Below, piece by piece: positions 1 through 64,000 of a stretch of DNA of 64,000 nt. The notes under the pieces are model-generated. The model saw nothing but the letters and a program-made list of their open reading frames with translations, was not told where the DNA came from and searched no databases. The position numbers were made by a program, and so were the translations under genes. Every line of letters starts with the position of its first letter. The stretch's first letter is position 1. The stretch lies in contig JACOXI010000005.1 in the NCBI GenBank assembly GCA_016176335.1, forward strand, positions 63,391 through 127,390. The letters run 5' to 3'. The stretch comes from Candidatus Daviesbacteria bacterium (GTDB taxonomy: Bacteria; Patescibacteriota; Microgenomatia; Daviesbacterales; UBA10151).

Positions 1-119
1 TCGGATTTTGGTAAATCCCTGACATGTCCCATTGAGGCTTCTATTTGATACTGGTCGCCCAAAAATTTCTGTAGTGTCCTAGCTTTAGTGGGTGATTCCA
101 CAATAACCAAATTATTCAT
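1..119 (-). CDS. topA: DNA topoisomerase I, N-terminal fragment (runs off window start)
   Basis: Reverse-strand translation from ATG at 119: [39 protein letters not shown]. This matches the Toprim N-terminus of bacterial topoisomerase I. Confidence 0.6.
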
Positions 120-156
120 AATATAAACTTTGGGTTAATTGTATATTGCTTGTCAA

Positions 157-414
157 CTACTCAAAATCAGAGTCTAAAACTTGAGGATTAATTTTTTCCA
201 GTTCTTGTTTTAAATCTGTAGAGGAGTCAAACTTAAAAGTTTTTGGAGCTTGTGGTGGAAGTGGAGTTGGGGTGGGAGAGACAGAAACGTTCTTCAGTCT
301 TCCTAGATTGGGACTGGTAAGACTTTGCACTGCTTCCTTATTTAATTTGACATAAACTAACACGATTGTTACAGATAATGTCAATAATATGATCAAAAGC
401 AGTTTACGGCTCAT
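157..414 (-). CDS. small hypothetical membrane protein (TM then Pro-rich tail)
   Basis: 85 aa ORF with N-terminal hydrophobic helix. Last gene of a same-strand operon with the Clp-like ATPase. Confidence 0.35.
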   Translation of the reverse strand: MSRKLLLIILLTLSVTIVLVYVKLNKEAVQSLTSPNLGRLKNVSVSPTPTPLPPQAPKTFKFDSSTDLKQELEKINPQVLDSDFE

Positions 415-778
415 CCTCTAATACCTTTCCCACCTCATTTTTAGCTCTTAAAACTTTATTCTTCAAAACCTCTAAACTGTATCTTAACTCATTTTTAGAA
501 GAATACTTCTGTGCTCGCTGATAAGCTATTGCTTCTGCAGCATAAGTTATCCAATAATCAGCTGATTTTATGGGTGTATCCACTCCCCCAAAAGCCACCC
601 TGGTTTCTGTAATTCCCTGTCTTCTTCTTACTTCCTCCATAATTGCAGCCAGTCGGGAAACATCATCCTCAAGCCTGCTACAAATTTTTTGATTTACTTC
701 ATCCAAGGTAAACGCATAAACTGGAGACATTGGCAACAACAATAAAAATAAAATAATTACAGGATAAATAATTTTCAT
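404..778 (-). CDS. hypothetical secreted protein (signal peptide)
   Basis: 124 aa ORF with N-terminal signal-like hydrophobic segment. Overlaps start and stop codons with its neighbours (operon). Confidence 0.4.
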   Translation of the reverse strand: MKIIYPVIILFLLLLPMSPVYAFTLDEVNQKICSRLEDDVSRLAAIMEEVRRRQGITETRVAFGGVDTPIKSADYWITYAAEAIAYQRAQKYSSKNELRYSLEVLKNKVLRAKNEVGKVLEDEP

Positions 779-3282
779 CAGGCTAACATCTCCGCGCCTA
801 CTTTAATAACTTGCCCTTTAACCATTTTTTCTTGCAAAATTAACTTGGAAAGTTTGCCCTCTAGGGTATCTTGGATTAAACGGCGTAAGGGCCGGGCTCC
901 TAGCACTGGATCAAAACCGCGCCTGCCAAGTTCAGCAACCAAGCTTTGATCAAATTGAACCAAATATCCTTTTGTTTTTAGATTATTTTGCAAAGCGGAA
1001 AGTTTTAGTGTAACAATTTTTTCCAAATCTATTTGTGACAAAGGCTTAAATAACACCACCTCATCAAACCTGTTTATAAGCTCGGGTTTGAAAGTTTTTA
1101 AAAGTTCATCGTTAACCTGCCTGTCTATTTCATCCAGAGTGCGACCTTGTTGTAACCCTTGAGCAATGATCAGCGAAGCCACGTTTGATGTGGCAATAAT
1201 AATGGTATTTTCAAAATCAATCAGTTTTCCTGCTCCATCAGTTAATCTTCCATCATCCAAAACCTGCAAAAAAAGAGTTAAAACCTTATCATTGGCTTTC
1301 TCAAATTCATCCAAAAGTAATAAAGCATATGGCCTATTCTTTACAGCCTCCGTCAACAATCCACCCTCACTTGGCCCACCTATTAACCTTACTACAGACT
1401 CCGGATTTTGGTACTCGGACATATCAAATCTTAAAAATGCTCCGGCAGTTTTAAAGTATACATCTGCCAAAGTTTTGGCCAGCTCGGTTTTACCAACTCC
1501 TGTCGGTCCTACAAATAAAAATGAACCAATTGGTCTGCCGTCCTCGTTCATGCCGGTTGCAGATCTCCTTAAAGCATCAGACACCCCCTTGACTGCTTGC
1601 TCCTGACCAATCAACCTGTGATGAAGTTCTTGCTCAAAATGCAAAAGCCGAAGTTTATCCACTGTCCCGACTTCCCAAATCGGCACTTTGACCCTGGATG
1701 ACACAACTTTCCTGACAATATCTCCTGTTACCCAGCCGTTCACAGATTTTGTCATGGCTTCTTTCAAAACCGAAATTGCGGAATCCGGCAAAACCCGATC
1801 ATGTACCAATTTTTTAGCTAAATCTATGGCAGTTTTTATGGCAATAAAAGAAATTTTGAGTTTATCCGTTCTCTCGGCATTAATACTTCTATATTCCAAA
1901 ACTTCCAGAGTTTCCTCATCCGTTGCGGCAGGCATTTCAATTTTTCTAAAAATTCTGGCAAATGAACCATTTTTCTCTAAAATTCTGGAATAATTTTCCG
2001 GCTCTGTTGTGCCTACAAATTGGAAAGTATCGGATTCAAGGTAGGGCTGAAGCAGAGAATATAGATTTAAACTGCTACCAACCTCCCCTACTCCCAACTG
2101 GTGAATTTCATCAATAACAATAATGATATTTTGGGCAAAAGACACTTCTTCAAAGATATTTTTAATCCTGTCTGCCAGATCGCCTTGGGTGCGCATTCCT
2201 GATAAGAGTTTTGTTAAATCCAAACTGACCACCCTTTTTGTGGCAAGTGATAAAGGTGCATCACCGGCAATGATCATCTTGGCCAAATGCCTTATCAGTG
2301 TGGATTTGCCGCAACCTGCGGGGCCAACCAAAATAACATTCCGACCGGAGGTCTGCGATAAAATATTTACCACCTCGGAAACAACAGACGAAGATCTGAC
2401 AAATCTGGCGCTTGTTTCTTTGCTGACCAACTTTGTCAAATCATCTCCCACCACATCCAAAGCAGGAGTAGGCACCCCAAGCCAGCCCCTGTTCACCCCT
2501 TTTAAGTGACGTACGCTGAAATCATCATCCCAAATCCACACTTTTCTCCAAAATTCCCTCTTTCTTTCCAAATAATATAGGGCTCCCAAAAAATCTGCCG
2601 GTTTTAGATCAAGTTTTAAAAGGGCATTTTCAATATTGGGAACATCTAAAATAGCCGCTACAAAAAAATGTCTTGGGCCAATATGTGCGCTGCCAATCTT
2701 TTTTGCATACTCAAATGCACTTCTGCCTGTTTTCTCCGGGTTACTGATCTCAAATTGTGGAAGGCTCTGAAGTTGCAGCTCTAAATTTGCCAGAAGATCC
2801 AAAACTTCTCTTCGAGCTAACAGCTTTTTTAATGTTAGGTCCTGACTTTTAACTGATGCCGCATCCCAAAAACTATCATTTGCGATCTGCCAGACTTTTT
2901 TATGTGGTAGAGAACTGATCTGAATTATAAAAAGACCTACTCCCGATAAAAAAATAATTCTGCTTAAAAATGGCGGCGTATCCAAAATGGCCAAAACCGG
3001 CAAGGACAACCAATATCCGGCTATGGCCAAAAGAACGATAGTTGCGATGATAAATGCAAATAAACCTATTAGAATCCGCAGAGTGCGGAAGAGAAAACTT
3101 AAGAATCTACCCACAAAGGTGGAATCATGAAAAAGAGGAACAAACAAGAGCCGCATCATGAGCTTTACCGCCAAATCTTCTTCCAGATAAAGCATCAAAT
3201 TCTTCCATGTCCGAACAAAAAACTGTATACCTTCAGGATACCAAAACTCGATTAAATATACGGGCAGTTTCAAGTATTTCAT
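778..3282 (-). CDS. membrane-anchored Clp-family double AAA+ ATPase (ClpA/B/C-like)
   Basis: 834 aa. Two Walker A motifs (GPAGCGKST, GPTGVGKTELAKT). Clp D2 signature (LLLDEFEKA...IIATSN). One Clp_N-like repeat (HIGPRHFFVAAILD). N-terminal about 130 aa hold two predicted TM helices. Confidence 0.8.
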   Translation of the reverse strand: MKYLKLPVYLIEFWYPEGIQFFVRTWKNLMLYLEEDLAVKLMMRLLFVPLFHDSTFVGRFLSFLFRTLRILIGLFAFIIATIVLLAIAGYWLSLPVLAILDTPPFLSRIIFLSGVGLFIIQISSLPHKKVWQIANDSFWDAASVKSQDLTLKKLLARREVLDLLANLELQLQSLPQFEISNPEKTGRSAFEYAKKIGSAHIGPRHFFVAAILDVPNIENALLKLDLKPADFLGALYYLERKREFWRKVWIWDDDFSVRHLKGVNRGWLGVPTPALDVVGDDLTKLVSKETSARFVRSSSVVSEVVNILSQTSGRNVILVGPAGCGKSTLIRHLAKMIIAGDAPLSLATKRVVSLDLTKLLSGMRTQGDLADRIKNIFEEVSFAQNIIIVIDEIHQLGVGEVGSSLNLYSLLQPYLESDTFQFVGTTEPENYSRILEKNGSFARIFRKIEMPAATDEETLEVLEYRSINAERTDKLKISFIAIKTAIDLAKKLVHDRVLPDSAISVLKEAMTKSVNGWVTGDIVRKVVSSRVKVPIWEVGTVDKLRLLHFEQELHHRLIGQEQAVKGVSDALRRSATGMNEDGRPIGSFLFVGPTGVGKTELAKTLADVYFKTAGAFLRFDMSEYQNPESVVRLIGGPSEGGLLTEAVKNRPYALLLLDEFEKANDKVLTLFLQVLDDGRLTDGAGKLIDFENTIIIATSNVASLIIAQGLQQGRTLDEIDRQVNDELLKTFKPELINRFDEVVLFKPLSQIDLEKIVTLKLSALQNNLKTKGYLVQFDQSLVAELGRRGFDPVLGARPLRRLIQDTLEGKLSKLILQEKMVKGQVIKVGAEMLA

Positions 3283-3288
3283 ACTCCA

Positions 3289-3648
3289 CTACTTCGCTCT
3301 CACAAAATTACCATCAATATCAAGTTCCACAAAATGCTTTGCACTGCCTTCAACATATGCGGAGCATTGATTTTCCAAAAGATCATCAATCGCTTTTCGG
3401 GGCCGGTGTACAATATCAACTACCCAACCGGGCATTAAGGCATTAGACAAACAAGGACCGTTTGAAAAATCCTCCCCTCTCATTTTTTTCTGATTATAAA
3501 AGTATTTTGCCTGATTTATGGCGGTATCAAGTTCCCTCTTTGGGACCACCTCCGAAGAGCCGATATTAAATACCAAAGTGAGATAGGCTGTCAGCAGGAT
3601 CACTATTAAAGCCAGGATAAAGACAATTCTTTTGGGCATCAACTTCAT
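3289..3648 (-). CDS. hypothetical membrane protein
   Basis: ORF with TM helix (IVFILALIVILLTAYLTLVF). Start trimmed to internal Met to avoid overlap with dprA. Confidence 0.35.
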   Translation of the reverse strand: MKLMPKRIVFILALIVILLTAYLTLVFNIGSSEVVPKRELDTAINQAKYFYNQKKMRGEDFSNGPCLSNALMPGWVVDIVHRPRKAIDDLLENQCSAYVEGSAKHFVELDIDGNFVRAK

Positions 3649-3652
3649 TATC

Positions 3653-4735
3653 TCATATTCTGCAATATGTCCCGTTACCCAAGTTTTGCACCAAACCCGC
3701 AATCTCCATTTTTAATAGTGTGCCGGAAACTTGCGCAGCAGACATTTTTAAATTTCTGCAAATCTCATCCATATGCAATTGTTCATTTCCCAAATACTCC
3801 AAAATCTTCTTCTCCTCTTCTGAAAGATTAACATCATTTGTATTTTTGATATTTGAATTTTGATTTTGTTTGAAACCCATTTCCTCCAAAATCTCTTGAG
3901 GGTCAAAAATGGGCCTTGCCCCTTCTTTCATTAAATCTACCGGGCCGCGGGATAAAGTGGATGTGACAGGACCCGGCACTGCAAAAACTTCCCTTCCTTG
4001 CTCCAAAGCTATACGAGCCGTAATTAACGAACCGGAATCTTCTGCTGCCTCAACCACTAAAACTCCCAAAGACAGTCCTGAAATAATTCTGTTTCTTGCG
4101 GGAAAATTGCCAGGCATTGACGGGTAATCAGGCGGAAATTCGGATAGTACTAATCCCCCTCTATCAATGATTCTCTCCGCCAGAGACCTGTTTTCCGGAG
4201 GGTAGATATTTTTCAACCCTCCCCCCAAAACAGCGATAGTCCTGCCTCCAGCTCTGATTGTTGATAAATGTGCTTCCGCATCTATCCCTCTTGCCAGTCC
4301 CGAAACAATAGTTAGCCCCCCGTCAACCAACCTTTTAACAAACTGCTCTGTCACTGCCCGGCCATAGCCTGTGATCTTTCTTGTTCCCACAACAGCGATA
4401 GCTTTTTCATCCTTTTTAATCTGCCCTTTATAATAAATCACGACCGGCGGATCATAAATTTGTTTTAATAGGTACGGATAGTGTTCATCAAAAATAGTCA
4501 ACCAGGAAATGCCTGCTTTCTTAATAGACTCTGCATAAAGGGCAGGGTCAAGTTTCCTCCTCTCTGCTGCCAGAAGATCCGCTACATTTTGCGGTATTCC
4601 AATTTCCCTAATCACTCCAATATTTGCCTCCCAGGCAAGGCGCGGATCTTTAAAATAATTTAAAATAGCCTTAAGCCTGATTGGCCCCAGCCCATCTATG
4701 GAATGAAGAGCCAGAAGATACGGAATGTTTCCCAT
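3653..4735 (-). CDS. dprA: DNA processing protein DprA/Smf
   Basis: 360 aa. Rossmann-fold DprA core (GLARGIDAEAHLSTIRAGGRTIAVLGGGL), N-terminal HhH/SAM-like part and C-terminal winged-helix-like tail. Confidence 0.85.
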   Translation of the reverse strand: MGNIPYLLALHSIDGLGPIRLKAILNYFKDPRLAWEANIGVIREIGIPQNVADLLAAERRKLDPALYAESIKKAGISWLTIFDEHYPYLLKQIYDPPVVIYYKGQIKKDEKAIAVVGTRKITGYGRAVTEQFVKRLVDGGLTIVSGLARGIDAEAHLSTIRAGGRTIAVLGGGLKNIYPPENRSLAERIIDRGGLVLSEFPPDYPSMPGNFPARNRIISGLSLGVLVVEAAEDSGSLITARIALEQGREVFAVPGPVTSTLSRGPVDLMKEGARPIFDPQEILEEMGFKQNQNSNIKNTNDVNLSEEEKKILEYLGNEQLHMDEICRNLKMSAAQVSGTLLKMEIAGLVQNLGNGTYCRI

Positions 4736-4763
4736 GATAATTACCTCTATGGTAACATAACAG

Positions 4764-6683
4764 TTATTCCCCTAAAGTGTGACCTGAATTAGTTGCTTGG
4801 GTATATACATCCTGGATCAGTTTATTTTTATCAGGAGAAAAATACCAGCGGAAAGTTTCTTTAACAACAGGTGCGGCAACAGATGAACCCTCCCCTCCTC
4901 CTTCTATTAAAACCGTCATTGCTATTTTGGGGTTATCGGAGGGGCCGTATCCTGTATACCATGCATGAACCCTATTTTTTGGGTCGCCAAACTCCGCTGT
5001 GCCAGTTTTTCCCGCGGTGGGAATGGGAAAAGTAAAAAACGGCCATGCTGTTCCCCCATTTCTTGTAACCAGATTTAATCCTTGTCGAATAAGTTCAATT
5101 TTATCCGAAGATATAATATCCGAAACCAACACTTTTGGTTTATATTCAAAAACAACTTGCTCGCCCTTGACAATTTTTTCCACCAGTTGCGGTTTGTATA
5201 AGATCCCGTCTGAAGCAACAAAAGATGTGATCCCTAAAATTTGCAAAGGAGTTGTCAGCACAAATCCCTGCCCTATTGCCATATGTAAGGTATCCCCGGG
5301 ATACCAAACTTCTCCAATAGTTTGCCTTTTCCAGGCATCTTCAGGCACTAAACCTGTTTCTTCGGAAGGAAGATCTATGTCCAGTCTTCCACCCAATCTC
5401 AATTTCTTGGACCAATCAACCAAAGCTTTCTCTCCAATTAACCTTCCCACCTCATAAAAGTAAGTATCATTTGACCTTTGCAGAGCTTTAATAAGATTGA
5501 CCGGCCCTTCTGTTCTGCCGTATTGATTGAAGTACCAGTTGGTAAATCTAAAAGTCCCCAAATACAAAACACCGTTGTCTACAAATATTGTTTGGGGAGT
5601 AATTTTGGAAGATGCGAGGGCGGCAAGAGATGACACAATCTTGTATGTTGAGCCCGGCGGATAAGTTCCAGCAATGCTTCTGTTTAGAACCGGTGAATCT
5701 TTTTGGTTTAAAATCTGGAGAATACTGCTTTCGTCTGTGGGGTTGGTAAAATTATTAGGATCAAAGGTGGGGAAAGAAACCAAGGATAAGATTTTGCCAC
5801 TTTTCGGATCCTCTGCCAAAGCTGCAGCACAACAACTACCCACCTTTGCCAGTGTGTTTTTGGTTAACTCAAAAACTTGATCCTGTAACTGCGCATCAAT
5901 TGTCAGATAAACGTTTTGTCCGGGGGTAGGAAGTTCTATACGCAGCGTCCGCAATTTCGATCCCCTAGATTCAACCTCAACAATCTCTCCGCCATCTACT
6001 CCTTTTAAAACTTTTTCATATTGCGCTTCAATCCCGCTTTTTCCAATTCTATCTCCCAATTTGTAACCTTGAAACTGATCACTTGTTAATTGCTCCTGGG
6101 AAATTTCACCCACATAACCTAGAACGTGAGCCATTCTTTCACCCTGCGGGTAGGTTCTAACATTATCTATTTCCAAATTTTGCGCCCTCGGGTCGTTTTT
6201 AACCTCCAATTCCAAAGCCTGCTCTCTTGTGATCAGCCTTGTTTTCTTACTCTGTTCATCAAACAGCCTAAAAGCAGGGGAGTTGGCTGCCAAAACTCTG
6301 CCTTCCCTATCAAAGATCACTCCTCTGGGCGCGTGAATTATGCGGATTTGAATCCTGTTACCGTCTGCCAAACTTCTATTGGCTTCGCCCTTCACAATTT
6401 GTAAATTAAACATTTTCAAAAAAAGGGTAAAAAATATTACCAGACTGATTGCGGCAAGTACCGCAACACGCCAACCGCTGTTCGAATTTAAACCTACCCC
6501 TTTATATTCAAAATTAGGTATTAGTGAATCTATCCAGTCCGCCCCAGTGTGGTTATTTTTAGAATAGGTGCGTTTGCCGGCTATTTTGGAAATCTCATCT
6601 GAAAATCCCAAGCCCAAGCTTTTCCTTTTTTTGATCATACCTTCAGCTTGATATCTGCTCTTACGATAAATCTTTCCTCCCAA
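4764..6683 (-). CDS. mrdA: penicillin-binding protein 2 (class B transpeptidase)
   Basis: 639 aa. N-terminal TM. SxxK (STYK), SxN (SND) and KTG (KTGTA) motifs. Located next to mreC and mreD. Confidence 0.85.
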   Translation of the reverse strand: MGGKIYRKSRYQAEGMIKKRKSLGLGFSDEISKIAGKRTYSKNNHTGADWIDSLIPNFEYKGVGLNSNSGWRVAVLAAISLVIFFTLFLKMFNLQIVKGEANRSLADGNRIQIRIIHAPRGVIFDREGRVLAANSPAFRLFDEQSKKTRLITREQALELEVKNDPRAQNLEIDNVRTYPQGERMAHVLGYVGEISQEQLTSDQFQGYKLGDRIGKSGIEAQYEKVLKGVDGGEIVEVESRGSKLRTLRIELPTPGQNVYLTIDAQLQDQVFELTKNTLAKVGSCCAAALAEDPKSGKILSLVSFPTFDPNNFTNPTDESSILQILNQKDSPVLNRSIAGTYPPGSTYKIVSSLAALASSKITPQTIFVDNGVLYLGTFRFTNWYFNQYGRTEGPVNLIKALQRSNDTYFYEVGRLIGEKALVDWSKKLRLGGRLDIDLPSEETGLVPEDAWKRQTIGEVWYPGDTLHMAIGQGFVLTTPLQILGITSFVASDGILYKPQLVEKIVKGEQVVFEYKPKVLVSDIISSDKIELIRQGLNLVTRNGGTAWPFFTFPIPTAGKTGTAEFGDPKNRVHAWYTGYGPSDNPKIAMTVLIEGGGEGSSVAAPVVKETFRWYFSPDKNKLIQDVYTQATNSGHTLGE

Positions 6684-7081
6684 AGTCGAATTAAATATAA
6701 AATCGGCAAAGATATAATACTTTCAATCAAAATTCTGGGGAAAATTTGGATAGTTTGTTGCAAAAGAAAGACATTGGTAATTTGGTTTGCGGAAAGCAGT
6801 ACAAACACAAGCGGAATTAAACTTACTGAATTTCCTGCCAGTCTGGATTTGGAAAGCACTTGAGTGATCTGAATAAGAATTAAATATAAGACACTTTTAA
6901 CACCGATCAAAGTAAGGGTCAGGTGCGATATTAAAAGACCAAATAAAAAAGCAAGGTATAAATTTTCCTTGCCGGTTTTAATATAAGCTCTGCAGATTAA
7001 AATTATTAAAAGCAAATCTAAAGGCAGAAGAGTAGTCTGAATAAATGCGGCAATAATTAAAACAATAATTAAAGTCTTCAT
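6635..7081 (-). CDS. mreD: rod shape-determining protein MreD-like
   Basis: 148 aa polytopic membrane protein immediately downstream of mreC and upstream of PBP2. Confidence 0.5.
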   Translation of the reverse strand: MKTLIIVLIIAAFIQTTLLPLDLLLIILICRAYIKTGKENLYLAFLFGLLISHLTLTLIGVKSVLYLILIQITQVLSKSRLAGNSVSLIPLVFVLLSANQITNVFLLQQTIQIFPRILIESIISLPILYLIRLWEERFIVRADIKLKV

Positions 7082-7082
7082 G

Positions 7083-7871
7083 TTACTCCCCTATTACAAA
7101 CACTAACTCCAGATCCCTGATATCAAAAATCTGTTCTACTTTTGCCTGTTTGAAGATCTCATTCTCTCTGCTTAAAACTTCTTTTACCCTGCCTAAAATT
7201 AATCCTCTTGGTAAAAATCCTTCCGTTCCTTCGGAATAAACCAAATCCCCCACAGTAATTTCTTCCTCATGCAAAATTTTATCCATCAAGAGGTCTGTTC
7301 CAAACTGGCCCAACAAAACACCTTTAGCCCGTCTTTCTTTCCCGATGGAAAAAGCGGATACTTTTGAATCCGGATCTGTCAGCAGTTGAATTAAACTGGC
7401 CTTTTCCGAAACCTGAATTATTTTGCCTACATAGTTGTCGTTTACCACCACCGCCTGGTTTTGTGCGACTTTGGAGATTTGCCCTTGATCGATTTTTAAA
7501 TACCTGCCTAAACCAATAGGCCTTGCTGCTATCAGATTATAAGTTCCTGCATCAATATACTTTTCCTGTGAGATTTGAGCTTCTGTCTCTGACAGTCTTT
7601 TGCGCAAAGTGGCGTTTTCTGAAAGTAACTCCCCTAATTGTGCCTTTAACGCCTTGTTTTCTTGGGCAGCGAAGCGGGCCAAGAAAACAAAATTTAATTG
7701 GCTGATGGATTTGTTTGATGACTTATATAAGCCGAAAGATACCGGATTAGTGATATAAAAAGCCCATTGCTTTGGCAAACTTAAAAGATTTAAACTATCA
7801 AGTAGTATTAATGCCAAAGAGGCAAAAAACAAAATAAGAAAAATTTGTAAGTTGGGGACAGCCTTTATCAT
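7083..7871 (-). CDS. mreC: rod shape-determining protein MreC
   Basis: 262 aa. N-terminal TM, coiled-coil segment and beta-rich C-terminal domain. Conserved position between mreD and PBP2. Confidence 0.7.
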   Translation of the reverse strand: MIKAVPNLQIFLILFFASLALILLDSLNLLSLPKQWAFYITNPVSFGLYKSSNKSISQLNFVFLARFAAQENKALKAQLGELLSENATLRKRLSETEAQISQEKYIDAGTYNLIAARPIGLGRYLKIDQGQISKVAQNQAVVVNDNYVGKIIQVSEKASLIQLLTDPDSKVSAFSIGKERRAKGVLLGQFGTDLLMDKILHEEEITVGDLVYSEGTEGFLPRGLILGRVKEVLSRENEIFKQAKVEQIFDIRDLELVFVIGE

Positions 7872-7959
7872 AAGACTGGCTTAATATAACATAATTTTCC
7901 CAGGGTGTCTTTTGGACTTGCAAAGATTTTTGCAACAGGTTATAGTTTTTTTAAATTGA

Positions 7960-8727
7960 ATGACAAATACATCTTTTTCCGACAAACTGGCTACAAAATG
8001 GAATGAGGGTAAATTTGTCTGTGTTGGTCTGGATTCTTCCAATTATTCACTTATCCAAAAAGTTGTTGATCAAACTCACGATATAGTCTGTACTTATAAA
8101 ACAAACAGCGCTTTTTTTGAGGCAGATTCTGCTGCAGGGTGGGAATCTCTAAAAAGGATTATTCAACATATTAAAACAAATTATCCTGATATTCCAATTA
8201 TTTTAGATGCCAAAAGAGGTGATATTGGCAATACTAATGAGGCTTATGCAAAAGCTATCTTTGATGAGTTAGGAGTAGATGCTGTTACAGTTTCCCCATA
8301 TTTAGGTAAAGAATCTTTAGCTCCATTTTTAGAAAGAGCAGATAAAGGTATTTTTGTTTTAGTTAAAACTTCAAATGAGGGGGCAGGAGAATTCCAAGAT
8401 CTAACAACTGAAGGCAAACCACTTTATCAGGTTGTAGCAGAACATGTAAAAGAATGGAATACCAATAATCATTTAGCAGTGGTGGTTGGAGCAACTTATC
8501 CAGAAGAATTATCCAAAGTCAGGAGAATTGTCGGAGATATGCCTATTTTGGTTCCGGGGATTGGGGCACAGGGTGGAGATTTGGAACAAACTATAAAAAA
8601 TGGTTTGGATAGTAATAAACAGGGTTTGATAATCTCCTCTTCCAGAAGCATTATTTTTGCCCCCAATCCCAAAGAAGCTGCTCTAACTTTACATTCCCGA
8701 ATTCAGGAGATTTTGAAAAATGTCTAA
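7960..8727 (+). CDS. pyrF: orotidine 5'-phosphate decarboxylase
   Basis: 255 aa. Motifs VGLDSS and ILDAKRGDIGNT. Sits in a pyr gene cluster. Confidence 0.8.
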   Translation: MTNTSFSDKLATKWNEGKFVCVGLDSSNYSLIQKVVDQTHDIVCTYKTNSAFFEADSAAGWESLKRIIQHIKTNYPDIPIILDAKRGDIGNTNEAYAKAIFDELGVDAVTVSPYLGKESLAPFLERADKGIFVLVKTSNEGAGEFQDLTTEGKPLYQVVAEHVKEWNTNNHLAVVVGATYPEELSKVRRIVGDMPILVPGIGAQGGDLEQTIKNGLDSNKQGLIISSSRSIIFAPNPKEAALTLHSRIQEILKNV

Positions 8728-9445
8728 CCTCACCAAATCTCAAGAGGAACTGGCAGATTTACTTTTAAATACTCGCACCCACGCCAAGGTTAGAAGACGA
8801 AAACACACCAACGGAAAAGTAGAATTTTATTATGTAATCCGTGATACCAGTCCTGTTGATTTTAGAGTTGATCCTTCTGAATTTGCCTTTGTCCATCATG
8901 AAAAACATCCTGATGCGCCACTTTCTCCAATTATTGTTAATCTAAGAAACCTCCCTGAAAGTCTAAATAAAAAGATTGCAAAGTGCATGGCTGAAGTCCC
9001 TTTAAAACAGGTTCCAGATTTTTGTACGGGGATACCAAATGCTGCTATCCCTTATGCTCAAGAATTTTCCCATATCACAAATATTCCCTATGTGACAATT
9101 TTTGAAAAGGATGATAACCCCGCAAGTCCCAGGATTGTACCTGCCAAAGATGCGCCAAATGGAGATGGGAAAACTTTATTAATAGTTGATGATGTTATCA
9201 CAAAAGGTGAGTCAAAATTTAGGGCTTTTAAAGTTGCTGAAGAGTTGAGTTATAAAGTAATTGGTTTAGTTGTTTTAGTGGATAGAGGAGAAGGAGGCAA
9301 AGAAATAATTGAACAGGCAGGTTATCAGTTTTATGCTCCTTTATCCTTAAAAGGGCTGCTGGATTATTACCTTGAAAAGAACAGTATAAATAAAGATCAA
9401 TATGATGAAGTAATAGAATATATAAAGCAGTCACAAGATGTCTAA
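8720..9445 (+). CDS. pyrE: orotate phosphoribosyltransferase-like type I PRTase
   Basis: 241 aa. PRPP-binding motif LLIVDDVITKGES. Lies between pyrF and pyrC. Confidence 0.6.
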   Translation: MSNLTKSQEELADLLLNTRTHAKVRRRKHTNGKVEFYYVIRDTSPVDFRVDPSEFAFVHHEKHPDAPLSPIIVNLRNLPESLNKKIAKCMAEVPLKQVPDFCTGIPNAAIPYAQEFSHITNIPYVTIFEKDDNPASPRIVPAKDAPNGDGKTLLIVDDVITKGESKFRAFKVAEELSYKVIGLVVLVDRGEGGKEIIEQAGYQFYAPLSLKGLLDYYLEKNSINKDQYDEVIEYIKQSQDV

Positions 9446-10502
9446 TCTTAAACTTCCAGGACTAATTGATATACACGTACATCTTAGAACTCCGGGACAG
9501 GAACATAAAGAGGATTTCACAACTGGCACCTCTGCTGCAATAGCCGGAGGCTTTACCACTGTTTTGGATATGCCCAATAACGAAGTTCCTATCACCACTT
9601 TGGGGAAACTTCGGGCCAAAATAGAGCTGGCTAGACAAAATGCAGTTTGCGATGTAGGTTTTTATTTTGGATCTTTGGGAGATAACTTCCAAGAATTTGA
9701 CAAAATCAAGCAGTTGGTTTTTGGAATTAAGCTTTATTTAAATGTCACCACCGGCAATTTCTTAATTGATGAAGTAAAACTGGCAGCCATCTACTCTGCC
9801 TGGCCAGGCCATCAGCCCATACTGTTGCATTGCGAGGGGGAAACTTTACCAATGGCTTTAAAGATCATCAGGCAAACTAATAAAAAAACTCACATCTGTC
9901 ATGTGTCCGGCAAAGATGAACTATCACAGATCATCCGGGCCAAACAAGCTGGTTTACCGATAACTTGCGGAGTTACCCCTCACCATTTATTTTTAACCGA
10001 AGAGGATGCTAAAAAATTAGGGCCATATGGCAGAATGAAACCATTTTTAAAAACTAAAACTGATCAGAACTTTTTATGGGAAAATCTGAAATGGATTGAC
10101 GCAGTAGAATCAGATCACGCGCCTCATACTACAGTGGAAAAAGAATTTGCTAAAAACCCTCCTTTTGGAGTACCGGGACTGGAAACTACCCTGCCGCTAC
10201 TGTTAACAGCAGTTTTTGAAGGTAAACTAACGCTTGATGATGTCATCCGCCTATGCCACACAAACCCTACCAAAATCTTTAATATACCAACAGATGAACA
10301 AACTTATGTAGAAATTGATCCCGATGAACAATATACGATAAACAATAAACATTTATTTACCAAATGCGGCTGGAGCCCGTTTAAAGGGAAAAGCGTAAAG
10401 GGTAAAGTAAAAAAGGTCTTTTTAAGGGGAGAGAAAGTTTTTGACAATGGTCAAATTTTAACTCAACCAGGATCTGGAAAAGTTATTTACCCATCTTTCT
10501 AA
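9438..10502 (+). CDS. pyrC: dihydroorotase
   Basis: 354 aa. Amidohydrolase metal-binding start (IDIHVHLR), GGFTTVLDMPN, HHLFLTEED. Confidence 0.8.
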   Translation: MSNLKLPGLIDIHVHLRTPGQEHKEDFTTGTSAAIAGGFTTVLDMPNNEVPITTLGKLRAKIELARQNAVCDVGFYFGSLGDNFQEFDKIKQLVFGIKLYLNVTTGNFLIDEVKLAAIYSAWPGHQPILLHCEGETLPMALKIIRQTNKKTHICHVSGKDELSQIIRAKQAGLPITCGVTPHHLFLTEEDAKKLGPYGRMKPFLKTKTDQNFLWENLKWIDAVESDHAPHTTVEKEFAKNPPFGVPGLETTLPLLLTAVFEGKLTLDDVIRLCHTNPTKIFNIPTDEQTYVEIDPDEQYTINNKHLFTKCGWSPFKGKSVKGKVKKVFLRGEKVFDNGQILTQPGSGKVIYPSF

Positions 10503-11598
10503 TCTCTTGGGCCAGCAAAGGCTCCCACATAGCACCTGTGGCGCTCATTACACAATCTGCCCCAGCATCCTTATATTCAAAATAATCTTCTGCTTTGGTA
10601 ACTCCTCCCACACCAATTACGTTTATCGTAAATCGTAAATCGTTTATCGTTTTTCGCAGTCTCTTCACCATATCCAAGCCTGCCCATTTTATTGATGCTC
10701 CGCAAACCCCAGAGCGGGCTCTGTTTTTGCCGAGCAGCGCCTGATTTCCATCTTTATCAACAATCTCCGCTTGAATGGTATTGATGGAAGCAATAGCCTG
10801 GGCATATTGTTCACCAATTTCCACTAACTTCTTCAGATCTTCATCGCTTTGGTAATACCCCACTTTCAAAATTAAAGGAGTGACCCCAATTTCTTCTCTT
10901 ATAGCCTGACAAACCCTCTCTGTCGTCTCCAGGTTGTAACAAACCAACCCTTCATTTCCGATATTAGGACAGGACAAATTCACTTCCAAGATTTTTGCGT
11001 TTGTTTGCATCGATTGTTTTGCGGCTAAAGCATAATCCCTAACAAACTCATCCGTTGTTTGATTCTCCCTGACAGTTCCCATAAAACTTAAAACCAGAAC
11101 TTGTCCTCTTCCCGCATAAGAAATTGCCTTCTTAACATCCTCCTGCCAAACTGCCGGTTCCTTGGAAGGCACTCCAAAAGAATTAGTTATGGAAATCGGC
11201 TGCGAGTAATTATTGTCTGCCAAAAGAGGATTTTGGGCCTTCTCCAAAGTCAAATCTCCCTCAACTTTTACAGCTAAAACATTGGGGAAAGGATGGCAGG
11301 GAAAAACATCTGACCTGACTGTTTTATAGACACAAATATCAAAGCCTTTTTCAAAAGCAGCTTTACAGAATTTAGAATTGATTAAAGGCCCAGCTGGAAT
11401 ACCAAATGGCAGATGCACTTTTTGTCCTAAGAAATTGAACCTTGGTTCACCCTGAGCGAAGTCGAAGGGCTTCCCATTTGCAAATGCCCCAAACGGCCCC
11501 TGATCATAATTATCTTCATAGGATTTATTTGGATCGTAGAAAGGATCTTTAAGCATTAGGGGTATTTTAACACAAAAGTTAGACTTTCTTCTTTGCAT
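10483..11598 (-). CDS. pyrD: dihydroorotate dehydrogenase
   Basis: 371 aa. Motifs GIPAGP, LSCPN, IGVGGV. Convergent with pyrC and overlaps it by 20 nt. Carries an in-frame heptamer-repeat insert (KTINDLRFTINV). Confidence 0.75.
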   Translation of the reverse strand: MQRRKSNFCVKIPLMLKDPFYDPNKSYEDNYDQGPFGAFANGKPFDFAQGEPRFNFLGQKVHLPFGIPAGPLINSKFCKAAFEKGFDICVYKTVRSDVFPCHPFPNVLAVKVEGDLTLEKAQNPLLADNNYSQPISITNSFGVPSKEPAVWQEDVKKAISYAGRGQVLVLSFMGTVRENQTTDEFVRDYALAAKQSMQTNAKILEVNLSCPNIGNEGLVCYNLETTERVCQAIREEIGVTPLILKVGYYQSDEDLKKLVEIGEQYAQAIASINTIQAEIVDKDGNQALLGKNRARSGVCGASIKWAGLDMVKRLRKTINDLRFTINVIGVGGVTKAEDYFEYKDAGADCVMSATGAMWEPLLAQEIRKMGK

Positions 11599-11998
11599 GC
11601 TCTTTCAACCACTTGGCAATTTTTTCAACAGATAATTTTTCATTTTCGAGCTTGTGAGAAAATAGTCCACGTCTATTTTCTACTTTTAAAGCAAACTTGA
11701 CTACTTCTTTTTGCCTTGCATTGAAGAGATATCCATTTAATTCTAAAAATGTCATGGCCGAAAACATCGAGGTACGTTTATTCCCATCCACAAATGGATG
11801 ATTCCTCAATAGTACATGGATTAAAGCTCCTGTTTTTAAAAAAATATCAGGATATAAATCTTCTCCTCCAAATGAAGCTTGAGGCCTGGCCACAGCTGAT
11901 TCTAGAAGACCCAAATCACGGAGTCCGTGAGAGCCACCACTCTCATCAACTGCCATATTATGCAAAAGTAATACATCTTTGACAGATAAGTACTTCAT
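11579..11998 (-). CDS. doc: Doc (Fic-family) toxin
   Basis: 139 aa with the Fic/Doc motif HPFVDGNKRT. Confidence 0.8.
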   Translation of the reverse strand: MKYLSVKDVLLLHNMAVDESGGSHGLRDLGLLESAVARPQASFGGEDLYPDIFLKTGALIHVLLRNHPFVDGNKRTSMFSAMTFLELNGYLFNARQKEVVKFALKVENRRGLFSHKLENEKLSVEKIAKWLKEHAKKKV

Positions 11999-12011
11999 CA
12001 GTCATCCCGAA

Positions 12012-12260
12012 TTATTTTTTTGCAAGCTCTTTGAAAGCAGGCAAATATCTTTTGAGGAGTTTTTTTGCTACCATATAAACTTCAGTGTCCACAATTTCAT
12101 CTGTTGAGTCTTCGGTTACAAAGCTAATAACTACTCTCTTCTTTTTAGGCTCCTCGTAAAGATTGACAAATTTTTCCTTTGCCACACCATACGCTTCAAT
12201 AATACTTTTAGGAATAGTCACCGCATATGAGTTGCCTACCTGAATAATTTTTTGTAACAT
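12012..12260 (-). CDS. AbrB/MazE-fold antitoxin of the Doc toxin
   Basis: 82 aa. Swapped-hairpin motif VGNSYAVTIPKSI. Directly upstream of doc on the same strand. Confidence 0.55.
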   Translation of the reverse strand: MLQKIIQVGNSYAVTIPKSIIEAYGVAKEKFVNLYEEPKKKRVVISFVTEDSTDEIVDTEVYMVAKKLLKRYLPAFKELAKK

Positions 12261-12310
12261 AGTTCACCTCCTTTTTCGCGTTATAACATAATTATAACAT
12301 AATAGTCGGT

Positions 12311-13375
12311 CTAACGGAGTCCCCCGGTTACCCTGACCTTGGAAAGCAAATCTAAATTTTCCAGCACTTCACCGCAGCCCCTGACAACTGAAGTTAGGGG
12401 ATCATCCGCAATATAAACCGGCAATTTTGTTTCCTCCGCAATTTTTTTATCCAATCCACGAATGAGCGCTCCTCCCCCTGCCAAGTAGACTCCGCGTTCC
12501 ACAATATCAGTGAGCAGCTCCGGAGGAGTTTCTTCTAAAACTTCTTGGATGGCGGAAACTATTTGAGAAATTGTCGGAGTTAAGGCTTCTCTTATTTCTG
12601 AAGCTGTAATCTTTAAAGATTTAGGCAGACCTGATGCTAAATCCCGGCCGCGGACAACAGTTGCCAAATCATCTTTACCCAAAGGGTATGCTGAACCAAT
12701 CTCAATCTTGGCCTCCTCTGCACTCTTCTCACCAATCAGCATGCCATATCTTATCCTCATGTAATTTACAATTGCCTCATCCAACTCATCTCCTGCCACC
12801 CGCAAAGATTTATTTATCACCATCCCTCCAAGTGAGATTACAGCGATCTCTGCAGTGCCCCCCCCAATATCCACCATCATCACTCCTTCCGGTTCTTCAA
12901 CCGGCAGTTTTGCTCCAATTGCTGCTGCCATAGGCTCTTCTATCAAATATGCTTCTCTTGCTCCGGCCGAAAGACATGCATCTTGTACTGCCCTTCTTTC
13001 CACTTCTGTCACGCCTGAAGGAATTCCTACAACAATTCTTGGTTTGGGAATTTTAGGCAAAGAAAAAAAGCCGCCTTTTCCAGGGGTTTGGTGAACCTTA
13101 TGGATAAAATAACGGAGCATTGCCTCGGTGGTATCAAAGTCAGAGATTACTCCATCCCGTAACGGGCGTACTGTCTCAATAGCCGCAGGAGTTCTCCCCA
13201 GCATTCTTTTAGCCTCCACCCCAATTGCCAAAACCTGCCTGGTCTTTTTGTGCAGCGCCACCACAGTGGGCTCGCGGATTAAAATCCCTTTGCCTTTAAC
13301 TAAAACTAAAGTATTAACTGTGCCTAAATCAATGCCGATATCATGGGAAAAAAATTGCCAAAACTTATCTAACAT
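12311..13375 (-). CDS. mreB: rod shape-determining protein MreB
   Basis: 354 aa. Actin-fold motifs (IGIDLGT, DIGGGTAEIAV). Confidence 0.9.
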   Translation of the reverse strand: MLDKFWQFFSHDIGIDLGTVNTLVLVKGKGILIREPTVVALHKKTRQVLAIGVEAKRMLGRTPAAIETVRPLRDGVISDFDTTEAMLRYFIHKVHQTPGKGGFFSLPKIPKPRIVVGIPSGVTEVERRAVQDACLSAGAREAYLIEEPMAAAIGAKLPVEEPEGVMMVDIGGGTAEIAVISLGGMVINKSLRVAGDELDEAIVNYMRIRYGMLIGEKSAEEAKIEIGSAYPLGKDDLATVVRGRDLASGLPKSLKITASEIREALTPTISQIVSAIQEVLEETPPELLTDIVERGVYLAGGGALIRGLDKKIAEETKLPVYIADDPLTSVVRGCGEVLENLDLLSKVRVTGGLR

Positions 13376-13434
13376 GAGGGGAGTTTAACACATGACGTTG
13401 AATTCTCACAACAATTTCTGTTAGCATAACTTTA

Positions 13435-14139
13435 ATGATTAATTACCTTGAGCCACATCTGGCTAACACCACAGCAAAATTAAATTGGCTTAGGGCTTCT
13501 GTTTTAGGAGCCAACGATGGCATTGTTTCTATTGCTGGTTTAGTATTAGGTATTGCTGGTGCAACAGATTCACCGGGCATTATTTTTACAGCAGGGATGA
13601 CAGGAATTATTGCTGGGGCAATTTCTATGGCAGCCGGTGAATATGTCTCTGTTTCAAGCTCAAGGGATACGGAAAGAGCTCTAATTAAAAAAGAACGTAA
13701 GGAACTTAGGGAACACCCGGAGCAAGAACTGGAGGAACTGATATTAATCTATGAGAGAAAAGGACTCAGCAAAAAAACAGCCACAACTGTGGCAAATGAA
13801 TTAACTAAACATGATCCGATTGCTGCCCATTTAGATGCAGAGTTAAATCTTGATCCTGAAAATCTGACAAATCCCTGGCATGCAGCATTTGCTTCAGCTT
13901 CATCTTTTCTAATAGGCGGTATTATACCTCTGATGACTATTTCTACGCCCCCTCTTCCACTTCGAATCCCTGCTACTGTTATATCTGTAGTACTGGCTTT
14001 AGCAATAACAGGATCAATCAGTGCTAGCATAGGCGGTGCAAGTATCCCAAGAGCTACAGCAAGAGTTGTTTTGGGAGGAATATTCGCTATGGCCATTACC
14101 TATAGCATAGGAAGGTTCTTTGGAATATCAGGCATATGA
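13435..14139 (+). CDS. VIT1/CCC1-family membrane iron/manganese transporter
   Basis: 234 aa. LRASVLGANDGIVSIAGLVLG motif and TM-rich C-terminus. Confidence 0.65.
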   Translation: MINYLEPHLANTTAKLNWLRASVLGANDGIVSIAGLVLGIAGATDSPGIIFTAGMTGIIAGAISMAAGEYVSVSSSRDTERALIKKERKELREHPEQELEELILIYERKGLSKKTATTVANELTKHDPIAAHLDAELNLDPENLTNPWHAAFASASSFLIGGIIPLMTISTPPLPLRIPATVISVVLALAITGSISASIGGASIPRATARVVLGGIFAMAITYSIGRFFGISGI

Positions 14140-16217
14140 TAGATCAAATTATCACTTACTCCTTTTACTTACTCTTTTTCCTAACCCCCCTTTTTTGGAC
14201 TTCTCAAAACTTTGAGCTTTTTGAATACAACAAAATGATTTTGACTTATGGAATCACAGTAATCATTGTCGGAGCCTGGATCCTTAAAGCCATAAACGAC
14301 AAACGATTAACGATCAAACGTACACCTTTAGATATACCGCTTCTTTTATTCCTAACAGCCAACATTTTATCAACTATTTTCTCCATAGACCCCCACACCT
14401 CCATTTGGGGCTATTATTCCCGCTCAAATGGCGGGCTTTTATCCATAATATCCTACCTATTATTATATTGGGCTTTTGTTTCCAATATAACTTCCGATCA
14501 AATTAAACCATTACTAAAAATTGGGCTTGTATCAGGTTTAATAATTTCCATCTGGGGTATTTCGGAACATTTTGGAGTCTCTCCCTCCTGTGTAATTTTA
14601 CGGGGACAATTTAGTGCCAATTGTTGGGTGCAAGATGTCCAAGCCAGGGTGTTTGCCACCTTGGGTCAGCCAAACTGGCTGGCAGCATATCTTGCCATGC
14701 TCATTTTCCCGGCCCTTTATTTCTTTTTGACTGCCACCACAAGATTAACCCGTACTACTTACTACTTACTACTTACTACTTACTACCTGGCCTTCACTTT
14801 TACCTATTCCAGAGGACCAACTTTGGGGCTAATTGGGGGATTTGTAGTATTTCTGTCGTTCTGGCTTGTCCAGAATCGATTCTGGAGTCGTCGCTCCGCT
14901 CCTCCCCAGAATGACACTGCTAAATTATTTGGTATTATCATTACTTCCTTCCTGGCTATTAACCTTCTCTTTGGCTCTGCCCTAACCAGCTTTAGATTAG
15001 TTTCCAAATTTGCTCCGCCTCCAAGACCTACCCTAACACTGCCTACCACCTCTGCTACCCAACTTGAGACCGGAGGCACGGAATCCGGAAAAATCAGATT
15101 AATTGTTTGGCAGGGAGCTTTGGATATTTTTAAAAACTATCCGATATTCGGCTCAGGAGTTGAGACTTTTGCTTATTCCTACTATCAATATCGTCCCTCC
15201 TCACATAACTTGACCAGTGAATGGGACTTTTTATACAACAAAGCTCATAATGAGTACTTAAATTACCTAGCAACAACTGGTTTAACAGGCTTTATTATAT
15301 ACATGGGAATAATTTTTACTTTTGTTTTTTGGAGTCTTTCAAGAATTTTAAATTTTAAATTTTCAATTTTCAATAAAAATTTTAAATTAGAAATTAAAAA
15401 TTACAAAAACGATAATTCAATAAATCTTTTATTAATAGCTCTGCTTGCATCCTATATCAGCTATCTTGTCTACAACTTTTTCTTATTCTCTGTTGTCATT
15501 ATTGCCATCTTTTTCTACCTCTTTCCCGCTCTTGCTTTTGTGGCAACAGAATCAACTAAGGTTTTTAAATGGCCTAAAAAACTATACCCTATACCCTATA
15601 CTCTATACTCTATACTTTACCGCCGTCCCATCTATACCAAAATGGTCAAAGGTATCGTGATTTTTTCTGTGCTCTTCTTTCTATATTCTATTTTCCAGCT
15701 CTGGTATGCCGACACGATTTTCAACCGTGGGCAACAAGCATCCGAGGCAGGCAATCCGGGCAGAGCTTATAATCTTTTAACAACCGCCTCGCAGTTAAAT
15801 CAGGCCGAGCCTTTTTATAGATCAGAGCTGGCTTTTTCAGCAGCTCAAGCTGCAGCTGCTTTAAAAGATACTGACGCCTCTCTTTCTGCCAAGCTTTCGG
15901 ATCAGGCCATATCTGATATGGACAGAGTTTTGCAGCAAAGTCCCCACAATGTTTCATATCTTCGAACCGCAATAAGAACCTATTTTGAGCTGGGTAGTAC
16001 TGACAAAGTCTATATAGAGAAAGCGTTGGAAGCTTTGGATAAAGCAATTTATTTGGCTCCCACCGATCCAAAACTGTATTATAACAAGGCATTAATTTTA
16101 CAATCCATGGATAAACACGATGAGGCCATAAAAGCCTTTGGGAAAGCTTTGGAATTAAAGCCTAATTATATTCAGGTTGAGGAACAACTTAAGGAAACAA
16201 CTGGATCTGCAAAATAG
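14136..16217 (+). CDS. O-antigen ligase/polymerase-like membrane protein with C-terminal TPR repeats
   Basis: 693 aa polytopic protein. Wzy_C-like segment (YNKAHNEYLNYLATTGLTGFIIY). C-terminal TPR (AIKAFGKALELKPNY). Contains three in-frame heptamer-repeat tracts. Confidence 0.6.
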   Translation: MIDQIITYSFYLLFFLTPLFWTSQNFELFEYNKMILTYGITVIIVGAWILKAINDKRLTIKRTPLDIPLLLFLTANILSTIFSIDPHTSIWGYYSRSNGGLLSIISYLLLYWAFVSNITSDQIKPLLKIGLVSGLIISIWGISEHFGVSPSCVILRGQFSANCWVQDVQARVFATLGQPNWLAAYLAMLIFPALYFFLTATTRLTRTTYYLLLTTYYLAFTFTYSRGPTLGLIGGFVVFLSFWLVQNRFWSRRSAPPQNDTAKLFGIIITSFLAINLLFGSALTSFRLVSKFAPPPRPTLTLPTTSATQLETGGTESGKIRLIVWQGALDIFKNYPIFGSGVETFAYSYYQYRPSSHNLTSEWDFLYNKAHNEYLNYLATTGLTGFIIYMGIIFTFVFWSLSRILNFKFSIFNKNFKLEIKNYKNDNSINLLLIALLASYISYLVYNFFLFSVVIIAIFFYLFPALAFVATESTKVFKWPKKLYPIPYTLYSILYRRPIYTKMVKGIVIFSVLFFLYSIFQLWYADTIFNRGQQASEAGNPGRAYNLLTTASQLNQAEPFYRSELAFSAAQAAAALKDTDASLSAKLSDQAISDMDRVLQQSPHNVSYLRTAIRTYFELGSTDKVYIEKALEALDKAIYLAPTDPKLYYNKALILQSMDKHDEAIKAFGKALELKPNYIQVEEQLKETTGSAK

Positions 16218-16251
16218 CTTTCAGCTATCAGCTTTCAGACTGACGACTACT

Positions 16252-16512
16252 ATGAAATCCATTAACAAAATTATCGGAGAAACAAAGTTTAAAGATAGAC
16301 CCAAGAATATCTCAAAAGAATTCCAAATGTACGGAGTATACCTTGCTGAAACCCTGGGCGATACTAAACATTATTCTTTATATATTAAACTTGCAAAGGA
16401 GGTTGACAGAAAACTTTTGGAAGAAGCGCTAAATTTTACCAAAGGTTACTATGGGGCCAAGTCCAAAGCCAAAATCTTTATGTGGAAACTGACAGAACTT
16501 AGAAAAATTTAA
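16252..16512 (+). CDS. hypothetical protein
   Basis: ORF 16177..16512 trimmed to the internal Met, because the 5' part is repeat DNA. Confidence 0.3.
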   Translation: MKSINKIIGETKFKDRPKNISKEFQMYGVYLAETLGDTKHYSLYIKLAKEVDRKLLEEALNFTKGYYGAKSKAKIFMWKLTELRKI

Positions 16513-16526
16513 CCTTTTTTGGTACA

Positions 16527-17051
16527 ATGTCACCCATGGAAGTAGTCAAAGCACCGGATCCAAGATTGAGAGTTAAAACTAAACCAGTCAAAAAGATTAA
16601 CCAGGCTCTAAAAAATATCTTAAAACAAATGATTAAGCTTACTCAAACCTTTAAAGACCCTGAAGGAGTAGGTTTGGCTGCAACCCAGATAGGGCTGGAT
16701 GGCCGTTTTTTTGTGGCCAAAAATGAACAGCAATTTATTTCTGTGGTAGATCCGAGGATATTATCTTTGGGCAAGCGGACCAAAAAATATTTTGAAGGTT
16801 GTTTGTCTATCCCCAATATGTGGGGTGAAGTCAGAAGGCATACCAATATTAAGGTACAATATCAGGATCAAACAGGAAAAAATATCATACTGTCTTTAAA
16901 AGGGGTACTGGCTTGGATTTTCCAACATGAAATAGATCATTTAAACGGAATTTTATTTTCAGATCGAGTTTTGCAACAAAAAGGCCAGTTCTATAAATAT
17001 ACCGGCAAAGATAAAACAGGCACAGATACATTCGAGCTCGTTGAGCTCTAA
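16527..17051 (+). CDS. def: peptide deformylase
   Basis: 174 aa. Motifs GVGLAATQIG, EGCLSIP, QHEIDHLNG. Confidence 0.9.
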   Translation: MSPMEVVKAPDPRLRVKTKPVKKINQALKNILKQMIKLTQTFKDPEGVGLAATQIGLDGRFFVAKNEQQFISVVDPRILSLGKRTKKYFEGCLSIPNMWGEVRRHTNIKVQYQDQTGKNIILSLKGVLAWIFQHEIDHLNGILFSDRVLQQKGQFYKYTGKDKTGTDTFELVEL

Positions 17052-17064
17052 ACTTAAAAGTCAA

Positions 17065-17790
17065 ATGTCAAAAGTCAAAATTATTTTTTTAGGAACTCCG
17101 CTTTTTGTTAAACTTATTAAAGATACACTGGCTAAGCATTTTACATTGGTAAAGTCACTAAAGGAGGCTGATTTAGCAGTGGTGGCGGCTTATGGCAGGA
17201 TTTTAACAAAAGATGAACTGGATATCCCTCAATATGGTTTTTTAAACATCCACCCCTCCCTTTTACCAAAATACCGGGGGCCGTCCCCAATTCAACAAGC
17301 CATCTTAAATGGAGACAAAGTATCCGGCATCACCATCATTAAAATGGATGAAGATGTGGACCATGGACCGATAATTTATCAAGAAAAATTAGAGCTTTCC
17401 GATAATGATAACTTTGATACTTTGAGTAAAAAGATGTTTCAGCTTGCAGCTCAAGTTTCACCCAAAATTATTGAAGATTTTGTATCCGGAAGAATACAAC
17501 CTACTCCACAAAATCATGATCAGGCCACCTACTGTGTTCGTCTCACCAGAGAAAGTGGGTATTTTCCTATTGATAATCCCCTCTCTGCTGAAAAATTGGA
17601 CAGGATGATTCGCGCCTATCATCCTTGGCCAGGGGTGTGGACTGTATGGGAAATCAAAAATCAAAAATCAAAAATCAAAAAGATTGTAAAGTTTCTCCCT
17701 GATGGAAGGATCCAAATGGAAGGGAAAAAAGCTATGCCGATGCGGGATTTTCTAAACGGCTACCCAGATTTTCCTTTAAAGGAACTTTAA
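17065..17790 (+). CDS. fmt: methionyl-tRNA formyltransferase (short form)
   Basis: Motifs HPSLLPKYRGPSPIQ and formyltransferase core. ATG at 17065 gives MSKVKIIFLGTP. Contains an in-frame (aatcaaa)4 tract. Confidence 0.8.
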   Translation: MSKVKIIFLGTPLFVKLIKDTLAKHFTLVKSLKEADLAVVAAYGRILTKDELDIPQYGFLNIHPSLLPKYRGPSPIQQAILNGDKVSGITIIKMDEDVDHGPIIYQEKLELSDNDNFDTLSKKMFQLAAQVSPKIIEDFVSGRIQPTPQNHDQATYCVRLTRESGYFPIDNPLSAEKLDRMIRAYHPWPGVWTVWEIKNQKSKIKKIVKFLPDGRIQMEGKKAMPMRDFLNGYPDFPLKEL

Positions 17791-17971
17791 CTACTCTTAA
17801 ACATTTAGTGCAGTATTTTTTGCCTTTGTAAACATGCAGATTGGGCTTTTGTACTCTTTTGTGAATGGGGGCGCGCAAAGCCCAAACACCTCCTGCTCCG
17901 GAGGAACCTTTCTTATGACGGGAATATGACAGAGTATTTTTACCTTTTCCACACCTAATACATGCTAACAT
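17732..17971 (-). CDS. rpmB: 50S ribosomal protein L28 (zinc-ribbon form)
   Basis: CIRCGKG...SYSRHKK...KRVQKPNLH...CTKCLR resembles L28 conserved segments. Start trimmed to internal Met. Confidence 0.5.
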   Translation of the reverse strand: MLACIRCGKGKNTLSYSRHKKGSSGAGGVWALRAPIHKRVQKPNLHVYKGKKYCTKCLRVVKVPLKENLGSRLENPASA

Positions 17972-18022
17972 GTGGTAAACTATAACATGAGTTGATTTAT
18001 GATTCAAGATTCTTAAATCTAT

Positions 18023-18664
18023 TTGATCATGCCAGAATTCTTCGCCTTATCTATAATAGTTCTTTTATTTTCCGTCATAGTCCATGAAGTGATGCACGGA
18101 GTAGTGGCTTTAAAATTTGGTGATACAACTGCCCAAAAAGCAGGCAGATTAACCTTAAATCCCCTCCCTCATATTGATCTTTTTGGCACAATTCTTTTAC
18201 CTGCTCTGTTGATGTTTACCGGCTCCCCCATTCTTTTTGGCTGGGCCAAGCCCGTTCCTGTTAACCCCTTGAATTTTTCCAATTTAAGGCGCGGCGAGCT
18301 TCTGGTATCAGCTGCAGGCATCTTGGCCAATTTTTCTTTGGCAATAGCTGCAGCAATCATCTACCATATCCTAAATGCCCTCCCTCAAACTTTTCCAGCT
18401 ATTTTAGGAGAATTGCTTCGTTTTACAGTCCTAATTAATCTTGTTTTGGGAATTTTTAATCTGTTTCCCATCCCGCCATTGGACGGGTCAAAAATTTTAA
18501 TATCTCAATTGCCATATAATTTGGCCAAACAATATCAAAAAATTGAACCTTACGGTATGCTGATTCTCTTGATTCTTTTGATGATTCCATTTGGCAAAAC
18601 TTCTCTGCTACAGGGAGTGTTGGGATTTTTGATCAGGTTACTTAGCCGGTTTTTGGGATTTTAA
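18023..18664 (+). CDS. site-2 protease family (peptidase M50) membrane metalloprotease
   Basis: 213 aa. HEVMHG zinc motif in first TM and a second motif region (LNPLPHIDLFGT). Confidence 0.7.
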   Translation: MIMPEFFALSIIVLLFSVIVHEVMHGVVALKFGDTTAQKAGRLTLNPLPHIDLFGTILLPALLMFTGSPILFGWAKPVPVNPLNFSNLRRGELLVSAAGILANFSLAIAAAIIYHILNALPQTFPAILGELLRFTVLINLVLGIFNLFPIPPLDGSKILISQLPYNLAKQYQKIEPYGMLILLILLMIPFGKTSLLQGVLGFLIRLLSRFLGF

Positions 18665-18675
18665 ATTAAATCTTT

Positions 18676-19191
18676 TTAAGGTTTTCCTGTAACCTCTGTC
18701 ATCCGGGCCGCCAGTAGGCATTCAAAAGCTCCGAAAAGAAGTTTCTTTTGTTGATCCGGCGTTCCTTCCGTAAAAAATCTTTCATGTCCTTCAGGCATAG
18801 GTTCTTTCAGTTCGAGACCTGTTACCCTAGAACCGTCTACCGTTCCATTAACCTGCTCACAGGATCCAAAGAAGCGAAATACTCCATTTGTAATATCAAA
18901 AACTCCCCTACTTGATATCCTAGTGATTTCTCTTGTCCTGGTATCTACGGCAGACAGCCTATATGTTCCCGACAATTCAATTCCTTGTATCCACTGCTGG
19001 CTTTCTCCAAGATAAAATAGGCTTAGTTTTTTAATCTTCCTTGCTTCTTTTAACACCACACTGAGTGCATCTTCTGTCTCCCCTCGATCAACTAATTCAG
19101 TTATTCTGATCTTCCGTAACTCTAAAACCTGTTTGTATAGGTTTGTTACTATTTCGGTCATATATTCCTCTGGGCAGTTGCGGGAAGACAT
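18676..19191 (-). CDS. hypothetical protein
   Basis: 171 aa ORF with no recognisable motif. Confidence 0.3.
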   Translation of the reverse strand: MSSRNCPEEYMTEIVTNLYKQVLELRKIRITELVDRGETEDALSVVLKEARKIKKLSLFYLGESQQWIQGIELSGTYRLSAVDTRTREITRISSRGVFDITNGVFRFFGSCEQVNGTVDGSRVTGLELKEPMPEGHERFFTEGTPDQQKKLLFGAFECLLAARMTEVTGKP

Positions 19192-19206
19192 AATCTAACA
19201 TATTTC

Positions 19207-20418
19207 TTATGGTTTAACAAGAAGACTCTTTACTTCCGGTTTCAAAAACTTCTTTTTAAAAACCACATAAATGAGCATTGCGGCAATAGAAATTACCACC
19301 ATTAAAAATGCCGCATGGTATCCGAAGGAATAAAAAACCAATCCGCCCGAAATTGGCCCAATTATCCTCCCCATACTTTCAAAAGAGGCGGCAATCCCCA
19401 TGGTGGTGCCCTGACCTTCGTGAGTTTTTTTGGAGATTAGGGTTTGAACTGTGGGCCTGGTTATGGCGGAGCCAAAACTGGCAATCATCATTAGGGCAGC
19501 TAATACCAAAGCTGAAGGGGAGAAAGGCATTAAAAACAAACTCAAAGCCATAATTGAAAGACCCAAAACAGCAGTGTGGTGCTCTCCGATCTTTTGGGCA
19601 ATTTTAGAAAGAAAAAACCACTGGACCAATGCTGATGCAGCACCCTGTAAAGAGAAAAATATACCAATAAGTGTGGCCGAGGTAAGTAAAACTTCCGCCC
19701 CAAAAAGAGGAATTGTCACCTGATTATTTGACATTCCATATGACCAAAGGAAAATTAGAATAAAAAGAGCCGCCAATTCTCCTCTTAAACCATGATACAT
19801 TTGCCTAATATTCAAAAAACCTTCTTTAATAACCAAAATTTCTGCCTTTTTGCTTAAAGATTCGGGTAAAAATGCCAAAACCAAAATAAAATTGAGGAAA
19901 GCCAAAGCAGATGCAGCGAAAAAGGGCATTTGATGATTTACGGAAGAAAGAGTTCCCCCAATTGCCGGCCCGAATATAAAGCCTAAAGCAACAGATGCTC
20001 CAAGCCTACTCATACCCTTAATCCTGTCATTTCTTCCTGTGACATCTGCAACATATGCCGAAGCGGAAGTGAAGGTGGCGGAGGAAAATACCCCCTGTAA
20101 AAACCTGGAGATAAAAAGCCACAACAGATTATTGGCTAGAGCAAAAGATAAAAAGGCCAAGCTGACCCCGATTAAAGCCAAAAGAATAATTGGTTTTCTG
20201 CCAAATCTGTCGGAAAGTCTTCCCCAAAAAGGGGCAAAGAAAAACTCGCCTATGGCAAAGGAGGCTGCCAAAAGTCCGATTGTTAACTCCGAGGCTTGAA
20301 ATTCCCTGGCATAAAAAGGCAAAAGCGGGAAAACCATGCCAAAGCCAATGATAGTGACAAAAGTGGCAAAATAAATAAAAAGTAGCCTGGGCTTTTTCTT
20401 GGCATGATTTTTCATCAA
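19207..20418 (-). CDS. MFS transporter
   Basis: 403 aa. About 12 TM. MFS signature-like GRLSDRFGRK between TM2 and TM3. Confidence 0.8.
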   Translation of the reverse strand: MMKNHAKKKPRLLFIYFATFVTIIGFGMVFPLLPFYAREFQASELTIGLLAASFAIGEFFFAPFWGRLSDRFGRKPIILLALIGVSLAFLSFALANNLLWLFISRFLQGVFSSATFTSASAYVADVTGRNDRIKGMSRLGASVALGFIFGPAIGGTLSSVNHQMPFFAASALAFLNFILVLAFLPESLSKKAEILVIKEGFLNIRQMYHGLRGELAALFILIFLWSYGMSNNQVTIPLFGAEVLLTSATLIGIFFSLQGAASALVQWFFLSKIAQKIGEHHTAVLGLSIMALSLFLMPFSPSALVLAALMMIASFGSAITRPTVQTLISKKTHEGQGTTMGIAASFESMGRIIGPISGGLVFYSFGYHAAFLMVVISIAAMLIYVVFKKKFLKPEVKSLLVKP

Positions 20419-20798
20419 AACAGTATAGCACAGGCAAAGAACGACACTACCCCTCTTGACAAAACAAGTCTATTAGTTTTATGATTAATGAGTCTAAAGG
20501 ACATTTAGTAGATGGCCCAAAGACACTGCCCTTAACAGGCATCCCTGCGTAGCACGTTTAAAGTCGGAATATTTTTCTTCACTGTTTTGTAACTTTACGG
20601 GAGTCTGGAGTCCATGCACCATTACGGTACACGGCAGGACACCCACCTCAAATTACTGAGGAGAAATCCGACTAACGGCTATTGTAGGGAGAACTTATTT
20701 TTTGGATAAGTATCCGCAGTAATGCGGAATTATCCATTTTCCACCCCACTCTCGTAAATACCTTTAATTTTTTGATAGAATATACTATGTATGCTTAA

Positions 20799-20872
20799 GC
20801 CCTCTTAGCTTAGTGGTAAAGCAGCGGTTTTGTAAACCGTCGACGACAGTTCAATTCTGTCAGAGGGCTCCA
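20799..20872 (+). tRNA. tRNA-Thr (anticodon UGU)
   Basis: Cloverleaf folded by hand. Acceptor gccctct/agagggc, anticodon loop tttgtaa, T-arm gacag-ttcaatt-ctgtc, encoded CCA. Confidence 0.7.
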
Positions 20873-20876
20873 TTTC

Positions 20877-20948
20877 GCCGAAGTGGCTCAGTGGTAGAGC
20901 ACGTTCTTGGTAAGAACGGGGTCACGGGTCCGATTCCCGTCTTCGGCT
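20877..20948 (+). tRNA. tRNA-Thr (anticodon GGU)
   Basis: Acceptor gccgaag/cttcggc, anticodon stem cgttc/gaacg with loop ttggtaa. 4 nt after the first tRNA. Confidence 0.7.
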
Positions 20949-21133
20949 CACGAGCAAAGCGAGTGAGACAAGATGGGAACAAGATCTTCGAGTGAAACGA
21001 GAAGTAGACTTATTCCCGTCTTCGGCTCCAAGGCCGCGGGTTCAGCAATTTCGAGCATTTGCGAGAAATTGGGCGTATTATCCACCACCTGCTCCTCCCT
21101 AAATTTGCTTACCATAAGATGTATAATTAGTTT

Positions 21134-21826
21134 ATGACCTTTAAAATAAAGAATCTTAAATATATTTTCCCTGTTTTACTTATTATTTTATTTATAGTTT
21201 TAGTAAAAGTTCAGAATCGGGTGGCTACCTGTACGATTACACCAGCTGTTTTAAATACATCTGATGTTGATGGTTCAACTGTTAATCTGACTTGGGCAAA
21301 TGGTCAAAACAGCAAAATAACTTATTTAAATGTCTCTACTTCCAGAACTCTAAATCCTGACGGATCTTTAGAAACGCCAGATATTGTAAATGATGTTGTT
21401 ACAAACAAAAATTCATATTCAAAGAGTGATTTTAGATCAGGAACATATTACTGGAATATTGTAAGTGATGGCTGTAGGCAAAGAAAAGTTTCAAATCAGG
21501 AAACATTTACTGTCTATTCAAAGGTTAAAGCCGATTGCGAACTTAAATCAGCAGTTTTAGGTACACCAGTTGTAAAAGGCGCAAACGTTACCTTTAACTG
21601 GACAAATGATCAAAACACAGAAGCCACTTATATAAATGTCTCCAGCTCAAATACCGTAAATGCTAATGGAGTGTTAGAGAAAGTAGATATTGCAAATGAT
21701 GTTGTTACCAGTAAAACCTATTCTATGAAAGAGATTTCATCTCCTGGAACTTATTATTGGAATATTGCAAGTGATGGTTGCGGACAAAGAAAAATGTCTG
21801 ACCTTGGCGCCTTTACTGTCCAATAG
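21134..21826 (+). CDS. secreted protein with two tandem ~95-aa repeat domains
   Basis: 230 aa with signal/TM. Two internal copies of ...VNLTWANGQN..TYLNVS...GTYYWNI.SDGC.QRK... Confidence 0.5.
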   Translation: MTFKIKNLKYIFPVLLIILFIVLVKVQNRVATCTITPAVLNTSDVDGSTVNLTWANGQNSKITYLNVSTSRTLNPDGSLETPDIVNDVVTNKNSYSKSDFRSGTYYWNIVSDGCRQRKVSNQETFTVYSKVKADCELKSAVLGTPVVKGANVTFNWTNDQNTEATYINVSSSNTVNANGVLEKVDIANDVVTSKTYSMKEISSPGTYYWNIASDGCGQRKMSDLGAFTVQ

Positions 21827-21881
21827 TCCGCGAGTCCAACTCTAACACCGACTCCCGCTCCATTATGCTATACTATCGCCT

Positions 21882-22055
21882 ATGGCAAAAAAAGGTAACA
21901 GACAATTATTTCAACTTCAATGCTCTGTTTGTAAAAACAGGAATTATACCCAATCCAAAAATACCGTAAATATTAAGGATAAACTTACTTTGAGTAAATT
22001 TTGTAAACATTGTAAGAAACACACCCCGCATAACGAAGTAAAAATCGGGAAATAA
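21882..22055 (+). CDS. rpmG: 50S ribosomal protein L33
   Basis: 57 aa found by manual translation (below the ORF-track cutoff): MAKKGNRQLFQLQCSVCKNRNYTQSKNT...LTLSKFCKHCKKHTPHNEVKIGK. L33 zinc-ribbon pattern. Confidence 0.75.
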   Translation: MAKKGNRQLFQLQCSVCKNRNYTQSKNTVNIKDKLTLSKFCKHCKKHTPHNEVKIGK

Positions 22056-22341
22056 TTATTTCTTACTGCGTTTGGAGCGCTTCCACAATGTGGGAGCTAC
22101 CACAATAGAAATGGCAAGAACCAGAATTGAAACTGTTAAATAGAATGCTTGCAATTCAGTCATAGATTTTTTTCAAACCAGCTGTTTATTGTTTAGTTCA
22201 GGAATGAACAAGTTCTTGCTTCGCAATAATATCCATCCTTGTTATATAATACATCATGTTTAGGGATGTGATGAAATGGTATCATGGGGGTCTCCAAAAC
22301 CCCTCTTCCAGGTCCGAATCCTGGCATCCCTGCTTGGATGG

Positions 22342-22614
22342 TTATTGTACCTGAATAATTAATTTGGAGCCTAGGGCTTGGGTTAGCTTATCTAAGAAGT
22401 CTACCGAAGGGTTTGAATTACCTGATTCTAATCTTGCGATAGCAGACTGTTTTGTACCTACTTTTTTGGCAAGATCTGCTTGAGTTAATCCCCTTTTATT
22501 CCTTGTCTCAATTAGTTGCGAGATCAAAGCATAACGAGGTTTGAGTCTTTCGTACTCTCTTTTAACCTCTTCATTCTTTAATAATTCCTTCTTAACTGTT
22601 TTCCAATTTTCCAT
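22342..22614 (-). CDS. higA: XRE-family HTH antitoxin (HigA-like)
   Basis: 90 aa. HTH segment LTQADLAKKVGTKQSAIARLESG. Downstream of the toxin gene. Confidence 0.7.
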   Translation of the reverse strand: MENWKTVKKELLKNEEVKREYERLKPRYALISQLIETRNKRGLTQADLAKKVGTKQSAIARLESGNSNPSVDFLDKLTQALGSKLIIQVQ

Positions 22615-22651
22615 AAACTTATTATATCATATACGTTATACTGTTTGCGTA

Positions 22652-22984
22652 TTATTTATTTAAACTATTAAAACGCTGCTCTGCTGTTTTTATTTCTTTA
22701 GAAGGTGTTTTCTCAGTTTTCTTCAAAAATACATGCAATAAATATATATTTTTCTTCACGAATCCATAAATTATCCGTACTTCTTGCCTACCTCTAATTC
22801 TCAATTCATAAAAATCCTGAGTTATCTTCTTACTGTGAGGCATGCCCAAAAATGGACCATGTGTTTCTAATAGATCAATTTCATTAGAAATTTTGGAAAC
22901 TGTTGAGTCATCAAGAGTTTTAATAAATTCTTTAACAACTTTCTCACCTCTGGCTGTTTCAAAGAAAAGTATTTCCCAATTCAT
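22652..22984 (-). CDS. higB: RelE/HigB-family (Gp49-like) toxin
   Basis: 110 aa. Conserved ELRIRGRQEVRIIY and LLHVFLKKTEKTP segments. Toxin gene precedes the antitoxin gene, as in higBA. Confidence 0.65.
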   Translation of the reverse strand: MNWEILFFETARGEKVVKEFIKTLDDSTVSKISNEIDLLETHGPFLGMPHSKKITQDFYELRIRGRQEVRIIYGFVKKNIYLLHVFLKKTEKTPSKEIKTAEQRFNSLNK

Positions 22985-23166
22985 AAGTTGATGATACCAG
23001 ATTATTTTCTTTTATACTTAGTAATTTAACTGATTTTTGATATACTAACTCTGGGTATTTGATATTCTGGGCCCAATTAAAGGTTCTGAAATCATTTACT
23101 AATCCCTGCATTTTTTTATCCTTAAGAGATGAGATGTAAATAAACTACAATGATATAATCTGATTA

Positions 23167-23469
23167 ATGATTAAGGATATTTCTGCAATACTTATCTGGT
23201 CTGAAAATTATAGAAAACTAGCTGATTGGTATATTGAAAAACTTGGTTTGGAAGTATTAGAAGAGTTAAACCATTCTGAAGACACAGGAGTTGGATTTCA
23301 GGTTGGTCATGTTTATCTCTGGATAGGACAACATTCAAAAGTAAAAGGGAAAAATGAAGATATTCATAGACATATGTTTAACTTTGTTTATGAGGAATTG
23401 AAATCTAAAGGAGTAAGATTTTTAGCCAAACCTTTTAAAGCTCCAACATTTGACAAAGTGTATATTTAA
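23167..23469 (+). CDS. VOC/glyoxalase-family fragment
   Basis: 100 aa. Start resembles a VOC beta-alpha-beta-beta-beta module. Too short for a full enzyme, so possibly a remnant. Confidence 0.3.
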   Translation: MIKDISAILIWSENYRKLADWYIEKLGLEVLEELNHSEDTGVGFQVGHVYLWIGQHSKVKGKNEDIHRHMFNFVYEELKSKGVRFLAKPFKAPTFDKVYI

Positions 23470-23487
23470 GTGTACATTTAAGTATAT

Positions 23488-23763
23488 ATGGAATATATTA
23501 CAACAACCCATTTAAGGACGAGATCTTCTCAACTTGTTGCTACCCTTCAAAAAGGTGGTTCGGTTTCGCTCATTCACCGATCAAAAGTGATTGGAAAAAT
23601 TGAGCCAGCTCAAAAAAGCCCTATTACAATAACCGATATTAAGGCGTTTGAAAAAGCTCTTGCAGGAATAAAACCAAAAAAGCTTATTCCCAGAAAAGAC
23701 AGGGACAAGGTGTATAGGCAACGCCTTATGGAAAAATATGGCAAAAATATTTCTAGACACTAA
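23488..23763 (+). CDS. Phd/YefM-like antitoxin
   Basis: 91 aa. N-terminus ITTTHLRTRSSQLVATLQKGGSVSLIHRSKVIGKIEP fits the Phd/YefM pattern. Overlaps the downstream PIN gene. Confidence 0.5.
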   Translation: MEYITTTHLRTRSSQLVATLQKGGSVSLIHRSKVIGKIEPAQKSPITITDIKAFEKALAGIKPKKLIPRKDRDKVYRQRLMEKYGKNISRH

Positions 23764-24106
23764 TGTCTTTGTTGATCTGGCAGAAAAAAGAAAACAAATA
23801 ACTCTAGCTGATTTTCTGGAACATGAGTTATATATTTCTCCTCTATCAATTCATATTCTAATCTATTTATATAAATATCAGATTCCTAGTAAGAAATTGA
23901 CTAATTTATTAAAAAAATTCATCAACCTTGTTCCTTTTGATAAAGGAATTACAGAATCTTCTTCTCAAGGCCCTACGGAAGACTTTGAGGATAATGTACA
24001 ACTGCATAGTGCTGCAGAAGCAGAATGTGATCTTTTCTTAACCAGTGATACAAAGTTATTAAGTTTGAAATTTTTTGGCAAGGCCCGGCTTGTCTCTACC
24101 CTATAA
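23738..24106 (+). CDS. vapC: PIN-domain toxin (VapC-like)
   Basis: 122 aa. N-terminal IFLDTNVF acidic motif and C-terminal LTSD. Confidence 0.7.
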   Translation: MAKIFLDTNVFVDLAEKRKQITLADFLEHELYISPLSIHILIYLYKYQIPSKKLTNLLKKFINLVPFDKGITESSSQGPTEDFEDNVQLHSAAEAECDLFLTSDTKLLSLKFFGKARLVSTL

Positions 24107-24158
24107 ACCCCTGCCTGATTGATTTCTCAAGCTTAACCAGTGTATAATCCCACCTACC

Positions 24159-24560
24159 ATGAGTGCTGAACAAACAGAGCTTAAAAGACATGTTCATCAG
24201 TTAGCATGGGATAATTTACAAGCTAGTGCCTTCCCCAATTTAACTGCGGCTAAGGTTTTGGCCGACCCACGACGCATACACCGAGAGCTATTTGGTGAGA
24301 GGTTTGAAAGTTGGAGGGAAGAACATGGTCAAGGGGAAGGAAACAAAGTAGGTATTCGACTGAGCTGGCAGGATTCGAATCAAGTTAGACGCATTGTTGA
24401 GATCATCTCTGAACCAAACGGGGGATTTATGGTTCGTGGAGGTATCCTTGGTTCCACTCAAATAATGCCACGTTCAACAGCAGAGTATCAAAGACAAGCC
24501 CTTGAAAAGGCTTGTACACATCCCATCAGAGTTCTCCTATCTCCACCATCTCCTCAGTAA
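24159..24560 (+). CDS. hypothetical protein (locally GC-richer)
   Basis: 133 aa ORF. Noticeably higher GC than its neighbours. Confidence 0.3.
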   Translation: MSAEQTELKRHVHQLAWDNLQASAFPNLTAAKVLADPRRIHRELFGERFESWREEHGQGEGNKVGIRLSWQDSNQVRRIVEIISEPNGGFMVRGGILGSTQIMPRSTAEYQRQALEKACTHPIRVLLSPPSPQ

Positions 24561-24580
24561 ATAGGGACACAGCTTTGGGG

Positions 24581-25303
24581 TTAAAAATTCACCTTGATTC
24601 TGGCAAATTGGATATACAGATTGGTGCCTTGAGAGCTTTTGACTTGTAATTTGTAGGTTTTGCTACCTTGGGGTAAGGTAAAGGAGGAAGATGTTTTCAA
24701 ACTAAAAGAGGTGGAGGTGGTGTCTAGTTGTGCTGAAACAGCAGATGAATCTGTCACATTATACAGTCTGACCGAACCTGTGCCTGCAGCTTCCACTAAC
24801 CTAAACGTCACCTCCAAAATCATGCCTTTATAGCCCGGGTAATTGGCCGTATCTAAAGCAATTTCATATTCAGCAGTGGTATACCAATCTTTATCCCCCC
24901 AAGGTCCTCCGCCTGAACCTAAAGGGATATAAACTGTGGGCTTTGATGATGTAGCAGTTGTGGTAGGTTGTCCTAAAGAAGCAACCTGCACTTTAAGATC
25001 AGTAATGGAGGCCTCAATTGAGTTCAACCTGGAATTGATGGAGCTGTCGCCTGCATCTTTACCGCTTAATCCATTTACTTTTTTTACAACTTCAATTAAA
25101 GCATCCTCCAAAACTTTAACCCTGGCCTCCAGCGTGGCATTTGGCAAGGTTTTTGGTACCTCAACAGGACCTTGAGTTTCGCTCACTTTCGACCCGATCA
25201 AATTGCTGCTACTGCCGCTTGATTTGATGGCAAAAAATCTCCAGTAAATAAGACCTGTACCTATTAAAATTATTAGTAAAACTGCGGGCAGGATTCTAAT
25301 CAC
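24581..25303 (-). CDS. hypothetical membrane-anchored protein with coiled coil
   Basis: 240 aa. N-terminal TM, coiled-coil segment, Ser/Thr-rich beta C-terminus. Confidence 0.4.
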   Translation of the reverse strand: MIRILPAVLLIILIGTGLIYWRFFAIKSSGSSSNLIGSKVSETQGPVEVPKTLPNATLEARVKVLEDALIEVVKKVNGLSGKDAGDSSINSRLNSIEASITDLKVQVASLGQPTTTATSSKPTVYIPLGSGGGPWGDKDWYTTAEYEIALDTANYPGYKGMILEVTFRLVEAAGTGSVRLYNVTDSSAVSAQLDTTSTSFSLKTSSSFTLPQGSKTYKLQVKSSQGTNLYIQFARIKVNF

Positions 25304-25327
25304 ACACTAATAATACACCATTCCATT

Positions 25328-26014
25328 TTGCTTGCAAAACAACCCATAGTGTGCTATACTACCCAGTTCATGTCAAACATACGTAAAAACATACAATTTT
25401 TGGCATTTCTTCCAATCCCCTTCTCCGTGATTTTTGGTAACACAGAGAAAGTTTTGGCTGAATACGAAATGTCTTTGGATAACCGTTATCCGGAAAAATT
25501 CGTCAACGAGGTTTTTAAAAATAATATTTTGCTCAATCTGGCATATCTGGATGGCAAAGTCACTTCCCCTAAAGATATAAAATGGGATGAGGTGACAAAA
25601 CCTTTCAAATATGAATTCAAGCTGGACCCAAACAAGACCTTTGCCTTTCATGAAGATGTGGAAGAGAAATATAAAGATAGCCTAGTCAAAACTACCAATG
25701 CTCACTTTAATGCTCAAGAAGGCTTTAAAACCGATGGCTACTTATTCGGGGATGGAGTTTGTCATTTGGCCTCACTGATAAACATTGTCGCCCAAAAAGC
25801 CGGCCTGGATGTGAAGGCTCCAACTTCCCATGATTTTGCCCAAATTCCTGATATCCCCAAAGAATATGGAGTGTCTATTTATAGTAATCCATATGCCAAA
25901 GGATCCAATGCCCAACAGAATTTGTATATTAGAAACAACAAAGGCAAACCAGTAACCTTTAGGTTTGAATACCAAGATAACAAAGTAAAAGTTTCCATAT
26001 TGGAATCAATCTAA
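25328..26014 (+). CDS. hypothetical protein, possibly VanW-like
   Basis: 228 aa. GDGVCHLASLINIVAQKAGL weakly resembles the VanW core. Confidence 0.3.
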   Translation: MLAKQPIVCYTTQFMSNIRKNIQFLAFLPIPFSVIFGNTEKVLAEYEMSLDNRYPEKFVNEVFKNNILLNLAYLDGKVTSPKDIKWDEVTKPFKYEFKLDPNKTFAFHEDVEEKYKDSLVKTTNAHFNAQEGFKTDGYLFGDGVCHLASLINIVAQKAGLDVKAPTSHDFAQIPDIPKEYGVSIYSNPYAKGSNAQQNLYIRNNKGKPVTFRFEYQDNKVKVSILESI

Positions 26015-26064
26015 CCTCTCAAGGAGCCTTTACATAAGCTCCTAAATTATCCTACTATGTAGGT

Positions 26065-27375
26065 ATGCACAAAACTCATCTTAAGGAAAAGCATGACCAC
26101 CAAACTTTAAAATTTCCACAAGGTTTCTTATGGGGTGCTGCAACGAGTGCCCACCAGGTTGAGGGCGGAAATATTTACAATGACTGGTGGAAGTGGGAAC
26201 AGGATAGGCCCCCCCATCTTCGTTCAGGAGCAGCCTGTGATCAATATAACCGCTACAGGGAAGATTTTGAGATGGCCAAGGATCTAAACCACAACGCCCA
26301 CAGGCTGTCAATTGAATGGTCCAGAATTGAGCCTCGCGAGGGTGAATTTAACCTTGCCGAGATTGAGCATTATGTTAAGTTACTTAAGCACCTTAAGTCA
26401 CTTAATATGACAGTCATGTTAACCCTATGGCACTTTACACTGCCTGGCTGGTTAGCGGACTGCGGCGGGTGGGAGAACTTTAAAGCCCCTTTTTACTTTG
26501 AGCGTTTTGTTAAAAAAATTGCGCCTGAACTGGGAGAATACGTAGATTTCTGGGTGACCATCAACGAGCCGGGAGTTTATATTTACGAAACTTACATTGA
26601 AAGGGTTTGGCCGCATTCCAAAAAAAGCCTGATTGGCCAGATTAAAACTTATTTAAACCTTGCCTCCGCTCATAGAAAGACTTACAGATTTCTACATTCC
26701 AAAAATGCTTTGGGCAAACCAGTCGGCATGGCCCAAAACATCATGTCATTTGAACCTTACCACAAACATTCAATCATGGAGCAGCTGGCTGTTGTTGTAA
26801 ACGATATATTCACCAATCATCTTTTTTATTTTTTAACCCGAGGCACGCACGATTTCCTGGGAATAAATTACTATTTTCATGCCCGTTTAAAACACCAAGG
26901 TTTAATACCCCAAAAGGTAGACTTTTCTCCTCCAACGCACGAGGTGTCCGATTTAGGCTGGGAAATATACCCCGAGGGTCTTTTTGATGTTTTGAGTGAC
27001 CTTTCCGATGATGTGCCTATTTATATCACCGAGTGCGGCATTGCCTCAACCAACGACGATCGGAGAAACCGCTTTCTTGTAGCCTACTTACAAGAGGTTG
27101 TGAGGGCCATAAAATCAGGTGTAAATGTCAGAGGATTTTTCTATTGGTCTTTAATTGATAATTTTGAGTGGCATTTGGGATTTACACCTAGATTTGGTCT
27201 TATTGAAGTAGATTATGAAACCCAAAAAAGGCACATTCGGCCATCCGCATTAACCTTTGCGGAAATTATTGCTGCAAACGGCATTCCTCACACTTTGATG
27301 AGGTTTTTGGGACACACAGTCACATCAGAAGAGGTTTTAAAAAGATTTCAGAAAATGGAACCACAGCATAAATAA
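26065..27375 (+). CDS. glycoside hydrolase family 1 (beta-glucosidase-like)
   Basis: 436 aa. Acid/base TINEP and nucleophile ITECGIA (ITENG-type) motifs. N-terminal FLWGAATSAHQVEG. Confidence 0.8.
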   Translation: MHKTHLKEKHDHQTLKFPQGFLWGAATSAHQVEGGNIYNDWWKWEQDRPPHLRSGAACDQYNRYREDFEMAKDLNHNAHRLSIEWSRIEPREGEFNLAEIEHYVKLLKHLKSLNMTVMLTLWHFTLPGWLADCGGWENFKAPFYFERFVKKIAPELGEYVDFWVTINEPGVYIYETYIERVWPHSKKSLIGQIKTYLNLASAHRKTYRFLHSKNALGKPVGMAQNIMSFEPYHKHSIMEQLAVVVNDIFTNHLFYFLTRGTHDFLGINYYFHARLKHQGLIPQKVDFSPPTHEVSDLGWEIYPEGLFDVLSDLSDDVPIYITECGIASTNDDRRNRFLVAYLQEVVRAIKSGVNVRGFFYWSLIDNFEWHLGFTPRFGLIEVDYETQKRHIRPSALTFAEIIAANGIPHTLMRFLGHTVTSEEVLKRFQKMEPQHK

Positions 27376-27489
27376 TGCCAAAACTCAAATGTCAAAACTT
27401 AAAACTTAAAGATTTTAGCGCGTAGCGCGAACTTGTTCAGATTTGAGTTGTAGATTTGCGATTTGAGATCTAAGATTTAAGATAAACAA
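27376..27489. repeat. same heptamer-repeat palindromic element family, centre gcgcgtagcgcg
   Basis: aaactcaaatgtcaaaacttaaaacttaaag ... tagcgcgtagcgcga ... agatttgagttgtagatttgcgatttgagatctaagatttaagat. Confidence 0.75.
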
Positions 27490-28386
27490 ATGTACTTACC
27501 AATTTCTATTCTGGCCTTCATTTTAAACGGCATTGCCGTAACAACAGATAAATTCCTGCTTGTAAAAGTTATTCCGGATCCCTTATTTTATGTTTTTTAT
27601 TTCAGCCTGGTAAGTTTTTTGGCTGTATTGCTTCTGCCTTTTACCCATATCCCCACGAGGGAAGTACTTCTTCTTTCATCCGCATCAACCGTGCTTTGGA
27701 CACTCGGTGCCCATTTTATGTTCAAAGCCTTAAAGGTTGGTCAGATTGAAAGAGTGATCCCTGTTATTGGCAGTGTAAATCCCCTGATACTTTTCCTGAT
27801 TGCTTTAGCTAGTGGGACAATATTAACCAATGAGATTTGGGGGATTTTAGTACTCATATTAGGGTTCATATTTTTAACTCTCTCTGCGTGGAAAGGCAAA
27901 ATCCAAAAGGATGAGCTGTTGTTTGAAGGGTTATCCGCCACCCTTTTGGCTTTGTCATATCTGATTTTGAGGCAGGCATATTTAAGAGAAAATTTTATCA
28001 CTGTTTTGGTTTGGTCCAGATTTATCCTGATTCCTGTTGCAATAGTTTTTCTTATGGTACCCCTTCTGCGAAGCAAGGTTATACCCAGTCAATCCCAAGG
28101 TGTCTCACTAATTAAAAAAGGCGGATTGCTTTTTATCATTGGACAAGTTTCGGCAGGAATTTCTCAACTCCTTATCTTTTTTGCCATATCTTTGGCAAAT
28201 CCGGCTTTGGTAAATTCCCTTCAGGGAATTCAATATGTCTTTCTGTTTATAGCGGCACTGCTGCTTTCCAAAAAATTCCCGTTTATTTTCAAAGAGACCT
28301 ATTCAAAAAAAGTTTTGCTGTTTAAAATTTTTGGGATTTTACTGATTGGTTTAGGGCTTTATACATTAGCTTTCTCTTCAGGATAA
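27490..28386 (+). CDS. DMT/EamA-like polytopic membrane protein
   Basis: 298 aa, about 10 TM helices. Confidence 0.45.
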   Translation: MYLPISILAFILNGIAVTTDKFLLVKVIPDPLFYVFYFSLVSFLAVLLLPFTHIPTREVLLLSSASTVLWTLGAHFMFKALKVGQIERVIPVIGSVNPLILFLIALASGTILTNEIWGILVLILGFIFLTLSAWKGKIQKDELLFEGLSATLLALSYLILRQAYLRENFITVLVWSRFILIPVAIVFLMVPLLRSKVIPSQSQGVSLIKKGGLLFIIGQVSAGISQLLIFFAISLANPALVNSLQGIQYVFLFIAALLLSKKFPFIFKETYSKKVLLFKIFGILLIGLGLYTLAFSSG

Positions 28387-28460
28387 ATTTGCCTCTTGCA
28401 GGCTATACAAGGATTCATTTAGAATGGCCGCATAATCTTTCTGTCCTAACATAATCTAAC

Positions 28461-30854
28461 ATGCCAAAAGGACAAAGAAAAACCAATTTTAAAAACAACC
28501 CTTCTTCTCTTATCCTCCTTTTGGTTCAATTTATCCTGATAAAAATAGGCCAGGCACCTATCTGGGTGATCAAATTATTATTATCTATAGCTGTGGGAGG
28601 CTACCTCCGAGCGCGGCGAGCCCTAGACAAGCCACGTCTGACGTGGCGAGCGTATCCGAGCCATGCACCAAGCGGTGCGTGGCGCAGGACGCTAGCGTTG
28701 GCGAGCAAGAGAGTGTGGTTGCCGACCGAAGCCACAAAGAGGCAGTATCTATTCAATCAATTCTTTCATCGTCGTCGTGGCCGGCCCAGAAAATCTTCAT
28801 TTATTCCCTACTATTTAAATAAATTTAAGTTGTTTGTCAAAAGAAGGGTGCCCAAAAAAACTAAAATAGCCGTAGTTTTTGGAGTGGGTTTAATCATACT
28901 TACTCTTTACACTCAATTCATTCTTAATGCCGCAGATACCCTGCCAAACCCTGATAAACTCATCTCTCCCAGACCTGCCACCACAGAAATATTTGACAGA
29001 AATGGCAAACTTTTATACAGAATTTATGAGGGTACAAATAGAAGTCTTGTCAGAATGGATGAATTACCAAAACATTTAATTTTGGCAACTCTTGCCTCCG
29101 AAGATAAAAATTTTTACAACCATCCGGGAGTGGATCCTGTTGCCATATTCAGGGCTTTCTATCACAATTTAAGGTTTGGCAGGACCGAGGGAGCCTCCAC
29201 CATCACCCAACAACTGATCAAAAACTCTTTTCTTACTCCGGAAAAAACTTACAGTAGAAAAATCAAAGAGGTAATTTTATCTCTGTGGACAGAAACCAGA
29301 TATTCAAAAGAGGAGATTCTTAAAATGTATTTTAATGAAGCTCCATACGGAGGGCCCAACTGGGGAATTAAGGCTGCGGCCAGATCCTACTTTGGCAAGA
29401 AACCCGTAGATTTAACTCTTGCGGAAGCAGCTTTTTTGGCAGGACTTCCCGCCTCCCCCAGCCAATTTTCCCCATATGGCGTCAGAGCCGATTTGGGAAT
29501 AGCGCGTCAAAAACAGGTTTTAAAAAGGATGTTAGATGAACATTACATCACTGACGGGGAGTATACTCAAGCAATATCGGAAAAACTGACATTCAGACCC
29601 CAAAATCAAGACATCAATGCCCCTCATTTTGTGTTCTATATCAGAGATATTCTCGCTCAACGTTACGGAGAGAAAACTGTTTCCCAGGGAGGATTAAAGG
29701 TGATCACCACTTTAGATTTGGGATTGCAAAAGGAAGTTGAAAAAATTATTTCAGATGAAATTGCAAACCTTGCCGGACTTGATGTTAAAAACGGAGCAAG
29801 CATGGTTTTGGATGCAAAAGAGGGCCAGATTTTAGCCATGGTAGGATCGCGGGATTATTCTTACCCGGAATTTGGAAATTTCAATGCCACGCTCGCCCTT
29901 CGTCAACCAGGCTCTTCAATAAAACCCATAACTTATGCCACGGCTTTCAAAGAAGGTTACTTTCCGGGAAATACTATCTTGGATTCTCCTGTCACATTCC
30001 CAGATGGAGCCAGAAATTATTCACCGATAAATTATGACGGGGTGTTTCATGGACCTGTCTCCATCCGCACTGCTTTGGGTTCATCCTTAAATGTCCCTGC
30101 TGTTAAGCTTTTGGCCAGTGTGGGTATTCCCGATATGATCAAAACCGCCCAGGATTTAGGTATCACCACCTTTGATGATCCTAAACGATTTGGTCTGTCT
30201 TTAACATTGGGTGGAGGGGAAGTAAAAATGATGGAGATGATGGGAGTTTATCAAGCTTTTTCCCAGATGGGGCTTGCTCAAAAACCTACCGGCATCTTAA
30301 AAGTGACGGATTCTGTGGGCAATATATTGGAAGAATATGAATCCCAACCCAAACAGGTACTGCAACCGGAGGTGGCATATCTTATTACCAGTATACTTTC
30401 CGATAATACGGCAAGAACTCCGGCTTTCGGACCTAATTCCCTGCTACTTATCAGAGGCAATGAAGTGGCTGTAAAAACAGGCACCTCGGATAATAAAAGG
30501 GATAATTGGACTTTTGGATACACTCCTGATTTTGTGGTTGGGGTTTGGGTGGGCAATAATGACAATACTCCCATGAACCCGCAATTAACATCAGGAATAA
30601 CCGGTGCTACCCCAATTTGGAATAAGATCATAAGAGGGCTTTTGGCACAAAAACCCAGCCTCGGATTCATCAAACCCAGTGGCATCATTGAGGCGCAAAT
30701 TGACGGCAGGAGGGATCTGGCCATTTCAGGCTTCATCCCCAAAGGATTGGTCAAGGTCCGAACCCAAGATGTTCAAACCATCTATTTTGACTCTTTTTCA
30801 TCTTATGCCACTCAATCTGCCCAGGCTGCATTGGAAAGTGGAACTAGGAACTAG
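28461..30854 (+). CDS. penicillin-binding protein 1A (bifunctional GT51 glycosyltransferase / transpeptidase)
   Basis: 797 aa. GT51 motifs (ASEDKNFYNHPGVD, TITQQL). Transpeptidase SxxK (SSIK) and KTGTS. The N-terminal cytoplasmic region contains a GC-rich in-frame element. Confidence 0.85.
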   Translation: MPKGQRKTNFKNNPSSLILLLVQFILIKIGQAPIWVIKLLLSIAVGGYLRARRALDKPRLTWRAYPSHAPSGAWRRTLALASKRVWLPTEATKRQYLFNQFFHRRRGRPRKSSFIPYYLNKFKLFVKRRVPKKTKIAVVFGVGLIILTLYTQFILNAADTLPNPDKLISPRPATTEIFDRNGKLLYRIYEGTNRSLVRMDELPKHLILATLASEDKNFYNHPGVDPVAIFRAFYHNLRFGRTEGASTITQQLIKNSFLTPEKTYSRKIKEVILSLWTETRYSKEEILKMYFNEAPYGGPNWGIKAAARSYFGKKPVDLTLAEAAFLAGLPASPSQFSPYGVRADLGIARQKQVLKRMLDEHYITDGEYTQAISEKLTFRPQNQDINAPHFVFYIRDILAQRYGEKTVSQGGLKVITTLDLGLQKEVEKIISDEIANLAGLDVKNGASMVLDAKEGQILAMVGSRDYSYPEFGNFNATLALRQPGSSIKPITYATAFKEGYFPGNTILDSPVTFPDGARNYSPINYDGVFHGPVSIRTALGSSLNVPAVKLLASVGIPDMIKTAQDLGITTFDDPKRFGLSLTLGGGEVKMMEMMGVYQAFSQMGLAQKPTGILKVTDSVGNILEEYESQPKQVLQPEVAYLITSILSDNTARTPAFGPNSLLLIRGNEVAVKTGTSDNKRDNWTFGYTPDFVVGVWVGNNDNTPMNPQLTSGITGATPIWNKIIRGLLAQKPSLGFIKPSGIIEAQIDGRRDLAISGFIPKGLVKVRTQDVQTIYFDSFSSYATQSAQAALESGTRN
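28596..28735. repeat. GC-rich ~140-bp hairpin-containing element inserted in-frame in the PBP1A N-terminal coding region (homologous to 31640..31775 in nusG)
   Basis: ggaggctacctccgagcgcggcgagccctagacaagccacgtctgacgtggc...gttggcgagcaagagagtgtggttgccgaccgaagcc. Shared blocks with the nusG copy. Internal palindrome gccacgtctgacgtggc. Confidence 0.7.
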
Positions 30855-31242
30855 TTCCTTCCAACACCACCCAGCCTCTTAAATCTTTCTTGGGAAATTT
30901 TATGGGTGAGGTGATAAAGGGATCAACCTCGCCTATAAAGATTAAAGTGCCATATCTTGAGTCCTGCTTTTGCTGCCAGTAGCCTTCTCCTGCGGCTAGC
31001 TGTCTGCCATATCGTTTTCTTAAGTTACTTAAATCACTTAAGTCTAACCCGTCATAAAAGATCACTTTTTTTACTCTAAATTGTCCGATTATGTCTTCCC
31101 CTGAAGGTTTTATATAAACCAAATCCCCTGTTGCAATCTGCCCGAAAGGAGGGTTACGCCTTTTGGAAAAGCGGCTTTCTATTGTTTTTTTGCCGGACAG
31201 AATTTTTTTTGCCCCGTCTCCCTTAAAAATTGCCAGGTGTTT
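30844..31242 (-). CDS. ASCH/PUA-like domain protein
   Basis: About 130 aa. ASCH-like N-terminus (LAIFKGDGAKKILSGKKTIESR). Confidence 0.4.
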   Translation of the reverse strand, partial: KHLAIFKGDGAKKILSGKKTIESRFSKRRNPPFGQIATGDLVYIKPSGEDIIGQFRVKKVIFYDGLDLSDLSNLRKRYGRQLAAGEGYWQQKQDSRYGTLIFIGEVDPFITSPIKFPKKDLRGWVVLEGTSS

Positions 31243-31359
31243 CATAACTCTGGCCAGATTATACACCATCCAGTGGGGAAAACAGATAGTTGCCAACTAA
31301 TAATTAATCTGTTATACTTGACAAATTGCCTCCAATAATATGGAGGATTTTTTAGACCC

Positions 31360-31554
31360 ATGAAAAAAGGAGTTAGTTTTATTAAGGAAGTTTACGAAGA
31401 GTTAGTAAAAGTGGCCTGGCCCACCAGAGAACAAACTATCCGCTACACTGTTTTGGTAATCATTGTCACTTTGGTTGTGGGAGTTTTTTTGGGAGGATTT
31501 GATTATATTTTGACAGCAATAACAGCATTTATACTAGAACACTATGGACGATGA
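31360..31554 (+). CDS. secE: preprotein translocase subunit SecE
   Basis: 64 aa. VKVAWPTREQT motif followed by a single TM. Immediately upstream of nusG. Confidence 0.7.
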   Translation: MKKGVSFIKEVYEELVKVAWPTREQTIRYTVLVIIVTLVVGVFLGGFDYILTAITAFILEHYGR

Positions 31555-32308
31555 TTTAAAACTCAAAACTCAAATGTCAAATGTCAAAGCTGGAGAGGAT
31601 CAGACAGCAAAATCTGAACCAGTTAATGATATAAGCGAAGGGAGACTGCCTCCGAACGCAGCGAGCCCTAGAGTCGCCGAAGGCGACCGTACCCGAGGCG
31701 AAGCCGAAGGCGAGCCGCAGGGCGTAAGTACCGAAGGTACAGTTGGCGAGCAAGAGAGCGGGGCGGTCGACCGATCAGGCAATCCTAACGCCAAATGGTA
31801 TGTTGTTCATACTTATTCCGGTCATGAAAACAAAGTGGCGCACACTTTAAAGCAGCGGATTGAATCCGAACATTTGGAAGAGAAAATTTTAGATGTTTTG
31901 GTGCCTATGCAGGATAAAATTGAAATAAAAGGCGGCAAAAAAGTAAGCATTAAAGAAAAAATCTTCCCCGGCTATATTTTGGTAAAAATGGTTTTGGAAG
32001 ATAGTTCCTGGCTGGCTGTCAGAACAACTCAAGGTGTCACCTCCTTTGTGGGTATGGGTAATAAACCCACCCCGATCTCCGATGCGGAGGTGGCCACCAT
32101 AGTCAAATTTACCCAAGAGGAGGCTCCTGTTTATAAGCAGGTTTTCTCTGTTTCGGATACTATCAAAATTGTGGACGGGCCTTTTGCAGATTTTATTGGT
32201 AAAGTGGATAATGTGGATGAGGAAAAAGGCAAGGTTAAGGTTTTGGTATCAATATTCGGGCGTGAAACACCAGTGGAGTTGGATTTTCTGCAGGTGCAGA
32301 AGATATGA
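31544..32308 (+). CDS. nusG: transcription termination/antitermination factor NusG with ~75-aa repeat-derived N-terminal extension
   Basis: NGN start KWYVVHTYSGHENKV and KOW C-terminus. No in-frame start codon near the NGN domain, so the extension (heptamer tract plus GC-rich element) appears to be translated. Confidence 0.85.
   Translation: MDDDLKLKTQMSNVKAGEDQTAKSEPVNDISEGRLPPNAASPRVAEGDRTRGEAEGEPQGVSTEGTVGEQESGAVDRSGNPNAKWYVVHTYSGHENKVAHTLKQRIESEHLEEKILDVLVPMQDKIEIKGGKKVSIKEKIFPGYILVKMVLEDSSWLAVRTTQGVTSFVGMGNKPTPISDAEVATIVKFTQEEAPVYKQVFSVSDTIKIVDGPFADFIGKVDNVDEEKGKVKVLVSIFGRETPVELDFLQVQKI
31640..31775. repeat. GC-rich element copy inside the nusG N-terminal extension
   Basis: gggagactgcctccgaacgcagcgagccctagagtcgccgaaggcgac...gttggcgagcaagagagcggggcggtcgaccgatcagg. 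Palindrome gtcgccgaaggcgac. Read in a different frame than the PBP1A copy. Confidence 0.7.
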
Positions 32309-32368
32309 TCGGCTCTTCGTATATCGAATATTGGTCATCCGATAAACGATAAACGATATTCCAAACAA

Positions 32369-32794
32369 ATGGCTAAAAAAGTTAAAACCTATATTAAACT
32401 AACTATCCCTGCAGGAGTAGCAACTGCAGCTCCTCCAGTGGGAACAGCCTTAGGCCCGCACGGTTTACCTATCATGGAGTTTGTCAAGGCATTTAATGAA
32501 AGAACCAAAGATAAACAGGGTACTGTTTTACCTGTGGTGATCACAGTTTATGAGGATAGAACCTTTTCTTTTATTACCAAAGAGCCTCCTGTTGCTGAAA
32601 TGATTAAAAAAGCCCTCAAGCTGGAGAAAGGCTCTGGCCAAGCCTTAAAAGAACCTGTTGGAACCCTGACAGCAACCCAAGTTGAAGAAATTGCCAAAGC
32701 CAAAATGCCTGATTTGAATGCAAATTCGGTAGAGGCTGCTATAAAAATTGTTGAAGGAACAGCCAAAAGTATGGGAGTAAAAATTAGTAGTTAG
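32369..32794 (+). CDS. rplK: 50S ribosomal protein L11
   Basis: 141 aa. Motif [19 protein letters not shown]. Confidence 0.9.
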
Positions 32795-32805
32795 TATTAA
32801 GTATT

Positions 32806-33723
32806 ATGGGCAAGACAAAAGTAGCCATCATTGATGATTCAGCGCAAGAAGAGAATAGAGAATCAAGAATAAAGAATAAAGCCTCTAAGAAAAGGGCTAA
32901 AGCGACCGAAGTGAAGTCTGATGCAGCTTCTCGACTGTTTGAGCCAGGCGAGGATGGCCAAAAGGCTCAAGCTTTGACGAGCGTGACGCCATCCGAGCCG
33001 ATTCCGCCAAAGGCGGAAGGCGAGTTGGAGAAGCAAATTCAGACGAACGAGAGAGTACAACCTAAAAAACCTCAAAAACCAGGCAAAGCTAAGCCCCGCT
33101 CCAAGAAATACCAAGAGGTCGTAAAAGATTTGGATAGAACTAAATCCTACCCTTTAGGTGAGGCTATAGAACTTAGTAAAAAACTGTCCTATTCTAAATT
33201 CACAGGTACACTTGAAGCACATATCAATACCACTCAAACAGGAATCCGTGGTTTAGCCTCCCTTCCCTATTCTTCAGGTAAAAAATTACGCATCCTGGTC
33301 TTTGGAAAAGGTGCCAAAGACGCAGGTGCAGATCTGGTGGGTGATGATTCCACCATTGAGGCTATCTCCCAGGGCAAAATTGATTTTGACCTTCTGATAA
33401 GCACTCCTGAATGGATGCCAAAGCTTGCCAAAGTGGCAAGGGTTTTGGGACCTAAGGGGCTCATGCCCAATCCCAAAAATGGCACCATCACAGACGACCT
33501 CAAAAAAGCAGTGGAAGGATTTCAAGCCGGAAAAACAGAATACAAAACAGAGGCCAAAGCAGCAGTAATCCACCTTGGGCTGGGAAAGTTGAATCAACCT
33601 ACCGAGGAGTTATCTGCCAATGTTCAAACTTTGCTTCAAACTTTAGGCAAAACCAGAGTTAAAAAAGTCACTCTTTCCCCCACCATGGGACCATCAGTTA
33701 AAGTTGATCTAGCTTCCATGTAA
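32806..33723 (+). CDS. rplA: 50S ribosomal protein L1 with ~90-aa N-terminal extension
   Basis: L1 core starts near KKYQEVVK...EAIELSKK. N-terminal Lys/Glu-rich extension carries a GC-rich stretch. Confidence 0.85.
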   Translation: MGKTKVAIIDDSAQEENRESRIKNKASKKRAKATEVKSDAASRLFEPGEDGQKAQALTSVTPSEPIPPKAEGELEKQIQTNERVQPKKPQKPGKAKPRSKKYQEVVKDLDRTKSYPLGEAIELSKKLSYSKFTGTLEAHINTTQTGIRGLASLPYSSGKKLRILVFGKGAKDAGADLVGDDSTIEAISQGKIDFDLLISTPEWMPKLAKVARVLGPKGLMPNPKNGTITDDLKKAVEGFQAGKTEYKTEAKAAVIHLGLGKLNQPTEELSANVQTLLQTLGKTRVKKVTLSPTMGPSVKVDLASM

Positions 33724-33729
33724 AATAGT

Positions 33730-34317
33730 TTACCCTTGCGAATGAGTTTTGGCTATTTTCTCTATAGCTTCCTCTACATATTCTTCTATCTGTCTTGCTA
33801 ACCTTATGTGAACTTTAAGCACTGCCTGCTCGTCAGTCGGATGAACATAACCAGTTATGCCATAAAAAGGCGGTTTTAACAAAGGGGGCAAACTGTTAAT
33901 AACCCCAGAAAGCCAGGTGGCTCTGATCAAGCTATGCGGATCAGGAATCTCCTGCTCTGGGAAACCAACGTACTCCGGCAAGGTATAAACATTACCGGCC
34001 TCTCCTATTCCTGTTAAAGCTCTGACTTGCCTTACCTGGTCACGCTCAAAACATAACACCAGATCGGAATTTCCTAAAAGTTCGGCTGTTGCCCTTGTCG
34101 GTATATGGTGCTTGGGAGGTTGATATCCCAGTCTCTCCAAAGCAGAACGCATTTCATAGCTTAGATCCATAAAAGGAGGTTCAATTAAACCGGCCGACGC
34201 ACACTTAACACCAAGAAGACCTTTTTCTTCAGCCATAGCTTTAGCAATGCATTCGGCAACCGGACTTCTGCTTATATTGGCCCAGCAGACAAAGGTCACG
34301 CTGTTGATCTGTTCCAT
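33730..34317 (-). CDS. low-molecular-weight protein tyrosine phosphatase / ArsC-fold
   Basis: 195 aa. P-loop CX5R(S) motif VCWANISRSP at the N-terminus. Confidence 0.55.
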   Translation of the reverse strand: MEQINSVTFVCWANISRSPVAECIAKAMAEEKGLLGVKCASAGLIEPPFMDLSYEMRSALERLGYQPPKHHIPTRATAELLGNSDLVLCFERDQVRQVRALTGIGEAGNVYTLPEYVGFPEQEIPDPHSLIRATWLSGVINSLPPLLKPPFYGITGYVHPTDEQAVLKVHIRLARQIEEYVEEAIEKIAKTHSQG

Positions 34318-34339
34318 AAGTCCAAGTATTATAGCAGTT

Positions 34340-35323
34340 CTATTTTCTACGTAAGGCCTTCTTCAGTATCAGGTTCAAATCCAACTTTAGATTAAATATA
34401 GATATCAAACCAAGTATTATCACAAATATAGCTGTTGTTATATGCGATAAAACTACCATGGATGAAGCTACATTTACTTCAAATCCAAACACTCCGGACA
34501 AAATTAAACTTCCTGATACCTCCGCAGACCCCACATAACCTGGAGCTGCCGGAATAAGATAAGTTAAGGCAGAAAGCATCTGACCAAAATACATCGTGAG
34601 ATATCCCGGGTTAACCCCCAGTGATTGAAAGGTAAAAAACCAAATCCCCGCATCAGCCACATAAGCCAACAATGTTAAAACAATTAAAGTCATCAGATCT
34701 TTTTTGCTTCTTTTTAAAATAGAAAAAGACTCTAAAATAAATGACGTAAACCTAACAAAAGGTATCTTAATAAGATTAAATATAAATAGTGGTGTCAAAA
34801 AAACGACCAATTTTTTAGAAAAATCTAATCTGAATATTGCCAAATATGTGACCAGCAGGAATAAACAGAATACACTCGATATAATAATGATAAAATTTTT
34901 AGGCAAAGTTGTGGGGATAACAAGCAAAAAAATTGACGATGCAGCCAAAACAGTTAAAAAATCAATAAACCTGTCCATAAACACCCAAATTATTGATTTT
35001 CCAAAGCTTAACTCATATTTTGTATTAAGATATACACCTTTGCCAAAATCCCCTGCTCTAATCGGAATAAAAAAATTCAACAGTATTGCCGCACCATTTA
35101 AAAACACCAAATTCCAAAGGGGAATTTGTTTGATTTCCGAAAGGAAAACCTTCAGTCTTATTGCCCGAATGAACGGCGAGGCAAACATACAAAAAAATGC
35201 AGGAAGAAGAAAAATAAGATTGGCCTCGGATAATTTTTGCCATATTTGAGTAAGGTCAACAAATCGAGACCAAATAAAAATTAAGACTAATCCCACAATT
35301 GTATTGAAAATAATCTTTATCAT
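34340..35323 (-). CDS. polytopic membrane protein (UPF0104 / lysyl-PG-synthase-TM-like)
   Basis: 327 aa, 8 or more TM helices. Confidence 0.35.
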   Translation of the reverse strand: MIKIIFNTIVGLVLIFIWSRFVDLTQIWQKLSEANLIFLLPAFFCMFASPFIRAIRLKVFLSEIKQIPLWNLVFLNGAAILLNFFIPIRAGDFGKGVYLNTKYELSFGKSIIWVFMDRFIDFLTVLAASSIFLLVIPTTLPKNFIIIISSVFCLFLLVTYLAIFRLDFSKKLVVFLTPLFIFNLIKIPFVRFTSFILESFSILKRSKKDLMTLIVLTLLAYVADAGIWFFTFQSLGVNPGYLTMYFGQMLSALTYLIPAAPGYVGSAEVSGSLILSGVFGFEVNVASSMVVLSHITTAIFVIILGLISIFNLKLDLNLILKKALRRK

Positions 35324-35362
35324 TAGTTGCCAAACTCTCCCTTTTAAATATACACTATTAAT

Positions 35363-35436
35363 AGCTATCAGTCTTCAGCTATCAGCTTTCAGACTGAAAA
35401 ATTGTCTGACGACTGATGACTGACAGCTGACGACTA
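35363..35436. repeat. palindromic heptamer-repeat element of the ctgatag/gctatca family
   Basis: agctatcagtcttcagctatcagctttcagactgaaaaattgtctgacgactgatgactgacagctgacgac. Lies between the divergent starts of the membrane-protein and dockerin genes. Confidence 0.75.
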
Positions 35437-35442
35437 ATTACC

Positions 35443-36339
35443 ATGTTTTCTACCTTTAAGCAAAGAGTGCTTCTTATAATATATACTATTGTTATACTGT
35501 CCATCCCTGTGGGCACGTATCTTATTTCTCAATATCAAACTATCCGAAGCAGGGCGGAAGAAGCCAAGCCAACCACACCACCTGTGGAAAGAATTACACC
35601 TGTACCTGAAAGCTCTTCCAGCAGTAATCTTACCAATCTATCCGAAGCGGATTCCACTTTGGAAGATCTGTTAAAGATCACTCCCACTCCCTCACCCCAA
35701 GCAACCATAAGCCCGACAATTGCCACATCTTTCGGCCCCACTCTATCATTTAAAATCACCATTGAAGGAAGGCCAAAAGAAAAACAGGCAGGGAAAGTTT
35801 TTGTAGGGGTTTTGGAAGGTGATTTGGTGACAAACCCCAAGTTTTTATTAACCTTTTTGGCTGATGTCCCCGCGAGCGGTGAATACGGCAATCTGTCAAT
35901 TGCAGGATTAAACCCCGGCAGCAAATACACGGCGCTTTTGAAGGGCAGAGGACAAATTGCCAAAGCTTCCACATTTATTATGTCTCCTGCAGAATCTAAA
36001 TTAAACGGAGGTCAAGCCTTAAATCTTGTTTCAGGAGATTTAAATGAAGATAACATCATCAATACAGCGGATTATTCTATTGCTCAAAAAGCCTTCAACT
36101 CAACTCCAACTCAATCAAACTGGAATAAAAATGCCGATATAAATGATGATGGAGTTGTCAATATATTTGATATCTCTGTAATCATTAAAAATTTGGGCCA
36201 AGTTGGAGATTCCGGAGTTTGGGTTTCACCTATTCCAACCGCCACATCATCGGGAGCGCTGACAGAAGATTCAAATAATCTTCCTGTTGGTTCTTCTGGA
36301 GGATCAAACAATGGCTACTGGCTATGGATACCCAAGTGA
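35443..36339 (+). CDS. secreted dockerin-domain protein
   Basis: 298 aa. N-terminal TM/signal and Pro/Thr linker. C-terminal paired dockerin type-I calcium-binding repeats (DLNEDNIINTADYS... DINDDGVVNIFDIS). Confidence 0.6.
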   Translation: MFSTFKQRVLLIIYTIVILSIPVGTYLISQYQTIRSRAEEAKPTTPPVERITPVPESSSSSNLTNLSEADSTLEDLLKITPTPSPQATISPTIATSFGPTLSFKITIEGRPKEKQAGKVFVGVLEGDLVTNPKFLLTFLADVPASGEYGNLSIAGLNPGSKYTALLKGRGQIAKASTFIMSPAESKLNGGQALNLVSGDLNEDNIINTADYSIAQKAFNSTPTQSNWNKNADINDDGVVNIFDISVIIKNLGQVGDSGVWVSPIPTATSSGALTEDSNNLPVGSSGGSNNGYWLWIPK

Positions 36340-36403
36340 TATTGCAACCACACAACGCTAATTGACAAATGCAAGCCCATAGTTTATACTTATTCATTAT
36401 CAT

Positions 36404-37045
36404 ATGAGTGTTTTAGAAAAACTTGCCCGAGTCGGTCTTAGCTCCGCAATGCTTTTAACTGCATGTGATTCCGGACCTAGTACGTAAGAATCATCAATCC
36501 AACCACCGGTCAAACCGAACGCAACCGTAATAAGTCAAGCTCAAGCTACGCCAACCCCGCCATCAAAGCCTGGAGAAAGAGTTGTTTTTGAAACCCCTGA
36601 ACCAACACCTCCTTCCCTAAGACTTCCAGACCTTCACGCTTACCTTGGATATCCAACCATTATATCTATCAACGGAGAAAGCTATACAAGCTTTATGGAG
36701 AAAAGAGGATATAAAATTAATATATATGAGTCACAAATCCCATATAAAGGAACGGTTGTACCACAAGAAGGGCTAATCACTCATCTTCTACCAACAACCG
36801 ATAGTAAGATCAGCAGCTTAGGTGGAGAATATTCTCTAAAACAGGGTCATATCCAGGTTGGATTAAAATATTTTGTGGAAATTAAAAAAAGAGATGGGAC
36901 AAGAAAGGAACTTTGGGTGGCCCGATTCCTAATGGTCAGAATGGGTAATAACCCACCAGTTCTTACCTTAGGATTTAACGCCGTTGAATTTAAAGAGGGT
37001 GAAAGTGGAAAAACCAACACATATATCAACCTCCTTCCAGGATGA
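36404..37045 (+). pseudogene. lipoprotein gene interrupted by in-frame TAA (signal peptide MSVLEKLARVGLSSAMLLTAC then stop at 36485..36487, frame continues to 37045)
   Basis: Lipobox LLTAC. The same frame stays open through a Pro/Thr linker into the 116-aa ORF 36695..37045. Confidence 0.35.
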
Positions 37046-37136
37046 CTACCGGGAAATACTGAATAGTTACATGATTGGCCTATTGACAAGGAGGAAAAAG
37101 TTATTTTAAACTGAAAGTAGCAGACGGGCAAACCAA

Positions 37137-40100
37137 ATGGTTAGCCCAAAAAAATCTCTGGTGGCCATTATTGGCCTGATAGCAGTTTCCCTGTGGATTT
37201 TAATTCCCCAGTCTGCTTTTGCCACTTCAAGTAAATATTATGATTTTGGCCCATATTATGGCGGTTCTTCTGTTTTAGGTTTTTCCTTCTCCAACTTGGA
37301 AAACCTGCCTGTCCCTCAAATTGCGGATAGCCTGATGCCACCTAAAGCAGGCGGTATTTTGCCTGACAATCCTTTTTATGCTTTGGAAAAGGTGGTGGAG
37401 AATGTCCAACTTACTTTTACATTTGATCCTGTAAAAAAAGAGCAGTTGAGGCTTGATATTGCTAGCGAAAGATTATCTGAAGCTAAAACTTTAATGGATC
37501 AAGGTAAAACCCAAGCAGCCTCTCAAGCCCTGGATGATTACGGCCAGACCTTAACTGCCCTCAGCCAAAATCTAGCGGCCATTGCTCAAAGAACCGATCC
37601 TGCTGCCCAAGCTTTAGTCAACAAAGCAGAGGAGGTATCTGCTACCCAGGCAGTGGTTACTCAAGCCTTAAGTTTAACTTCTTCTCCTGCTCAAGCTGAA
37701 AGCTGGACCCAAGCCACCAACATCACCAGATACTCTCTTGACAAGGTAGCCGAGGCCAAAGGCGAACCTGCTATACCTACGGAGTTTTCTTCCAGTATCC
37801 AACAACTCAAAGAACAGGGGCTGATTTCGGAAGAAGAAAGTAATAAGTTATACAGTTTCAAAAACCGAAGCGAAGTCAGGGACGAGCTTAACAAACTCTC
37901 TTCCTCGGGCCAATTTCCTATTTCGGAAGCTGTTAGATTAGACGATGCTGTCACCAAATATTTCCCGGATGTACAGAAACAGTACCTAACTAATTTACAG
38001 GTTGTAGAATTAAAATCCTATCAAACTTTACCCCAGCCTGACAGCAAAACGGCAGAAGAGCTGAAAAAGTGGCAAGCTAATCCAGCTACCCCCCCATCAA
38101 ATGATATCAAACCATATTTGTGGTATAACCGAGCCCAGGATTTAGCCCGCGATGTTGACCTGTCGAACTTTTCACCAACCCAGCAGGGAGACTTAGTCAA
38201 ATTCTACCCTCAAGCTGTTCAAACTAACCCAACTTATTCCCCTCCGCCCAGCCCTTCTCCTGTACCAGCTGACGCCTCGCCTGCCCCCTCACCCACCTCT
38301 GCTGTTCCTGCCTCACCTACACCTTCCCCCACACCTCCTGCTGCCGAACCTTATCTGCAAGGTACAGGTGGAGCTTTGCCTGGTGAGCCTTTCTATTTTA
38401 TAAAGCAGTGGGGAGAGGGTTTAACCTATACCTTTACTTTTGATCCGGCCCAGAAAGCCAGACTGAGGATGCAGGAGGCTGAACGCCGTCTGGCTGAAGC
38501 CGAAGCACTGGCCAATGATCCCAAGAAAGCCACCTTATATGAATCTACCCTCAAAAGTTACCAGCAAACTCTCGCTGATGCTTCAAACATCGTCAAAAAT
38601 CTGAAAGATACCAAAGCATCTGAAGAGGCGGCAGCCAGATTAGAAGCTCAGGCAGCCAGACATGAGGTGGTTTTTGAAAAAGGGCTCTTGCCTCCTCCTC
38701 CTCAAAATCCCACACTGACCTCTGATGTTATCAGGACAGCGGAGGATGCCATGGACAGAAGCGCTGATGTTTTGGACCGACCGGCGCTGCCGCCTGTCTT
38801 GGCCTCTCGTCTGCAAGATCTCAAAGCCCAGGGCCTGATCCTGCCTGAAGAAGCAGAAGATTTAACCCGATCTGCTTCGCGAGAAGAGGCGCGGGAAAAA
38901 ATTAGAAAATTGGTTGAGCTTAACACTTTTCCCCCGGCTGATGCCAAAAAACTGGATGAAGCCCAAGCTGTAGTTTCCCCTGCAGACTACAATCAGCTGG
39001 TGGAGGTCAGGAAAGTTGAGGAGTTGCAAAGTTTGAGATCAGTCCAAACTGATCTGGCTCAAACTCCCACCTTAAGATCCACAGCCACCACTTTAGCCCA
39101 AAAGGAGGTGGCTTTAACTAACTCTTTTGATCCTACACTGATCAAACCAGAAGATCTAGGAGGTAAAGAAAACTTAATTAAAGCCTATGAAAGACTGACA
39201 GCGGTTCCTCGTCCTATTAATGGCGGGCAATTTGGTCCCGAAGTCACACCTGGCGCTCAACCATCAGCTACTCCCAGACCTCAAGATGCGGTTTTGTCTG
39301 CTTGTCCTGAGGGGGCTACCTTCAAACAATCTGAAGGCTGTATTTGGGCAGATAATGGCAAGCGGATTAATGATTATGACCAGTATAAATGTGAAGGCCC
39401 AAGACAATATTATTCTTTTGCTGTTAAGAAATGTGTGGCTTCTGACTCAACTCGCGGTTATCAAGAAGATGCCCAGCCAATCTGTCCAGTAGGTTATTCC
39501 TGGAACTGGCAGGCTCAAAGCTGTCAGACAGCAACAGGCGGGATTCTTCCTTTCCCCAGCCCCTCGCCTGTAGTAGACCCTATTAATGATGAGGAACGAG
39601 AGGCCAGGTCAAAGAGTTGTCCTGAGGGAGCCTCCTATCAACCGCCCAATGGCTGTGTTTGGGATAAAACTGGCAAATCAGTTTATGATCCTGAGCAATA
39701 TAGATGCGGTCGAGGTCAATACTATTCATTTGAGGAAGGGAAATGTGTTGCCTCGCCAAAAGAGGGAGAACCTTATCCCAAAAATACCACTCCAGTTTGT
39801 AAAGAAGATGGAGCTTATTGGAGTTGGAACGAAGGAAAATGTATTCAAGCTGTTTTTCCATCAGAGCAAAAAGGAGGACCGGGGGCAATTATAATTGATG
39901 AGTTTAGACCTCCTTTTATCGCTCCCAACAGTCCATTCTATATTATTAAACAAGCAGCGGAAAGAGTACAACTTGCTATAGCATTTACTGCCCCAGCCAG
40001 AGAACGAGTCAGCTTGTCTCAAGCTAAAGAAAGATTAATTGAAGCTGCGGACGCTCTAAAAAGAAATGATGAAGGAGCTGTTAAAAAAGCTTTAGACACT

Positions 40101-41801
40101 TATACTTCTATGATGCAGGATATTGTATCTGACGTATCTAAGGAACAGCTGACAGAGGGGGCCAAAATCGAAATCGGGAAGCTGTTAGCCGAGAAATCAG
40201 TTGAGCAAAACCTGCTATTGCAGAAGCTTCAAGCTTTGGCCCCAAGTGCACAAGATACGGCCATCAGTGCTGCGGTATCAGCCACCATCTTAGGGGTGGA
40301 TAAAGCAGCAGATGTTGCTGGCGAGCCGCCAATTCCAGATGAACTCAGAAGCAAAATTGAAGCTTTGCCGGAAAAGATGATCTCAGAAGAAGACAAAAAG
40401 AAACTTTTGGAGATGAAGTCTCGAGTTGAAGCCAGACTCCAAATAGGAGGCTTGGTAGCAAACGGGGCTTTAACCCAAACTGACACCAGCTTCTTAAATG
40501 AGGATTTTGATGCTGTTGATCAAAACGCCAGAATCAAGGTGGAGGAACTCAAAAAACTAGAGGAGATTGCCGATGCTGCCGAGACCAAAGATAAACTGGA
40601 AGAAAAGATAGGTAAGAACGAAGAAATTGCCCAAAAACTCCAAGACTTTGAGAAAACCTTTGAGCCGGGCAAAGAGGTACCAGCTGAAATCCGTCCTTAT
40701 ATCCGGCTAACCCGCATTAACGAGATAGCCCAAACCGTCAGACCCGATACTATCAACCTTGAAGACTTCTCAAACCGCAAGGATCTTATGTTGGCAGTAG
40801 CCACTCTACAGGAAGAATACAGGCCCACCATAGATGCTTTAAGACAAGTAGAAGACTTTAGAAGAAGAAATCCCAATGCTGCCTTGCCGCTTACTTTGGC
40901 CCGGGTTGCGGCTTTATCCGTAAGCCTTGGGGTAAGAGAAAAAGCCGGACCATGTTATCTACCAACACCCCTCTTCCCGGCCAACACCCCTTGTCCGGCG
41001 CCGGGAGCAGCCATCCCCATTAGTTCCTTTACCGGGATCGGGCCTACCATTGTTGATGAGTTTCGCCCCGGCTGGCCAGGTTCAGCATATCCGTCAGCCT
41101 ATCAAACAGGTCCTACTACCGATAAAGATGGCAATCCCTTAGTCTATGGCCAAGGGCCTCAACCAACCAGCGCCGGGGTTTGTCCTTCAGGTTCTCACTG
41201 GATGTATGATAGTGGTGGCTGGTGTATGTCAAACAGTGGCAACTACAGTTCCTCCTATTCCTACACGCCTTCTGGCACTGGTTCCGGTTACACCCCTTAT
41301 AGTCCTTATTACACTGCCCCGGGAGCGCCTCCGGCAAGCTATGGCTACCCAGGATCCGGTTCTTATTCTAACTTCATAAACACTTACTCGCCTCCAAATT
41401 ACTGGAGTCCTGCCCCCACCAATTACACTACCACCCCACCTACTGGCACGGTGCCAGGATCTGGACCCAGGCCAACTGCTCCTGGTCAGTGTCCATCAGG
41501 GTATCATTGGATGTCTGATTCCGGTGGCTGGTGTATGGCTGACGGACCAACCTATGTACCCAGCGGCTCACCATACAATTATCCGGCGGGTACAACTACC
41601 AGTGGCGTGCCGTCAGGAAGCTTGAATTGCGGCTCCCAGAGCTTTAATCCGGCTACCGGAAGGTGCAATGATGGCGCCTGCCCCGGAGGCTTTAACTGGG
41701 ACGGCTCAAGATGTGTAGCCAGCAGTCCCAGTTACTATTCTCCTAACTTAAACCGGATATTACTGGGATGGCAGAGGCTGTATTCGCACAAGCCCTACTG
41801 A
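37137..41801 (+). CDS. giant secreted modular cysteine-rich protein (N-terminal 1554 aa before frameshift)
   Basis: Signal peptide. Three ~55-aa modules (P.NPFY.L/IK...TFTFDP...A.ERL.EA). Four Cys-rich ~45-aa modules (CPEG...C.W...GK..YD...Y.C....YYSF...KCVAS). G/S/Y/T-rich tail with CPSG[SY]HWM.DSGGWCM repeats. Confidence 0.7.
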   Translation: MVSPKKSLVAIIGLIAVSLWILIPQSAFATSSKYYDFGPYYGGSSVLGFSFSNLENLPVPQIADSLMPPKAGGILPDNPFYALEKVVENVQLTFTFDPVKKEQLRLDIASERLSEAKTLMDQGKTQAASQALDDYGQTLTALSQNLAAIAQRTDPAAQALVNKAEEVSATQAVVTQALSLTSSPAQAESWTQATNITRYSLDKVAEAKGEPAIPTEFSSSIQQLKEQGLISEEESNKLYSFKNRSEVRDELNKLSSSGQFPISEAVRLDDAVTKYFPDVQKQYLTNLQVVELKSYQTLPQPDSKTAEELKKWQANPATPPSNDIKPYLWYNRAQDLARDVDLSNFSPTQQGDLVKFYPQAVQTNPTYSPPPSPSPVPADASPAPSPTSAVPASPTPSPTPPAAEPYLQGTGGALPGEPFYFIKQWGEGLTYTFTFDPAQKARLRMQEAERRLAEAEALANDPKKATLYESTLKSYQQTLADASNIVKNLKDTKASEEAAARLEAQAARHEVVFEKGLLPPPPQNPTLTSDVIRTAEDAMDRSADVLDRPALPPVLASRLQDLKAQGLILPEEAEDLTRSASREEAREKIRKLVELNTFPPADAKKLDEAQAVVSPADYNQLVEVRKVEELQSLRSVQTDLAQTPTLRSTATTLAQKEVALTNSFDPTLIKPEDLGGKENLIKAYERLTAVPRPINGGQFGPEVTPGAQPSATPRPQDAVLSACPEGATFKQSEGCIWADNGKRINDYDQYKCEGPRQYYSFAVKKCVASDSTRGYQEDAQPICPVGYSWNWQAQSCQTATGGILPFPSPSPVVDPINDEEREARSKSCPEGASYQPPNGCVWDKTGKSVYDPEQYRCGRGQYYSFEEGKCVASPKEGEPYPKNTTPVCKEDGAYWSWNEGKCIQAVFPSEQKGGPGAIIIDEFRPPFIAPNSPFYIIKQAAERVQLAIAFTAPARERVSLSQAKERLIEAADALKRNDEGAVKKALDTYTSMMQDIVSDVSKEQLTEGAKIEIGKLLAEKSVEQNLLLQKLQALAPSAQDTAISAAVSATILGVDKAADVAGEPPIPDELRSKIEALPEKMISEEDKKKLLEMKSRVEARLQIGGLVANGALTQTDTSFLNEDFDAVDQNARIKVEELKKLEEIADAAETKDKLEEKIGKNEEIAQKLQDFEKTFEPGKEVPAEIRPYIRLTRINEIAQTVRPDTINLEDFSNRKDLMLAVATLQEEYRPTIDALRQVEDFRRRNPNAALPLTLARVAALSVSLGVREKAGPCYLPTPLFPANTPCPAPGAAIPISSFTGIGPTIVDEFRPGWPGSAYPSAYQTGPTTDKDGNPLVYGQGPQPTSAGVCPSGSHWMYDSGGWCMSNSGNYSSSYSYTPSGTGSGYTPYSPYYTAPGAPPASYGYPGSGSYSNFINTYSPPNYWSPAPTNYTTTPPTGTVPGSGPRPTAPGQCPSGYHWMSDSGGWCMADGPTYVPSGSPYNYPAGTTTSGVPSGSLNCGSQSFNPATGRCNDGACPGGFNWDGSRCVASSPSYYSPNLNRILLGWQRLYSHKPY

Positions 41802-42588
41802 TACTTCTTACTATTCTCCCAGCTCGTACTCGCAAGGTTGCACTCCAGGTTATTACTGGAATGGCAGTAAATGTGTGGCAGGTAGCAATGAAGGTTCAGG
41901 GTGGTCAGATACAGCTGCCAGATCCCAATCCTGGTGTCAACCTCCCTCAAACGGCTGTGGCTCTAATTCTTATTGGGATTATGGTAGCTGTTACTGCAGC
42001 AGCTCAACCACTTATTATGGAGGTAGTGGTCCCTCACCCAGCAATCAATGCCAGGGTCTAAGCTGCGGTGGAGGCGCATGGTTAGATTACTCAACCTGTA
42101 GTTGTAAGTATTCAGGTGGTTCTGGAACTAGTTCTACAGGATCTACCATCACTTGTTATCCTCCTTCCGCAGGTTGTCCAGGCGGCTGGTATGATTATGG
42201 CACTTGCAGCTGCAAAACCAGCTACTCCGGCACAAGTTCCGGCTCAGGAGGAACAACTACCACCGGTTCTTGTCCTTCAGGCTCCCATTGGATGAGTGAT
42301 AATGGTGGTTACTGCATGTCTGATACCGGAGGAGGCACATCCTCTTCCGGCTCTACCACCACTTCATCCGGAGGATCAACATCAAGCGGATCCTGTCCTT
42401 CGGGATATCATTGGATGAGCGATAATGGTGGCTGGTGCATGCAAGACGGCGGAGGCTCGACCTCAAGTAGCGGCTCAACAACTACTACCAGTGAACCGGC
42501 TCCGACCACTACCACCACTACCACATCTGAACCGGCCCCCACACCTACCAGTTCCGAACCTGCGCCAACACCTGCTCCCAGCCCTTAG
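41752..42588 (+). CDS. C-terminal continuation of the giant protein in the +1 frame (frameshift near 41745..41760)
   Basis: The frame holding ORF 41875..42588 encodes TGYYWDGRGC...CTPGYYWNGSKC, then CPSGSHWMSDNGGYCM and CPSGYHWMSDNGGWCM repeats identical in type to the upstream ORF. Ends in a T/P-rich tail. Confidence 0.55.
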   Translation, partial: TGYYWDGRGCIRTSPTDTSYYSPSSYSQGCTPGYYWNGSKCVAGSNEGSGWSDTAARSQSWCQPPSNGCGSNSYWDYGSCYCSSSTTYYGGSGPSPSNQCQGLSCGGGAWLDYSTCSCKYSGGSGTSSTGSTITCYPPSAGCPGGWYDYGTCSCKTSYSGTSSGSGGTTTTGSCPSGSHWMSDNGGYCMSDTGGGTSSSGSTTTSSGGSTSSGSCPSGYHWMSDNGGWCMQDGGGSTSSSGSTTTTSEPAPTTTTTTTSEPAPTPTSSEPAPTPAPSP

Positions 42589-42801
42589 TCCTTAATGTCA
42601 GTCAATACGACACATTGACAAACATGACATCATAAGTTAAAATAATTTGGCTTAAGACAGTGAGTGGAGCGAAGCGACATCCTGAGCATAGTCGAAGGAT
42701 GCTTTACACCATAAATCTCACCGAGGCAGTTTAGTATATCGTAAGATTGAATATCGTATATCGGAAAACCGATAAACAATAAACGATTAACGATAAACCA
42801 A

Positions 42802-42826
42802 AAACGCCTCAGAAAGGCGTTTTTTA
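42802..42826 (+). terminator. rho-independent terminator-like hairpin plus T-run abutting the rplJ start codon
   Basis: aaacgcc-tcagaaa-ggcgttttttaa, then ATG of rplJ 2 nt later. A-run on the 5' side makes it bidirectional in form. Confidence 0.5.
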
Positions 42827-42827
42827 A

Positions 42828-43364
42828 ATGGCTAAAACTAAACAACAAAAAGAGCAAGCAGTACAACAAATACAAGAAAAGCTGGGCAAGGCCAAAGCTA
42901 TAGTTTTTGCTGACTATAAAGGCTTGACCATGAAGCATTTATCCGATTTAAGAAATAAATTGCGTGATGTTAATGGCGAATTCAGTATAACCAAAAATAG
43001 CTTACTTGAACGTGCTCTTCCCGCCTCCAACTTTGAAGGTCCAACAGCCACTCTTTTTGCGTATGATGATCAAATTACCCCTATTAAAATTTTGGTCAAA
43101 GCGCTAAAGGATGCTGCCATTGGTAAAGTTAAGGCGGGGTTTTTAGGAGTTGATGTCCTGGATGAAAACAAGATTCTTACACTGGCCAGTCTGCCCTCTA
43201 AAGATGAACTGAAAGGTCAAGTTGTGGGACTATTGGCAGCTCCACTTCAAGGTATGGTATCAGTACTACAAGGAAATCTAAGAAATTTAGTGCACGTAGT
43301 GCGCGAACTTCGTTCAGTATATACATTATCAGAAATTCAAAAAGCGAAAGGAGGTGAAAGTTAG
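42828..43364 (+). CDS. rplJ: 50S ribosomal protein L10
   Basis: 178 aa. Start MAKTKQQKEQAVQQIQEKLGKAKAIVFADYKGLTMKHLSDLR. Confidence 0.85.
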   Translation: MAKTKQQKEQAVQQIQEKLGKAKAIVFADYKGLTMKHLSDLRNKLRDVNGEFSITKNSLLERALPASNFEGPTATLFAYDDQITPIKILVKALKDAAIGKVKAGFLGVDVLDENKILTLASLPSKDELKGQVVGLLAAPLQGMVSVLQGNLRNLVHVVRELRSVYTLSEIQKAKGGES

Positions 43365-43440
43365 TATATCGTAAATCGGTTATCGTATATCGGAAACACA
43401 CAAACCATAAACGATAAACCATAGACGATCAAACAACCAT

Positions 43441-44088
43441 ATGGCAGATGATCAACAAAAACAAGATCAACAATCAGAACAGCCTAAAACTGAAGAATCA
43501 ACAGAGGGAGCGAAGGCTGCCGCAGATTCTCAACTGTCAGAGGCAGGCGAGATCAGCAGCGAGAGCACAAGTTCTGACGTGCACGAGCCTGGTCGAGCTG
43601 GTGGCGAACCGCCAGCTGGCGGTGAGCCAGCCGAGTTGGAGAATCAAGGCCAGCCGAGCGACCAAAGCGCACCAGCCAAGAAAAAACCTGCTCCTAAACC
43701 AGTTTCAGCAAACTTAGAAAAGATAATTGAACAAATTGAAAAATTATCAGTTCTAGAACTGGCTGATTTAGTACATGCTTTAGAGGATAGATTTGGGGTT
43801 TCAGCATCCGCACCAGTTATGGCAGCAGGACCAGCAGCCGCCTCGCCTTCGGCGGGCGAGCCAACGGAGGAAAAAACTACTTTCAATGTGGTTTTAACAG
43901 CAGCAGGTGCCAATAAAATTGCAGTGATAAAAGCTGTCAGGGAATTAGTCCAGACTTTAGGGTTAAAAGAGGCAAAAGATTTGGTGGAGTCAGCTCCAAA
44001 ACCTGTTTTGGAATCAGTTAATAAGCAGACTGCTGAAGAGGCAAAACAGAAGCTTACGGCAGCAGGAGCGACAGTAGAACTTCAATAA
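43441..44088 (+). CDS. rplL: 50S ribosomal protein L7/L12 with ~90-aa GC-rich N-terminal extension
   Basis: L12 core from [28 protein letters not shown] to ...AAGATVELQ. Acidic/Pro-rich N-terminal extension. Confidence 0.85.
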
Positions 44089-44214
44089 CCCTATTGACAC
44101 CATCTGTTTTGTTGTGATATACAAAGAAATAGATCATCTTATTATTGAACCAGAATACCTCGCCAAGTCAGACTTGGCAGGGATGAATGGTTCGATAAGA
44201 ACTTGTTCGTTCGT

Positions 44215-44454
44215 ATGGCTAATAATAAATTATCACTGGAAAATCTCCCTGATTTACTAACTGTTAAAGAAGTTGCAGAAGTTTTGCGTGTTTCACCCTT
44301 AACCATTAAAAGGTGGGGCAAAAGAGGAAAATTACCTGCTATAAGAATTAATAGTAGAGGTGACAGGCGTTATAAAAAAGAGGCGGTGCTATGGCTTTTA
44401 GGTATAACCCAGAAACAAGTTTCAGGTGAATCCACTACACCTACTTCATACTAA
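44215..44454 (+). CDS. helix-turn-helix DNA-binding protein (excisionase/MerR-like HTH)
   Basis: LTVKEVAEVLRVSPLTIKRWGKRGKLPAIRI. Confidence 0.5.
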   Translation: MANNKLSLENLPDLLTVKEVAEVLRVSPLTIKRWGKRGKLPAIRINSRGDRRYKKEAVLWLLGITQKQVSGESTTPTSY

Positions 44455-44650
44455 ATATCTCAAAACTCAAATCGCAAAACATCAATGCTGCCTTCGGCAG
44501 AACAAAAATACAATTCAAATCTAAAATCTTTTAACGGTTTTGAGATTTAGGATGTAGATTTGACCCATTCGGCTTCGTTCAGGGTCATCCTGAGCATTGT
44601 CGAAGGATGCCATTTGAGATCTAAGATTTGAGATTTAGCACTTAAGTACT
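44455..44650. repeat. heptamer-repeat arms flanking a conserved core (ggtcatcctgagcattgtcgaaggatgc)
   Basis: Arms tctcaaaactcaaatcgcaaaac ... gatttgagatctaagatttgagatttag. Core has hairpin catcc/ggatg. Related cores at 42667..42702 and 61174..61220. Confidence 0.75.
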
Positions 44651-44697
44651 CTATTCTGCTAATTGCCATTGAAAAGGTTATCCGAAAAGCATAATCT

Positions 44698-45207
44698 TCA
44701 TTCTGTTGTTATTTGCGGGTGTAGTTTGTAGTGGGAATTTTGTTCAAAACCAATTTCTCCCTTTTTCTCAATAATATAGTAAGCAAGTCCCTTTTTCGTA
44801 ATGATTGGTTTAGAATCAATATTATTTGATTCCAAGTCTATATTTCCCACAACTACCAAAAATGCTTTCCCTATATTTACCAAAGACATTGCCCAACCAG
44901 CCGGTATACCAACTTGTCTTCCGGGATTTAAAGTGACAACCTTAAACTCTTTTGCCTCACCCAAAGTATCATTTCTTTGCATAAGCAAAACCCCCTGACC
45001 ATACAGGCATTGATAAACTTGCACTCCCGGATAATTACTTAAATATCCTTCGGTCTTGTTGTATTCTACCCCGTTTTGTCCTGCGGAAATTACAAAAATA
45101 ATTTGATCTTTTTCTACAATAAGATTGTAAGGTTCCTTTATAATGGGTCTGGCCCGAGGATCCATTAACACATCTTTTATATCTTTATACTTTTTTGTAA
45201 TGATCAT
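44698..45207 (-). CDS. cupin-fold hypothetical protein
   Basis: 169 aa, beta-rich. Weak resemblance to small cupin sugar isomerases, no metal-binding His seen. Confidence 0.3.
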   Translation of the reverse strand: MIITKKYKDIKDVLMDPRARPIIKEPYNLIVEKDQIIFVISAGQNGVEYNKTEGYLSNYPGVQVYQCLYGQGVLLMQRNDTLGEAKEFKVVTLNPGRQVGIPAGWAMSLVNIGKAFLVVVGNIDLESNNIDSKPIITKKGLAYYIIEKKGEIGFEQNSHYKLHPQITTE

Positions 45208-45238
45208 AATTTCAGCTTAAACGGAATAAATAGGATAG

Positions 45239-46030
45239 TCAACCCTTCAGCTGAGCTCTCAAAAGCAAATACAGGTATTGTATTAAAGCCAGCTGCCTTT
45301 TGATCCTCCATGGTTGAAGACACAACCTGAACAACCACTCAAATCCTAAATGTTGTATCCAAATTGGAGCTCTGGGAACCTTGCCGCTTATTATATCAAA
45401 TGCTCCCCCCACCCCCATAGCCACTTTAACAGGAATTTTGGGCAAATTTTTAGCAATCCATTTTTCTTGTTTTGGAGGACCAAGCGCCACAAACAAAATA
45501 CCTGTTTGTGGCAGATTTAAGATATAAGATTTAGGATTTATGATTTTCTCTCTATTCTTAAATCTTAAATCATAAATCATATCTCCATCATCATTAAAAA
45601 TCCCAACTTCACTGGCAAACGAGACTTTAAGTTTTGGATATTTCCTCTTCAAGCACTCAGCCGTTTTTTCTGCTATCTTCCCTCTCCCTCCTAAAAAGCC
45701 TGTTGTAAAACCCTTTTCTTCGGCCATCTTTACCAACCCTTCCATTACATCTATACCAGGGGTAGTCATAACTATATCACCAGTAAGTTTCAACCCTACC
45801 CCATCAGGAACTGCTAAATCCGCGTTATTTAATATCCTTTTAAATACAAGGTCTTTTTGGGCCGCGACGATAAACTCCGGATTAGGAGTTACTATGTAAT
45901 GTTTACCGGGATTCCAAATCCAATGCTCTACTATCGTAAGCGCTTCATTAAGACTTACATCATCAATTTTGATTCCCAGAACATCTACTTTCATAAATTC
46001 TCCAATACCCCAAGTGTTTCTTTTGCGCAT
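45239..46030 (-). CDS. tagA: WecB/TagA/CpsF-family glycosyltransferase
   Basis: 263 aa. Family motifs (IVTPNPEFIV, DLAVPDGVG). Contains an in-frame heptamer-repeat insert (YDLRFKNREKIINPKSYILNL). Confidence 0.75.
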   Translation of the reverse strand: MRKRNTWGIGEFMKVDVLGIKIDDVSLNEALTIVEHWIWNPGKHYIVTPNPEFIVAAQKDLVFKRILNNADLAVPDGVGLKLTGDIVMTTPGIDVMEGLVKMAEEKGFTTGFLGGRGKIAEKTAECLKRKYPKLKVSFASEVGIFNDDGDMIYDLRFKNREKIINPKSYILNLPQTGILFVALGPPKQEKWIAKNLPKIPVKVAMGVGGAFDIISGKVPRAPIWIQHLGFEWLFRLCLQPWRIKRQLALIQYLYLLLRAQLKG

Positions 46031-47160
46031 TTCTCCCAGCTAAATCTTTCTATATTATCAAGTCCCGCCTTAATAAGCTTAATTCTTAATTCTTGATTCT
46101 TTATTCTTATCATTCCCTTTACTATATCATCTACACTATATGGATTAACATAAACTGCTCCTTTACCAGCCACCTCCGGCATGGATGAAAGATTAGAAGT
46201 GATCACCGGACAACCACAAGCCTGGGCCTCCAAGATTGGCAAACCAAAACCTTCAAAAAGCGAAGGAAAAAGTAATGCTATTGCTCCGAAGTACAGTGCA
46301 GATAAATCTTTATCAGGCACATACCCCAAAAATTTTACCCTGTCCTCTATCCCTAATTTCTTTGGCAACTGATAAATTTCATCAGACAGCCAGCCTTTAG
46401 AACCTGCTATAACTAATTTCAGTGATTTATGATTTATGATTAAAGATTTATGATTTTTTATTCGTAAATCAGTATTCTTAAATCGTAAATCTTGCTCATA
46501 AATTAATTTTTCTTCAGATATAAACTTACTGAATGCAATAATTAAACGCTCGAGATTTTTACGAGGCTGTACTGTCCCCACAAACAAAAAATAACTATGA
46601 TACTTTAAATTATATTTCTTAATACTTTGAGTGTCTTTGAACTTTTCTTTATCATATCCTTCATAACTCACGCTGATTTTATCCGGTTTAATTCCCACCC
46701 TTTTGATAAGATCATCCTTAGTGGCCCGGGACACAGCAATCAAGGCAGTTGCGCTTTTTAGCTGGGAGCGGGTCATGAAATTTAAATACAACCTTTGTTT
46801 TAGCTGGTGCATGGCCGGAAGATATTCTGATCCCAAATCATGAACAGTCACCAAAGTCTTAAGTCCTGGCTTTCTAATAACCGGCAAGGTATGGGCAGGT
46901 ACAAATAACACATCAATATTGTCTTTGAAGGTCTGCAAAGCCAACCCCCCTTGAGTCCATAAAAATTTAAAATTTAAAGTTGAAAATTGAAAATTGTCAG
47001 GGAAATCTTTTTTAACAAAATTAACACCTGGCCTTAAATAAACTTGGTAAGTATTTTTCCTATCAATCCTTGCCAAAGCCTTAAGCAGTTGATAAGAATA
47101 ATTCTCTGTACCTGTTTTCTCTTTAATAAAGGCCCTGGAAGCATCAAATCCAATAATCAT
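45991..47160 (-). CDS. GT4-family glycosyltransferase
   Basis: 389 aa. EGFGLPILEAQACGCPVITS motif. Contains an in-frame heptamer-repeat insert (DLRFKNTDLRIKNHKSLIINHKSL). Confidence 0.8.
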   Translation of the reverse strand: MIIGFDASRAFIKEKTGTENYSYQLLKALARIDRKNTYQVYLRPGVNFVKKDFPDNFQFSTLNFKFLWTQGGLALQTFKDNIDVLFVPAHTLPVIRKPGLKTLVTVHDLGSEYLPAMHQLKQRLYLNFMTRSQLKSATALIAVSRATKDDLIKRVGIKPDKISVSYEGYDKEKFKDTQSIKKYNLKYHSYFLFVGTVQPRKNLERLIIAFSKFISEEKLIYEQDLRFKNTDLRIKNHKSLIINHKSLKLVIAGSKGWLSDEIYQLPKKLGIEDRVKFLGYVPDKDLSALYFGAIALLFPSLFEGFGLPILEAQACGCPVITSNLSSMPEVAGKGAVYVNPYSVDDIVKGMIRIKNQELRIKLIKAGLDNIERFSWEKCAKETLGVLENL

Positions 47161-47249
47161 ATTCCAACTATATCACAATAGAATGGAATTTCTTGACTTT
47201 AATCTGAATGAGGATAGAGTAGTTAATGTTTTTGACTTGCTGAAGTAGA

Positions 47250-47516
47250 TTAAGGTTGGTGGTTGTTGGATCCATTCTCCGTTACTCGAAACACCCTTAT
47301 TGGTCTTAGAATCTCTCTTTCCACAGCCGTTTCTTGCCCTTGCAAACCCTGATGTAGTCTACCACCTAACTCCGGATGCCAACCTCTGTAAAAGTTAACT
47401 ACTCGTTTGAATGACCCTCCATCAAAAATCACTGTGGTACCCAATAAGTCGGGTTGGTCCTTAACTATTTCTACCATCTTAATTTTAGTATGGACAAAGT
47501 TGATAGAATTTGTCAA
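47250..47516 (-). CDS. hypothetical protein
   Basis: 88 aa ORF downstream of the mreB-like gene. Confidence 0.3.
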   Translation of the reverse strand: MTNSINFVHTKIKMVEIVKDQPDLLGTTVIFDGGSFKRVVNFYRGWHPELGGRLHQGLQGQETAVEREILRPIRVFRVTENGSNNHQP

Positions 47517-47525
47517 GTAACTTAA

Positions 47526-48542
47526 TTAGCGCTTAGAAACCGACCGCTTATATAAATCCAAATTTTCCAAAGCAATGCCTGTGCCTAAGGCCACACACAG
47601 CAGTGGGTTTTCTGCCAAAGCCGCAGGTACCCCCAAAGAATCTGTTAAATGTTTATCCAAATTCCTAAGCAGCGACGTCCCGCCGCTCATCACAATTCCT
47701 TTATCAATAATGTCTGATGCCAGCTCCGGTGGAACTTGCTCTAAAACCTCTTTAACTGCCCCGATTATTTTGTGTGTTATATCGGCAATTGCCTCCGTTA
47801 CCTCATCACTGTTTATTTCAACTGTCCGAGGCAATCCTGAAAAAGCATCTCTGCCTCTCACCTCTGCTTTTTCAACTTCGGCAGGTTTAAGTTTGACTGC
47901 AGAACCAATCTTTATTTTTACATCTTCCGCCATTCTTTCCCCAATTATCAAATTATGCTTTTTGCGAACATAAGTTTGGATAGCCTCATCAATTTTATTG
48001 CCGCCAACCCGAACAGACGAGTGAACTACCACTCCTCCCAAACAAATCACCGCGGCCTCTGTGGTCCCTCCGCCAATATCCACAATCATATTGCCGGAAG
48101 GATTGGCAATGGGGATCCTGGCTCCGATTGCGGCAGCTAGAGGCTCGTCAATCAAAAAAGCTGTTTTTGCCCCAGCTGAAAGTGTGGCATCCAAAATTGC
48201 TCTTTTTTCCACAGATGTCACTCCGGCCGGTGCACAAACCATCACCTCCGGTTTAAAAATCCTGCTTGGTCCGCACACCTTGTCCAAAAAATAGCGGATC
48301 ATGGCTTCGGTGATCACATAATCCGCAATAACCCCGTCTTTCATCGGACGGGAAGCAATAATATTTCCAGGAGTTCTTCCCAACATCTCTTTGGCCTCAT
48401 TACCAACAGCCAACACCCGAGCATCATCTGTGGTGATTGCCACCACTGTCGGCTCATTGAGAACTATTCCTGTTCCCGCCAAGTAAACTAAGGAGTTTGC
48501 AGTACCTAAATCAATACCAACTCTTTTGGATAAGCCAAACAT
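47526..48542 (-). CDS. MreB/Mbl-family actin-like protein (second paralog)
   Basis: 338 aa. Motifs GIDLGTANSLVY and DIGGGTTEAAVI. Confidence 0.85.
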   Translation of the reverse strand: MFGLSKRVGIDLGTANSLVYLAGTGIVLNEPTVVAITTDDARVLAVGNEAKEMLGRTPGNIIASRPMKDGVIADYVITEAMIRYFLDKVCGPSRIFKPEVMVCAPAGVTSVEKRAILDATLSAGAKTAFLIDEPLAAAIGARIPIANPSGNMIVDIGGGTTEAAVICLGGVVVHSSVRVGGNKIDEAIQTYVRKKHNLIIGERMAEDVKIKIGSAVKLKPAEVEKAEVRGRDAFSGLPRTVEINSDEVTEAIADITHKIIGAVKEVLEQVPPELASDIIDKGIVMSGGTSLLRNLDKHLTDSLGVPAALAENPLLCVALGTGIALENLDLYKRSVSKR

Positions 48543-48600
48543 TGCGCCAACATTTTAACAGTCAAGGAAATCAGTCACAAGATATACTAAATGGAGCAAA

Positions 48601-48672
48601 AGCTATCAGTCGTCAGTCGTCAGACAGAAAATTGTATAAGTCTGATAGCTGAAAGCTGAAGTCTGATGACTA
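48601..48672. repeat. palindromic heptamer-repeat element of the ctgatag family
   Basis: agctatcagtcgtcagtcgtcagacagaaaattgtataagtctgatagctgaaagctgaagtctgatgac. A half copy lies at 16216..16250. Confidence 0.75.
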
Positions 48673-49836
48673 CCTTAAATTAATCCCATACAAATTAGGT
48701 TCTGAAGCTGTTGGTGTTGGGGATGAGGAAACTATCACGAGTTTCGATGAATCCGGCCAGGGGAAAACAAAATTATCTTCAAAATTACCTGCATAAATTA
48801 CAGACCTATTTTTGCCATCGAACTCCACCAGTGAGATGGTATCTTTTTCTACCAGAATTATATGAGTGGAGTTGGGAAGCCACATAAATGATTTAGCTTC
48901 AGGCAGTACATACTGAATGTTTCCCTCCAAGTCATAAACTTTAACATCCCCAATCAATTCTTTTTCCTGACCTGAAATCGGTTTTTCTCTTGCCATGAAT
49001 TTTGTTTCGTCCGGCGACCATCTTAAAAAGGCCGAATCCGATGCTGTTTTTCTCAAACTTATATCTTTAATATTTTTAATAAGCAGCGCATCAGAGGCTC
49101 TCGTGCTTTCTTCCCAATCATTTAAGGTTGCCGAAAGTATCGGAGTTATATCCCTTGGATCCGAATTTGTGGTATCCGCATTTAAAAGATAGTTGTTGTT
49201 TGAAATAGTTGCCATGATTTGTTTTGAATCGGAAGACCAACGAAGAGTGGCATTTGAAAAATCTATACTTAACGAGGTTATTATTTGATGAGGCTCGGAA
49301 GATCTGGCAAAAGCAATTGGTTGATTTTTAATCATCGTCCAAACCCAAATTCCGCCTTTTTTATTATCACCTGCAGCACTACTCCTGGGAACAATAAAGG
49401 CCAGCTTTGAACTATCCGCAGAAAGAGTGGGATTTTTAATCCCGCTAAATGTCAGCGGATAAATGGTGGGTATGGCAGGAAATAGCGTTATTTTTACCTC
49501 TGTCACTAAACCCTCTTTAACATTAATCGATTTCTCCCAGGGAATAAAGCCTTCTTTGATAACCCTGACAGAGTAAGTTTTTGGTGTTAAAGACGCCACC
49601 GTGGCGTTAGTGGCAGTGGTTAGGTGTCCGTCAATAAAAACAGAGGCTGCATCAGGCTCTGATGAAATATTAATTATGCCCGTGCCTACAATCCTTTTTT
49701 CTCCGGGTGAAAATCTGTAGCCCCTGGCCAAAAATATGGCCAGGCCAGCAACAATACCAATTACTGCTAATGTGCTGATGGTAATAATAAATCGTTTGCT
49801 CATGTTCTTAATTGTACACCAATTTTGCCCTGACAA
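48670..49836 (-). CDS. membrane-anchored PEGA-domain / beta-propeller (TolB-like) protein
   Basis: 388 aa. N-terminal TM, PEGA-like segment (YSVRVIKEGFIPWEKSINVKEG), repeated beta-propeller-like blades. Confidence 0.45.
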   Translation of the reverse strand: MSGQNWCTIKNMSKRFIITISTLAVIGIVAGLAIFLARGYRFSPGEKRIVGTGIINISSEPDAASVFIDGHLTTATNATVASLTPKTYSVRVIKEGFIPWEKSINVKEGLVTEVKITLFPAIPTIYPLTFSGIKNPTLSADSSKLAFIVPRSSAAGDNKKGGIWVWTMIKNQPIAFARSSEPHQIITSLSIDFSNATLRWSSDSKQIMATISNNNYLLNADTTNSDPRDITPILSATLNDWEESTRASDALLIKNIKDISLRKTASDSAFLRWSPDETKFMAREKPISGQEKELIGDVKVYDLEGNIQYVLPEAKSFMWLPNSTHIILVEKDTISLVEFDGKNRSVIYAGNFEDNFVFPWPDSSKLVIVSSSPTPTASEPNLYGINLR

Positions 49837-50485
49837 CCAACCTTCTTAAAAGCGTTCCGGGCGGATCGCAGGTTTGCAAAGTCAAGACCGGTTGATCGTA
49901 GCGGTTTGTTAAATATGAAGTATCACTGGGACTCACTATATTTTTATCAAAAACCACATAATCGAATCTTTTATTATCGCGGAATATCACTACCCTATCC
50001 CCAACTTCCAGCTCTTTGAGAAGATAAAAGATGGCATTAAAGCGGATTATATTCCATGGCGCATCTGTTGAGTGGGAAAAAAGATATAAATTCCCAGGTT
50101 GCCCCGGAGAGGTTGAACCCCTTGCCTCGGCCACACCTTGAGTTAGTGCCGCAACATATGCTTTTTCATCAGATGGGTCCACATTTGGCACAATCTTGGC
50201 ATTAGCATTAATTTTTTCAATCACAATGCCGTAGTCTGTGGAAACAGGAGTAATAATATTTTCAGCAGTTGAAACATTACCGAAACTGCTTGGACCCCCC
50301 GTTCCCTGGGAAGTGACGATATTGCCGGATAAGGTTCTTTTGATACCCAAGATTTTATCTGTCCTGTAATTTAGTTCGGCTTGGACCAAAGGTCCCAAAA
50401 TAAATATAAAACCAATCAGGCCAATAAAGAAAATCAAGTATCCTAAAAATCTTATAAAAAGAACTATTTTGTAATATTTTGACAT
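49808..50485 (-). CDS. sortase-family transpeptidase
   Basis: 225 aa. N-terminal TM. Catalytic TLxTC motif (VLTLQTCDPPG) and upstream His. Confidence 0.7.
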   Translation of the reverse strand: MSKYYKIVLFIRFLGYLIFFIGLIGFIFILGPLVQAELNYRTDKILGIKRTLSGNIVTSQGTGGPSSFGNVSTAENIITPVSTDYGIVIEKINANAKIVPNVDPSDEKAYVAALTQGVAEARGSTSPGQPGNLYLFSHSTDAPWNIIRFNAIFYLLKELEVGDRVVIFRDNKRFDYVVFDKNIVSPSDTSYLTNRYDQPVLTLQTCDPPGTLLRRLVVRAKLVYN

Positions 50486-50493
50486 AATAAAAG

Positions 50494-50566
50494 CGCCGTT
50501 GAGAGGAATCGAACCCCCAACCTATCCCTTAGGACGGGATTGCTCTGTCCATTGAGCTACAACGGC
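50494..50566 (-). tRNA. tRNA-Arg (anticodon CCU)
   Basis: Reverse complement folds as a cloverleaf: acceptor gccgttg/caacggc, D-stem gctc/gagc, anticodon stem atccc/gggat with loop gtcctaa. Confidence 0.65.
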
Positions 50567-50667
50567 AAAATGGTCCAATAGATATTTTAGCACTTCAGGA
50601 GGTATAATGCTTTAAACGGGGTGTAGTGAATCGGTATCACGCTGCGTTCGGCCTGCCCGCCAGAACT

Positions 50668-50739
50668 ACGGAGACTAGGTCATCGGTAGACCGCTCGGTT
50701 CGGGTCCGAGAGGTACGGGGTTCAATTCCCCGGTCTCCG
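50668..50739 (+). tRNA. tRNA-Pro (anticodon CGG)
   Basis: Acceptor cggagac/gtctccg (C1:G72, A73 as in bacterial tRNA-Pro), D-stem ggtc/gacc, anticodon stem ctcgg/ccgag with loop ttcgggt, T-arm cgggg-ttcaatt-ccccg. Confidence 0.6.
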
Positions 50740-50819
50740 ACAGGCAAGTGCAGGCGGGGTCGCAGAAACAAGTAAGTTAGATAGAAGAGTTAATAGACAT
50801 AAATCAGGAGACGGAGAAA

Positions 50820-51755
50820 TTAAGCTGCAGGTACAAGTGTACTATTAACTAAGGCTTTTACAAAATACTCGGGTCTTTGCTGATTTCCAGGATCAATTAT
50901 AGCCTGAATTTCTCTACAAATTGCATTTGATACAACTGGTTGCCAGTAAGCGTAATTTCTGGGCCATCGTAAATTAGGAGTAACCATTGTTATATCTTGT
51001 ATAGGAGTTACATCTCCCTTTGGATCAAATGCTAATCCTTCTTTCCATAAAAATGGATATCTAGTTGGAAATTCTGAAGCTATCATCCTTTCCCAAGTGG
51101 TTAAATAAACTGTTAATGGTCTTTTTCCTGAAAGAGGTATACTAGTCGAAGTCATATCATCAGCCAAATGAATTATTTTCTCAGCCATCTTGTTCGGTAC
51201 TAAAGATGGAATACCATCAGATAATGTTAAAAAGTCTCCAATACTTAAATGCGCCGTTTCTTTTCCAGCTCCAGCCATATAATTAACTAGTTCTGGATCT
51301 ATTCCCTGGGCTGTCAGTATAGGTCTAATAGTTTCATATGCTTGAGGGGTATATGCTTCTCTGACAGCACCCTCCCTAACTGCATTTCTTCGCATAATTT
51401 CAATTCTCTTGTTGGCATCATGAACTAAAGCACGGCTTGTAACTAATCCTGCTTCTTCCATTGATAAAACTCCTTTTTCATACAGTCTAAAAGCTAACGT
51501 GTTGGCTAAAGATGCAACTGCTAGACAGTGTTCACCAATATTAGTAAATGATTCATCATGAGGTTTACCAGTATATGGATTATCTATTCTTGCATCTTCC
51601 GTAGGGTGAACTCCGCCTATCCGTAAAATTTGAATGGCAAAGGGGAATCCTTCTGTAAATTCTGTTAGACGGGTCAGAGGGTCAAATGGTCTAGCCTCTG
51701 CTAAGATAGTTTCTCTTTCTAAAATGGGCATTACTTCACTTGCTTCTGCTAACAT
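50820..51755 (-). CDS. hypothetical protein (possible HD-domain hydrolase)
   Basis: 311 aa. H...HD-like residues (EHCLAVA, LVHDANK). Weak. Confidence 0.3.
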   Translation of the reverse strand: MLAEASEVMPILERETILAEARPFDPLTRLTEFTEGFPFAIQILRIGGVHPTEDARIDNPYTGKPHDESFTNIGEHCLAVASLANTLAFRLYEKGVLSMEEAGLVTSRALVHDANKRIEIMRRNAVREGAVREAYTPQAYETIRPILTAQGIDPELVNYMAGAGKETAHLSIGDFLTLSDGIPSLVPNKMAEKIIHLADDMTSTSIPLSGKRPLTVYLTTWERMIASEFPTRYPFLWKEGLAFDPKGDVTPIQDITMVTPNLRWPRNYAYWQPVVSNAICREIQAIIDPGNQQRPEYFVKALVNSTLVPAA

Positions 51756-51907
51756 ATTTCAAGAATTATATATGATTATAGGATAAAAATCAAATTCAGG
51801 TTGTTTTTCTGCTGGTTAAATCCTAACAGTTTACTCTTTCTTCTTAAACGCACTGCTGTAAGTTAACCCCTTTATGTTATGATTAAACCGGAACATTCAT
51901 TTTACTT

Positions 51908-53035
51908 ATGGATCAAAAGGATCAGGAAAACCTCCCTTCGCCTCCACCCTTAACCAGGCGGGAACTTTTTGCAAACCTTGCCCACTTTCAAAGGTCATTT
52001 GAAATAAGTGACCAAACCCAAGCTCAACGTCAACAATCCCCTCCCGAACCTTCTCCCACCCAAGAAACATTAAGTAGAAGATCCTTCTTAACAGGGGTGG
52101 CATCATTGTTAGTTGTTGCCCTGGCCGGATTTCTGGGTAAAAAAATGGGTGAAACTAACCCCTCTCCTTCCACATCACCCACCCCGGCTGTCATCCCTCC
52201 GCTCCCTGATAAGGATACCTCTTCAGGGAAACCGCTTGAGGATGAATTAACTTTAAAAAGCGAGCAGCCTACTCCAATAGCAGAGACTCCTCTATCGTCT
52301 TGGGAAAAGTCACTCAAAAACCATCCTCTTTTCTCCAAAAACACTCCCCAAGAACTAAAAACAGCAGCAGATTTGGTAAGTAAATTCTTCCAATATTATC
52401 AAAGCGAGCCCGGTGTAGAGAAAAAAATTAATAACACCATGGCTTACCGGGACAAAGCTTCCGGTCTGGCTAACCTGCTGGGTTTCTACCCTGACTCCTT
52501 TGCCAGAAAGATTATCTTACCGCTGATTTTTGCTGAAAGCAGCGGCAAGGCAGACGAAATCAGTCCTGCCGGCGCAGTGGGATTGTGCCAGCTGATGCAA
52601 GATGCTTTAGATTATGTCAGGAAGTTTGCTAAAGCATCAGATATTAAAAAATTAGGCATAACAAGTAATACTACCTTAGAAGCTTTAAGAGGAGACCTAA
52701 ATAAAAATATTGGCACAGCTCTGCTCTATCTACATTTACTCAATAATATTTTCGAAGATCCCAGTTTGGTAGTACTGGCTTACAACCGGGGTGGCGGGGA
52801 TCTGATAAAAATAATCAAACAGGAGTTATTGAGTGACAATTGGAACAAAGACCAAAAAGCAGAAGTAACCGGCATTACACCCGACCATCCTGGCCGGCTT
52901 GGCTACTTCATCCGACTCACCGGTATAAATGCTACCAGGCTTATTCAAAAACACCCTCGAAGCTTTGTCCCCGAGGCAAGGAACTATATTTTCAAGATTG
53001 CTGCCGCTGAAAAGATTCTCCAAACCACAGCTTAA
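51908..53035 (+). CDS. membrane-anchored lytic transglycosylase (SLT domain)
   Basis: 375 aa. SLT catalytic region (AESSGK...AGAVGLCQLMQDA, AYNRGGG). Confidence 0.7.
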   Translation: MDQKDQENLPSPPPLTRRELFANLAHFQRSFEISDQTQAQRQQSPPEPSPTQETLSRRSFLTGVASLLVVALAGFLGKKMGETNPSPSTSPTPAVIPPLPDKDTSSGKPLEDELTLKSEQPTPIAETPLSSWEKSLKNHPLFSKNTPQELKTAADLVSKFFQYYQSEPGVEKKINNTMAYRDKASGLANLLGFYPDSFARKIILPLIFAESSGKADEISPAGAVGLCQLMQDALDYVRKFAKASDIKKLGITSNTTLEALRGDLNKNIGTALLYLHLLNNIFEDPSLVVLAYNRGGGDLIKIIKQELLSDNWNKDQKAEVTGITPDHPGRLGYFIRLTGINATRLIQKHPRSFVPEARNYIFKIAAAEKILQTTA

Positions 53036-53516
53036 TCTCTTTTTTTGCTTCTTCTTCTGATCCTGATGCATGAATCAAATTATAAACAGGTCTTTCTTCC
53101 ATATTTGCCTTAAGAATTGAATCTGTCCCTAAATCACCCCTGATAGTGCCTTTTTCAGCACTTGATGGATCGGTAAAACCAGTCACCTCACGAGCAACAG
53201 ACACTGCATTTTTTCCTTCCAAAAGCAAAGCCACAATTGGACCGGAAGTGATAAATTTCCGAAGCCATGTCACTACTTTTCTGCCCTGATCCTGGGCGCT
53301 TTTAACTTTTTGACCGGCAGCAATAGTTTTCTCACCAATTGATCGCAAATACGAAGGCTCCATGGGATAATGCTTTTCTACCAAATCATGCGGAGCCATC
53401 AGATCACGCCTCTTGACCACCTTCAAACCTGCTTGCTCATATCTTTCTATTATTTCCTCGGTAAAACCACCCTGCACTCCATCCGGCTTAATTATTATCA
53501 AAGTCTGCTGTAGCAT
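52992..53516 (-). CDS. ndk: nucleoside diphosphate kinase
   Basis: 174 aa. Start TLIIIKPDGVQ, active site NLIHASGS. Confidence 0.85.
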   Translation of the reverse strand: MLQQTLIIIKPDGVQGGFTEEIIERYEQAGLKVVKRRDLMAPHDLVEKHYPMEPSYLRSIGEKTIAAGQKVKSAQDQGRKVVTWLRKFITSGPIVALLLEGKNAVSVAREVTGFTDPSSAEKGTIRGDLGTDSILKANMEERPVYNLIHASGSEEEAKKEIKLWFGESFQRQQS

Positions 53517-53519
53517 ATC

Positions 53520-53601
53520 AAAGTATTATACATAAAAAATCTCAAATGGTAAATCTCAAATGTCAAAACTAGATTTGCGTTTTGCGATTTGAGTTTTGAG
53601 A
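53520..53601. repeat. same heptamer-repeat palindromic element family
   Basis: aaatctcaaatggtaaatctcaaatgtcaaaactagatttgcgttttgcgatttgagttttgagatt. Confidence 0.75.
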
Positions 53602-54585
53602 TTACTTAATCTCCACATCGTCAACCATAGTTGACCCGTCCTCAAATACCGTGACTACTGCAAACCTTGGTAATTGCGGGTTTCGCTCGGTTCCAACCGC
53701 TCCGATTGTGACCATAGACAGGTTGGTTTCCGGTTCGTTGTATTGGCTGAAATAGTGGGTATCGCCTGCAAAGACTTTTTTCACCCCTACAAGCGCAAAA
53801 ATTAAACTTCTTGCCTGATTTTTTAACTCCTTTTCTACCCTCCCCATTATATGGTCGGATGAGGGGTGAAAAAGCGGTTCATGGACAAACACAAATATAG
53901 CCTTAACTTGCTCATCTTTTGATCTTTCCAGCTCACCTGCAACCCACTTAAGTTGTACCTCATCTATCCCTAGATAATTATCACTGTTGTCAAGCAGTAT
54001 AAATTTAAAGTTATGTAAACTGAAAGATTGATAAGTAGGACCAAAAATTTGTCTGAAATTTGTCAGCGGAGGTTGATTTTTATCTCTTGAGTCCCACAGA
54101 TCATGATCTCCGGGAATCAGAAAGTAACGCAAGTTTGCCTCATCAAACTCTTTTTTGGCTTTTTGCATCTCATCCAAAGTACCTACTTCTGTATAATCCC
54201 CCAACCCGATAACAAATTGAATATCCGGAAAGATCTGTTTGGCTTGAGAGATTGCTTTTTGCAGGTTGTTATTGTCACTGTGTGAATCCGCTACCAGCAA
54301 AAATTTAAAGACGCTCTTGGGACTTGTTTTGGGAACGGGGGTGGAAGCAGTTAGATTTTGGGGCAATAATTTTTGATCTCCAATTTTAACCTTGGAAAGC
54401 AAGGTTAATGCCTCATTCGCGACTGATTTTGGATCAAGCTTTAAAGGATCCAAACCGGAAAAGTGCTTGTACGCGGAATATACCCCGCCTAAAAGTATAG
54501 TAAATATAATAAGGCTTAATATAAACCTGAATAAAATAAATATGGGATTGGCAGATTTTCTACCGCTGTGTTTTCTAAACATCAC
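53602..54585 (-). CDS. calcineurin-like metallophosphoesterase (membrane-anchored)
   Basis: 327 aa. Motifs LVADSHSD, GLGDYTEVG, IPGDHDLW. Confidence 0.7.
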   Translation of the reverse strand: MMFRKHSGRKSANPIFILFRFILSLIIFTILLGGVYSAYKHFSGLDPLKLDPKSVANEALTLLSKVKIGDQKLLPQNLTASTPVPKTSPKSVFKFLLVADSHSDNNNLQKAISQAKQIFPDIQFVIGLGDYTEVGTLDEMQKAKKEFDEANLRYFLIPGDHDLWDSRDKNQPPLTNFRQIFGPTYQSFSLHNFKFILLDNSDNYLGIDEVQLKWVAGELERSKDEQVKAIFVFVHEPLFHPSSDHIMGRVEKELKNQARSLIFALVGVKKVFAGDTHYFSQYNEPETNLSMVTIGAVGTERNPQLPRFAVVTVFEDGSTMVDDVEIK

Positions 54586-56201
54586 ATCCTTTCTGGTGCC
54601 GAAACTCCCAAAAGTTTTAAAGTATTTGCTAAAGTGATTTTGCAGGATTTAACCAAAGCAAGCCTTGCTTTCACTAATCCTGAAGTTTCTGCAGATAGAA
54701 CCGGACAGGTTTCATAAAACTTATGGAAAAAGTCAGCTAGAGATATGGCATACTCTGTTAGCTGATGAACTTGGAGATTAATAGCTAATTCTGACACTAA
54801 ATCAGGAAAATATAAAAGATGTTTTATCAAATTAAGCTCATATTCGGTCTGTAATTGTCCAAAATCCACATTTTGGAATTTGGAATTTGTGATTTGAGAT
54901 TTGAGCAATATATTACTCATCCTGGCATGAGCATACTGAACATAGAAAACCGGATTCTTGCTTGATTGTTCTTTTACAAGCTCAAGATCAAAATCCATGT
55001 GAGTTTGAGGGGCAAACCGCAGAAGATAAAATCTGAAAGCATCCACCCCTACCTCATCCAACACCTCTCTGGCCGTAATAAAATTACCAGCTCTTTTACT
55101 CATTTTAACGATATCAGAACCCCTCTTTACTCGAACATACTGATACAAAATTACTTTTAATCTTTTGGGGTCAAACCCTAAAGCAGAAGCTGCAGCTTGT
55201 AATCTTGACACATGACCATGATGGTTACTCCCAAATACATCAATAATTGGATCTGCTCCAGATTCAAATTTGATTTTGTGATAAACAATGTCCGCAGTAA
55301 AATATGTATATCCTCCATCGGATTTTTGAATAACTGTCTCACGATCTTTTAAAAACTCATCTTTGGGTGCCAGCCACAAAGCACCCTCTTTTTCCTTTAA
55401 TACTCCTGCCTTTTTAAGTTGTGCCAAAACTTGGGCAGCCTCTTTTCTCAAATCGGATTCATGTACAACAAGATCAAATTTAATTCCCATTGAGTGACAG
55501 TCTGCCAAAATTTCCTGATGCAAAAGAGCAACTGCCATCATGCCTGTTTCCTCATCACTCTTTCCTTCCATATCAGCACCCAAATTTTTTACCAGATCAT
55601 CTATATACCCGCCTTTGTATTGTTTTTCCTCCGGCAAATCTTTGTGGTATTTTGCCCTGATAGTTGCCCCCAAAGCCTTAATTTGTTCACCAACATCATT
55701 ATTAAGAAATTCCCTAATCACCTCATACCCTTGAGATAATAAAACATTGGCAATCACATCACCTAAAGGCCCGCCTCGGGCATTACCCATATGCAAGGGA
55801 CCGGTGGGGTTGGCGGAAACATATTCCACTCTTGCTTTCTTATCTTCTCCCAAACTAGAGCTACCAAAGTTCTTGTCTTTTTCTAAGATTTCTTTTAAAT
55901 CTTGGGCTAATTTTTCAGCTTTTACAAAAAAATTTATAAAACCGCTACCGGCAATTTTAATTTCAGAGAAATTATCCTGAGCGGAGTCGAAGGACTTCAA
56001 CTTTTCAATAATTTCATTAGCAATTTCTGTTGGAGACTGCTTATTGGAAACTCCTTCCAGTTTAGCAAGCTGCAAAGCCAAATTCGTAGTATAATCTCCA
56101 AATTGGGGATTTTTAGGAATAGATAAAACTATATCAATGGCTAGAAAGCCTAAATCCCCAATTACCTTTTTTAAATCAGCTAAAATTTGATCCTTCACCA
56201 T
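54582..56201 (-). CDS. argS: arginyl-tRNA synthetase
   Basis: 539 aa. Class I motifs (SANPTGPLHMGNARGG, KMSKRAGN). Confidence 0.9.
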   Translation of the reverse strand: MVKDQILADLKKVIGDLGFLAIDIVLSIPKNPQFGDYTTNLALQLAKLEGVSNKQSPTEIANEIIEKLKSFDSAQDNFSEIKIAGSGFINFFVKAEKLAQDLKEILEKDKNFGSSSLGEDKKARVEYVSANPTGPLHMGNARGGPLGDVIANVLLSQGYEVIREFLNNDVGEQIKALGATIRAKYHKDLPEEKQYKGGYIDDLVKNLGADMEGKSDEETGMMAVALLHQEILADCHSMGIKFDLVVHESDLRKEAAQVLAQLKKAGVLKEKEGALWLAPKDEFLKDRETVIQKSDGGYTYFTADIVYHKIKFESGADPIIDVFGSNHHGHVSRLQAAASALGFDPKRLKVILYQYVRVKRGSDIVKMSKRAGNFITAREVLDEVGVDAFRFYLLRFAPQTHMDFDLELVKEQSSKNPVFYVQYAHARMSNILLKSQITNSKFQNVDFGQLQTEYELNLIKHLLYFPDLVSELAINLQVHQLTEYAISLADFFHKFYETCPVLSAETSGLVKARLALVKSCKITLANTLKLLGVSAPERM

Positions 56202-56340
56202 AAGTTAATAATAGCATATCTCAAATGTCAAAACTCAAATGTCAAATCTGAATCTTAAAACTTAAAACTAGACTAAAACAGTTTTGAGATTTAAGTTTTA
56301 GTTTTGAGTTTTGCGATTTGCGTTTTGAGTTAACATTAGC
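56202..56340. repeat. palindromic composite intergenic element built from degenerate heptamer repeats (tcaaatg arm / cattttga arm)
   Basis: Left arm tctcaaatgtcaaaactcaaatgtcaaatctgaatcttaaaacttaaaac, centre tagactaaaacag, right arm ttttgagatttaagttttagttttgagttttgcgatttgcgttttgag. The arms are reverse complements of each other. Confidence 0.8.
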
Positions 56341-57296
56341 AATACTCCACCCAATACCATATAATACCCCACCCAAACTACCCAAATTTGTTCCCCCACA
56401 TATTCCCAGGCAAAGGGCATGGAGGCAATGAATTGAACAATGTAAACAAAATAAGTTAATAAAATATTTAAGATCAGGGCCACAACTGTTCCTAAAATCT
56501 GCGAGATTGAACCTAAAATTAGCATAACTGCCCCCCCGATCATAATAAAAGGCACTGTCCAACCTACCAGTAAATTTGTTATAACCGCAACCAATGACAG
56601 CTGGTGAAAGTGTTGGATGATAATTGGCATAACCGCAATCTGTGCACCCATTGTAATTGCCAGATCCTGGCCGATCAGCGGCAAATATTTAAAATATTTA
56701 AGCAAGATCGGGGCTATTATAATAAGTCCCATGGTTGCCATAAATGAGAGTTGAAATGACAAATCAAAAAGCCATTGGGGATTTAGAAGCAACATAAAAG
56801 CTCCTGTTACAACCAAAGTCCAAAAACCACTGTTTTGTCTGCCAAAGATTTGAGCCAAAAAGGAAAGAGAAACCATAATAGTTGCACGGAGTACAGGCAC
56901 TTGGGCTCCGGTGAGTAGTGTATAAAAAATAATTGCCCCAAAAGCTAAAATAATGGCTGCTTTTCTTTTGATAAGGCCGGCAAGTGCCAGAAAAAACCCG
57001 GCCACCATGCTTAAATTTTGGCCGGACACAACAACAATATGTAATGTTGAGGTATCTCTTAAAGCAAGTTGGAATTTTGGCGGCAAACTCTTTTTCTCAC
57101 CTAAGACAATACCTGATAAAAGTTGAGCTTGGGGCGAGGGTAAAAATTTGGTTATAGTCTCATCTAGAGCTTGACGCTGATTTTGAAAGAGATCTGTCTT
57201 TATCTCCCAACCTCCCTGTAAAAATCTTAACCAAAATAGCAATAAATATAAAATAACAGATAAAATTAAAGGGAGATTTCTATTTAAAAAATACAT
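56298..57296 (-). CDS. comEC: ComEC/Rec2 competence-domain membrane protein (no beta-lactamase domain)
   Basis: 332 aa polytopic protein. Competence-domain core (LRDTSTLHIVVVSGQNLSMVAGFFLAL). Confidence 0.65.
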   Translation of the reverse strand: MYFLNRNLPLILSVILYLLLFWLRFLQGGWEIKTDLFQNQRQALDETITKFLPSPQAQLLSGIVLGEKKSLPPKFQLALRDTSTLHIVVVSGQNLSMVAGFFLALAGLIKRKAAIILAFGAIIFYTLLTGAQVPVLRATIMVSLSFLAQIFGRQNSGFWTLVVTGAFMLLLNPQWLFDLSFQLSFMATMGLIIIAPILLKYFKYLPLIGQDLAITMGAQIAVMPIIIQHFHQLSLVAVITNLLVGWTVPFIMIGGAVMLILGSISQILGTVVALILNILLTYFVYIVQFIASMPFAWEYVGEQIWVVWVGYYMVLGGVLLMLTQNANRKTQN

Positions 57297-57314
57297 TTGT
57301 TACACGATAAGTGG

Positions 57315-57899
57315 CTAGTAGATTGTTATAGAATCCTTAATTTGTTCAAATACAGACTTGCCGACTATTTTTTTATCTAGCAGGTCCTCTATTTTTTGAT
57401 ATGGCCTGTCCGAAATAATTTTTGATGCCCTACCAGAACCTATTCCCGAAAGAGATTCAAGTTCTGACTGGGAAGCAGTATTAATGTTTATTTTGGATTG
57501 AACTCCTGCTACTGCTTGGCTACTTTGAGACCCTGTTGTTTCCCCTTCAAATGGGACATAAACTTTACTTCCATCTGACAGTTTTTGTGCCATATTTAAA
57601 TACTTTGATATATATTCTCCGTTAGCTGTTTGGGCAAATCCTCCAGCTACTGCAATAGCCTCCTCTATTCTAGAACCTGTCATTAACTGGTACACGCCTG
57701 GTTTATTAACTGCCCCGGATACATCCACAGAAATCATTTTTTGGCTTTCTTCGACTAAACTTTCTTTTGGAAACTGGACCTGACGCGTCTGATTTAAACC
57801 GGAGGCAAATATTCCTCCCACAATCAACACCATACCTAAAATACTTAAGGCTATTGGCAGTTTGAATTTTTCAAGTTTTTCAAAAGAATTACCATCCAT
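57315..57899 (-). CDS. comEA: ComEA (SLBB plus tandem helix-hairpin-helix DNA-binding domain)
   Basis: 194 aa. N-terminal TM. C-terminal ININTASQSELESLSGIGSGRASKII. Confidence 0.75.
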   Translation of the reverse strand: MDGNSFEKLEKFKLPIALSILGMVLIVGGIFASGLNQTRQVQFPKESLVEESQKMISVDVSGAVNKPGVYQLMTGSRIEEAIAVAGGFAQTANGEYISKYLNMAQKLSDGSKVYVPFEGETTGSQSSQAVAGVQSKININTASQSELESLSGIGSGRASKIISDRPYQKIEDLLDKKIVGKSVFEQIKDSITIY

Positions 57900-58323
57900 G
57901 AGTAATCCTTACAGTTTGCCGATAACTTTTAATCCATTTTTTATAAGACTCATACAAATATCCCATTCCCCGCTCTGCCATCTCTTTTTTTACCACCCCT
58001 CCGGCATGAGGGTATTTGTGTAATCTTGGGTGTACTGATGAAAAACCATGGGCATAATGGACTAATTCATGACCAATGGTATGATCCACAACTTCCGGCG
58101 GAATGTTTGGATCTTTAAACATTGAAGTAATGGTAATGAAACTGATCTTTGTTTTTTTATCCAACCTGATAGATCCCAATCTATATTTGGCAAACCTGCC
58201 AAATTTTATAAAGACCTTGTTAGTCTGTAGGATATTGGGAAAGTATTGATCCCATATATGATCCAGCCTTGATAGTAACCATCTGTCATCCCTATTTATG
58301 GCAGTTTTTGATTTGCTTGTCAT
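57889..58323 (-). CDS. HExxH zinc metalloprotease (SprT/YgjP-like)
   Basis: 144 aa. TIGHELVHYAH motif. Confidence 0.5.
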   Translation of the reverse strand: MTSKSKTAINRDDRWLLSRLDHIWDQYFPNILQTNKVFIKFGRFAKYRLGSIRLDKKTKISFITITSMFKDPNIPPEVVDHTIGHELVHYAHGFSSVHPRLHKYPHAGGVVKKEMAERGMGYLYESYKKWIKSYRQTVRITHGW

Positions 58324-58367
58324 AACAATCCAAATTACTAACGAGTTTCTATTAGCAATATTAATTA

Positions 58368-60791
58368 TTAACTGCTAGTAACAAAGCTGATAATTTTTCC
58401 TGGAACGTATATGGTTTTTTTCACGGACTTTTCAGCCAAAAATTTCTGGGCTTTTTTACTGGCAATGGCCAAATTTTGCACTATCTCTTTATTATTTATT
58501 ATATCCTTTTGTATCAAGATTGTATCCCGAACTTTACCATTAACTTGTACTACCACCAAAGTTTCTTCCTCCTCCAAATATTTATTATCAAACTTGGGCC
58601 AAGACTGCTGATGGATTGAATATTTCCCTCGCAGCATCTCCCATAATTCTTCCGTAATATGCGGTGCAAAAGGTGCTAAGACTATTAAGAGTCTTCTCTT
58701 TTGATCGTTTGTTAATTTTGAATGAAACACTAAATTGATAAACTCCATCATGGAGGCCACAGCTGTATTGAATTTCATAACCTCAATGTCTTTTGCAACT
58801 TTAACAATAAGTTTGTTCAAAGCTGTTTCAACTTTTATCTCGGTTTCATTGCTCTCTTCTTTATTTATCACTTCCCACACTCTATTTAGGAATTTATAGA
58901 CTCCATTAATACTTGTTGGATCCCAAGAAATGGTATTTTCAAAAGGGCCCATGAATGCCTCGTACAGCCTTAAGGTATCTGCGCCATATTCTTTGACAAT
59001 CTCATTGGGAGTAATCACATTGTCCAGACTTTTGCTCATCTTCCTTCCATCGGCTGCCAAAACCAGACCCACGCTGGATAACTTTTGAAACGGCTCTTTG
59101 GTTGAAATAACGCCGATATCAAATAAGACTTTATGCCAAAAACGAGCGTAAAGTAGATGCAAAACAGCATGCTCTGCTCCGCCGATATACCAATCAACTG
59201 GCATCCAATACTTTTCTTTGTCTTTATCAACCAATACCTTGTCGTTTTTAGGATCAATAAAGCGCAGGTAATACCAACAAGAACCTGCCCATTGAGGCAT
59301 GGTATTACTTTCTCTTCTGGCCGGGCCGTCGCATTTTGGACAAGTTGTGTTAACCCACTCCGGAATTGCAGCCAAAGGTGATTCTCCGGTCCCGGTAGGC
59401 TCATATTTTTCAACGTCCGGCAATTTTAAAGGTAATTGATCTTCTGGTATAGCAACTACACCACACTTCTCACAATGCACCAGCGGAATAGGCTCTCCCC
59501 AATACCTTTGCCTGGAAAAAATCCAATCACGAAGATGATATGTAGTAACTCTTTCTCCCCATCCCTTTTCTTCTAAATAATTCATTATTTTGATGGTTGC
59601 TTCGTGAATATCCATCCCGTCTAGAAACTCAGAGTTAACCATTGTTCCTTCTTTTTCTTGCACTTGTTCAGCTCGAGTGATAGCAGATGTATCACCATCT
59701 TTGCCAACTACAACTCTGACGATTGACAGTTTAAATTCCCTAGCAAATTCAAAATCACGGATATCATGACCTGGTACCCCTACCACTGCTCCGGTCCCTA
59801 CATTACCCAATACAAAATCACTGACCCAGATTGGTAATTTTTTACCATTGAGATTATTAATGGCGTAGGAACCAATAAACTCACCTGTTTTCTTCCTGCC
59901 TTCCGCTATCCGGTCTAATTCAGACTTTTTCGTGGCTTGTTCAATATATCTGTTAACCCTGGATAAATGTTCCTTTTTTGTAATCTTCTTTATTAAAGGG
60001 TGTTCTGGGCCTAAAACAATAAAAGTAGCCCCAAAGTTAGTATCAGGTCTTGTAGTAAAACAAACAATTTTCTCTTTACTACCTTCTACTTCATAACTGA
60101 TATTGATACCTTCTTTTTTACCAATCCAGTTAACCTGCATCTCTTTAATAAACGGCGGCCAGTCTAAACTTTCTAAATCCTCCAACAGTTTTTCTGCGTA
60201 TTTAGTAATTTTTAAAATCCATTGCCTGATCTTTTTTTGTTCTACTTTTGTACCACAGCGTACACATTTACCATCTAGCACTTCTTCATTAGCCAAACCT
60301 GTTTTATCTTTGGGACACCAGTTGATAGGAGCATCATCTTCATATGCCAACCCTTCTTCAAATAATTTAATAAAAATCCATTGAGTCCATTTATAATAAT
60401 TTAGATCAGTAGTATTGATTTCTCTATTCCAGTCATAAGAAAGACTAACCATCTGCATCTGATTTTTGATATTGGCTATATTTTTAGCAGTGGTAATACT
60501 TGGGTGAATACCCATCTTGATGGCATAATTTTCTGCCGGCAGACCAAAAGCATCCCATCCCATGGGATGAAGTACATTATAGCCTTTAAACCTAAAGTAC
60601 CTGGAAATCACATCTGAGGCTACATAGCCTTTAAAATGACCAACATGCAACCCATCTCCCGAAGGGTATGGAAACATATCTAAAACATATTTCTTAGGCT
60701 TATCAGAGATATCAGGAGTCTCATGAATTCCACCTTTTTCCCACTTTTTTTGCCACTTGGGCTCAATTTGAGAAGGAATATATTTGTGCAT
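58368..60791 (-). CDS. leuS: leucyl-tRNA synthetase
   Basis: 807 aa. HIGH-type (HVGHFKGY) and KMSKS motifs. Confidence 0.9.
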   Translation of the reverse strand: MHKYIPSQIEPKWQKKWEKGGIHETPDISDKPKKYVLDMFPYPSGDGLHVGHFKGYVASDVISRYFRFKGYNVLHPMGWDAFGLPAENYAIKMGIHPSITTAKNIANIKNQMQMVSLSYDWNREINTTDLNYYKWTQWIFIKLFEEGLAYEDDAPINWCPKDKTGLANEEVLDGKCVRCGTKVEQKKIRQWILKITKYAEKLLEDLESLDWPPFIKEMQVNWIGKKEGINISYEVEGSKEKIVCFTTRPDTNFGATFIVLGPEHPLIKKITKKEHLSRVNRYIEQATKKSELDRIAEGRKKTGEFIGSYAINNLNGKKLPIWVSDFVLGNVGTGAVVGVPGHDIRDFEFAREFKLSIVRVVVGKDGDTSAITRAEQVQEKEGTMVNSEFLDGMDIHEATIKIMNYLEEKGWGERVTTYHLRDWIFSRQRYWGEPIPLVHCEKCGVVAIPEDQLPLKLPDVEKYEPTGTGESPLAAIPEWVNTTCPKCDGPARRESNTMPQWAGSCWYYLRFIDPKNDKVLVDKDKEKYWMPVDWYIGGAEHAVLHLLYARFWHKVLFDIGVISTKEPFQKLSSVGLVLAADGRKMSKSLDNVITPNEIVKEYGADTLRLYEAFMGPFENTISWDPTSINGVYKFLNRVWEVINKEESNETEIKVETALNKLIVKVAKDIEVMKFNTAVASMMEFINLVFHSKLTNDQKRRLLIVLAPFAPHITEELWEMLRGKYSIHQQSWPKFDNKYLEEEETLVVVQVNGKVRDTILIQKDIINNKEIVQNLAIASKKAQKFLAEKSVKKTIYVPGKIISFVTSS

Positions 60792-62084
<1,293 letters not shown>

Positions 62085-62138
62085 ATATAATCTTGTTTGC
62101 CTTTTGACCTTTGACTTTTAACTTGATATGATCGACTC

Positions 62139-62792
62139 ATGCCCATTCTGCCTGCAAATTTTGTTATTTTCATAATCGGTGCTATAGCAGTAATTACTAT
62201 TTTGCTTTATCTGCGAGAGTATTTTTTAAGAAAAAAAATCTTGCATGAACAACAAATAATCTCCCAACAAACCAGACAAAAAAGCGTGCAGCTTTTGGGA
62301 GCGGCAGAGCAGGCTGAAACTCAATTACTTTCCAGTAATATTTATTTTGCCCAAAAATTGGAATCTGAATTTAGAGCAAAGCTTGATAAGATGCTCCAAA
62401 ATTCCCAGGCAACAATTGATACCCAAACAAACGCATTAACAAAGTTTTTATCCAATTTACAAACAAAGAGTGTCGAATCGGAAGAGATGCAAAGGAAAAC
62501 CATTGAACAAACAATCAATCAGATGTTTGCCAACCTTGAGCAAAGGCTGTCCGATTTCCTTACCTCAACAGAACAAAAAACTACCCAATCTATTGAACTT
62601 GAATTAAAGGGGGCGAGGAATCTGATTGAATCCTACAAGGCACAACAATTAAAGCTTATTGACGAAAATATCATTGCCATGATGGAACAAACCTTAAACA
62701 TAGTTTTAGCAAAAAAACTGACCTTAAAAGACCAACTGGAACTTGTTTATGAAGCTTTGGAAAAAGCCAAAGTGGATAAATTCGTTGTATAA
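62139..62792 (+). CDS. atpF: ATP synthase F0 subunit b-like (N-terminal TM plus long coiled coil)
   Basis: 217 aa. Single N-terminal TM then Gln/Glu/Lys-rich helix. Position before delta and alpha. Confidence 0.5.
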   Translation: MPILPANFVIFIIGAIAVITILLYLREYFLRKKILHEQQIISQQTRQKSVQLLGAAEQAETQLLSSNIYFAQKLESEFRAKLDKMLQNSQATIDTQTNALTKFLSNLQTKSVESEEMQRKTIEQTINQMFANLEQRLSDFLTSTEQKTTQSIELELKGARNLIESYKAQQLKLIDENIIAMMEQTLNIVLAKKLTLKDQLELVYEALEKAKVDKFVV

Positions 62793-62802
62793 ATTAAAAA
62801 TT

Positions 62803-63276
62803 ATGGATGACCTATTAAACATTTTACTAAAAGATATTTATACTCTTTCCTTACTTAAACATCGGATTAGGGTGTTAAGGAGCTATTTTTCCAAGATTTT
62901 TTATGGCACGGCAGATCTAATCTTAAAAGAGAACGATATAGCTTGGATAAATGCCCTGCCAAAAGATTTTTTGGAAAAATTTGACAAAAACAATATCACC
63001 CAAAAAATCGCCGAACTGGAACAAACAATAAGTCAATTGCAACCTCTGACTGTCTACTTACCTTTCGAGGCCAATGATGAAGCTGTCAAGTCAATTGGAG
63101 GAATGGCCAGAAAACTATTTAATCCCAAACTATTTTTGGATATAAAATATGATCCCAAGCTTTTGGCAGGCTGCGCTCTGTCTTGGAAAGGAATATATAA
63201 AGATTATTCCCTACACGAAAAGATTACGGAAAAAAAACTGGCAATTTCACTGTCGTTTAATAAATTCTTAAGATGA
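62803..63276 (+). CDS. atpH: ATP synthase subunit delta (OSCP)-like
   Basis: Helical N-domain. C-terminal DPKLLAGCALSWKGIYKDYSL resembles the delta C-terminus. Stop overlaps the atpA ATG (ATGA). Confidence 0.45.
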   Translation: MDDLLNILLKDIYTLSLLKHRIRVLRSYFSKIFYGTADLILKENDIAWINALPKDFLEKFDKNNITQKIAELEQTISQLQPLTVYLPFEANDEAVKSIGGMARKLFNPKLFLDIKYDPKLLAGCALSWKGIYKDYSLHEKITEKKLAISLSFNKFLR

Positions 63277-64000
63277 ATCCTAAACCTCAAAACGAACAAA
63301 AAGAAATCGGTTATGTCACGAAAGTACGGGATTTTTTGACACGCCTTGACGGACTTCCCACCGTGAGAATTAACGACATGGTGGAATCGGATACAGGGCT
63401 GCGGGGCTGGATCAGCACCTTGGGTTTGGATTTTGCTGACGTTTTGATGCTGGATGAGGGCCAAATTACGCCCAGGCAAATGTTTAAAAGGACAAATTCC
63501 CGCTTAGGTGTTGGGACCGGAGATTTTCTGCTGGGACGGGCCATAAACCCTTTGGGAATACCTATTGACGGCAAAGGCATGTTAACAAAAACATCTCGCG
63601 AGACAATTTTAGATTTGGAACAAGGGGCACCAGGTATCGAAAGCAGAGAATATATTACCCGACAATTCTTAACAGGTATCACATTAATTGATACCCTAAT
63701 TCCTCTAGGACAGGGGCAGCGGGAACTGGTGATGGGTGATGCCCACTCCGGCAAAACCCAATTTTTGGTTGATACAATCGTCAATCAAAAAGGCACTGGT
63801 GTTATTTGCATATACGCATCAATCGGCAAACCGGCCGTGTCTGTTAGGGGGTTGATTAATATCTTAAGAGCCAACAAAGCATTAGATTATACTGTTGTTA
63901 TCGCCACCTCCTCCTCCGAACCTGCTCCTCTTATTTTTTTAACTCCAAAAACAGCTGTAACTGTGGCGGAGTATTTTCAAAAGCAGGGACGCGATGTACT
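63273..64000 (+). CDS. atpA: ATP synthase subunit alpha, N-terminal part (runs off window end)
   Basis: Manual translation MNPKPQNEQKEIGYVTKV...GRAINPLGIPIDGKG...GQRELVMGDAHSGKTQ (P-loop)... Confidence 0.8.
   Translation, partial: MNPKPQNEQKEIGYVTKVRDFLTRLDGLPTVRINDMVESDTGLRGWISTLGLDFADVLMLDEGQITPRQMFKRTNSRLGVGTGDFLLGRAINPLGIPIDGKGMLTKTSRETILDLEQGAPGIESREYITRQFLTGITLIDTLIPLGQGQRELVMGDAHSGKTQFLVDTIVNQKGTGVICIYASIGKPAVSVRGLINILRANKALDYTVVIATSSSEPAPLIFLTPKTAVTVAEYFQKQGRDV

What the first reader, a model, noticed from the sequence alone, without database searches (positions are those of the whole stretch)
157..3282. Membrane-anchored double-AAA+ Clp-like ATPase in an operon with two small secreted/membrane proteins
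Canonical ClpA/B/C proteins are soluble. This one has about 130 N-terminal residues with two predicted TM helices, a single Clp_N-like repeat, and both AAA+ modules. It is followed on the same strand, with overlapping stops and starts, by a 124-aa signal-peptide protein and an 85-aa single-TM protein. A membrane-tethered unfoldase with dedicated small partners could be a quality-control or extraction machine that is uncommon outside this lineage.
Basis: partly seen in the sequence, partly recalled or inferred. Interest (0 to 1): 0.55.

Follow-up and report, generated by a model that had tools for sequence, protein, structure and literature searches.

The report
Membrane-anchored Clp ATPase lacking pore tyrosines
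This gene encodes a membrane-anchored, two-ring Clp/Hsp100 ATPase found only in the ultra-small Patescibacteria (CPR), and it has lost every feature that lets known Clp proteins thread, degrade or disaggregate proteins, so it probably works differently from its relatives.

Summary
On the minus strand, 778-3282 encodes an 834-aa protein with two AAA+ modules. Its N-terminus has two TM helices and one detectable Clp_N repeat. A 124-aa signal-peptide protein (404-778) and an 85-aa single-TM protein (157-414) follow with overlapping stops and starts. The protein is 100% identical to a Candidatus Daviesbacteria record.

Among 194 family members none has the D1 pore-loop tyrosine. None has the D2 GYVG loop, which is physically deleted here. 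There is no M-domain and no ClpP-docking loop. All D2 catalytic residues are invariant. A ClpB-like disaggregase or a classical threading unfoldase is therefore unlikely.

The first ~100 residues are a previously undescribed helical-hairpin membrane module (AF2 pLDDT 95) with no Pfam or NCBIfam match. In other lineages this module is a separate ~115-aa gene immediately upstream of the Clp-like gene, which marks it as the real conserved partner.

The two small downstream proteins occur in only 9 of 56 related loci, all Daviesbacteria-like, so they are lineage-specific accessories.

Best reading: a membrane-tethered, ClpP- and Hsp70-independent remodelling ATPase driven by D2. It is a new variant of a known kind, and I found no literature on it.

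The parts
778..3282 (-). Clp/Hsp100-like double-AAA+ ATPase, 834 aa, membrane-anchored
   Evidence: ORF. Pfam AAA, AAA_lid_9, AAA_2 and ClpB_D2-small. 100% identical to NCBI 'AAA family ATPase [Candidatus Daviesbacteria bacterium]'. AF2 model pLDDT 83. Foldseek best matches are ClpC, ClpC1, ClpB and ClpA with TMt about 0.8.
2971..3282 (-). N-module (residues 1-104): long helical hairpin plus TM1. Signature F..WY...LD...A....R..F.PL[FY].D.[ST]..GR..gF.FR..Ri..G-TM-W...P
3124..3147 (-). Most conserved N-module motif LFVPLFHD (residues 46-53). P49 is invariant and D53 nearly so
   Evidence: The pattern [LF]FVPLF[HGQ]Dx[TS] retrieved 56 CPR loci.
3007..3075 (-). TM helix 1 (about residues 70-92)
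   Evidence: Hydropathy, AF2 helix 56-92, positive-inside charge pattern.
2911..2967 (-). TM helix 2 (about residues 106-124)
   Evidence: Hydropathy, AF2 helix 106-124, K/R-rich segment after it.
2548..2871 (-). Degenerate Clp_N-type N-domain (residues 138-245). Only the second repeat (about 186-236, window 2575-2727) is recognisable by sequence
   Evidence: Family profile A6 against PDB sequences: ClpC N-domain E 1.9e-9, with one profile segment matching both ClpC repeats. AF2 helices 138-245.
2437..2547 (-). Family-specific conserved linker W251..GVNRGW..TP.LD (residues 246-282). Modelled as coil
   Evidence: Invariant W251, G262 and T272, near-invariant N264, R265 and P273. No secondary structure at 246-272 in the AF2 model.
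1747..2436 (-). AAA+ module D1 (residues about 283-512). Walker A GPAGCGKS and Walker B IDEIH are intact, only one Arg of the ERRF pair remains, and no M-domain is inserted
2182..2202 (-). D1 pore-1 loop SGMRTQG. The ClpB KYRG tyrosine is replaced by T365
   Evidence: Ungapped alignment to ClpB/ClpC1. 0 of 194 members have an aromatic residue here.
781..1650 (-). AAA+ module D2 plus D2-small (residues about 545-834). K598, D658, E659, N700, R738 and R797 are invariant in 194 members. No ClpP-docking loop
1357..1383 (-). Truncated D2 pore-1 loop IGGPSEGGL. Six residues including GYVG are deleted relative to ClpB GAPPGYVGYEEGG
   Evidence: alignment. 144 of 194 members share this 9-residue form, 7 have an even shorter one, and none has GYVG.
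404..778 (-). p124: predicted exported helical protein (hydrophobic N-terminus ending VYA|F), translationally coupled to clp
   Evidence: 62% identical counterpart in L001. Present in 9 of 56 loci. No Pfam, NCBIfam, PADLOC or PHROGs hit.
157..414 (-). p85: N-terminal TM anchor, Pro/Thr-rich linker and a conserved acidic C-terminus DSSTDL.QEL..INP.VLD.DFE
   Evidence: Always co-occurs with p124.
3289..3648 (-). p119 (137 aa if the TTG at 3702 is used): TM anchor plus a small two-Cys domain, encoded just upstream of clp
   Evidence: Found in 23 of 56 loci, in 22 of them just upstream of clp, all Daviesbacteria-like.

Best explanation
The gene encodes a member of a Patescibacteria (CPR)-restricted subfamily of two-ring Clp/Hsp100 ATPases.

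Shown:
- An N-terminal helical-hairpin module and two TM helices hold the protein in the cytoplasmic membrane, N-in and C-in. A degenerate Clp_N domain and both AAA+ rings therefore face the cytoplasm.
- D2 keeps every catalytic residue. D1 is partly degenerate.
- There is no M-domain, no ClpP-docking loop and no tyrosine-bearing pore-1 loop in either ring.
- The N-module is a separate gene directly upstream of the ATPase gene in other lineages.

Inferred:
- The protein forms a membrane-bound hexamer, because the trans-acting Arg finger is invariant. D2 is its motor.
- It is not coupled to ClpP or to DnaK.
- It does not act as a canonical hand-over-hand polypeptide translocase. It most likely remodels or releases a membrane-proximal client that is held through the Clp_N domain or the N-module rather than by aromatic pore paddles.
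- The N-module is its obligate membrane partner.
- p124 and p85 are translationally coupled exported accessories acquired by one Daviesbacteria subgroup. They are not core components.
For: Identity and architecture.

Loss of canonical working parts:
- Alignment to ClpB and ClpC1.
- 31 diverse members.
- 194 members: 0 aromatic at the D1 Tyr position, a D2 loop of 9 residues in 144 and 3 residues in 7, none with GYVG, and D2 residues K598, D658, E659, N700, R738 and R797 100% invariant.
- Recurrent independent deletions of 6 and 12 residues in the D2 loop point to relaxed constraint.

Membrane anchoring.

N-module as partner (gene fission/fusion):
- 59 of the 132 N-terminal hits are ~100-160-aa proteins matching only residues ~10-100.
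- In L007/8, L054, L062, L065/66 and L067 the standalone gene is followed, with a 4-20 nt overlap or a 6-nt gap, by a TM-containing Clp-like gene. These are 825 and 859 aa where complete.

Housekeeping context rather than an island:
- mreB..mreC-PBP2-dprA-p119-clp-p124-p85-topA here and in L001.
- clp-prfB with overlapping stop and start in many other CPR lineages.

Accessory status of p124/p85.
Against: - No biochemical data exist.
- Loss of aromatic pore residues argues against classical threading but does not prove that translocation is absent. Other pore-facing residues could grip a client, for example the K/R-T pair kept in D1.
- Topology and signal peptides rest on hydropathy, charge bias and AF2, not on a dedicated predictor or an experiment.
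- No client has been identified.
- I could not check whether the same genomes also carry ClpP, ClpB or ClpC. Only the 64-kb window was searched.
- The taxonomy of the split-gene lineages is not established.
Confidence: 0.5

Rival explanations
1. It is still a substrate-threading unfoldase or extractase. On this view it is a membrane-protein quality-control machine analogous to FtsH or Msp1 that pulls proteins out of the membrane, using non-aromatic pore loops.
For: Both rings keep Walker A/B motifs and D2 keeps all catalytic residues. The overall fold superposes on substrate-bound ClpC, ClpB and ClpA. The protein is membrane-anchored and sits next to genes for exported or membrane proteins in several lineages. 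D1 keeps a conserved basic residue followed by Thr or Ser in the pore loop.
Against: The D2 pore-1 loop, the main translocating element in ClpA, ClpB and Hsp104 by established knowledge, is deleted by 6-12 residues in about 78% of members and is non-aromatic in the rest. No aromatic residue occupies the D1 position in any of 194 members. Only about 13 residues are exposed outside the membrane.
Confidence: 0.25
2. In this Daviesbacteria subgroup it forms a dedicated machine together with p124, p85 and perhaps p119. For example it could energise the assembly or turnover of these exported proteins.
For: Stop and start codons overlap, which suggests translational coupling. p124 and p85 always co-occur and always lie directly downstream of clp in the 9 GTDB loci, in L001-L003 and in this window. 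The small proteins are conserved at 46-62% identity while clp is at 65%.
Against: p124 and p85 are absent from 47 of 56 related loci, including many other Daviesbacteria whose ATPase is otherwise the same. The ATPase exposes almost nothing outside the membrane, so any contact would have to go through TM segments. None of the small proteins has a recognisable domain.
Confidence: 0.15
3. It is a ClpB-like, DnaK-dependent protein disaggregase that happens to be membrane-tethered.
For: There is no ClpP loop. The D2 region around the ClpP-loop site aligns without gaps to T. thermophilus ClpB. The best NCBIfam and PDB sequence hits are to ClpB.
Against: There is no M-domain, which is the Hsp70-docking element that defines ClpB/Hsp104. 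The pore tyrosines are lost. The score of 472 bits is far below the ClpB cut-off of 1232.
Confidence: 0.04
4. It is the ATPase partner of ClpP, as many database records name it ('ATP-dependent Clp protease ATP-binding subunit').
For: The D1-D2 spacing is ClpA-like, with a single aligned stretch 302-828 against ClpA 196-733. Sources give it this name.
Against: There is no IGL/IGF/LGF loop, and gaps fall exactly at the ClpC1 LGF loop. The ClpA model scores 439 against a cut-off of 993. No ClpP is encoded in the window.
Confidence: 0.03

Closest known systems
ClpA / ClpC (class-I Hsp100 ATPases that partner with ClpP)
   Same: N-terminal Clp_N-type domain, two AAA+ modules and a D2-small domain. 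The D1-D2 spacing matches ClpA, with no long coiled coil. The predicted fold superposes with TMt about 0.8 and 36% identity.
   Different: Membrane-anchored. No ClpP-docking IGL/LGF loop. No ClpC half M-domain. No pore-loop tyrosines. Only one recognisable Clp_N repeat. Scores below the family cut-off.
ClpB / Hsp104 disaggregases
   Same: Highest sequence scores. No ClpP loop. The ClpB_D2-small domain is present.
   Different: No M-domain, so no Hsp70 coupling. Pore tyrosines are lost. Membrane-anchored.
Torsins (eukaryotic ER/nuclear-envelope AAA+ proteins related to Clp D2). Functional analogy only, recalled from the literature, e.g. PMC4999309 and PMC5425593 listed (titles and abstracts seen, papers not read)
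   Same: A Clp-D2-type ATPase that is membrane-associated through an N-terminal hydrophobic segment, lacks aromatic pore-loop residues and depends on membrane-protein partners.
   Different: Torsins have a single AAA+ module, sit in the ER lumen and lack their own arginine finger. This protein has two modules, is cytoplasmic and keeps R738 in all members. No specific homology is claimed.
FtsH and Msp1/ATAD1 (membrane-anchored AAA+ extractases and proteases)
   Same: N-terminal TM anchor with the AAA+ ring on the cytoplasmic face.
   Different: Those have a single AAA module of the classical clade with aromatic pore loops, and FtsH carries an M41 protease domain. None of these features is present here.

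Membership tests
Clp/Hsp100 class I (two-ring) superfamily | AAA (D1), AAA_2 (D2) and ClpB_D2-small domains in one chain | tested here: met
   Pfam: AAA 76.5 bits, AAA_2 169 bits, ClpB_D2-small 72 bits, all above gathering score. Fold match to ClpC, ClpB and ClpA.
Clp/Hsp100 class I (two-ring) superfamily | Tyrosine-bearing pore-1 loops (KYRG in D1, GYVG in D2) | tested here: not met
   T365 replaces the D1 Tyr and the D2 loop is deleted. 0 of 194 members have these motifs.
ClpB / Hsp104 | Coiled-coil M-domain inserted in the D1 small domain | tested here: not met
   Query 511->521 corresponds to ClpB 390->526. The insert site is 9-14 residues long in 191 of 194 members.
ClpB / Hsp104 | Score at or above the NCBIfam TIGR03346 cut-off | tested here: not met
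   472 bits against a cut-off of 1232.
ClpA / ClpC / ClpE (ClpP partners) | ClpP-docking IG[FL]/LGF loop in D2 | tested here: not met
   Gaps at the ClpC1 LGF loop and an ungapped alignment to ClpB there. No insertion in 31 diverse members.
ClpA / ClpC / ClpE (ClpP partners) | N-domain with two Clp_N repeats | tested here: inconclusive
   One repeat is detected by profile (E 1.9e-9). The region before it has three short helices in the AF2 model and may be a degenerate first repeat. Pfam on the single sequence is negative.
ClpA / ClpC / ClpE (ClpP partners) | Score at or above the NCBIfam ClpA (TIGR02639) cut-off | tested here: not met
   439 bits against a cut-off of 993.
ClpV / TssH (type VI secretion) | Score at or above the TIGR03345 cut-off, and a T6SS gene context | tested here: not met
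   354 bits against a cut-off of 885. The neighbours are mreC, PBP2, dprA and topA.
FtsH-type membrane AAA+ protease | Peptidase M41 domain after a single AAA module | tested here: not met
   No peptidase domain among the 25 best Pfam hits shown, and residues 283-834 are fully accounted for by D1, D2 and D2-small. The NCBIfam FtsH model scores 24 bits against a cut-off of 1008.
Anti-phage defence AAA+ systems (PADLOC) | Full-length match to a defence-system protein, and a defence-island context | tested here: not met
   Only D2-domain-level similarity (PDC-M37B and DolB, residues 533-703). The small proteins have no hit. The flanks are housekeeping genes.

The most novel reading that the evidence does not exclude
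This CPR-specific family is a non-threading, membrane-embedded Hsp100 machine, a bacterial counterpart of torsin. Its invariant D2 motor would drive remodelling of a membrane or envelope-associated assembly, or of a non-protein polymer, through a previously undescribed helical-hairpin membrane subunit rather than by pulling a polypeptide through the pore. If so, the Clp/Hsp100 scaffold has been repurposed for a mechanism not known in bacteria.
Probability: 0.3. Interest if true: 0.8.

Novelty: new variant of a known kind. Interest (0 to 1): 0.62.

Why it matters
Clp/Hsp100 proteins are a textbook example of AAA+ machines that thread polypeptides with tyrosine pore loops. All characterised bacterial members that I know of are soluble.

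This family is conserved and sits among housekeeping genes. It keeps a perfect D2 ATPase but has discarded the pore tyrosines, the M-domain and the ClpP loop, and it has gained a dedicated membrane subunit. That makes it a natural test of what an Hsp100 ring can do without threading.

It also gives a handle on envelope or membrane biology in the CPR/Patescibacteria, where most lineage-specific proteins have no known function. In practical terms, the public names 'ATP-dependent Clp protease ATP-binding subunit' and 'ClpA/ClpC' are likely misleading. The ~100-residue N-module deserves its own family definition.

Tried and rejected
- searching the word-indexed protein database with the N-terminal 276 aa returned only 8 truncated fragments and cost one search.
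- Pfam on the N-terminal halves found nothing and did not detect Clp_N. A profile search was needed instead.
- alignment A4 was too diverse for the search for related loci. A narrower alignment (A5) worked, but its pattern [LF]FVPLF[HGQ]Dx[TS] biases the 56 loci towards fused, Microgenomates-type members. The share of split systems is therefore underestimated.
- the search with the L007 downstream fragment gave only fragments. One of them carried an AAA_16 hit.
- the AFDB Foldseek library was not available.
- literature searches found no description of a bacterial membrane-anchored Hsp100 or of a CPR Clp. The Saccharibacteria transcriptome paper mentions only host clp genes and one 'predicted clp protease'.
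- no ClpP and no second Clp-type ATPase in the 64-kb window.
- my count of hydrophobic stretches per sequence was inflated by fragmented windows. I use only its minimum (at least 2 in every member) and the charge statistics.
- Rejected: misannotated upstream ORF. The frame is continuous and conserved in more than 150 assemblies.
- Rejected: defence system.
- Rejected: phage origin of the small proteins and the N-module.
Full report
**What is in the window**

All genes of the finding lie on the minus strand:
- an 834-aa ORF at 778-3282;
- a 124-aa ORF at 404-778 (p124);
- an 85-aa ORF at 157-414 (p85).

The clp stop TGA and the p124 ATG share one base (TGATG). p124 and p85 overlap by 11 nt.

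Upstream on the same strand are a small TM protein, dprA and a PBP2-type transpeptidase. The TM protein is p119 at 3289-3648, or 137 aa if the TTG at 3702 is the start. Downstream, the 5' end of topA ([13 protein letters not shown]...) starts at 118 behind its own promoter-like site and runs off the window.

The large protein is 100% identical to an NCBI record named 'AAA family ATPase [Candidatus Daviesbacteria bacterium]'. The organism is therefore a member of the Microgenomates group of the Patescibacteria/CPR.

**Checking the observation**

- Domains: Pfam finds AAA (316-444), AAA_lid_9, AAA_2 (583-742) and ClpB_D2-small (748-828) above gathering score.
- Fold: an AlphaFold2 model built on 51 family members has mean pLDDT 83. 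Its D1-D2 body superposes on ClpC, ClpC1, ClpB and ClpA chains with TM-score about 0.8 and 36% identity.
- TM helices: hydropathy gives two TM-like stretches, about 70-92 and 105-125, and the model shows helices 56-92 and 106-124.
- Topology: across the family, K+R averages 2.8 just before TM1, 0.26 in the 13-residue loop between the helices, and 3.3 just after TM2. In 184 of 193 members, residues 140-834 contain no TM-like stretch. The topology is therefore N-in, a very short outside loop, and C-in, with the ATPase in the cytoplasm.
- Clp_N: Pfam does not see a Clp_N domain in the single sequence. A profile of the region from 22 diverse members matches ClpC, ClpB and ClpA N-domains with best E 1.9e-9. 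One profile segment (window residues about 186-236) aligns to both repeats of ClpC. The three short helices before it may be a degenerate first repeat.
- N-terminus: it is not an annotation artefact. More than 120 clusters at 62-84% identity cover 96-100% of the query. Another 28 full-length representatives at about 24-53% N-terminal identity keep the region.

Alignment to T. thermophilus ClpB and M. tuberculosis ClpC1 shows four things:
1. There is no M-domain. Query 511->521 spans what is 390->526 in ClpB and 408->482 in ClpC1.
2. There is no ClpP-docking loop. Gaps fall exactly at the ClpC1 LGF loop, while the alignment to ClpB is ungapped there.
3. The D1 pore-1 loop KYRG has become MRTQG, with Tyr replaced by T365.
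4. The D2 pore-1 loop GAPPGYVGYEEGG has become GGP------SEGG, a six-residue deletion that removes GYVG.

These are family traits. Among 194 non-identical members:
- The D1 position is T (136), S (25), N (12) or another non-aromatic residue, and never aromatic.
- The D2 loop segment is 9 residues long in 144 members, 3 residues in 7, and full length (15) in only 13. None has GYVG.
- The D2 catalytic residues are invariant in all 194: Walker A K598, Walker B D658 and E659, sensor-1 N700, Arg finger R738 and sensor-2 R797.

D1 is looser. Walker A Lys is present in 189 of 194. The first Walker B acid is Glu in 121 and Asp in 69. The second Arg of the ERRF pair is always hydrophobic.

NCBIfam scores fall far below every subfamily cut-off: ClpB 472 against 1232, ClpA 439 against 993, ClpV 354 against 885.

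**The N-terminal module is a new domain and the true conserved partner**

An exhaustive HMMER search of 1.84 billion cluster representatives with residues 1-276 found only 132 clusters. About half are full-length or fragmentary ATPases. The other 59 are ~100-160-aa proteins that match residues ~10-100 alone.

The fused and standalone copies align well (A4). Their shared signature is F..WY...LD...A....R..F.PL[FY].D.[ST]..GR..gF.FR..Ri..G, then a TM helix, then W...P.

AlphaFold2 models the module with pLDDT 95 as two long helices (3-37 and 56-100). They are joined by a short helix and the conserved LFVPLFHD loop.

Wherever I could read the neighbourhood of a standalone copy, it is followed by another ORF on the same strand, either overlapping it by 4-20 nt, abutting it, or after a 6-nt gap. 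Where enough sequence is available, that ORF encodes a TM-containing Clp-like ATPase:
- L065/L066: 118 aa followed by 825 aa with AAA, AAA_2 and ClpB_D2-small.
- L062 and L054: 106-109 aa followed by 859 aa.
- L007/8 and L067: fragments homologous to the L065 ATPase N-terminus, E 9e-24 and 5e-16.
- L004 and L006: only 38-41 residues of the downstream ORF are available, too few to test.

The split-type ATPases also lack the D1 tyrosine. This fission/fusion pattern is the strongest evidence for a functional partnership in the data set.

**Distribution and context**

A pattern scan of one genome per GTDB species found 56 loci. Every informative label is Patescibacteria: Daviesbacteria, Microgenomates, Beckwithbacteria, WWE3 or 'Patescibacteria group'. 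Some MAGs labelled 'uncultured Gammaproteobacteria' or 'uncultured Saccharibacteria' carry Daviesbacteria-like sequences, so those labels look unreliable.

The gene sits among housekeeping genes:
- Here and in a 65%-identical relative the order is mreB..mreC-PBP2-dprA-p119-clp-p124-p85-topA.
- In WWE3 and several other lineages clp is followed by prfB, in several loci with overlapping stop and start, and in the non-WWE3 loci then by a ~130-175-aa TM protein.
- In WWE3 it is preceded by a signal peptidase and a protein with a SipW-type signal peptide.

PADLOC gives only D2-level similarity to candidate defence ATPases.

**The small 'partners'**

p124 and p85 always occur together, immediately downstream of clp. 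They were found in only 9 of the 56 loci, plus this window and L001-L003. They are absent from many other Daviesbacteria whose ATPase is otherwise the same. p119 occurs in 23 loci, in 22 of them just upstream of clp, and all are Daviesbacteria-like.

The three are conserved at 62%, 46% and 61% identity to their counterparts in a relative whose ATPase is 65% identical. None has a recognisable domain.

Only about 13 residues of the ATPase are exposed outside the membrane. Any contact with these exported proteins would therefore have to go through TM segments. I treat them as lineage-specific accessories that are probably co-expressed, not as defining parts of the system.

**How it most likely works**

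Shown:
- membrane anchoring with a cytoplasmic ATPase;
- a fully conserved D2 active site, including the trans-acting Arg finger;
- a partly degenerate D1;
- loss of the M-domain, the ClpP loop and both tyrosine pore loops;
- an N-module that is fused here and encoded separately elsewhere.

Inferred:
- The protein forms a ring on the inner face of the membrane and D2 powers it.
- It does not hand substrates to ClpP and is not recruited by DnaK in the way ClpB is.
- It is unlikely to be a classical hand-over-hand polypeptide translocase. In ClpA, ClpB and Hsp104 the D2 pore-1 tyrosine is the principal translocating element (established knowledge; see the reviews listed).
- The repeated independent deletions of this loop suggest that it is no longer under selection.

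My best guess (0.5) is a non-threading or weakly threading remodelling ATPase. It would act on a membrane-proximal client held by the Clp_N domain or the N-module.

Rival readings:
- It still extracts or unfolds proteins with non-aromatic loops (0.25).
- It forms a dedicated machine with p124 and p85 in this subgroup (0.15, not exclusive of the others).
- It is a ClpB-like disaggregase (0.04).
- It is a ClpP partner (0.03).

**Comparison with known systems and novelty**

In architecture the protein is closest to ClpA, with an N-domain, D1 and D2 and no M-domain. It differs in having no ClpP loop, a membrane anchor and no pore tyrosines.

Functionally the nearest analogy is torsin, a Clp-D2-like ATPase that is membrane-associated, has no aromatic pore loop and depends on membrane partners. 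Torsin, however, has one AAA+ module and lacks its own Arg finger.

Six literature searches found no description of such a bacterial protein. Databases name it 'AAA family ATPase' or 'ATP-dependent Clp protease ATP-binding subunit'.

I class it as a new variant of a known kind, with an undescribed membrane domain. Interest is 0.62.

Noticed in passing
window 1-118 (-): The 5' end of topA ([23 protein letters not shown]...) follows p85 after about 40 nt, with a promoter-like TTGACA/TATATT pair at 111-145. The gene runs off the window start. The p119-clp-p124-p85 block therefore sits between dprA and topA.
   Followed up: partly
window 2437-2547 (-), residues 246-282: This family-specific linker is very highly conserved: IWD.DF....L.GVNRGW.G..TP.LD, with W251, G262 and T272 invariant. 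AF2 models it as coil. It could be an inter-subunit or partner-binding element, or an in-cis plug.
   Followed up: partly
L046, L051, L053, L056, L057, L059 (WWE3 loci), upstream of clp: In WWE3 the Clp-like gene is preceded by a ~195-aa protein with a SipW-type signal peptide (...AAFTDKAKVLGS...). In L051, L053 and L056 a signal-peptidase-like gene (Pfam S26/S24 in the L005/L056 locus) lies between that protein and clp. The arrangement is reminiscent of tapA-sipW-tasA fibre operons.
   Followed up: no
L037, L038, L041-L044, L046, L050, L051, L053, L057, L059: There is a recurrent operon-like clp -> prfB (RF2) arrangement, directly adjacent and in several loci with overlapping stop and start (one gene intervenes in L057). 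In L037, L038, L041-L044 and L050 a ~130-175-aa single-TM protein follows. The synteny spans several CPR lineages and is unexplained.
   Followed up: partly
L054 and L062: These split-type systems lie directly downstream of groEL. They are followed, with overlapping stop and start, by a 396-398-aa protein that has an N-terminal signal-peptide-like hydrophobic stretch.
   Followed up: no
family alignment, window residue D391: The first acidic residue of the D1 Walker B motif is Glu (hhhhEE) in 121 of 194 members and Asp in 69. The second Arg of the D1 ERRF pair is always hydrophobic. D1 may be a regulatory or weakly active ring.
   Followed up: partly
L009, L011, L013, L015, L017, L018 and others: Several MAG records titled 'uncultured Gammaproteobacteria bacterium' or 'uncultured Candidatus Saccharibacteria bacterium' (binchicken co-assemblies) carry Daviesbacteria-type sequence at 58-76% identity to this N-module. 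Their organism labels look unreliable.
   Followed up: no
L007 3233-3577: A WhiB-family gene lies on the same contig as a split-type N-module + Clp-like pair (46% GC). The lineage of the split systems is unknown and may lie outside the Microgenomates.
   Followed up: no
window 12311-13375 (-) and 47526-48542 (-): Judging by their N-terminal sequences, there are two MreB-like genes in the same 64-kb window. An mreC-like ORF lies at 7083-7871 next to PBP2.
   Followed up: no
window 37137-41801 (+): A 1554-aa ORF with an N-terminal signal-anchor-like segment, followed by a 237-aa Cys-rich ORF. They may encode a large surface protein.
   Followed up: no

What the first reader, a model, noticed from the sequence alone, without database searches (positions are those of the whole stretch)
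10618..10656. cgataaa-family heptamer repeat inserted in-frame in pyrD just before the conserved IGVGG motif
The CDS contains cgtttatcgtaaatcgtaaatcgtttatcgtttttcg, encoding ...RKTINDLRFTINV-IGVGGV on the minus strand. The same repeat family (cgataaacgataaacg) is an intergenic leader element in front of rplK (32338..32356), rplJ (42770..42800) and rplL (43400..43430). It is also inside the O-antigen-ligase-like gene at 14292..14320 (KAINDKRLTIKRT). An intergenic repeat family that also sits in coding sequence suggests active spread into genes.
Basis: seen in the sequence. Interest (0 to 1): 0.65.

Follow-up and report, generated by a model that had tools for sequence, protein, structure and literature searches.

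The report
Seven-base repeats rewriting a gene
A run of a repeated 7-letter DNA word sits inside a pyrimidine-synthesis gene of a tiny groundwater bacterium, not as an insertion but as a same-length rewrite of 13 amino acids, and it is one of dozens of such runs that pepper this lineage's DNA, genes included.

Summary
The sequence is real. It lies at 10620-10656 and holds 5.3 copies of a 7-nt unit, CGATAAA on the coding strand. It encodes RKTINDLRFTINV just before IGVGG in a DHODH-family gene of a Candidatus Daviesbacteria (CPR) genome.

It is not an insertion. 94 of 120 homologues have exactly 13 residues at this position, whether or not they carry a repeat.

The tract is one of about 33 period-7 arrays in the 64 kb window. 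No other short period is clearly enriched. The excess is concentrated in the Daviesbacteria clade.

At the same pyrD site, sister genomes carry arrays of different units, such as AAGTCAA, AAATTCA, GTACAGG and TAATAGC. Others keep a non-repetitive, ancestral-like sequence. The same pattern recurs in pyrC, a Wzy-like gene, fmt, ArgRS and ribosomal protein L10, where lengths step 168/175/182 aa.

The rplK, rplJ and rplL "leader" copies are arms of imperfect hairpins made of inverted heptamer arrays. They are not conserved in sister genomes.

Best reading: arrays arise in place by a lineage-specific 7-nt-register slippage or template-switch bias, filtered by selection on frame, stop codons and fold. 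Spread of one mobile repeat family into pyrD is not supported.

Heptamer repeat excess is known in other bacteria. I found no description of this coding-sequence overwriting.

The parts
10620..10656 (-). Heptanucleotide array in the DHODH-family gene. It has 5.3 units, CGAAAAA|CGATAAA|CGATTTA|CGATTTA|CGATAAA on the coding strand, and encodes RKTINDLRFTINV.
   Evidence: The array has the same length as the non-repeat segment of its homologues.
10483..11556 (-). DHODH-family (probable pyrD) gene. The annotated product is 357 aa; the longest ORF runs to 11598.
   Evidence: Pfam DHO_dh scores 74 bits against a gathering score of 27. P0001 is 100% identical. The closest solved structures are Lactococcus DHODA and DHODB. 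All NCBIfam equivalog models score below their cut-offs.
10322..10351 (+). CGATAAA/CAATAAA-type array inside pyrC (dihydroorotase), encoding ..YTINNK... It is length-neutral.
   Evidence: L008 has (AAACCCT)n at the same site with the same length.
14290..14320 (+). Degenerate CGATAAA-type array in the Wzy_C/O-antigen-ligase-like gene (KAINDKRLTIK). It is length-neutral.
14753..14786 (+). Perfect (TACTACT)x4.9 array in a hydrophobic stretch inside the Wzy_C-domain match of the Wzy-like gene (TTYYLLLTTYY).
   Evidence: Sister genomes have TACATTN or GTTACNN units at the same site with the same length.
15344..15407 (+). AATTTTA/AATTTTC arrays in a Wzy-like loop. Here they form an insertion of about 9-12 aa relative to orthologues.
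15582..15616 (+). (CTATACC/CTATACT)x5 array in the Wzy-like gene ([15 protein letters not shown]).
17651..17681 (+). Perfect (AAATCAA)x4.4 array in fmt. It is an 8-aa insertion relative to most orthologues.
45505..45590 (-). Inverted pair of heptamer arrays (AGATTTA / TCTTAAA, TAAATCA) inside the WecG-family glycosyltransferase gene. It folds as a hairpin.
   Evidence: z = -4.2.
46078..46996 (-). Three separate arrays at 46078-46108, 46423-46456 and 46962-46996 inside the GT4/GT1 glycosyltransferase gene.
54872..54905 (-). TTTGGAA/TTTGAGA array in arginyl-tRNA synthetase, in the variable loop after YVQYAHARMSNIL.K.
32317..32358 (+). nusG-rplK spacer hairpin. The left arm is TATATCG-type and the right arm is (CGATAAA)x2.7.
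   Evidence: z = -2.3. No Rfam family matched at E up to 1.
42734..42806 (+). Hairpin of inverted heptamer arrays (TATATCG.. / CGATAAA..). It lies in the A/U-rich linker of the L10 leader, upstream of the terminator stem at 42800-42826.
   Evidence: (z = -5.3). RF00557 scores 35 bits, below its gathering score of 44, and the hairpin appears as an insertion relative to the model.
43364..43434 (+). rplJ-rplL spacer hairpin with the same architecture. The three sister genomes examined have no such spacer.
   Evidence: (z = -2.1).
35363..35435 (.). Intergenic hairpin of inverted arrays (AGCTATC / CTGACGA).
   Evidence: z = -5.0.
48606..48660 (.). Intergenic hairpin of inverted arrays (TCAGTCG / CTGAAAG).
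   Evidence: z = -4.8.
53537..53603 (.). Intergenic hairpin of inverted arrays (CTCAAAT / ATTTGAG family).
   Evidence: z = -3.8.
56218..56331 (.). Long intergenic hairpin of inverted arrays (CTCAAAT, GTCAAAA / TTTTGAG, ATTTGCG).
   Evidence: z = -4.8.

Best explanation
The tract is a short, degenerate heptanucleotide microsatellite lying in frame in a DHODH-family (probable pyrD) gene of a Candidatus Daviesbacteria genome.

Shown:
- It is one of about 33 period-7 arrays in this 64 kb window, and the excess is concentrated in the Daviesbacteria clade.
- It replaces, codon for codon, a 13-residue segment: the last two turns of an outer helix, a turn, and the start of the strand that leads into the FMN-binding GVGG loop. 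It adds nothing to the protein's length.
- Sister genomes carry arrays of other units at the same site.

Inferred:
- Arrays arise in place through a lineage-specific bias toward 7-nt-register strand slippage or out-of-register template switching during replication or repair.
- Neighbouring units homogenise each other over time.
- Selection then keeps only products that preserve the reading frame, the length, the absence of stop codons and the hydrophobic pattern of the strand.
- Between genes, where constraint is weak, the same process builds about ten times denser arrays, often as inverted pairs that fold into hairpins.
For: Period specificity:
- Exact-run counts are 20 at period 7 against 0.25 expected, and 0-2 at every other period from 2 to 15.
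- Scored segments number 22 at period 7 and 0 at periods 5, 6, 8 and 9.
- Whole-window autocorrelation is raised at lags 7, 14 and 21.

Lineage:
- Daviesbacteria loci hold 84 period-7 windows in 380 kb, against 2-6 for the other periods apart from the multiples 14 and 21 (40 and 10).
- Other CPR loci show only a small excess, 25 against about 8 in 768 kb, mostly from loci next to the Daviesbacteria clade.

Local evolution rather than import:
- Units are very diverse: roughly 40-60 distinct canonical units among 115 arrays.
- The pyrD site carries CGATAAA, CGATTAA, AAGTCAA, AAATTCA, AAATCAA, AGATCAA, TAATAGC, CAACAGG, GTACAGG or TTACAGG/GGACAGG in different genomes, always within the same roughly 13 codons.
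- 30 of 120 homologues show 7-aa periodicity here, against 0.18% of other windows in the same proteins.
- L010, which has no repeat, groups with array-bearing L012 and L015 at 87% bootstrap. Array-bearers are monophyletic in 0 of 200 replicates.

Selection filter:
- The two units read in frame 0 are exactly the ones changed from CGATAAA, to CGAAAAA and CGATTTA, which removes an in-frame TAA.
- The same happens at 15344, where AATTTTA becomes AATTTTC.
- Array density is about 9-fold higher between genes than within them (with corrections).
- The AlphaFold model places the segment in a confident helix-turn-strand, with pLDDT 93-97.

Frame-preserving expansion:
- An L10 insert of exactly 7 aa is a (CTTCCAG)n array in L078.
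- L10 lengths cluster at 168, 175 and 182 aa.

Adjacent units are more alike than distant ones: 0.85, 1.14 and 1.22 mismatches at separations 1, 2 and 3. The way arrays were detected biases this comparison.

Precedent: heptanucleotide repeats are reported as the most abundant long SSR class in many bacteria, and polymerase slippage has been proposed as the cause (Mrazek 2007, as summarised in PMC4692102 and PMC4679880).
Against: - Each single +7 or -7 step in a gene is a frameshift. Length-neutral overwriting of pyrD, pyrC and the Wzy-like gene therefore needs paired or complex events that were not observed.
- Array length has a mode at 4-5 units (69 of 117) and almost no arrays are longer. 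Simple slippage would predict a steady decline with length.
- No copy-number variation was seen. Six Logan contigs from five sequencing runs are 100% identical to the window over the stretches they cover, which include the rplJ and rplL hairpins and the ArgRS array. No second assembly covers the pyrD array.
- Arrays within one genome share 10-mers more often than non-orthologous arrays of different genomes, 6.3% against 2.5%. This hints at some exchange between loci or a genome-specific preference for certain units.
- The cause of the number 7 is unknown.
Confidence: 0.65

Rival explanations
1. A dispersed, possibly mobile intergenic repeat family (CGATAAA arrays or hairpins) has inserted into pyrD, or has converted it by ectopic recombination, and is spreading into genes.
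For: - CGATAAA-type arrays occur at six loci in the window, three between genes and three inside genes: 18 matches against 0.36 expected.
- A second family, CTCAAAT/ATTTGAG, is likewise found in intergenic hairpins and in ArgRS and NusG coding sequence.
- Arrays within a genome share 10-mers 2.6 times more often than non-orthologous arrays between genomes (Fisher p = 5.6e-6, though the pairs are not independent).
- Similarity within one mismatch is also higher within genomes; 16 of 2000 permutations reached the observed value.
Against: - There is no length gain at the pyrD site.
- The pyrD tract has no hairpin or second arm (z = -0.2), and no added length that an inserted element would bring.
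- Orthologous sites carry arrays of unrelated units.
- The test specific to pyrD was not significant, and exact-unit sharing was not significant either.
- The hairpins are not conserved. The rplJ leader hairpin has GGTTACA-type units in L078 and is absent in L079 and L080. The rplJ-rplL spacer hairpin is absent in all three sister genomes.
- The longest stretch shared between pyrD and any putative donor is about 14 nt, or two units.
Confidence: 0.13
2. The array is a functional element, for example a phase-variation switch in which 7-bp slippage toggles the frame as in E. coli neuO, or a binding site or RNA signal selected at the nucleic-acid level.
For: - Heptanucleotide tracts inside coding sequence do drive phase variation in neuO (PMC13001214).
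- Several arrays here lie in surface-glycan genes (the Wzy-like gene, WecG, GT4), and two are perfect.
- The intergenic inverted arrays fold significantly better than shuffled sequence.
Against: - The pyrD tract is short and interrupted; its longest perfect run is about 2.4 units.
- It lies in the last fifth of a housekeeping-type enzyme gene.
- The unit sequence is not conserved among orthologues, which argues against a sequence-specific ligand.
- The tract has no predicted RNA or DNA structure.
- Independent assemblies show no length variation at the arrays they cover.
Confidence: 0.07
3. A dedicated, length-preserving patch process rewrites stretches of about 30-35 bp into 7-bp periodic sequence without changing their length. 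Candidates are reiterative gap-filling by a repair polymerase, or out-of-register short-patch conversion.
For: - Overwriting is length-neutral at several constrained coding sites.
- Array and hairpin-arm length has a tight mode at 4-5 units.
- The pyrD site appears to have been overwritten more than once.
Against: - No enzyme or intermediate has been identified.
- Loops and linkers do show length-changing arrays: fmt +8 aa, L10 +7 aa, and Wzy-like and ArgRS loops. Length neutrality may therefore simply reflect selection.
- The length mode could reflect a balance between growth and instability, together with detection thresholds.
Confidence: 0.12
4. The tract is a chance or protein-level feature, that is, selection for the peptide TIND...TIN or for an amphipathic helix.
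For: One weak period-7 signal in the window, at 10383-10407 in pyrC, does turn out to be a conserved protein motif, G.KV.GKV.
Against: - None of 100 shuffles reproduces the tract.
- The periodicity is 7 nt, read in three different frames. Selection on the peptide cannot create that.
- The peptides differ completely among orthologues.
Confidence: 0.02

Closest known systems
Heptanucleotide long simple-sequence repeats (LSSRs) of bacterial genomes (Mrazek, Guo & Shah 2007, as summarised in PMC4692102 and PMC4679880)
   Same: These are head-to-tail 7-nt units. Period 7 is specifically over-represented relative to neighbouring periods. Many different units occur in one genome. Polymerase slippage has been proposed as the cause.
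   Different: The repeats described there are mainly intergenic, and coding SSRs are reported to favour unit lengths that are multiples of three (PMC4679880). Here at least 12 of about 33 arrays lie well inside conserved genes. Some replace constrained segments codon for codon. The lineage (CPR, Daviesbacteria) was not found in any paper retrieved.
Cyanobacterial STRR / Nostoc GGGGAYT and Xanthomonas GGGAATC heptamer arrays (PMC4692102)
   Same: These are lineage-specific excesses of intergenic heptamer arrays. Some are arranged as inverted pairs able to form stem-loops. Length and sequence vary between close relatives at the same intergenic position.
   Different: Those systems are dominated by one or a few G-rich units, some able to form G-quadruplexes. 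Here the units are A/T-rich and highly diverse, and the arrays extend into coding sequence.
TAACTGA direct repeats of marine Beggiatoaceae and some cyanobacteria (PMC4679880)
   Same: These are short sets (2-6 copies) of a heptamer, often just upstream of start codons, including those of ribosomal-protein genes.
   Different: That system uses a single specific heptamer, and related heptamers rarely repeat, which suggests a sequence-specific ligand. Here no unit dominates.
neuO-type phase-variable heptanucleotide tract in a coding sequence (PMC13001214)
   Same: A 7-nt unit is repeated inside an ORF. Three units equal 21 nt, or 7 aa, so only copy numbers in the right class keep the frame. This parallels the 7-aa length steps seen in L10.
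   Different: neuO has 3-53 perfect copies at the 5' end of the gene and varies between cells. The pyrD tract has 5 imperfect units, lies in a structured core segment, and no variation was observed.
REP/MITE-like intergenic palindromic elements (from my own knowledge)
   Same: The intergenic members are dispersed imperfect hairpins, 60-110 nt long, located between genes.
   Different: There is no conserved element sequence, no evidence of transposition, and the arms are themselves tandem heptamer arrays. The pyrD tract is a single arm with no added length.
'Cryptic simplicity' generated by slippage in coding regions (Tautz, Trick & Dover 1986; from my own knowledge)
   Same: The idea is the same: slippage-like turnover reshapes tolerant parts of proteins and creates lineage-specific peptide segments.
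   Different: That concept was described mainly for eukaryotic genes and for repeats compatible with triplets. Here the register is strictly 7 nt, in a bacterium with a reduced genome.

Membership tests
Heptanucleotide tandem array (bacterial LSSR) | At least 3 head-to-tail copies of a 7-nt unit | tested here: met
   5.3 copies with 83% matches. The units are legible directly in the sequence.
Heptanucleotide tandem array (bacterial LSSR) | More frequent than chance, and specific to period 7 | tested here: met
   0 of 100 shuffles reproduce the tract. Period 7 gives 20 runs against 0.25 expected, and other periods 0-2. Scored segments number 22 at period 7 and 0 at periods 5, 6, 8 and 9.
Heptanucleotide tandem array (bacterial LSSR) | Part of a genome-wide, lineage-level excess | tested here: met
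   About 33 arrays in 64 kb. Daviesbacteria loci hold 84 period-7 windows in 380 kb; other CPR loci show only a small excess.
Heptanucleotide tandem array (bacterial LSSR) | Copy-number change by slippage between strains | tested here: inconclusive
   Six Logan contigs of the same strain, from five runs, are identical over the arrays they cover. None covers pyrD, and the metagenome scan found nothing. Between species, units and copy number do differ.
   13 residues in 94 of 120 homologues, whether repeat-bearing or not. The codon count is the same in distant CPR homologues.
   The pyrD tract does not fold (z = -0.2 and -0.7). Only one array orientation is present, and no length is added. Target-site duplications were not searched for separately.
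   The unit is shared with five other loci. However, the pyrD-specific permutation test was not significant, as was exact-unit sharing. A general excess of shared 10-mers within genomes was significant, but the pairs are not independent.
Phase-variable contingency locus (neuO-like) | Long perfect repeat tract | tested here: not met
   The longest perfect run is about 2.4 units, and three of the five units are variants.
Phase-variable contingency locus (neuO-like) | On/off length variants within a population | not testable with these tools
   This needs the sequencing reads of the source metagenomes. Only consensus assemblies are available.
Dihydroorotate dehydrogenase, class 1 (host gene) | DHO_dh domain and the G-x-G-G FMN-binding loop | tested here: met
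   Pfam PF01180 scores 74.4 bits against a gathering score of 27. IGVGGV is invariant in 42 homologues. The best solved structures are Lactococcus DHODA and DHODB, at E about 8e-10.
Dihydroorotate dehydrogenase, class 1 (host gene) | Reaches a curated equivalog threshold | tested here: not met
   The best NCBIfam hit scores 78.7 bits against a cut-off of 269. Public annotations alternate between DHODH, tRNA-dihydrouridine synthase and hypothetical protein.
Dihydroorotate dehydrogenase, class 1 (host gene) | Pyrimidine-pathway gene neighbourhood | tested here: met
   pyrF, a pyrE-like phosphoribosyltransferase and pyrC lie immediately adjacent.
Ribosomal protein L10 leader (RF00557), for the rplJ upstream copy | Match to the covariance model at the gathering score | tested here: not met
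   35 bits against a gathering score of 44, E = 3e-4. The conserved AAGACAG...CCGAGG box and the terminator stem align. The heptamer hairpin appears as an insertion in the linker. It has other units in L078 and is absent in L079 and L080.

The most novel reading that the evidence does not exclude
Daviesbacteria may possess a lineage-specific DNA process that rewrites patches of about 30-35 bp into 7-bp periodic sequence without changing their length. It would act between genes and inside essential, structurally constrained genes, repeatedly at the same permissive sites. Candidate mechanisms are reiterative gap-filling by a repair or replicative polymerase, or out-of-register short-patch conversion. 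The result would be a built-in generator of new peptide segments in a genome-reduced symbiont, and a tractable handle on the long-standing question of why heptamers dominate bacterial long SSRs.
Probability: 0.15. Interest if true: 0.85.

Novelty: new variant of a known kind. Interest (0 to 1): 0.55.

Why it matters
Heptamer repeats have been known since 2007 to be oddly over-represented in bacteria, and the cause is still unexplained. They have been treated as intergenic curiosities or as phase-variation switches.

In this CPR lineage the same 7-nt process visibly reshapes proteins:
- It overwrites a structured 13-residue segment next to the FMN-binding loop of a DHODH-family enzyme with different peptides in different species.
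- It does the same in pyrC and in a Wzy-like membrane protein.
- It adds 7-aa modules to ribosomal protein L10.

This gives three things. It is a natural experiment on how much sequence a folded segment can lose while keeping its length and hydrophobic pattern. It is a source of lineage-specific peptide novelty in very small genomes. And it provides a dense set of orthologous sites where the mechanism behind the number 7 could be worked out.

On the practical side, such tracts break short-read assemblies and can mislead gene callers and alignments in CPR genomes.

Tried and rejected
1. Insertion hypothesis. Rejected by alignments of 120 homologues and by codon-level comparison of 27 loci.
2. 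Structure in the pyrD tract, as RNA on either strand. z = -0.2 and -0.7, so none.
3. Rfam at gathering thresholds. Only four tRNAs were found. At the E-value threshold there was a sub-threshold L10 leader and nothing upstream of rplK.
4. fmt split by a frameshift at the 17056 array. False alarm: the upstream ORF is def, and fmt starts within the array.
5. Wzy-like gene fused to the next ORF across the 16216 array. False alarm: the array is intergenic.
6. The period-7 signal at 10383-10407. This is a conserved protein motif (G.KV.GKV) present in all CPR homologues, not an array.
7. Genome-specific unit families. Exact-unit sharing was not significant. The pyrD-specific test was not significant. 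Only the looser measures were significant.
8. Strain polymorphism. Logan contigs of the same strain are identical. The JGI metagenome scan with the pyrD flanks found nothing.
9. Single origin of the pyrD arrays. Not supported by a concatenated pyrD + MreB + Wzy neighbour-joining bootstrap. That tree is star-like, and recombination is not excluded.
10. Literature on heptamer repeats in CPR, Patescibacteria or Daviesbacteria. Nothing was found.
11. The first version of the unit-similarity script timed out and was rerun. One literature query was malformed.
Full report
OBSERVATION. Tandem Repeats Finder calls it a period-7 array of 5.3 copies with 83% matches and consensus CGTTTAT. A degenerate pattern, CG-W5 three times followed by CG, matches nowhere else in the window and in none of 100 dinucleotide shuffles. 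The tract lies in ORF 10483..11598 on the minus strand. On the coding strand it reads CTG|CGAAAAA|CGATAAA|CGATTTA|CGATTTA|CGATAAA|CGTAATT, which encodes L-RKTINDLRFTINV-IGVGGV. One was missed, at 10322-10351 inside pyrC. In all, CGATAAACGATAAACG with up to 3 mismatches matches 18 times against 0.36 expected.

HOST GENE AND ORGANISM. The product is 100% identical to a protein of a Candidatus Daviesbacteria MAG, and the closest other homologues (70-82% identity) are Daviesbacteria or Patescibacteria. NCBI taxonomy places this group in the Microgenomates group of Patescibacteria. The gene matches Pfam DHO_dh at 74 bits against a gathering score of 27. Its nearest solved structures are Lactococcus DHODA and DHODB, at E about 8e-10. 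It sits beside pyrF, a pyrE-like phosphoribosyltransferase and pyrC. It stays far below every curated NCBIfam equivalog cut-off, 78.7 against 269 bits. 'DHODH-family, probably PyrD' is therefore as far as the evidence goes.

NOT AN INSERTION. In an alignment of 120 homologues, 94 have exactly 13 residues between ..VKRL and IIGVGG. Distant CPR homologues with no repeat have the same 13 codons and a conserved motif, K.IR...G..F.I. Relative to solved class-1 DHODHs the family is 3 residues longer here (1jub) or 5 residues longer (1ep1). That difference is shared by every family member and has nothing to do with the repeat. The repeat occupies the place of the ancestral segment codon for codon. 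An AlphaFold2 model (mean pLDDT 83; 93-97 over this stretch) puts R301-L307 at the end of helix 287-307, residues 308-311 in a turn, and N312-V316 in the strand that leads into the GVGG loop.

A GENOME-WIDE PERIOD-7 PHENOMENON.
- Counting exact lag-p runs, period 7 gives 20 against 0.25 expected. Every other period from 2 to 15 gives 0-2.
- With a mismatch-tolerant score, period 7 gives 22 arrays, periods 5, 6, 8 and 9 give none, and the multiples 14 and 21 give 9 and 2.
- A looser threshold gives 33 arrays.
- Whole-window autocorrelation is visibly raised at lags 7, 14 and 21.
- Units are diverse and mostly A/T-rich: TACTACT, AAATCAA, CTATACC, AGATTTG, CGATAAA and others.
- I corrected two ORF-calling artefacts: the 17056 array lies at the def-fmt junction, and the 16216 array is intergenic. 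After that, about 17 arrays are intergenic, 3 lie in doubtful N-terminal extensions, and 12-13 lie well inside Pfam-supported genes: pyrD, pyrC, the Wzy-like gene (several), fmt, WecG, GT4 (three) and ArgRS.
- About 92% of the window is coding by a greedy ORF set, so intergenic density is roughly nine-fold higher.

LINEAGE SPECIFICITY. Among 77 loci fetched around pyrD homologues, period-7 runs total 43 in 1.15 Mb, against 0-4 for each other period from 4 to 12. They sit almost entirely in the Daviesbacteria clade. By a window-based measure, Daviesbacteria loci have 84 period-7 windows in 380 kb against 2-6 for other periods. Other CPR loci have 25 against about 8 in 768 kb, mostly from loci next to the clade. 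The arrays appear in MAGs from many studies and several assemblers, so they are not an assembly artefact.

THE ORTHOLOGOUS pyrD SITE.
- At the DNA level the same roughly 13 codons hold different units in different genomes:
  - CGATAAA (window, L005) and CGATTAA (L001)
  - AGATCAA (L014) and AAATCAA (L013)
  - AAGTCAA (L003) and AAATTCA (L011, L029)
  - TAATAGC (L006) and CAACAGG (L007, L012)
  - GTACAGG (L015) and TTACAGG/GGACAGG (L004)
- L002, L010, L018, L072 and L074 keep a non-repetitive, ancestral-like sequence such as VKIRQEAGVDLKI.
- At the protein level, 30 of 120 homologues show at least 3 identities at lag 7 aa in this segment, against 0.18% of all other 13-aa windows in the same proteins. 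Every window with 4 or more such identities falls at this site.
- In a concatenated pyrD (segment masked) + MreB + Wzy neighbour-joining analysis, L010 groups with array-bearing L012 and L015 at 87% bootstrap. Array-bearers are monophyletic in 0 of 200 replicates. This points to more than one origin, although the tree is star-like and recombination cannot be excluded.

SELECTION IS VISIBLE IN THE TRACT. A perfect (CGATAAA)n read through three frames would place TAA in frame at units 1 and 4. Exactly those two units are altered, to CGAAAAA and CGATTTA. The AATTTTA array at 15344 switches to AATTTTC at the point where TAA would otherwise fall in frame. Across genomes the last positions before IG keep a hydrophobic-x-hydrophobic pattern (TINV, KIKI, QIAI, TVKI), as a beta-strand requires.

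OTHER GENES SHOW THE SAME BEHAVIOUR.
- Wzy-like gene: the TTYYLLLTTYY stretch at 14753-14786 is (ACTACTT)n in several genomes, but TACATTN or GTTACNN arrays of equal length in others.
- pyrC: YTINNK in the window and L017 is replaced by an (AAACCCT)n array of equal length in L008.
- Where structure allows, arrays add length: fmt +8 aa, Wzy-like loops, and the variable ArgRS loop after YVQYAHARMSNIL.K.
- Ribosomal protein L10: protein lengths are quantised at 168 (49 proteins), 175 (24) and 182 (2) through exact 7-aa inserts. One of these, LPASSFQLPVSSF in L078, is a (CTTCCAG)n array at the DNA level.

THE INTERGENIC 'LEADER' COPIES.
- The sites upstream of rplK, rplJ and rplL are each the right arm of an imperfect hairpin whose left arm is a TATATCG-type array (z = -2.3, -5.3 and -2.1).
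- Most other intergenic arrays are likewise inverted pairs (z = -3.8 to -5.0). One such pair lies inside the WecG gene (z = -4.2).
- Upstream of rplJ, Rfam's L10 leader aligns below threshold (35 bits against 44, E = 3e-4), with its conserved box and terminator intact. The heptamer hairpin appears as an insertion in the A/U-rich linker.
- In sister genomes this hairpin is built of GGTTACA-type units (L078) or is absent (L079, L080). The rplJ-rplL spacer hairpin is absent in all three.
- These hairpins are therefore not conserved leader elements.

IS THERE A SPREADING FAMILY?
- Units are too diverse for a single element: roughly 40-60 distinct canonical units among 115 arrays.
- Exact-unit sharing is no higher within genomes than between them.
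- Each genome's pyrD array does not match that genome's other arrays more often than under permutation: 1 of 17 observed against 1.29.
- Looser measures do show some within-genome excess. Similarity within one mismatch reached the observed value in 16 of 2000 permutations. 10-mer sharing is 6.3% within genomes against 2.5% between non-orthologous arrays (Fisher p = 5.6e-6, pairs not independent).
- Genome-specific unit preferences, or occasional exchange between arrays, therefore cannot be excluded.

STABILITY. Four Logan assemblies from four sequencing runs are 100% identical to the window across both ribosomal hairpins. Two more are identical across ArgRS, and one of them ends at both ends inside inverted arrays, which is consistent with shared k-mers. 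No second assembly covers the pyrD array, and a JGI metagenome scan with its flanks found nothing.

MECHANISM.
- Shown: the tract is a 7-nt tandem array; it is one of many; the excess is concentrated in this lineage; it is in place and length-neutral; and it is shaped by selection.
- Inferred: arrays arise locally by a 7-nt-register slippage or template-switch bias, and homogenise unit by unit. Adjacent units differ by 0.85 mismatches, against 1.14 and 1.22 at separations of two and three units, though the detection method biases this. Survival is limited to frame-, stop- and fold-compatible products.
- Unexplained:
  - why the period is 7;
  - why array length peaks at 4-5 units (69 of 117);
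  - how length-neutral overwriting avoids frameshifted intermediates.
- These gaps leave room for a dedicated length-preserving patch process, which I put at about 12-15%.

COMPARISON WITH WHAT IS KNOWN. Heptanucleotide repeats are reported as the most abundant long SSR class in many bacteria, with a polymerase-slippage hypothesis and coding SSRs favouring multiples of three (Mrazek 2007, as summarised in PMC4692102 and PMC4679880). Lineage-specific intergenic heptamer arrays, some as inverted pairs, are described for Xanthomonas and Nostoc (PMC4692102). TAACTGA repeats are described for Beggiatoaceae (PMC4679880). A heptanucleotide tract inside a coding sequence drives neuO phase variation, with translation only when the copy number is divisible by three (PMC13001214). 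I found nothing on CPR, Patescibacteria or Daviesbacteria, and nothing on codon-for-codon overwriting of conserved protein segments. I therefore class this as a new variant of a known kind. The specific 'mobile repeat inserted into pyrD' reading is not supported.

CAVEATS.
- Gene boundaries come from ORFs plus Pfam, not from a trained gene caller.
- Phylogenies are neighbour-joining trees on 1208 columns.
- Some public records carry unreliable taxon labels.
- The pairwise array statistics are not independent.
- All sequences are consensus assemblies.

Noticed in passing
window 42828-43364 and homologues P0241-P0360; L078:3001-3528: Ribosomal protein L10 lengths in Daviesbacteria are quantised: 168 aa (49 proteins), 175 aa (24) and 182 aa (2). 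The steps come from exact 7-aa inserts at two sites. One insert (LPASSFQLPVSSF) is a (CTTCCAG)n heptamer array at the DNA level.
   Followed up: partly
window 42633-42835: A sub-threshold L10 leader (RF00557; 35 bits against a gathering score of 44) with its conserved box and terminator. It carries the heptamer hairpin as an insertion of about 41 nt in its linker. Sister genomes have a different hairpin or none.
   Followed up: partly
window 31544-32308, 32806-33723, 43441-44088: NusG (254 aa), L1 (305 aa) and L7/L12 (215 aa) have long, charged, low-complexity N-terminal extensions of about 80-95 aa before the conserved domains. L12 is only 123-168 aa in three sister genomes. Heptamer arrays lie near the starts of the NusG and L1 ORFs.
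   Followed up: no
window 33730-42588: rplK-rplA and rplJ-rplL are separated by about 9 kb. This stretch encodes an LMW phosphotyrosine phosphatase, an LPG_synthase_TM protein, a dockerin-domain protein and a 1554-aa DUF5667 protein. Its GC content is 0.45-0.475, against about 0.39 elsewhere.
   Followed up: no
window 10322-10351 versus 10620-10656: The CGATAAA-type arrays in pyrC (plus strand) and pyrD (minus strand) are inverted relative to each other and about 270 bp apart, flanking the overlapping 3' ends of the two convergent genes. L017 has the pyrC array but a different pyrD array, so the pairing looks coincidental.
   Followed up: partly
window 53575 and 56246 (ends of L085): One Logan contig of the same strain (L085) ends at both ends inside the inverted heptamer arrays that flank ArgRS. 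Such arrays therefore appear to fragment short-read assemblies of these genomes.
   Followed up: partly
window 11579-12260: A Doc toxin / antitoxin pair lies directly upstream of pyrD on the same strand. The toxin ORF overlaps the longest pyrD ORF by 20 nt, and the annotated pyrD start is at M15.
   Followed up: no
window 12311-13375 and 47526-48542: Two MreB paralogues occur in one 64 kb window of a genome-reduced CPR bacterium.
   Followed up: no
window 42505-42573: Period-9 and period-27 tandem repeats (consensus CTACCACATCCGAACCGGCCCCAACAC, 2.1 copies) lie near the 3' end of ORF 41875-42588, which has no Pfam match. Four Logan contigs start about 300 bp upstream, at 42199 or 42207.
   Followed up: no
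all arrays in the window and in Daviesbacteria loci: Array length has a mode at 4-5 units, or 28-35 bp (69 of 117 arrays), and almost none exceed 5.5 units. Hairpin arms are about the same length. This is not the steady decline expected from simple slippage.
   Followed up: partly

What the first reader, a model, noticed from the sequence alone, without database searches (positions are those of the whole stretch)
14752..15618. Frame-shifting heptanucleotide microsatellites inside an O-antigen-ligase-like surface gene: candidate phase-variation switch
The (ttactac) tract of about 5 copies at 14752..14788 encodes TYYLLLTTYYL. The (ctatacc/ctatact) tract of about 5 copies at 15582..15618 encodes YPIPYTLYSILY. 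Both lie within the polytopic O-antigen ligase/polymerase-like gene, and a further ctataccx3 tract sits at 61314..61335 in the atp-operon first gene. Slippage by one 7-nt unit would shift the reading frame. Contingency loci in surface-polysaccharide genes are the classic setting for phase variation, although 5 copies is on the short side.
Basis: partly seen in the sequence, partly recalled or inferred. Interest (0 to 1): 0.6.

Follow-up and report, generated by a model that had tools for sequence, protein, structure and literature searches.

The report
Frame-locked heptanucleotide repeats in Daviesbacteria genes
The 7-base repeats are real and far beyond chance, but they belong to a lineage-wide class of short repeats at fixed, tolerant spots in proteins (most densely in this Wzy-like membrane protein), and no genome examined shows them switching the gene off.

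Summary
Observation confirmed. TACTACT x4.9 lies at 14753-14786 and CTATACY x5 at 15582-15616, inside a 693-aa Wzy_C+TPR gene of a Candidatus Daviesbacteria (CPR) genome. CTATACC x3.4 lies at 61312-61335.

Period-7 tandem runs are about 25-fold over chance in the window. They number 134 against 1 in 1.3 Mb from 80 related species. No other period is enriched.

The Wzy-like gene carries about 7 arrays per 10 kb, against about 0.4 in other genes and 2.6 in non-coding DNA. The arrays sit at five positionally conserved hotspots. Arrays also occur in the housekeeping genes fmt, argS and a DHODH-like gene.

At the tract-1 site, orthologues carry same-phase arrays whose units differ by 1-2 substitutions copied into every unit. 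Within these hand-picked unit classes, synonymous codons are 92% identical inside the tract and 49% in the flanks.

All 120 arrays in 80 orthologous genes keep the frame, with at most 5.3 copies. No one-unit variant was found. The only strain-level length change is an in-frame 3-unit (21-nt) deletion. The benchmark neuO has 3-53 copies and 66% OFF genomes.

Verdict: these are slippage-active, frame-locked microsatellites in permissive segments. A dedicated ON/OFF switch is not supported, and low-rate switching cannot be excluded without reads.

The parts
14136..16217 (+). Wzy_C-family polytopic membrane protein with C-terminal TPR domain (693 aa). It is the host gene of four heptamer arrays.
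   Evidence: ORF. Pfam Wzy_C scores 66.8 bits, with TPR_1/2/8 hits. A 100% identical NCBI protein is named 'O-antigen ligase family protein [Candidatus Daviesbacteria bacterium]'. About 12 hydrophobic segments.
14294..14320 (+). Hotspot H0 (aa ~50-60, K/R-rich loop). A weak, decayed period-7 array (AAACGAC x3.7, 75% matches).
   Evidence: Arrays occur at this site in 16 of 80 orthologues. A strain-level 21-nt (3-unit) deletion occurs at this site in another species.
14753..14786 (+). Tract 1 / hotspot H1: perfect (TACTACT) x4.9 encoding TTYYLLLTTYY. It lies inside a fixed-length predicted helix just upstream of the AFTFTYSRGP motif.
   Evidence: No indels in 28 orthologues. Arrays are present here in 43 of 80 orthologues. 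Units are in the same phase and differ by substitutions present in all copies. Codon identity is 92% inside the tract and 49% in the flanks. Helix 203-225 comes from a low-confidence AF2 model.
14854..14916 (+). Palindromic cassette in the variable loop (aa ~240-261, FWLVQNRFWSRRSAPPQND). It has an 18-nt perfect palindrome at 14869-14886, flanked by 11-nt inverted repeats.
   Evidence: Single copy in the window. An exact 20-mer occurs at the same site in L001, L003 and L013. The identical peptide occurs in orthologues that are about 70% identical overall.
15344..15407 (+). Hotspot H2: two overlapping AT-rich period-7 arrays (AATTTTA x6.6, TAAAAAT x4.9) encoding RILNFKFSIFNKNFKLEIKNYK, a K-rich loop of variable length.
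   Evidence: Arrays are present here in 29 of 80 orthologues. The region varies in length across orthologues.
15582..15616 (+). Tract 2 / hotspot H3: (CTATACC/CTATACT) x5 encoding [12 protein letters not shown]. It lies in a K/R-rich, variable-length loop between hydrophobic segments.
   Evidence: Orthologues carry 30-33-nt arrays of other units at the same site: CTATACG, GCTTATC, ACTTCTC, TTCCATC, CATTCTA and others. Arrays are present here in 18 of 80 orthologues.
17651..17681 (+). Perfect (AAATCAA) x4.4 inside methionyl-tRNA formyltransferase. It encodes IKNQKSKIK and is an ~8-aa insertion relative to most orthologues.
   Evidence: The tblastn alignment shows WN--------GKIVKF in most species. 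17 arrays occur in 63 fmt orthologues. The fmt identity of this ORF rests on Formyl_trans_N annotation of the syntenic gene.
61304..61335 (+). (CCTATAC) x4.6 with a perfect core at 61312-61335, in the signal-peptide-like N-terminus (TIPYTLYP) of ORF 61266-62084.
   Evidence: Only a sub-threshold ATP-synt_C hit at aa 206-269. Translation.
45513..46996 (-). Six imperfect period-7 arrays (45513-45546, 45556-45581, 46078-46109, 46423-46456, 46462-46491, 46962-46996) in a WecG/TagA-type and a GT4 glycosyltransferase gene.
   Evidence: TRF. Pfam Glyco_tran_WecG and Glycos_transf_1/Glyco_transf_4.
54872..54905 (-). Two adjoining period-7 arrays (TTTGGAA, ATTTGAG) inside arginyl-tRNA synthetase.
   Evidence: Pfam tRNA-synt_1d/DALR_1.

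Best explanation
The two tracts are 'frame-locked' heptanucleotide microsatellites. They are instances of a Daviesbacteria-wide excess of 7-nt tandem arrays produced by replication slippage or misalignment with a 7-nt step.

Outside this gene, arrays are about six times denser in non-coding DNA than in coding DNA. Inside genes they are seen only in segments where the peptide is free to vary, such as connecting loops and poorly constrained helix ends. I infer that elsewhere in genes they are removed by selection.

A net change of one or two units destroys the frame, so only multiples of three units (21 nt, 7 aa) or length-neutral changes are seen. I infer that this traps the array at about 4-5 copies.

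The units stay homogeneous by a conversion-like process between neighbouring units. Candidates are a transient one-unit misalignment followed by realignment, or slip-out/slip-back cycles. The whole segment is occasionally replaced by another array class.

The net effect is rapid rewriting of a short peptide cassette with a 7-aa period, in an otherwise conserved Wzy_C-TPR envelope protein. It is not a regulated ON/OFF switch. One-unit slips must arise at some rate and would give null alleles, but these are not seen as majority alleles anywhere.

Shown: the excess, the hotspots, frame conservation, the same-phase unit substitutions, DNA-level conservation, one recent 3-unit slip, and hypervariability between close relatives. 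Inferred: the slippage/conversion mechanism, the trapping argument, and the lack of an adaptive switching role.
For: 1. Period-7-specific excess.
- The window has 27 runs against 1.15 expected.
- The 80 loci have 134 against 1.
- TRF finds 451 period-7 arrays against 31 in shuffles.

2. Arrays are not gene-specific.
- fmt has 17 arrays in 63 orthologues, and the DHODH-like gene has 7 in 40 at one site.
- Arrays also occur in argS, GT4 and WecG genes and in operon leaders in the window.
- Outside the Wzy-like gene, density is 0.42 per 10 kb in coding DNA and 2.55 in non-coding DNA. This is the pattern expected under selection against arrays in genes.

3. The Wzy-like gene has five discrete hotspots, at variable loops or helix ends.

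4. Frame and length.
- All 120 arrays in the 80 orthologous genes leave the ORF intact.
- Perfect runs in coding DNA never exceed 37 nt, while non-coding ones reach 55 and 62 nt at contig ends.
- Run lengths have a second mode at 30-32 nt, which equals about 10 nt plus 21.

5. Concerted evolution.
- 14 of 17 long tract-1 arrays share one phase. Their units are CTACTTA, TTACTTA, TTACTTG and CTACATA.
- Codon identity is 92% inside the tract and 49% in the flanks.
- The core is 94-100% identical at nucleotide level within a class, against 70-85% in flanks.

6. Recent activity. L088 and L089/L090 are identical over 2.1 kb except for a 21-nt, 3-unit deletion in an array.

7. Fast turnover. In L006/L008 (92.7% identity over 13 kb), identity falls to about 40% exactly at tract 1 without any length change.

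8. Literature. Heptanucleotide SSRs are the most over-represented long SSR class in many bacteria, and a polymerase-footprint explanation has been proposed. This is Mrazek 2007 as summarised in PMC4692102 and PMC4679880.
Against: - Array density at the hotspots is far above that of non-coding DNA. H1 is occupied in 43 of 80 species. Pure tolerance does not predict this. It needs long persistence or inheritance of arrays (argued, not proven), or selection for the arrays.
- Envelope-polysaccharide genes (Wzy-like, GT4, WecG) hold about 8 of 22 window arrays in about 6% of the sequence. That is the classic contingency-locus signature.
- The conversion-like homogenisation is inferred, not observed.
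- Array classes are shared at 94-100% nucleotide identity by species whose flanks are saturated, and they are incongruent with nearest neighbours. Lateral exchange or DNA-level selection could explain this instead.
- The class comparisons were made on loci chosen for having similar tracts, which is an ascertainment bias.
- No read-level data were available.
Confidence: 0.5

Rival explanations
1. Low-rate contingency locus. The perfect 5-copy arrays gain or lose one unit at perhaps 1e-6 to 1e-4 per generation. This produces a standing minority of Wzy-null cells with an altered surface glycan (bet-hedging against phage or host). Revertants restore the frame, and the repeated OFF/ON cycles are what homogenise the array.
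For: - The unit is not a multiple of 3, the arrays are perfect, and a one-unit slip is the expected dominant mutation.
- The DNA-level perfection of the arrays is maintained over deep time.
- Arrays are enriched about 18-fold in this envelope gene and are present in two glycosyltransferase genes.
- A recent slippage event was observed at one array.
- Coding heptanucleotide switches exist: neuO and an hmw1A ORF tract.
Against: - No OFF allele due to an array in 76 complete orthologues or about 60 strain-level sequences. The three broken alleles examined on long contigs (L085, L086, L087) have other causes; seven other truncated candidates were not checked at the DNA level.
- The neuO benchmark shows 65.6% OFF genomes and 3-53 copies, while here there are at most 5.3 copies and no copy-number spread.
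- Several arrays per gene at conserved sites is unlike known switches.
- The same arrays occur in fmt, argS and the DHODH-like gene.
- Tract 1 has a fixed length in all orthologues.
- The ranking of loci by tblastn score may under-sample frameshifted genes.
Confidence: 0.25
2. Exchangeable cassettes. The hotspot segments are short mosaic blocks that move between Daviesbacteria lineages by homologous recombination through the conserved flanks, or as tiny mobile inserts. The repeat structure is a property of the cassettes rather than of in-situ slippage.
For: - Discrete array classes are 94-100% identical in nucleotide sequence across species whose flanking synonymous sites are saturated. One class is an imperfect array with the same imperfections in six species.
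- The closest pairs L006/L008 and L021/L064 carry different classes.
- P0012 and P0152 (at least 90% identical) differ in the whole tract-2 block plus 10 upstream residues.
- The neighbouring loop carries palindromic cassettes shared across species.
Against: - It does not explain the period-7 specificity or the genome-wide excess, including in non-coding DNA.
- It does not explain why same-phase units differ by substitutions present in every copy.
- It does not explain the in-situ 3-unit deletion.
- It is compatible with the best explanation and is more a complement than an alternative.
Confidence: 0.15
3. Functional nucleic-acid element. The heptad-periodic DNA or mRNA is itself selected, for example as a binding array for a single-strand-binding or cold-shock-type protein, or as a translational pause element.
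For: - Nucleotide conservation exceeds protein constraint.
- Arrays also lie just upstream of rplJ/rplL, nusG, rplA and the atp region.
- The sense strand is G-poor, at 5-7% G.
- CspB binds heptamer repeats according to PMC4679880.
Against: - No shared unit or consensus. There are dozens of unrelated units.
- Different units occupy the same site in different species.
- The G-poor composition is also expected from the need to be stop-free and tolerable in all three frames.
- No Rfam family matches.
Confidence: 0.07
4. Coincidence or protein-level constraint. A conserved hydrophobic peptide merely happens to be encoded repetitively.
For: The tract-1 peptide (TYYLLLTTYYL-like) is shared by many orthologues and its length is invariant.
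Against: - A 27-match perfect period-7 run is never seen in shuffles.
- Synonymous positions are 92% conserved inside the tract and 49% outside.
- Orthologues carry perfect arrays of different units at the same site.
- Only period 7 is enriched.
Confidence: 0.02

Closest known systems
neuO (E. coli K1 capsule O-acetyltransferase): coding-region heptanucleotide (AAGACTC)n phase variation
   Same: A 7-nt unit inside the coding sequence of a surface-polysaccharide gene. All three frames of the unit are translated. The protein is full length only when the unit count keeps the frame (PMC13001214).
   Different: neuO has 3-53 copies, 65.6% of 64 complete genomes are OFF, and there is measurable within-culture heterogeneity. 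Here there are at most 5.3 copies, no OFF allele caused by an array, several arrays per gene at internal conserved sites, and the same arrays in housekeeping genes.
Genome-wide over-representation of heptanucleotide SSRs in bacteria (Mrazek et al. 2007). Examples are cyanobacterial STRR, Xanthomonas/Nostoc GGGAATC-type repeats and Beggiatoaceae TAACTGA repeats.
   Same: A period-7-specific excess of short tandem arrays (2-6 copies) across a genome. Length and sequence vary between relatives at the same site. Slippage linked to a polymerase footprint has been proposed (PMC4692102, PMC4679880).
   Different: The known cases are mostly intergenic and use one or a few unit sequences. Here 79% of arrays are inside ORFs, the units are highly diverse, and arrays sit in frame at positionally conserved protein hotspots and show concerted evolution. 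I found no report for Patescibacteria/CPR.
H. influenzae heptanucleotide SSRs (hmw1A/hmw2A promoters, AACAACC in a TonB-dependent receptor gene, AATTTTG x14 inside hmw1A)
   Same: Heptanucleotide arrays associated with surface proteins. Coding-region copies can frameshift (PMC2651432; PMC8262952).
   Different: Those arrays have 13-38 copies in promoters, or 8-14 copies in ORFs with truncated alleles actually observed. No such variation is seen here.
Borg tandem repeats that create new protein segments (PMC9879509, seen)
   Same: Perfect, rapidly evolving tandem nucleotide repeats inside ORFs that write new, poorly constrained peptide segments.
   Different: I did not read the paper beyond its abstract. 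From my own knowledge, Borg coding repeats have unit lengths divisible by three, many copies, and occur in archaeal extrachromosomal elements. Here the unit is 7 nt, frame is kept only by total length, and copy number is capped.

Membership tests
SSR contingency locus (phase variation by slipped-strand mispairing) | Tandem repeat with a unit not divisible by 3, inside the ORF (or promoter) of the regulated gene | tested here: met
   Perfect or near-perfect 7-nt arrays at 14753-14786 and 15582-15616 inside ORF 14136-16217.
SSR contingency locus (phase variation by slipped-strand mispairing) | Repeat copy number differs among strains or closely related genomes | tested here: not met
   No change of one or two units in about 60 sequences from 20 clusters at 90% identity. 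Copy number is 3-5.3 in all 120 arrays. The only length variant is an in-frame 3-unit deletion at another hotspot. No second strain of the window's own species was available.
SSR contingency locus (phase variation by slipped-strand mispairing) | Both ON and OFF (frameshifted at the repeat) alleles occur in nature | tested here: not met
   75 of 76 complete orthologues are intact, and the exception (L074) is broken away from any array. The split alleles L085 and L086 are due to a 31-34-nt deletion and to in-frame stops.
SSR contingency locus (phase variation by slipped-strand mispairing) | Within-population heterogeneity of tract length in reads or colonies | not testable with these tools
   No read data. 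The metagenome scan gave two identical decayed tracts.
SSR contingency locus (phase variation by slipped-strand mispairing) | Repeats concentrated in surface or host-interaction genes rather than housekeeping genes | tested here: inconclusive
   The Wzy-like gene has 7.1 arrays per 10 kb against 0.4 in other genes, and the GT4 and WecG genes carry arrays. However, fmt (3.2 per 10 kb), the DHODH-like gene and argS also carry them.
Wzy_C (O-antigen ligase/polymerase-like) membrane proteins, Pfam PF04932 | Significant match to the Wzy_C profile above the curated threshold | tested here: met
   66.8 bits against a cutoff of 31.7, E=2.5e-18, aa 218-390.
Wzy_C (O-antigen ligase/polymerase-like) membrane proteins, Pfam PF04932 | Polytopic membrane topology with a large loop carrying conserved Arg/His residues | tested here: inconclusive
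   About 12 hydrophobic segments. Invariant R297, R321, H357, H371 and E373 lie in the aa 290-380 loop. The AF2 model is too poor (pLDDT 54.7) for a fold comparison.
Wzy_C (O-antigen ligase/polymerase-like) membrane proteins, Pfam PF04932 | Ligase or polymerase activity on an undecaprenyl-linked glycan | not testable with these tools
   Biochemical property. The substrate in a CPR bacterium is unknown.
Heptanucleotide long-SSR excess (STRR / GGGAATC / TAACTGA type) | Period-7-specific excess of tandem arrays across the genome | tested here: met
Heptanucleotide long-SSR excess (STRR / GGGAATC / TAACTGA type) | Arrays predominantly intergenic | tested here: not met
   162 of 205 arrays are inside ORFs. 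Excluding the Wzy-like gene, non-coding density is 6-fold higher than coding density.
Heptanucleotide long-SSR excess (STRR / GGGAATC / TAACTGA type) | One or a few characteristic unit sequences | tested here: not met
   More than 60 different canonical units, none dominant.

The most novel reading that the evidence does not exclude
Daviesbacteria, and perhaps other CPR lineages, have a replication or repair peculiarity that slips in 7-nt steps. It continuously writes, homogenises and rewrites short heptad-periodic peptide cassettes at fixed permissive sites of proteins. The conserved Wzy_C-TPR envelope protein is the main substrate. The arrays are kept there by second-order selection, because they supply both rapid peptide change and a low-frequency pool of null alleles. 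This would be a contingency system operating in a short, frame-locked regime not described before.
Probability: 0.2. Interest if true: 0.7.

Novelty: new variant of a known kind. Interest (0 to 1): 0.5.

Why it matters
If the frame-locked reading is right, it shows how a mutational bias (7-nt slippage) can shape protein evolution in a reduced genome. Short repeats survive inside genes only where the peptide is free and only at lengths that keep the frame. They then evolve in concert and turn over faster than the rest of the gene.

The finding gives a concrete, testable system for the long-standing polymerase-footprint explanation of heptanucleotide SSR excess. The system comprises about 120 arrays at five homologous sites in 80 species.

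It also flags a conserved envelope protein of an uncultured CPR phylum whose variable segments may matter for host or phage interactions.

For annotation, these tracts should not be read as phase-variation switches without read-level evidence.

Tried and rejected
- Exact-protein lookup of the window gene found no contig, so no strain variants of this species were available.
- The one metagenome scan, for TACTACT-type tracts next to the AFTFTY anchor, gave only two identical, decayed, in-frame hits.
- A protein search with the N-terminal 206 aa, aimed at truncated OFF alleles, returned mostly contig-end fragments.
- Three candidates on long contigs were examined at DNA level. L085 has a 31-34-nt deletion upstream of tract 1. 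L086 has in-frame stop codons. L087 comes from an error-prone assembly with many broken genes. Seven other truncated proteins on contigs of 4.6-12 kb were read only as protein and not resolved.
- P0131 is a contig end lying at tract 2, and P0130 diverges from L029 at the hairpin-element loop. Neither is a unit slip.
- Twenty protein clusters at 90% identity showed only start-site differences, one 7-aa deletion, one 8-aa deletion and one block replacement.
- The AF2 model of the membrane domain was too poor (pLDDT 54.7) for topology or fold search.
- A search for a common heptamer consensus, as with TAACTGA, found none.
- The idea that polytopic membrane proteins in general tolerate arrays was rejected. 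Other proteins with four or more TM segments have 0.1 arrays per 10 kb.
- Rfam gave only tRNAs.
- Literature searches found no description of heptanucleotide arrays in CPR/Patescibacteria.
Full report
**1. What is there**

The window is from a Candidatus Daviesbacteria (Microgenomates, CPR) genome. The ORF 14136..16217(+) encodes a 693-aa protein that is 100% identical to an NCBI 'O-antigen ligase family protein [Candidatus Daviesbacteria bacterium]'. It matches Pfam Wzy_C well above threshold (aa 218-390) and carries C-terminal TPR repeats.

Its neighbours are mreB, a VIT-family gene, def and fmt. mreB and the VIT-family gene were confirmed by Pfam. def and fmt are identified from the conserved deformylase and formyltransferase motifs in their translations and from the Pfam annotation of the syntenic genes in related loci.

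- (TACTACT) x4.9, perfect, lies at 14753-14786 and encodes TTYYLLLTTYY.
- (CTATACC/T) x5 lies at 15582-15616 and encodes [12 protein letters not shown].
- (CTATACC) x3.4 lies at 61312-61335.

The third tract is in the signal-peptide-like N-terminus of ORF 61266-62084. That ORF has only a sub-threshold ATP-synt_C match, so its assignment to the atp operon is unverified.

**2. More than chance, and not local**

Perfect period-7 runs of at least 15 nt number 27 in the window, against 1.15 in shuffles. Periods 2-15 other than 7 give 0-4 each.

I fetched 80 orthologous loci from different species, totalling 1.3 Mb. In these, period-7 runs number 134 against 1, and no other period stands out. TRF finds 451 period-7 arrays against 31 in shuffled sequence.

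The excess of heptanucleotide arrays is therefore a property of the lineage. Heptanucleotide SSRs are known to be the most over-represented long SSR class in many bacteria, and a polymerase-footprint/slippage explanation has been proposed. This is Mrazek 2007 as summarised in PMC4692102 and PMC4679880. I found no report for CPR bacteria.

**3. Where the arrays sit**

Array density (TRF score at least 40):

| Category | Arrays per 10 kb |
|---|---|
| Wzy-like gene | 7.25 |
| Non-coding DNA | 2.55 |
| Soluble-protein genes | 0.41 |
| Genes with 1-3 TM segments | 0.54 |
| Other polytopic membrane proteins | 0.10 |

By orthogroup, fmt has 17 arrays in 63 genes. A DHODH-like gene has 7 in 40, all at one site. 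mreB, def and others have none.

In the window, arrays also lie in WecG-type and GT4 glycosyltransferase genes, in argS, at the edge of comEC, and upstream of rplJ/rplL, nusG, rplA and the atp region.

Within the Wzy-like protein, the 120 arrays fall into five discrete hotspots, given here in window residue numbers.
- About aa 50: 16 of 80 genes.
- About aa 100: 5 genes.
- About aa 200 (tract 1): 43 genes.
- About aa 400-429: 29 genes.
- About aa 470-489 (tract 2): 18 genes.

Tract 1 lies in a fixed-length predicted helix just before the invariant AFTFTYSRGP motif. No indel occurs there in 28 orthologues. The other hotspots are K/R-rich loops of variable length, so by the positive-inside rule they probably face the cytoplasm. 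That topology is inferred, not shown.

The fmt array is an ~8-aa insertion relative to most orthologues. It sits at a loop that carries other insertions in other species.

**4. How the arrays evolve**

*Same site, different units.* Orthologues carry perfect 28-37-nt arrays at the same site with different units. At tract 1, 14 of 17 long arrays share one phase relative to the downstream anchor. Their units (CTACTTA, TTACTTA, TTACTTG, CTACATA) differ by one or two substitutions that are present in every copy. This is concerted evolution.

*DNA-level conservation.* I compared six species that share the CTACTTA unit. Codons for conserved residues are identical in 49% of comparisons in the flanks, which is saturation, but in 92% inside the tract. 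Within each array class the core is 94-100% identical in nucleotides, against 70-85% for the most conserved flanks. These groups were chosen by tract similarity, so the contrast is partly ascertained. Saturated flanks still cannot produce identical perfect arrays by chance.

*Fast turnover.* The closest pair of loci, L006 and L008, are 92.7% identical over 13 kb. Identity falls to about 40% exactly at the tract-1 segment without any length change. It also collapses at the variable loop and at the aa 400-429 hotspot. The array classes do not follow nearest-neighbour relationships. Two proteins that are at least 90% identical differ in the whole tract-2 block.

*One recent slip.* L088 and L089/L090 are identical over 2.1 kb except for a 21-nt deletion. 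It removes exactly three units of the array AATCATA-AATCGTA-AATCTTT-AATCATA-AATCGAA at the aa ~50 hotspot.

**5. Frame and length**

Perfect runs in coding DNA never exceed 37 nt. Their lengths have a second mode at 30-32 nt, which is about one unit plus a few bases plus 21 nt. Non-coding arrays reach 55 and 62 nt at contig ends.

All complete orthologous genes are open through their arrays. The single exception, L074, is broken at a place without an array.

Sense-strand array composition is only 5-7% G. This fits the need for every cyclic codon of the unit to be stop-free and tolerable, but it could also reflect strand-specific selection.

**6. Test of the phase-variation reading**

A coding heptanucleotide switch is known. 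In neuO, 64 complete genomes show 3-53 repeats, and 65.6% are OFF (PMC13001214). H. influenzae heptanucleotide tracts have 8-38 copies, and truncated alleles are observed (PMC2651432).

The picture here is different.
- No OFF allele caused by an array occurs in 76 complete species-level orthologues.
- No one-unit variant occurs among about 60 strain-level sequences.
- The three truncated or split genes examined on long contigs (L085, L086, L087) have other causes; seven further truncated candidates were read only as protein and not resolved.

There are caveats.
- No second strain of this species and no reads were available.
- Loci were ranked by tblastn score, which may under-sample frameshifted genes.
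- A switch that is ON in more than about 96% of consensus sequences would escape this test.

The enrichment in the Wzy-like and glycosyltransferase genes is the one feature that fits a contingency locus. It is weakened by two things. Per-hotspot occupancy in fmt (27%) is similar to that of the Wzy-like hotspots (20-54%). Hotspot counts across species are also not independent.

**7. Most likely mechanism**

The arrays arise by replication slippage or misalignment with a 7-nt step, which is a lineage-wide bias. Outside this gene they are about six times denser in non-coding DNA than in coding DNA. Inside genes they are found only in permissive segments. I infer that selection removes them elsewhere in genes.

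Changes of one or two units are frameshifts and are purged. What is seen is three-unit steps, as observed once, and length-neutral changes. I infer that the array is therefore trapped at about 4-5 copies.

A conversion-like exchange between neighbouring units keeps the array homogeneous. Occasional replacement, either in situ or by recombination, swaps array classes.

The result is a fast-evolving peptide cassette in an otherwise conserved protein. The steps shown are the excess, the hotspots, frame conservation, the same-phase unit substitutions, DNA-level conservation, one three-unit slip and hypervariability between close relatives. The steps inferred are the slippage/conversion mechanism, the trapping argument and the absence of an adaptive switch.

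Confidence is about 0.5. A low-rate contingency function is at about 0.25, cassette exchange at about 0.15 and a nucleic-acid-level function at about 0.07. These are not excluded, and the first two may coexist with the main reading.

**8. Verdict**

The tracts are real, non-random, slippage-active and concentrated in this envelope gene, but there is no evidence that they act as an ON/OFF switch, and comparative data argue against frequent switching.

In kind this is a new variant of known phenomena, namely heptanucleotide SSR excess and coding heptanucleotide repeats. The features that distinguish it:
- The arrays are short, frame-locked and located inside genes.
- They sit at positionally conserved hotspots.
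- They evolve in concert.
- They occur in a CPR phylum.

Noticed in passing
window 14854-14916; same site in L001 (~10733), L003 (~10739), L013 (~4587): The variable loop after tract 1 holds a palindromic cassette: an 18-nt perfect palindrome TCCAGAATCGATTCTGGA flanked by 11-nt inverted repeats. It encodes FWLVQNRFWSRRSAPPQND. The identical peptide or DNA occurs in orthologues only about 70% identical overall. Other orthologues carry SFPRKRESI or WIPAFAGMT at this place. By my back-translation these look like the two orientations of one hairpin element inserted in frame.
   Followed up: partly
fmt orthologues in L013, L017, L020, L024, L031, L049, L059 (region aligned to window 17690-17720): A second loop of fmt (after ...KFLP) carries in-frame insertions of 10-50 aa in many species, for example ARNATHSVARRHAFGKADGG and STVIPAKAGIQ. 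They resemble translated hairpin or REP-like elements, which suggests in-frame mini-insertions are common in these genomes.
   Followed up: no
window 31544-31790, 32806-33190, 43441-43720: The ORFs for NusG, ribosomal protein L1 and L7/L12 extend 83, 128 and 92 codons upstream of where their Pfam domains begin. Period-7 arrays (31558-31588, 32852-32881, 43366-43434) lie in or next to these extensions. Either the starts are mis-set and the arrays are in 5' leaders, or these proteins have repeat-derived N-terminal extensions.
   Followed up: no
window 42734-42806, 56218-56331, 60892-60921, 61080-61243: Runs of several different degenerate heptamers (for example ATCTCAA, AGTTTTG, TTAGAAA, TTGAGAT) fill intergenic regions upstream of rplJ, downstream of comEC and upstream of the putative atp region. 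Array 56280-56331 has 7.6 copies.
   Followed up: no
window 61266-62084: A 272-aa ORF with a signal-peptide-like start, a soluble middle part and a C-terminal ~65 aa weakly similar to the ATP synthase c subunit (E=0.0084). It may be a fusion, a mis-joined ORF, or a divergent first gene of the atp cluster.
   Followed up: partly
L085 3540-3560; L086 3655-3780; L074 1380-1400: Three Wzy-like genes are disrupted by other means: a 31-34-nt deletion after GQPNW, two in-frame stop codons, and a replaced or shifted TM segment. The gene is therefore occasionally lost or mis-assembled, independently of the arrays.
   Followed up: partly
L004 21651-21712; L054 7885-7939; L083 position 1-60: Two contigs end inside long heptamer arrays (AGTTATT x8.9 and CGCAATA x7.9). 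A third contig (L083) ends at the tract-2 hotspot of the Wzy-like gene, whether or not inside an array there. Assemblies seem to break at or near these repeats, possibly because of length heterogeneity in the population.
   Followed up: no
window 42505-42573: A 27-nt tandem repeat (x2.1) and a 9-nt repeat (ACCACTACC x2.2) lie at the 3' end of ORF 41875-42588. This is an in-frame, triplet-compatible repeat, unlike the heptamers.
   Followed up: no
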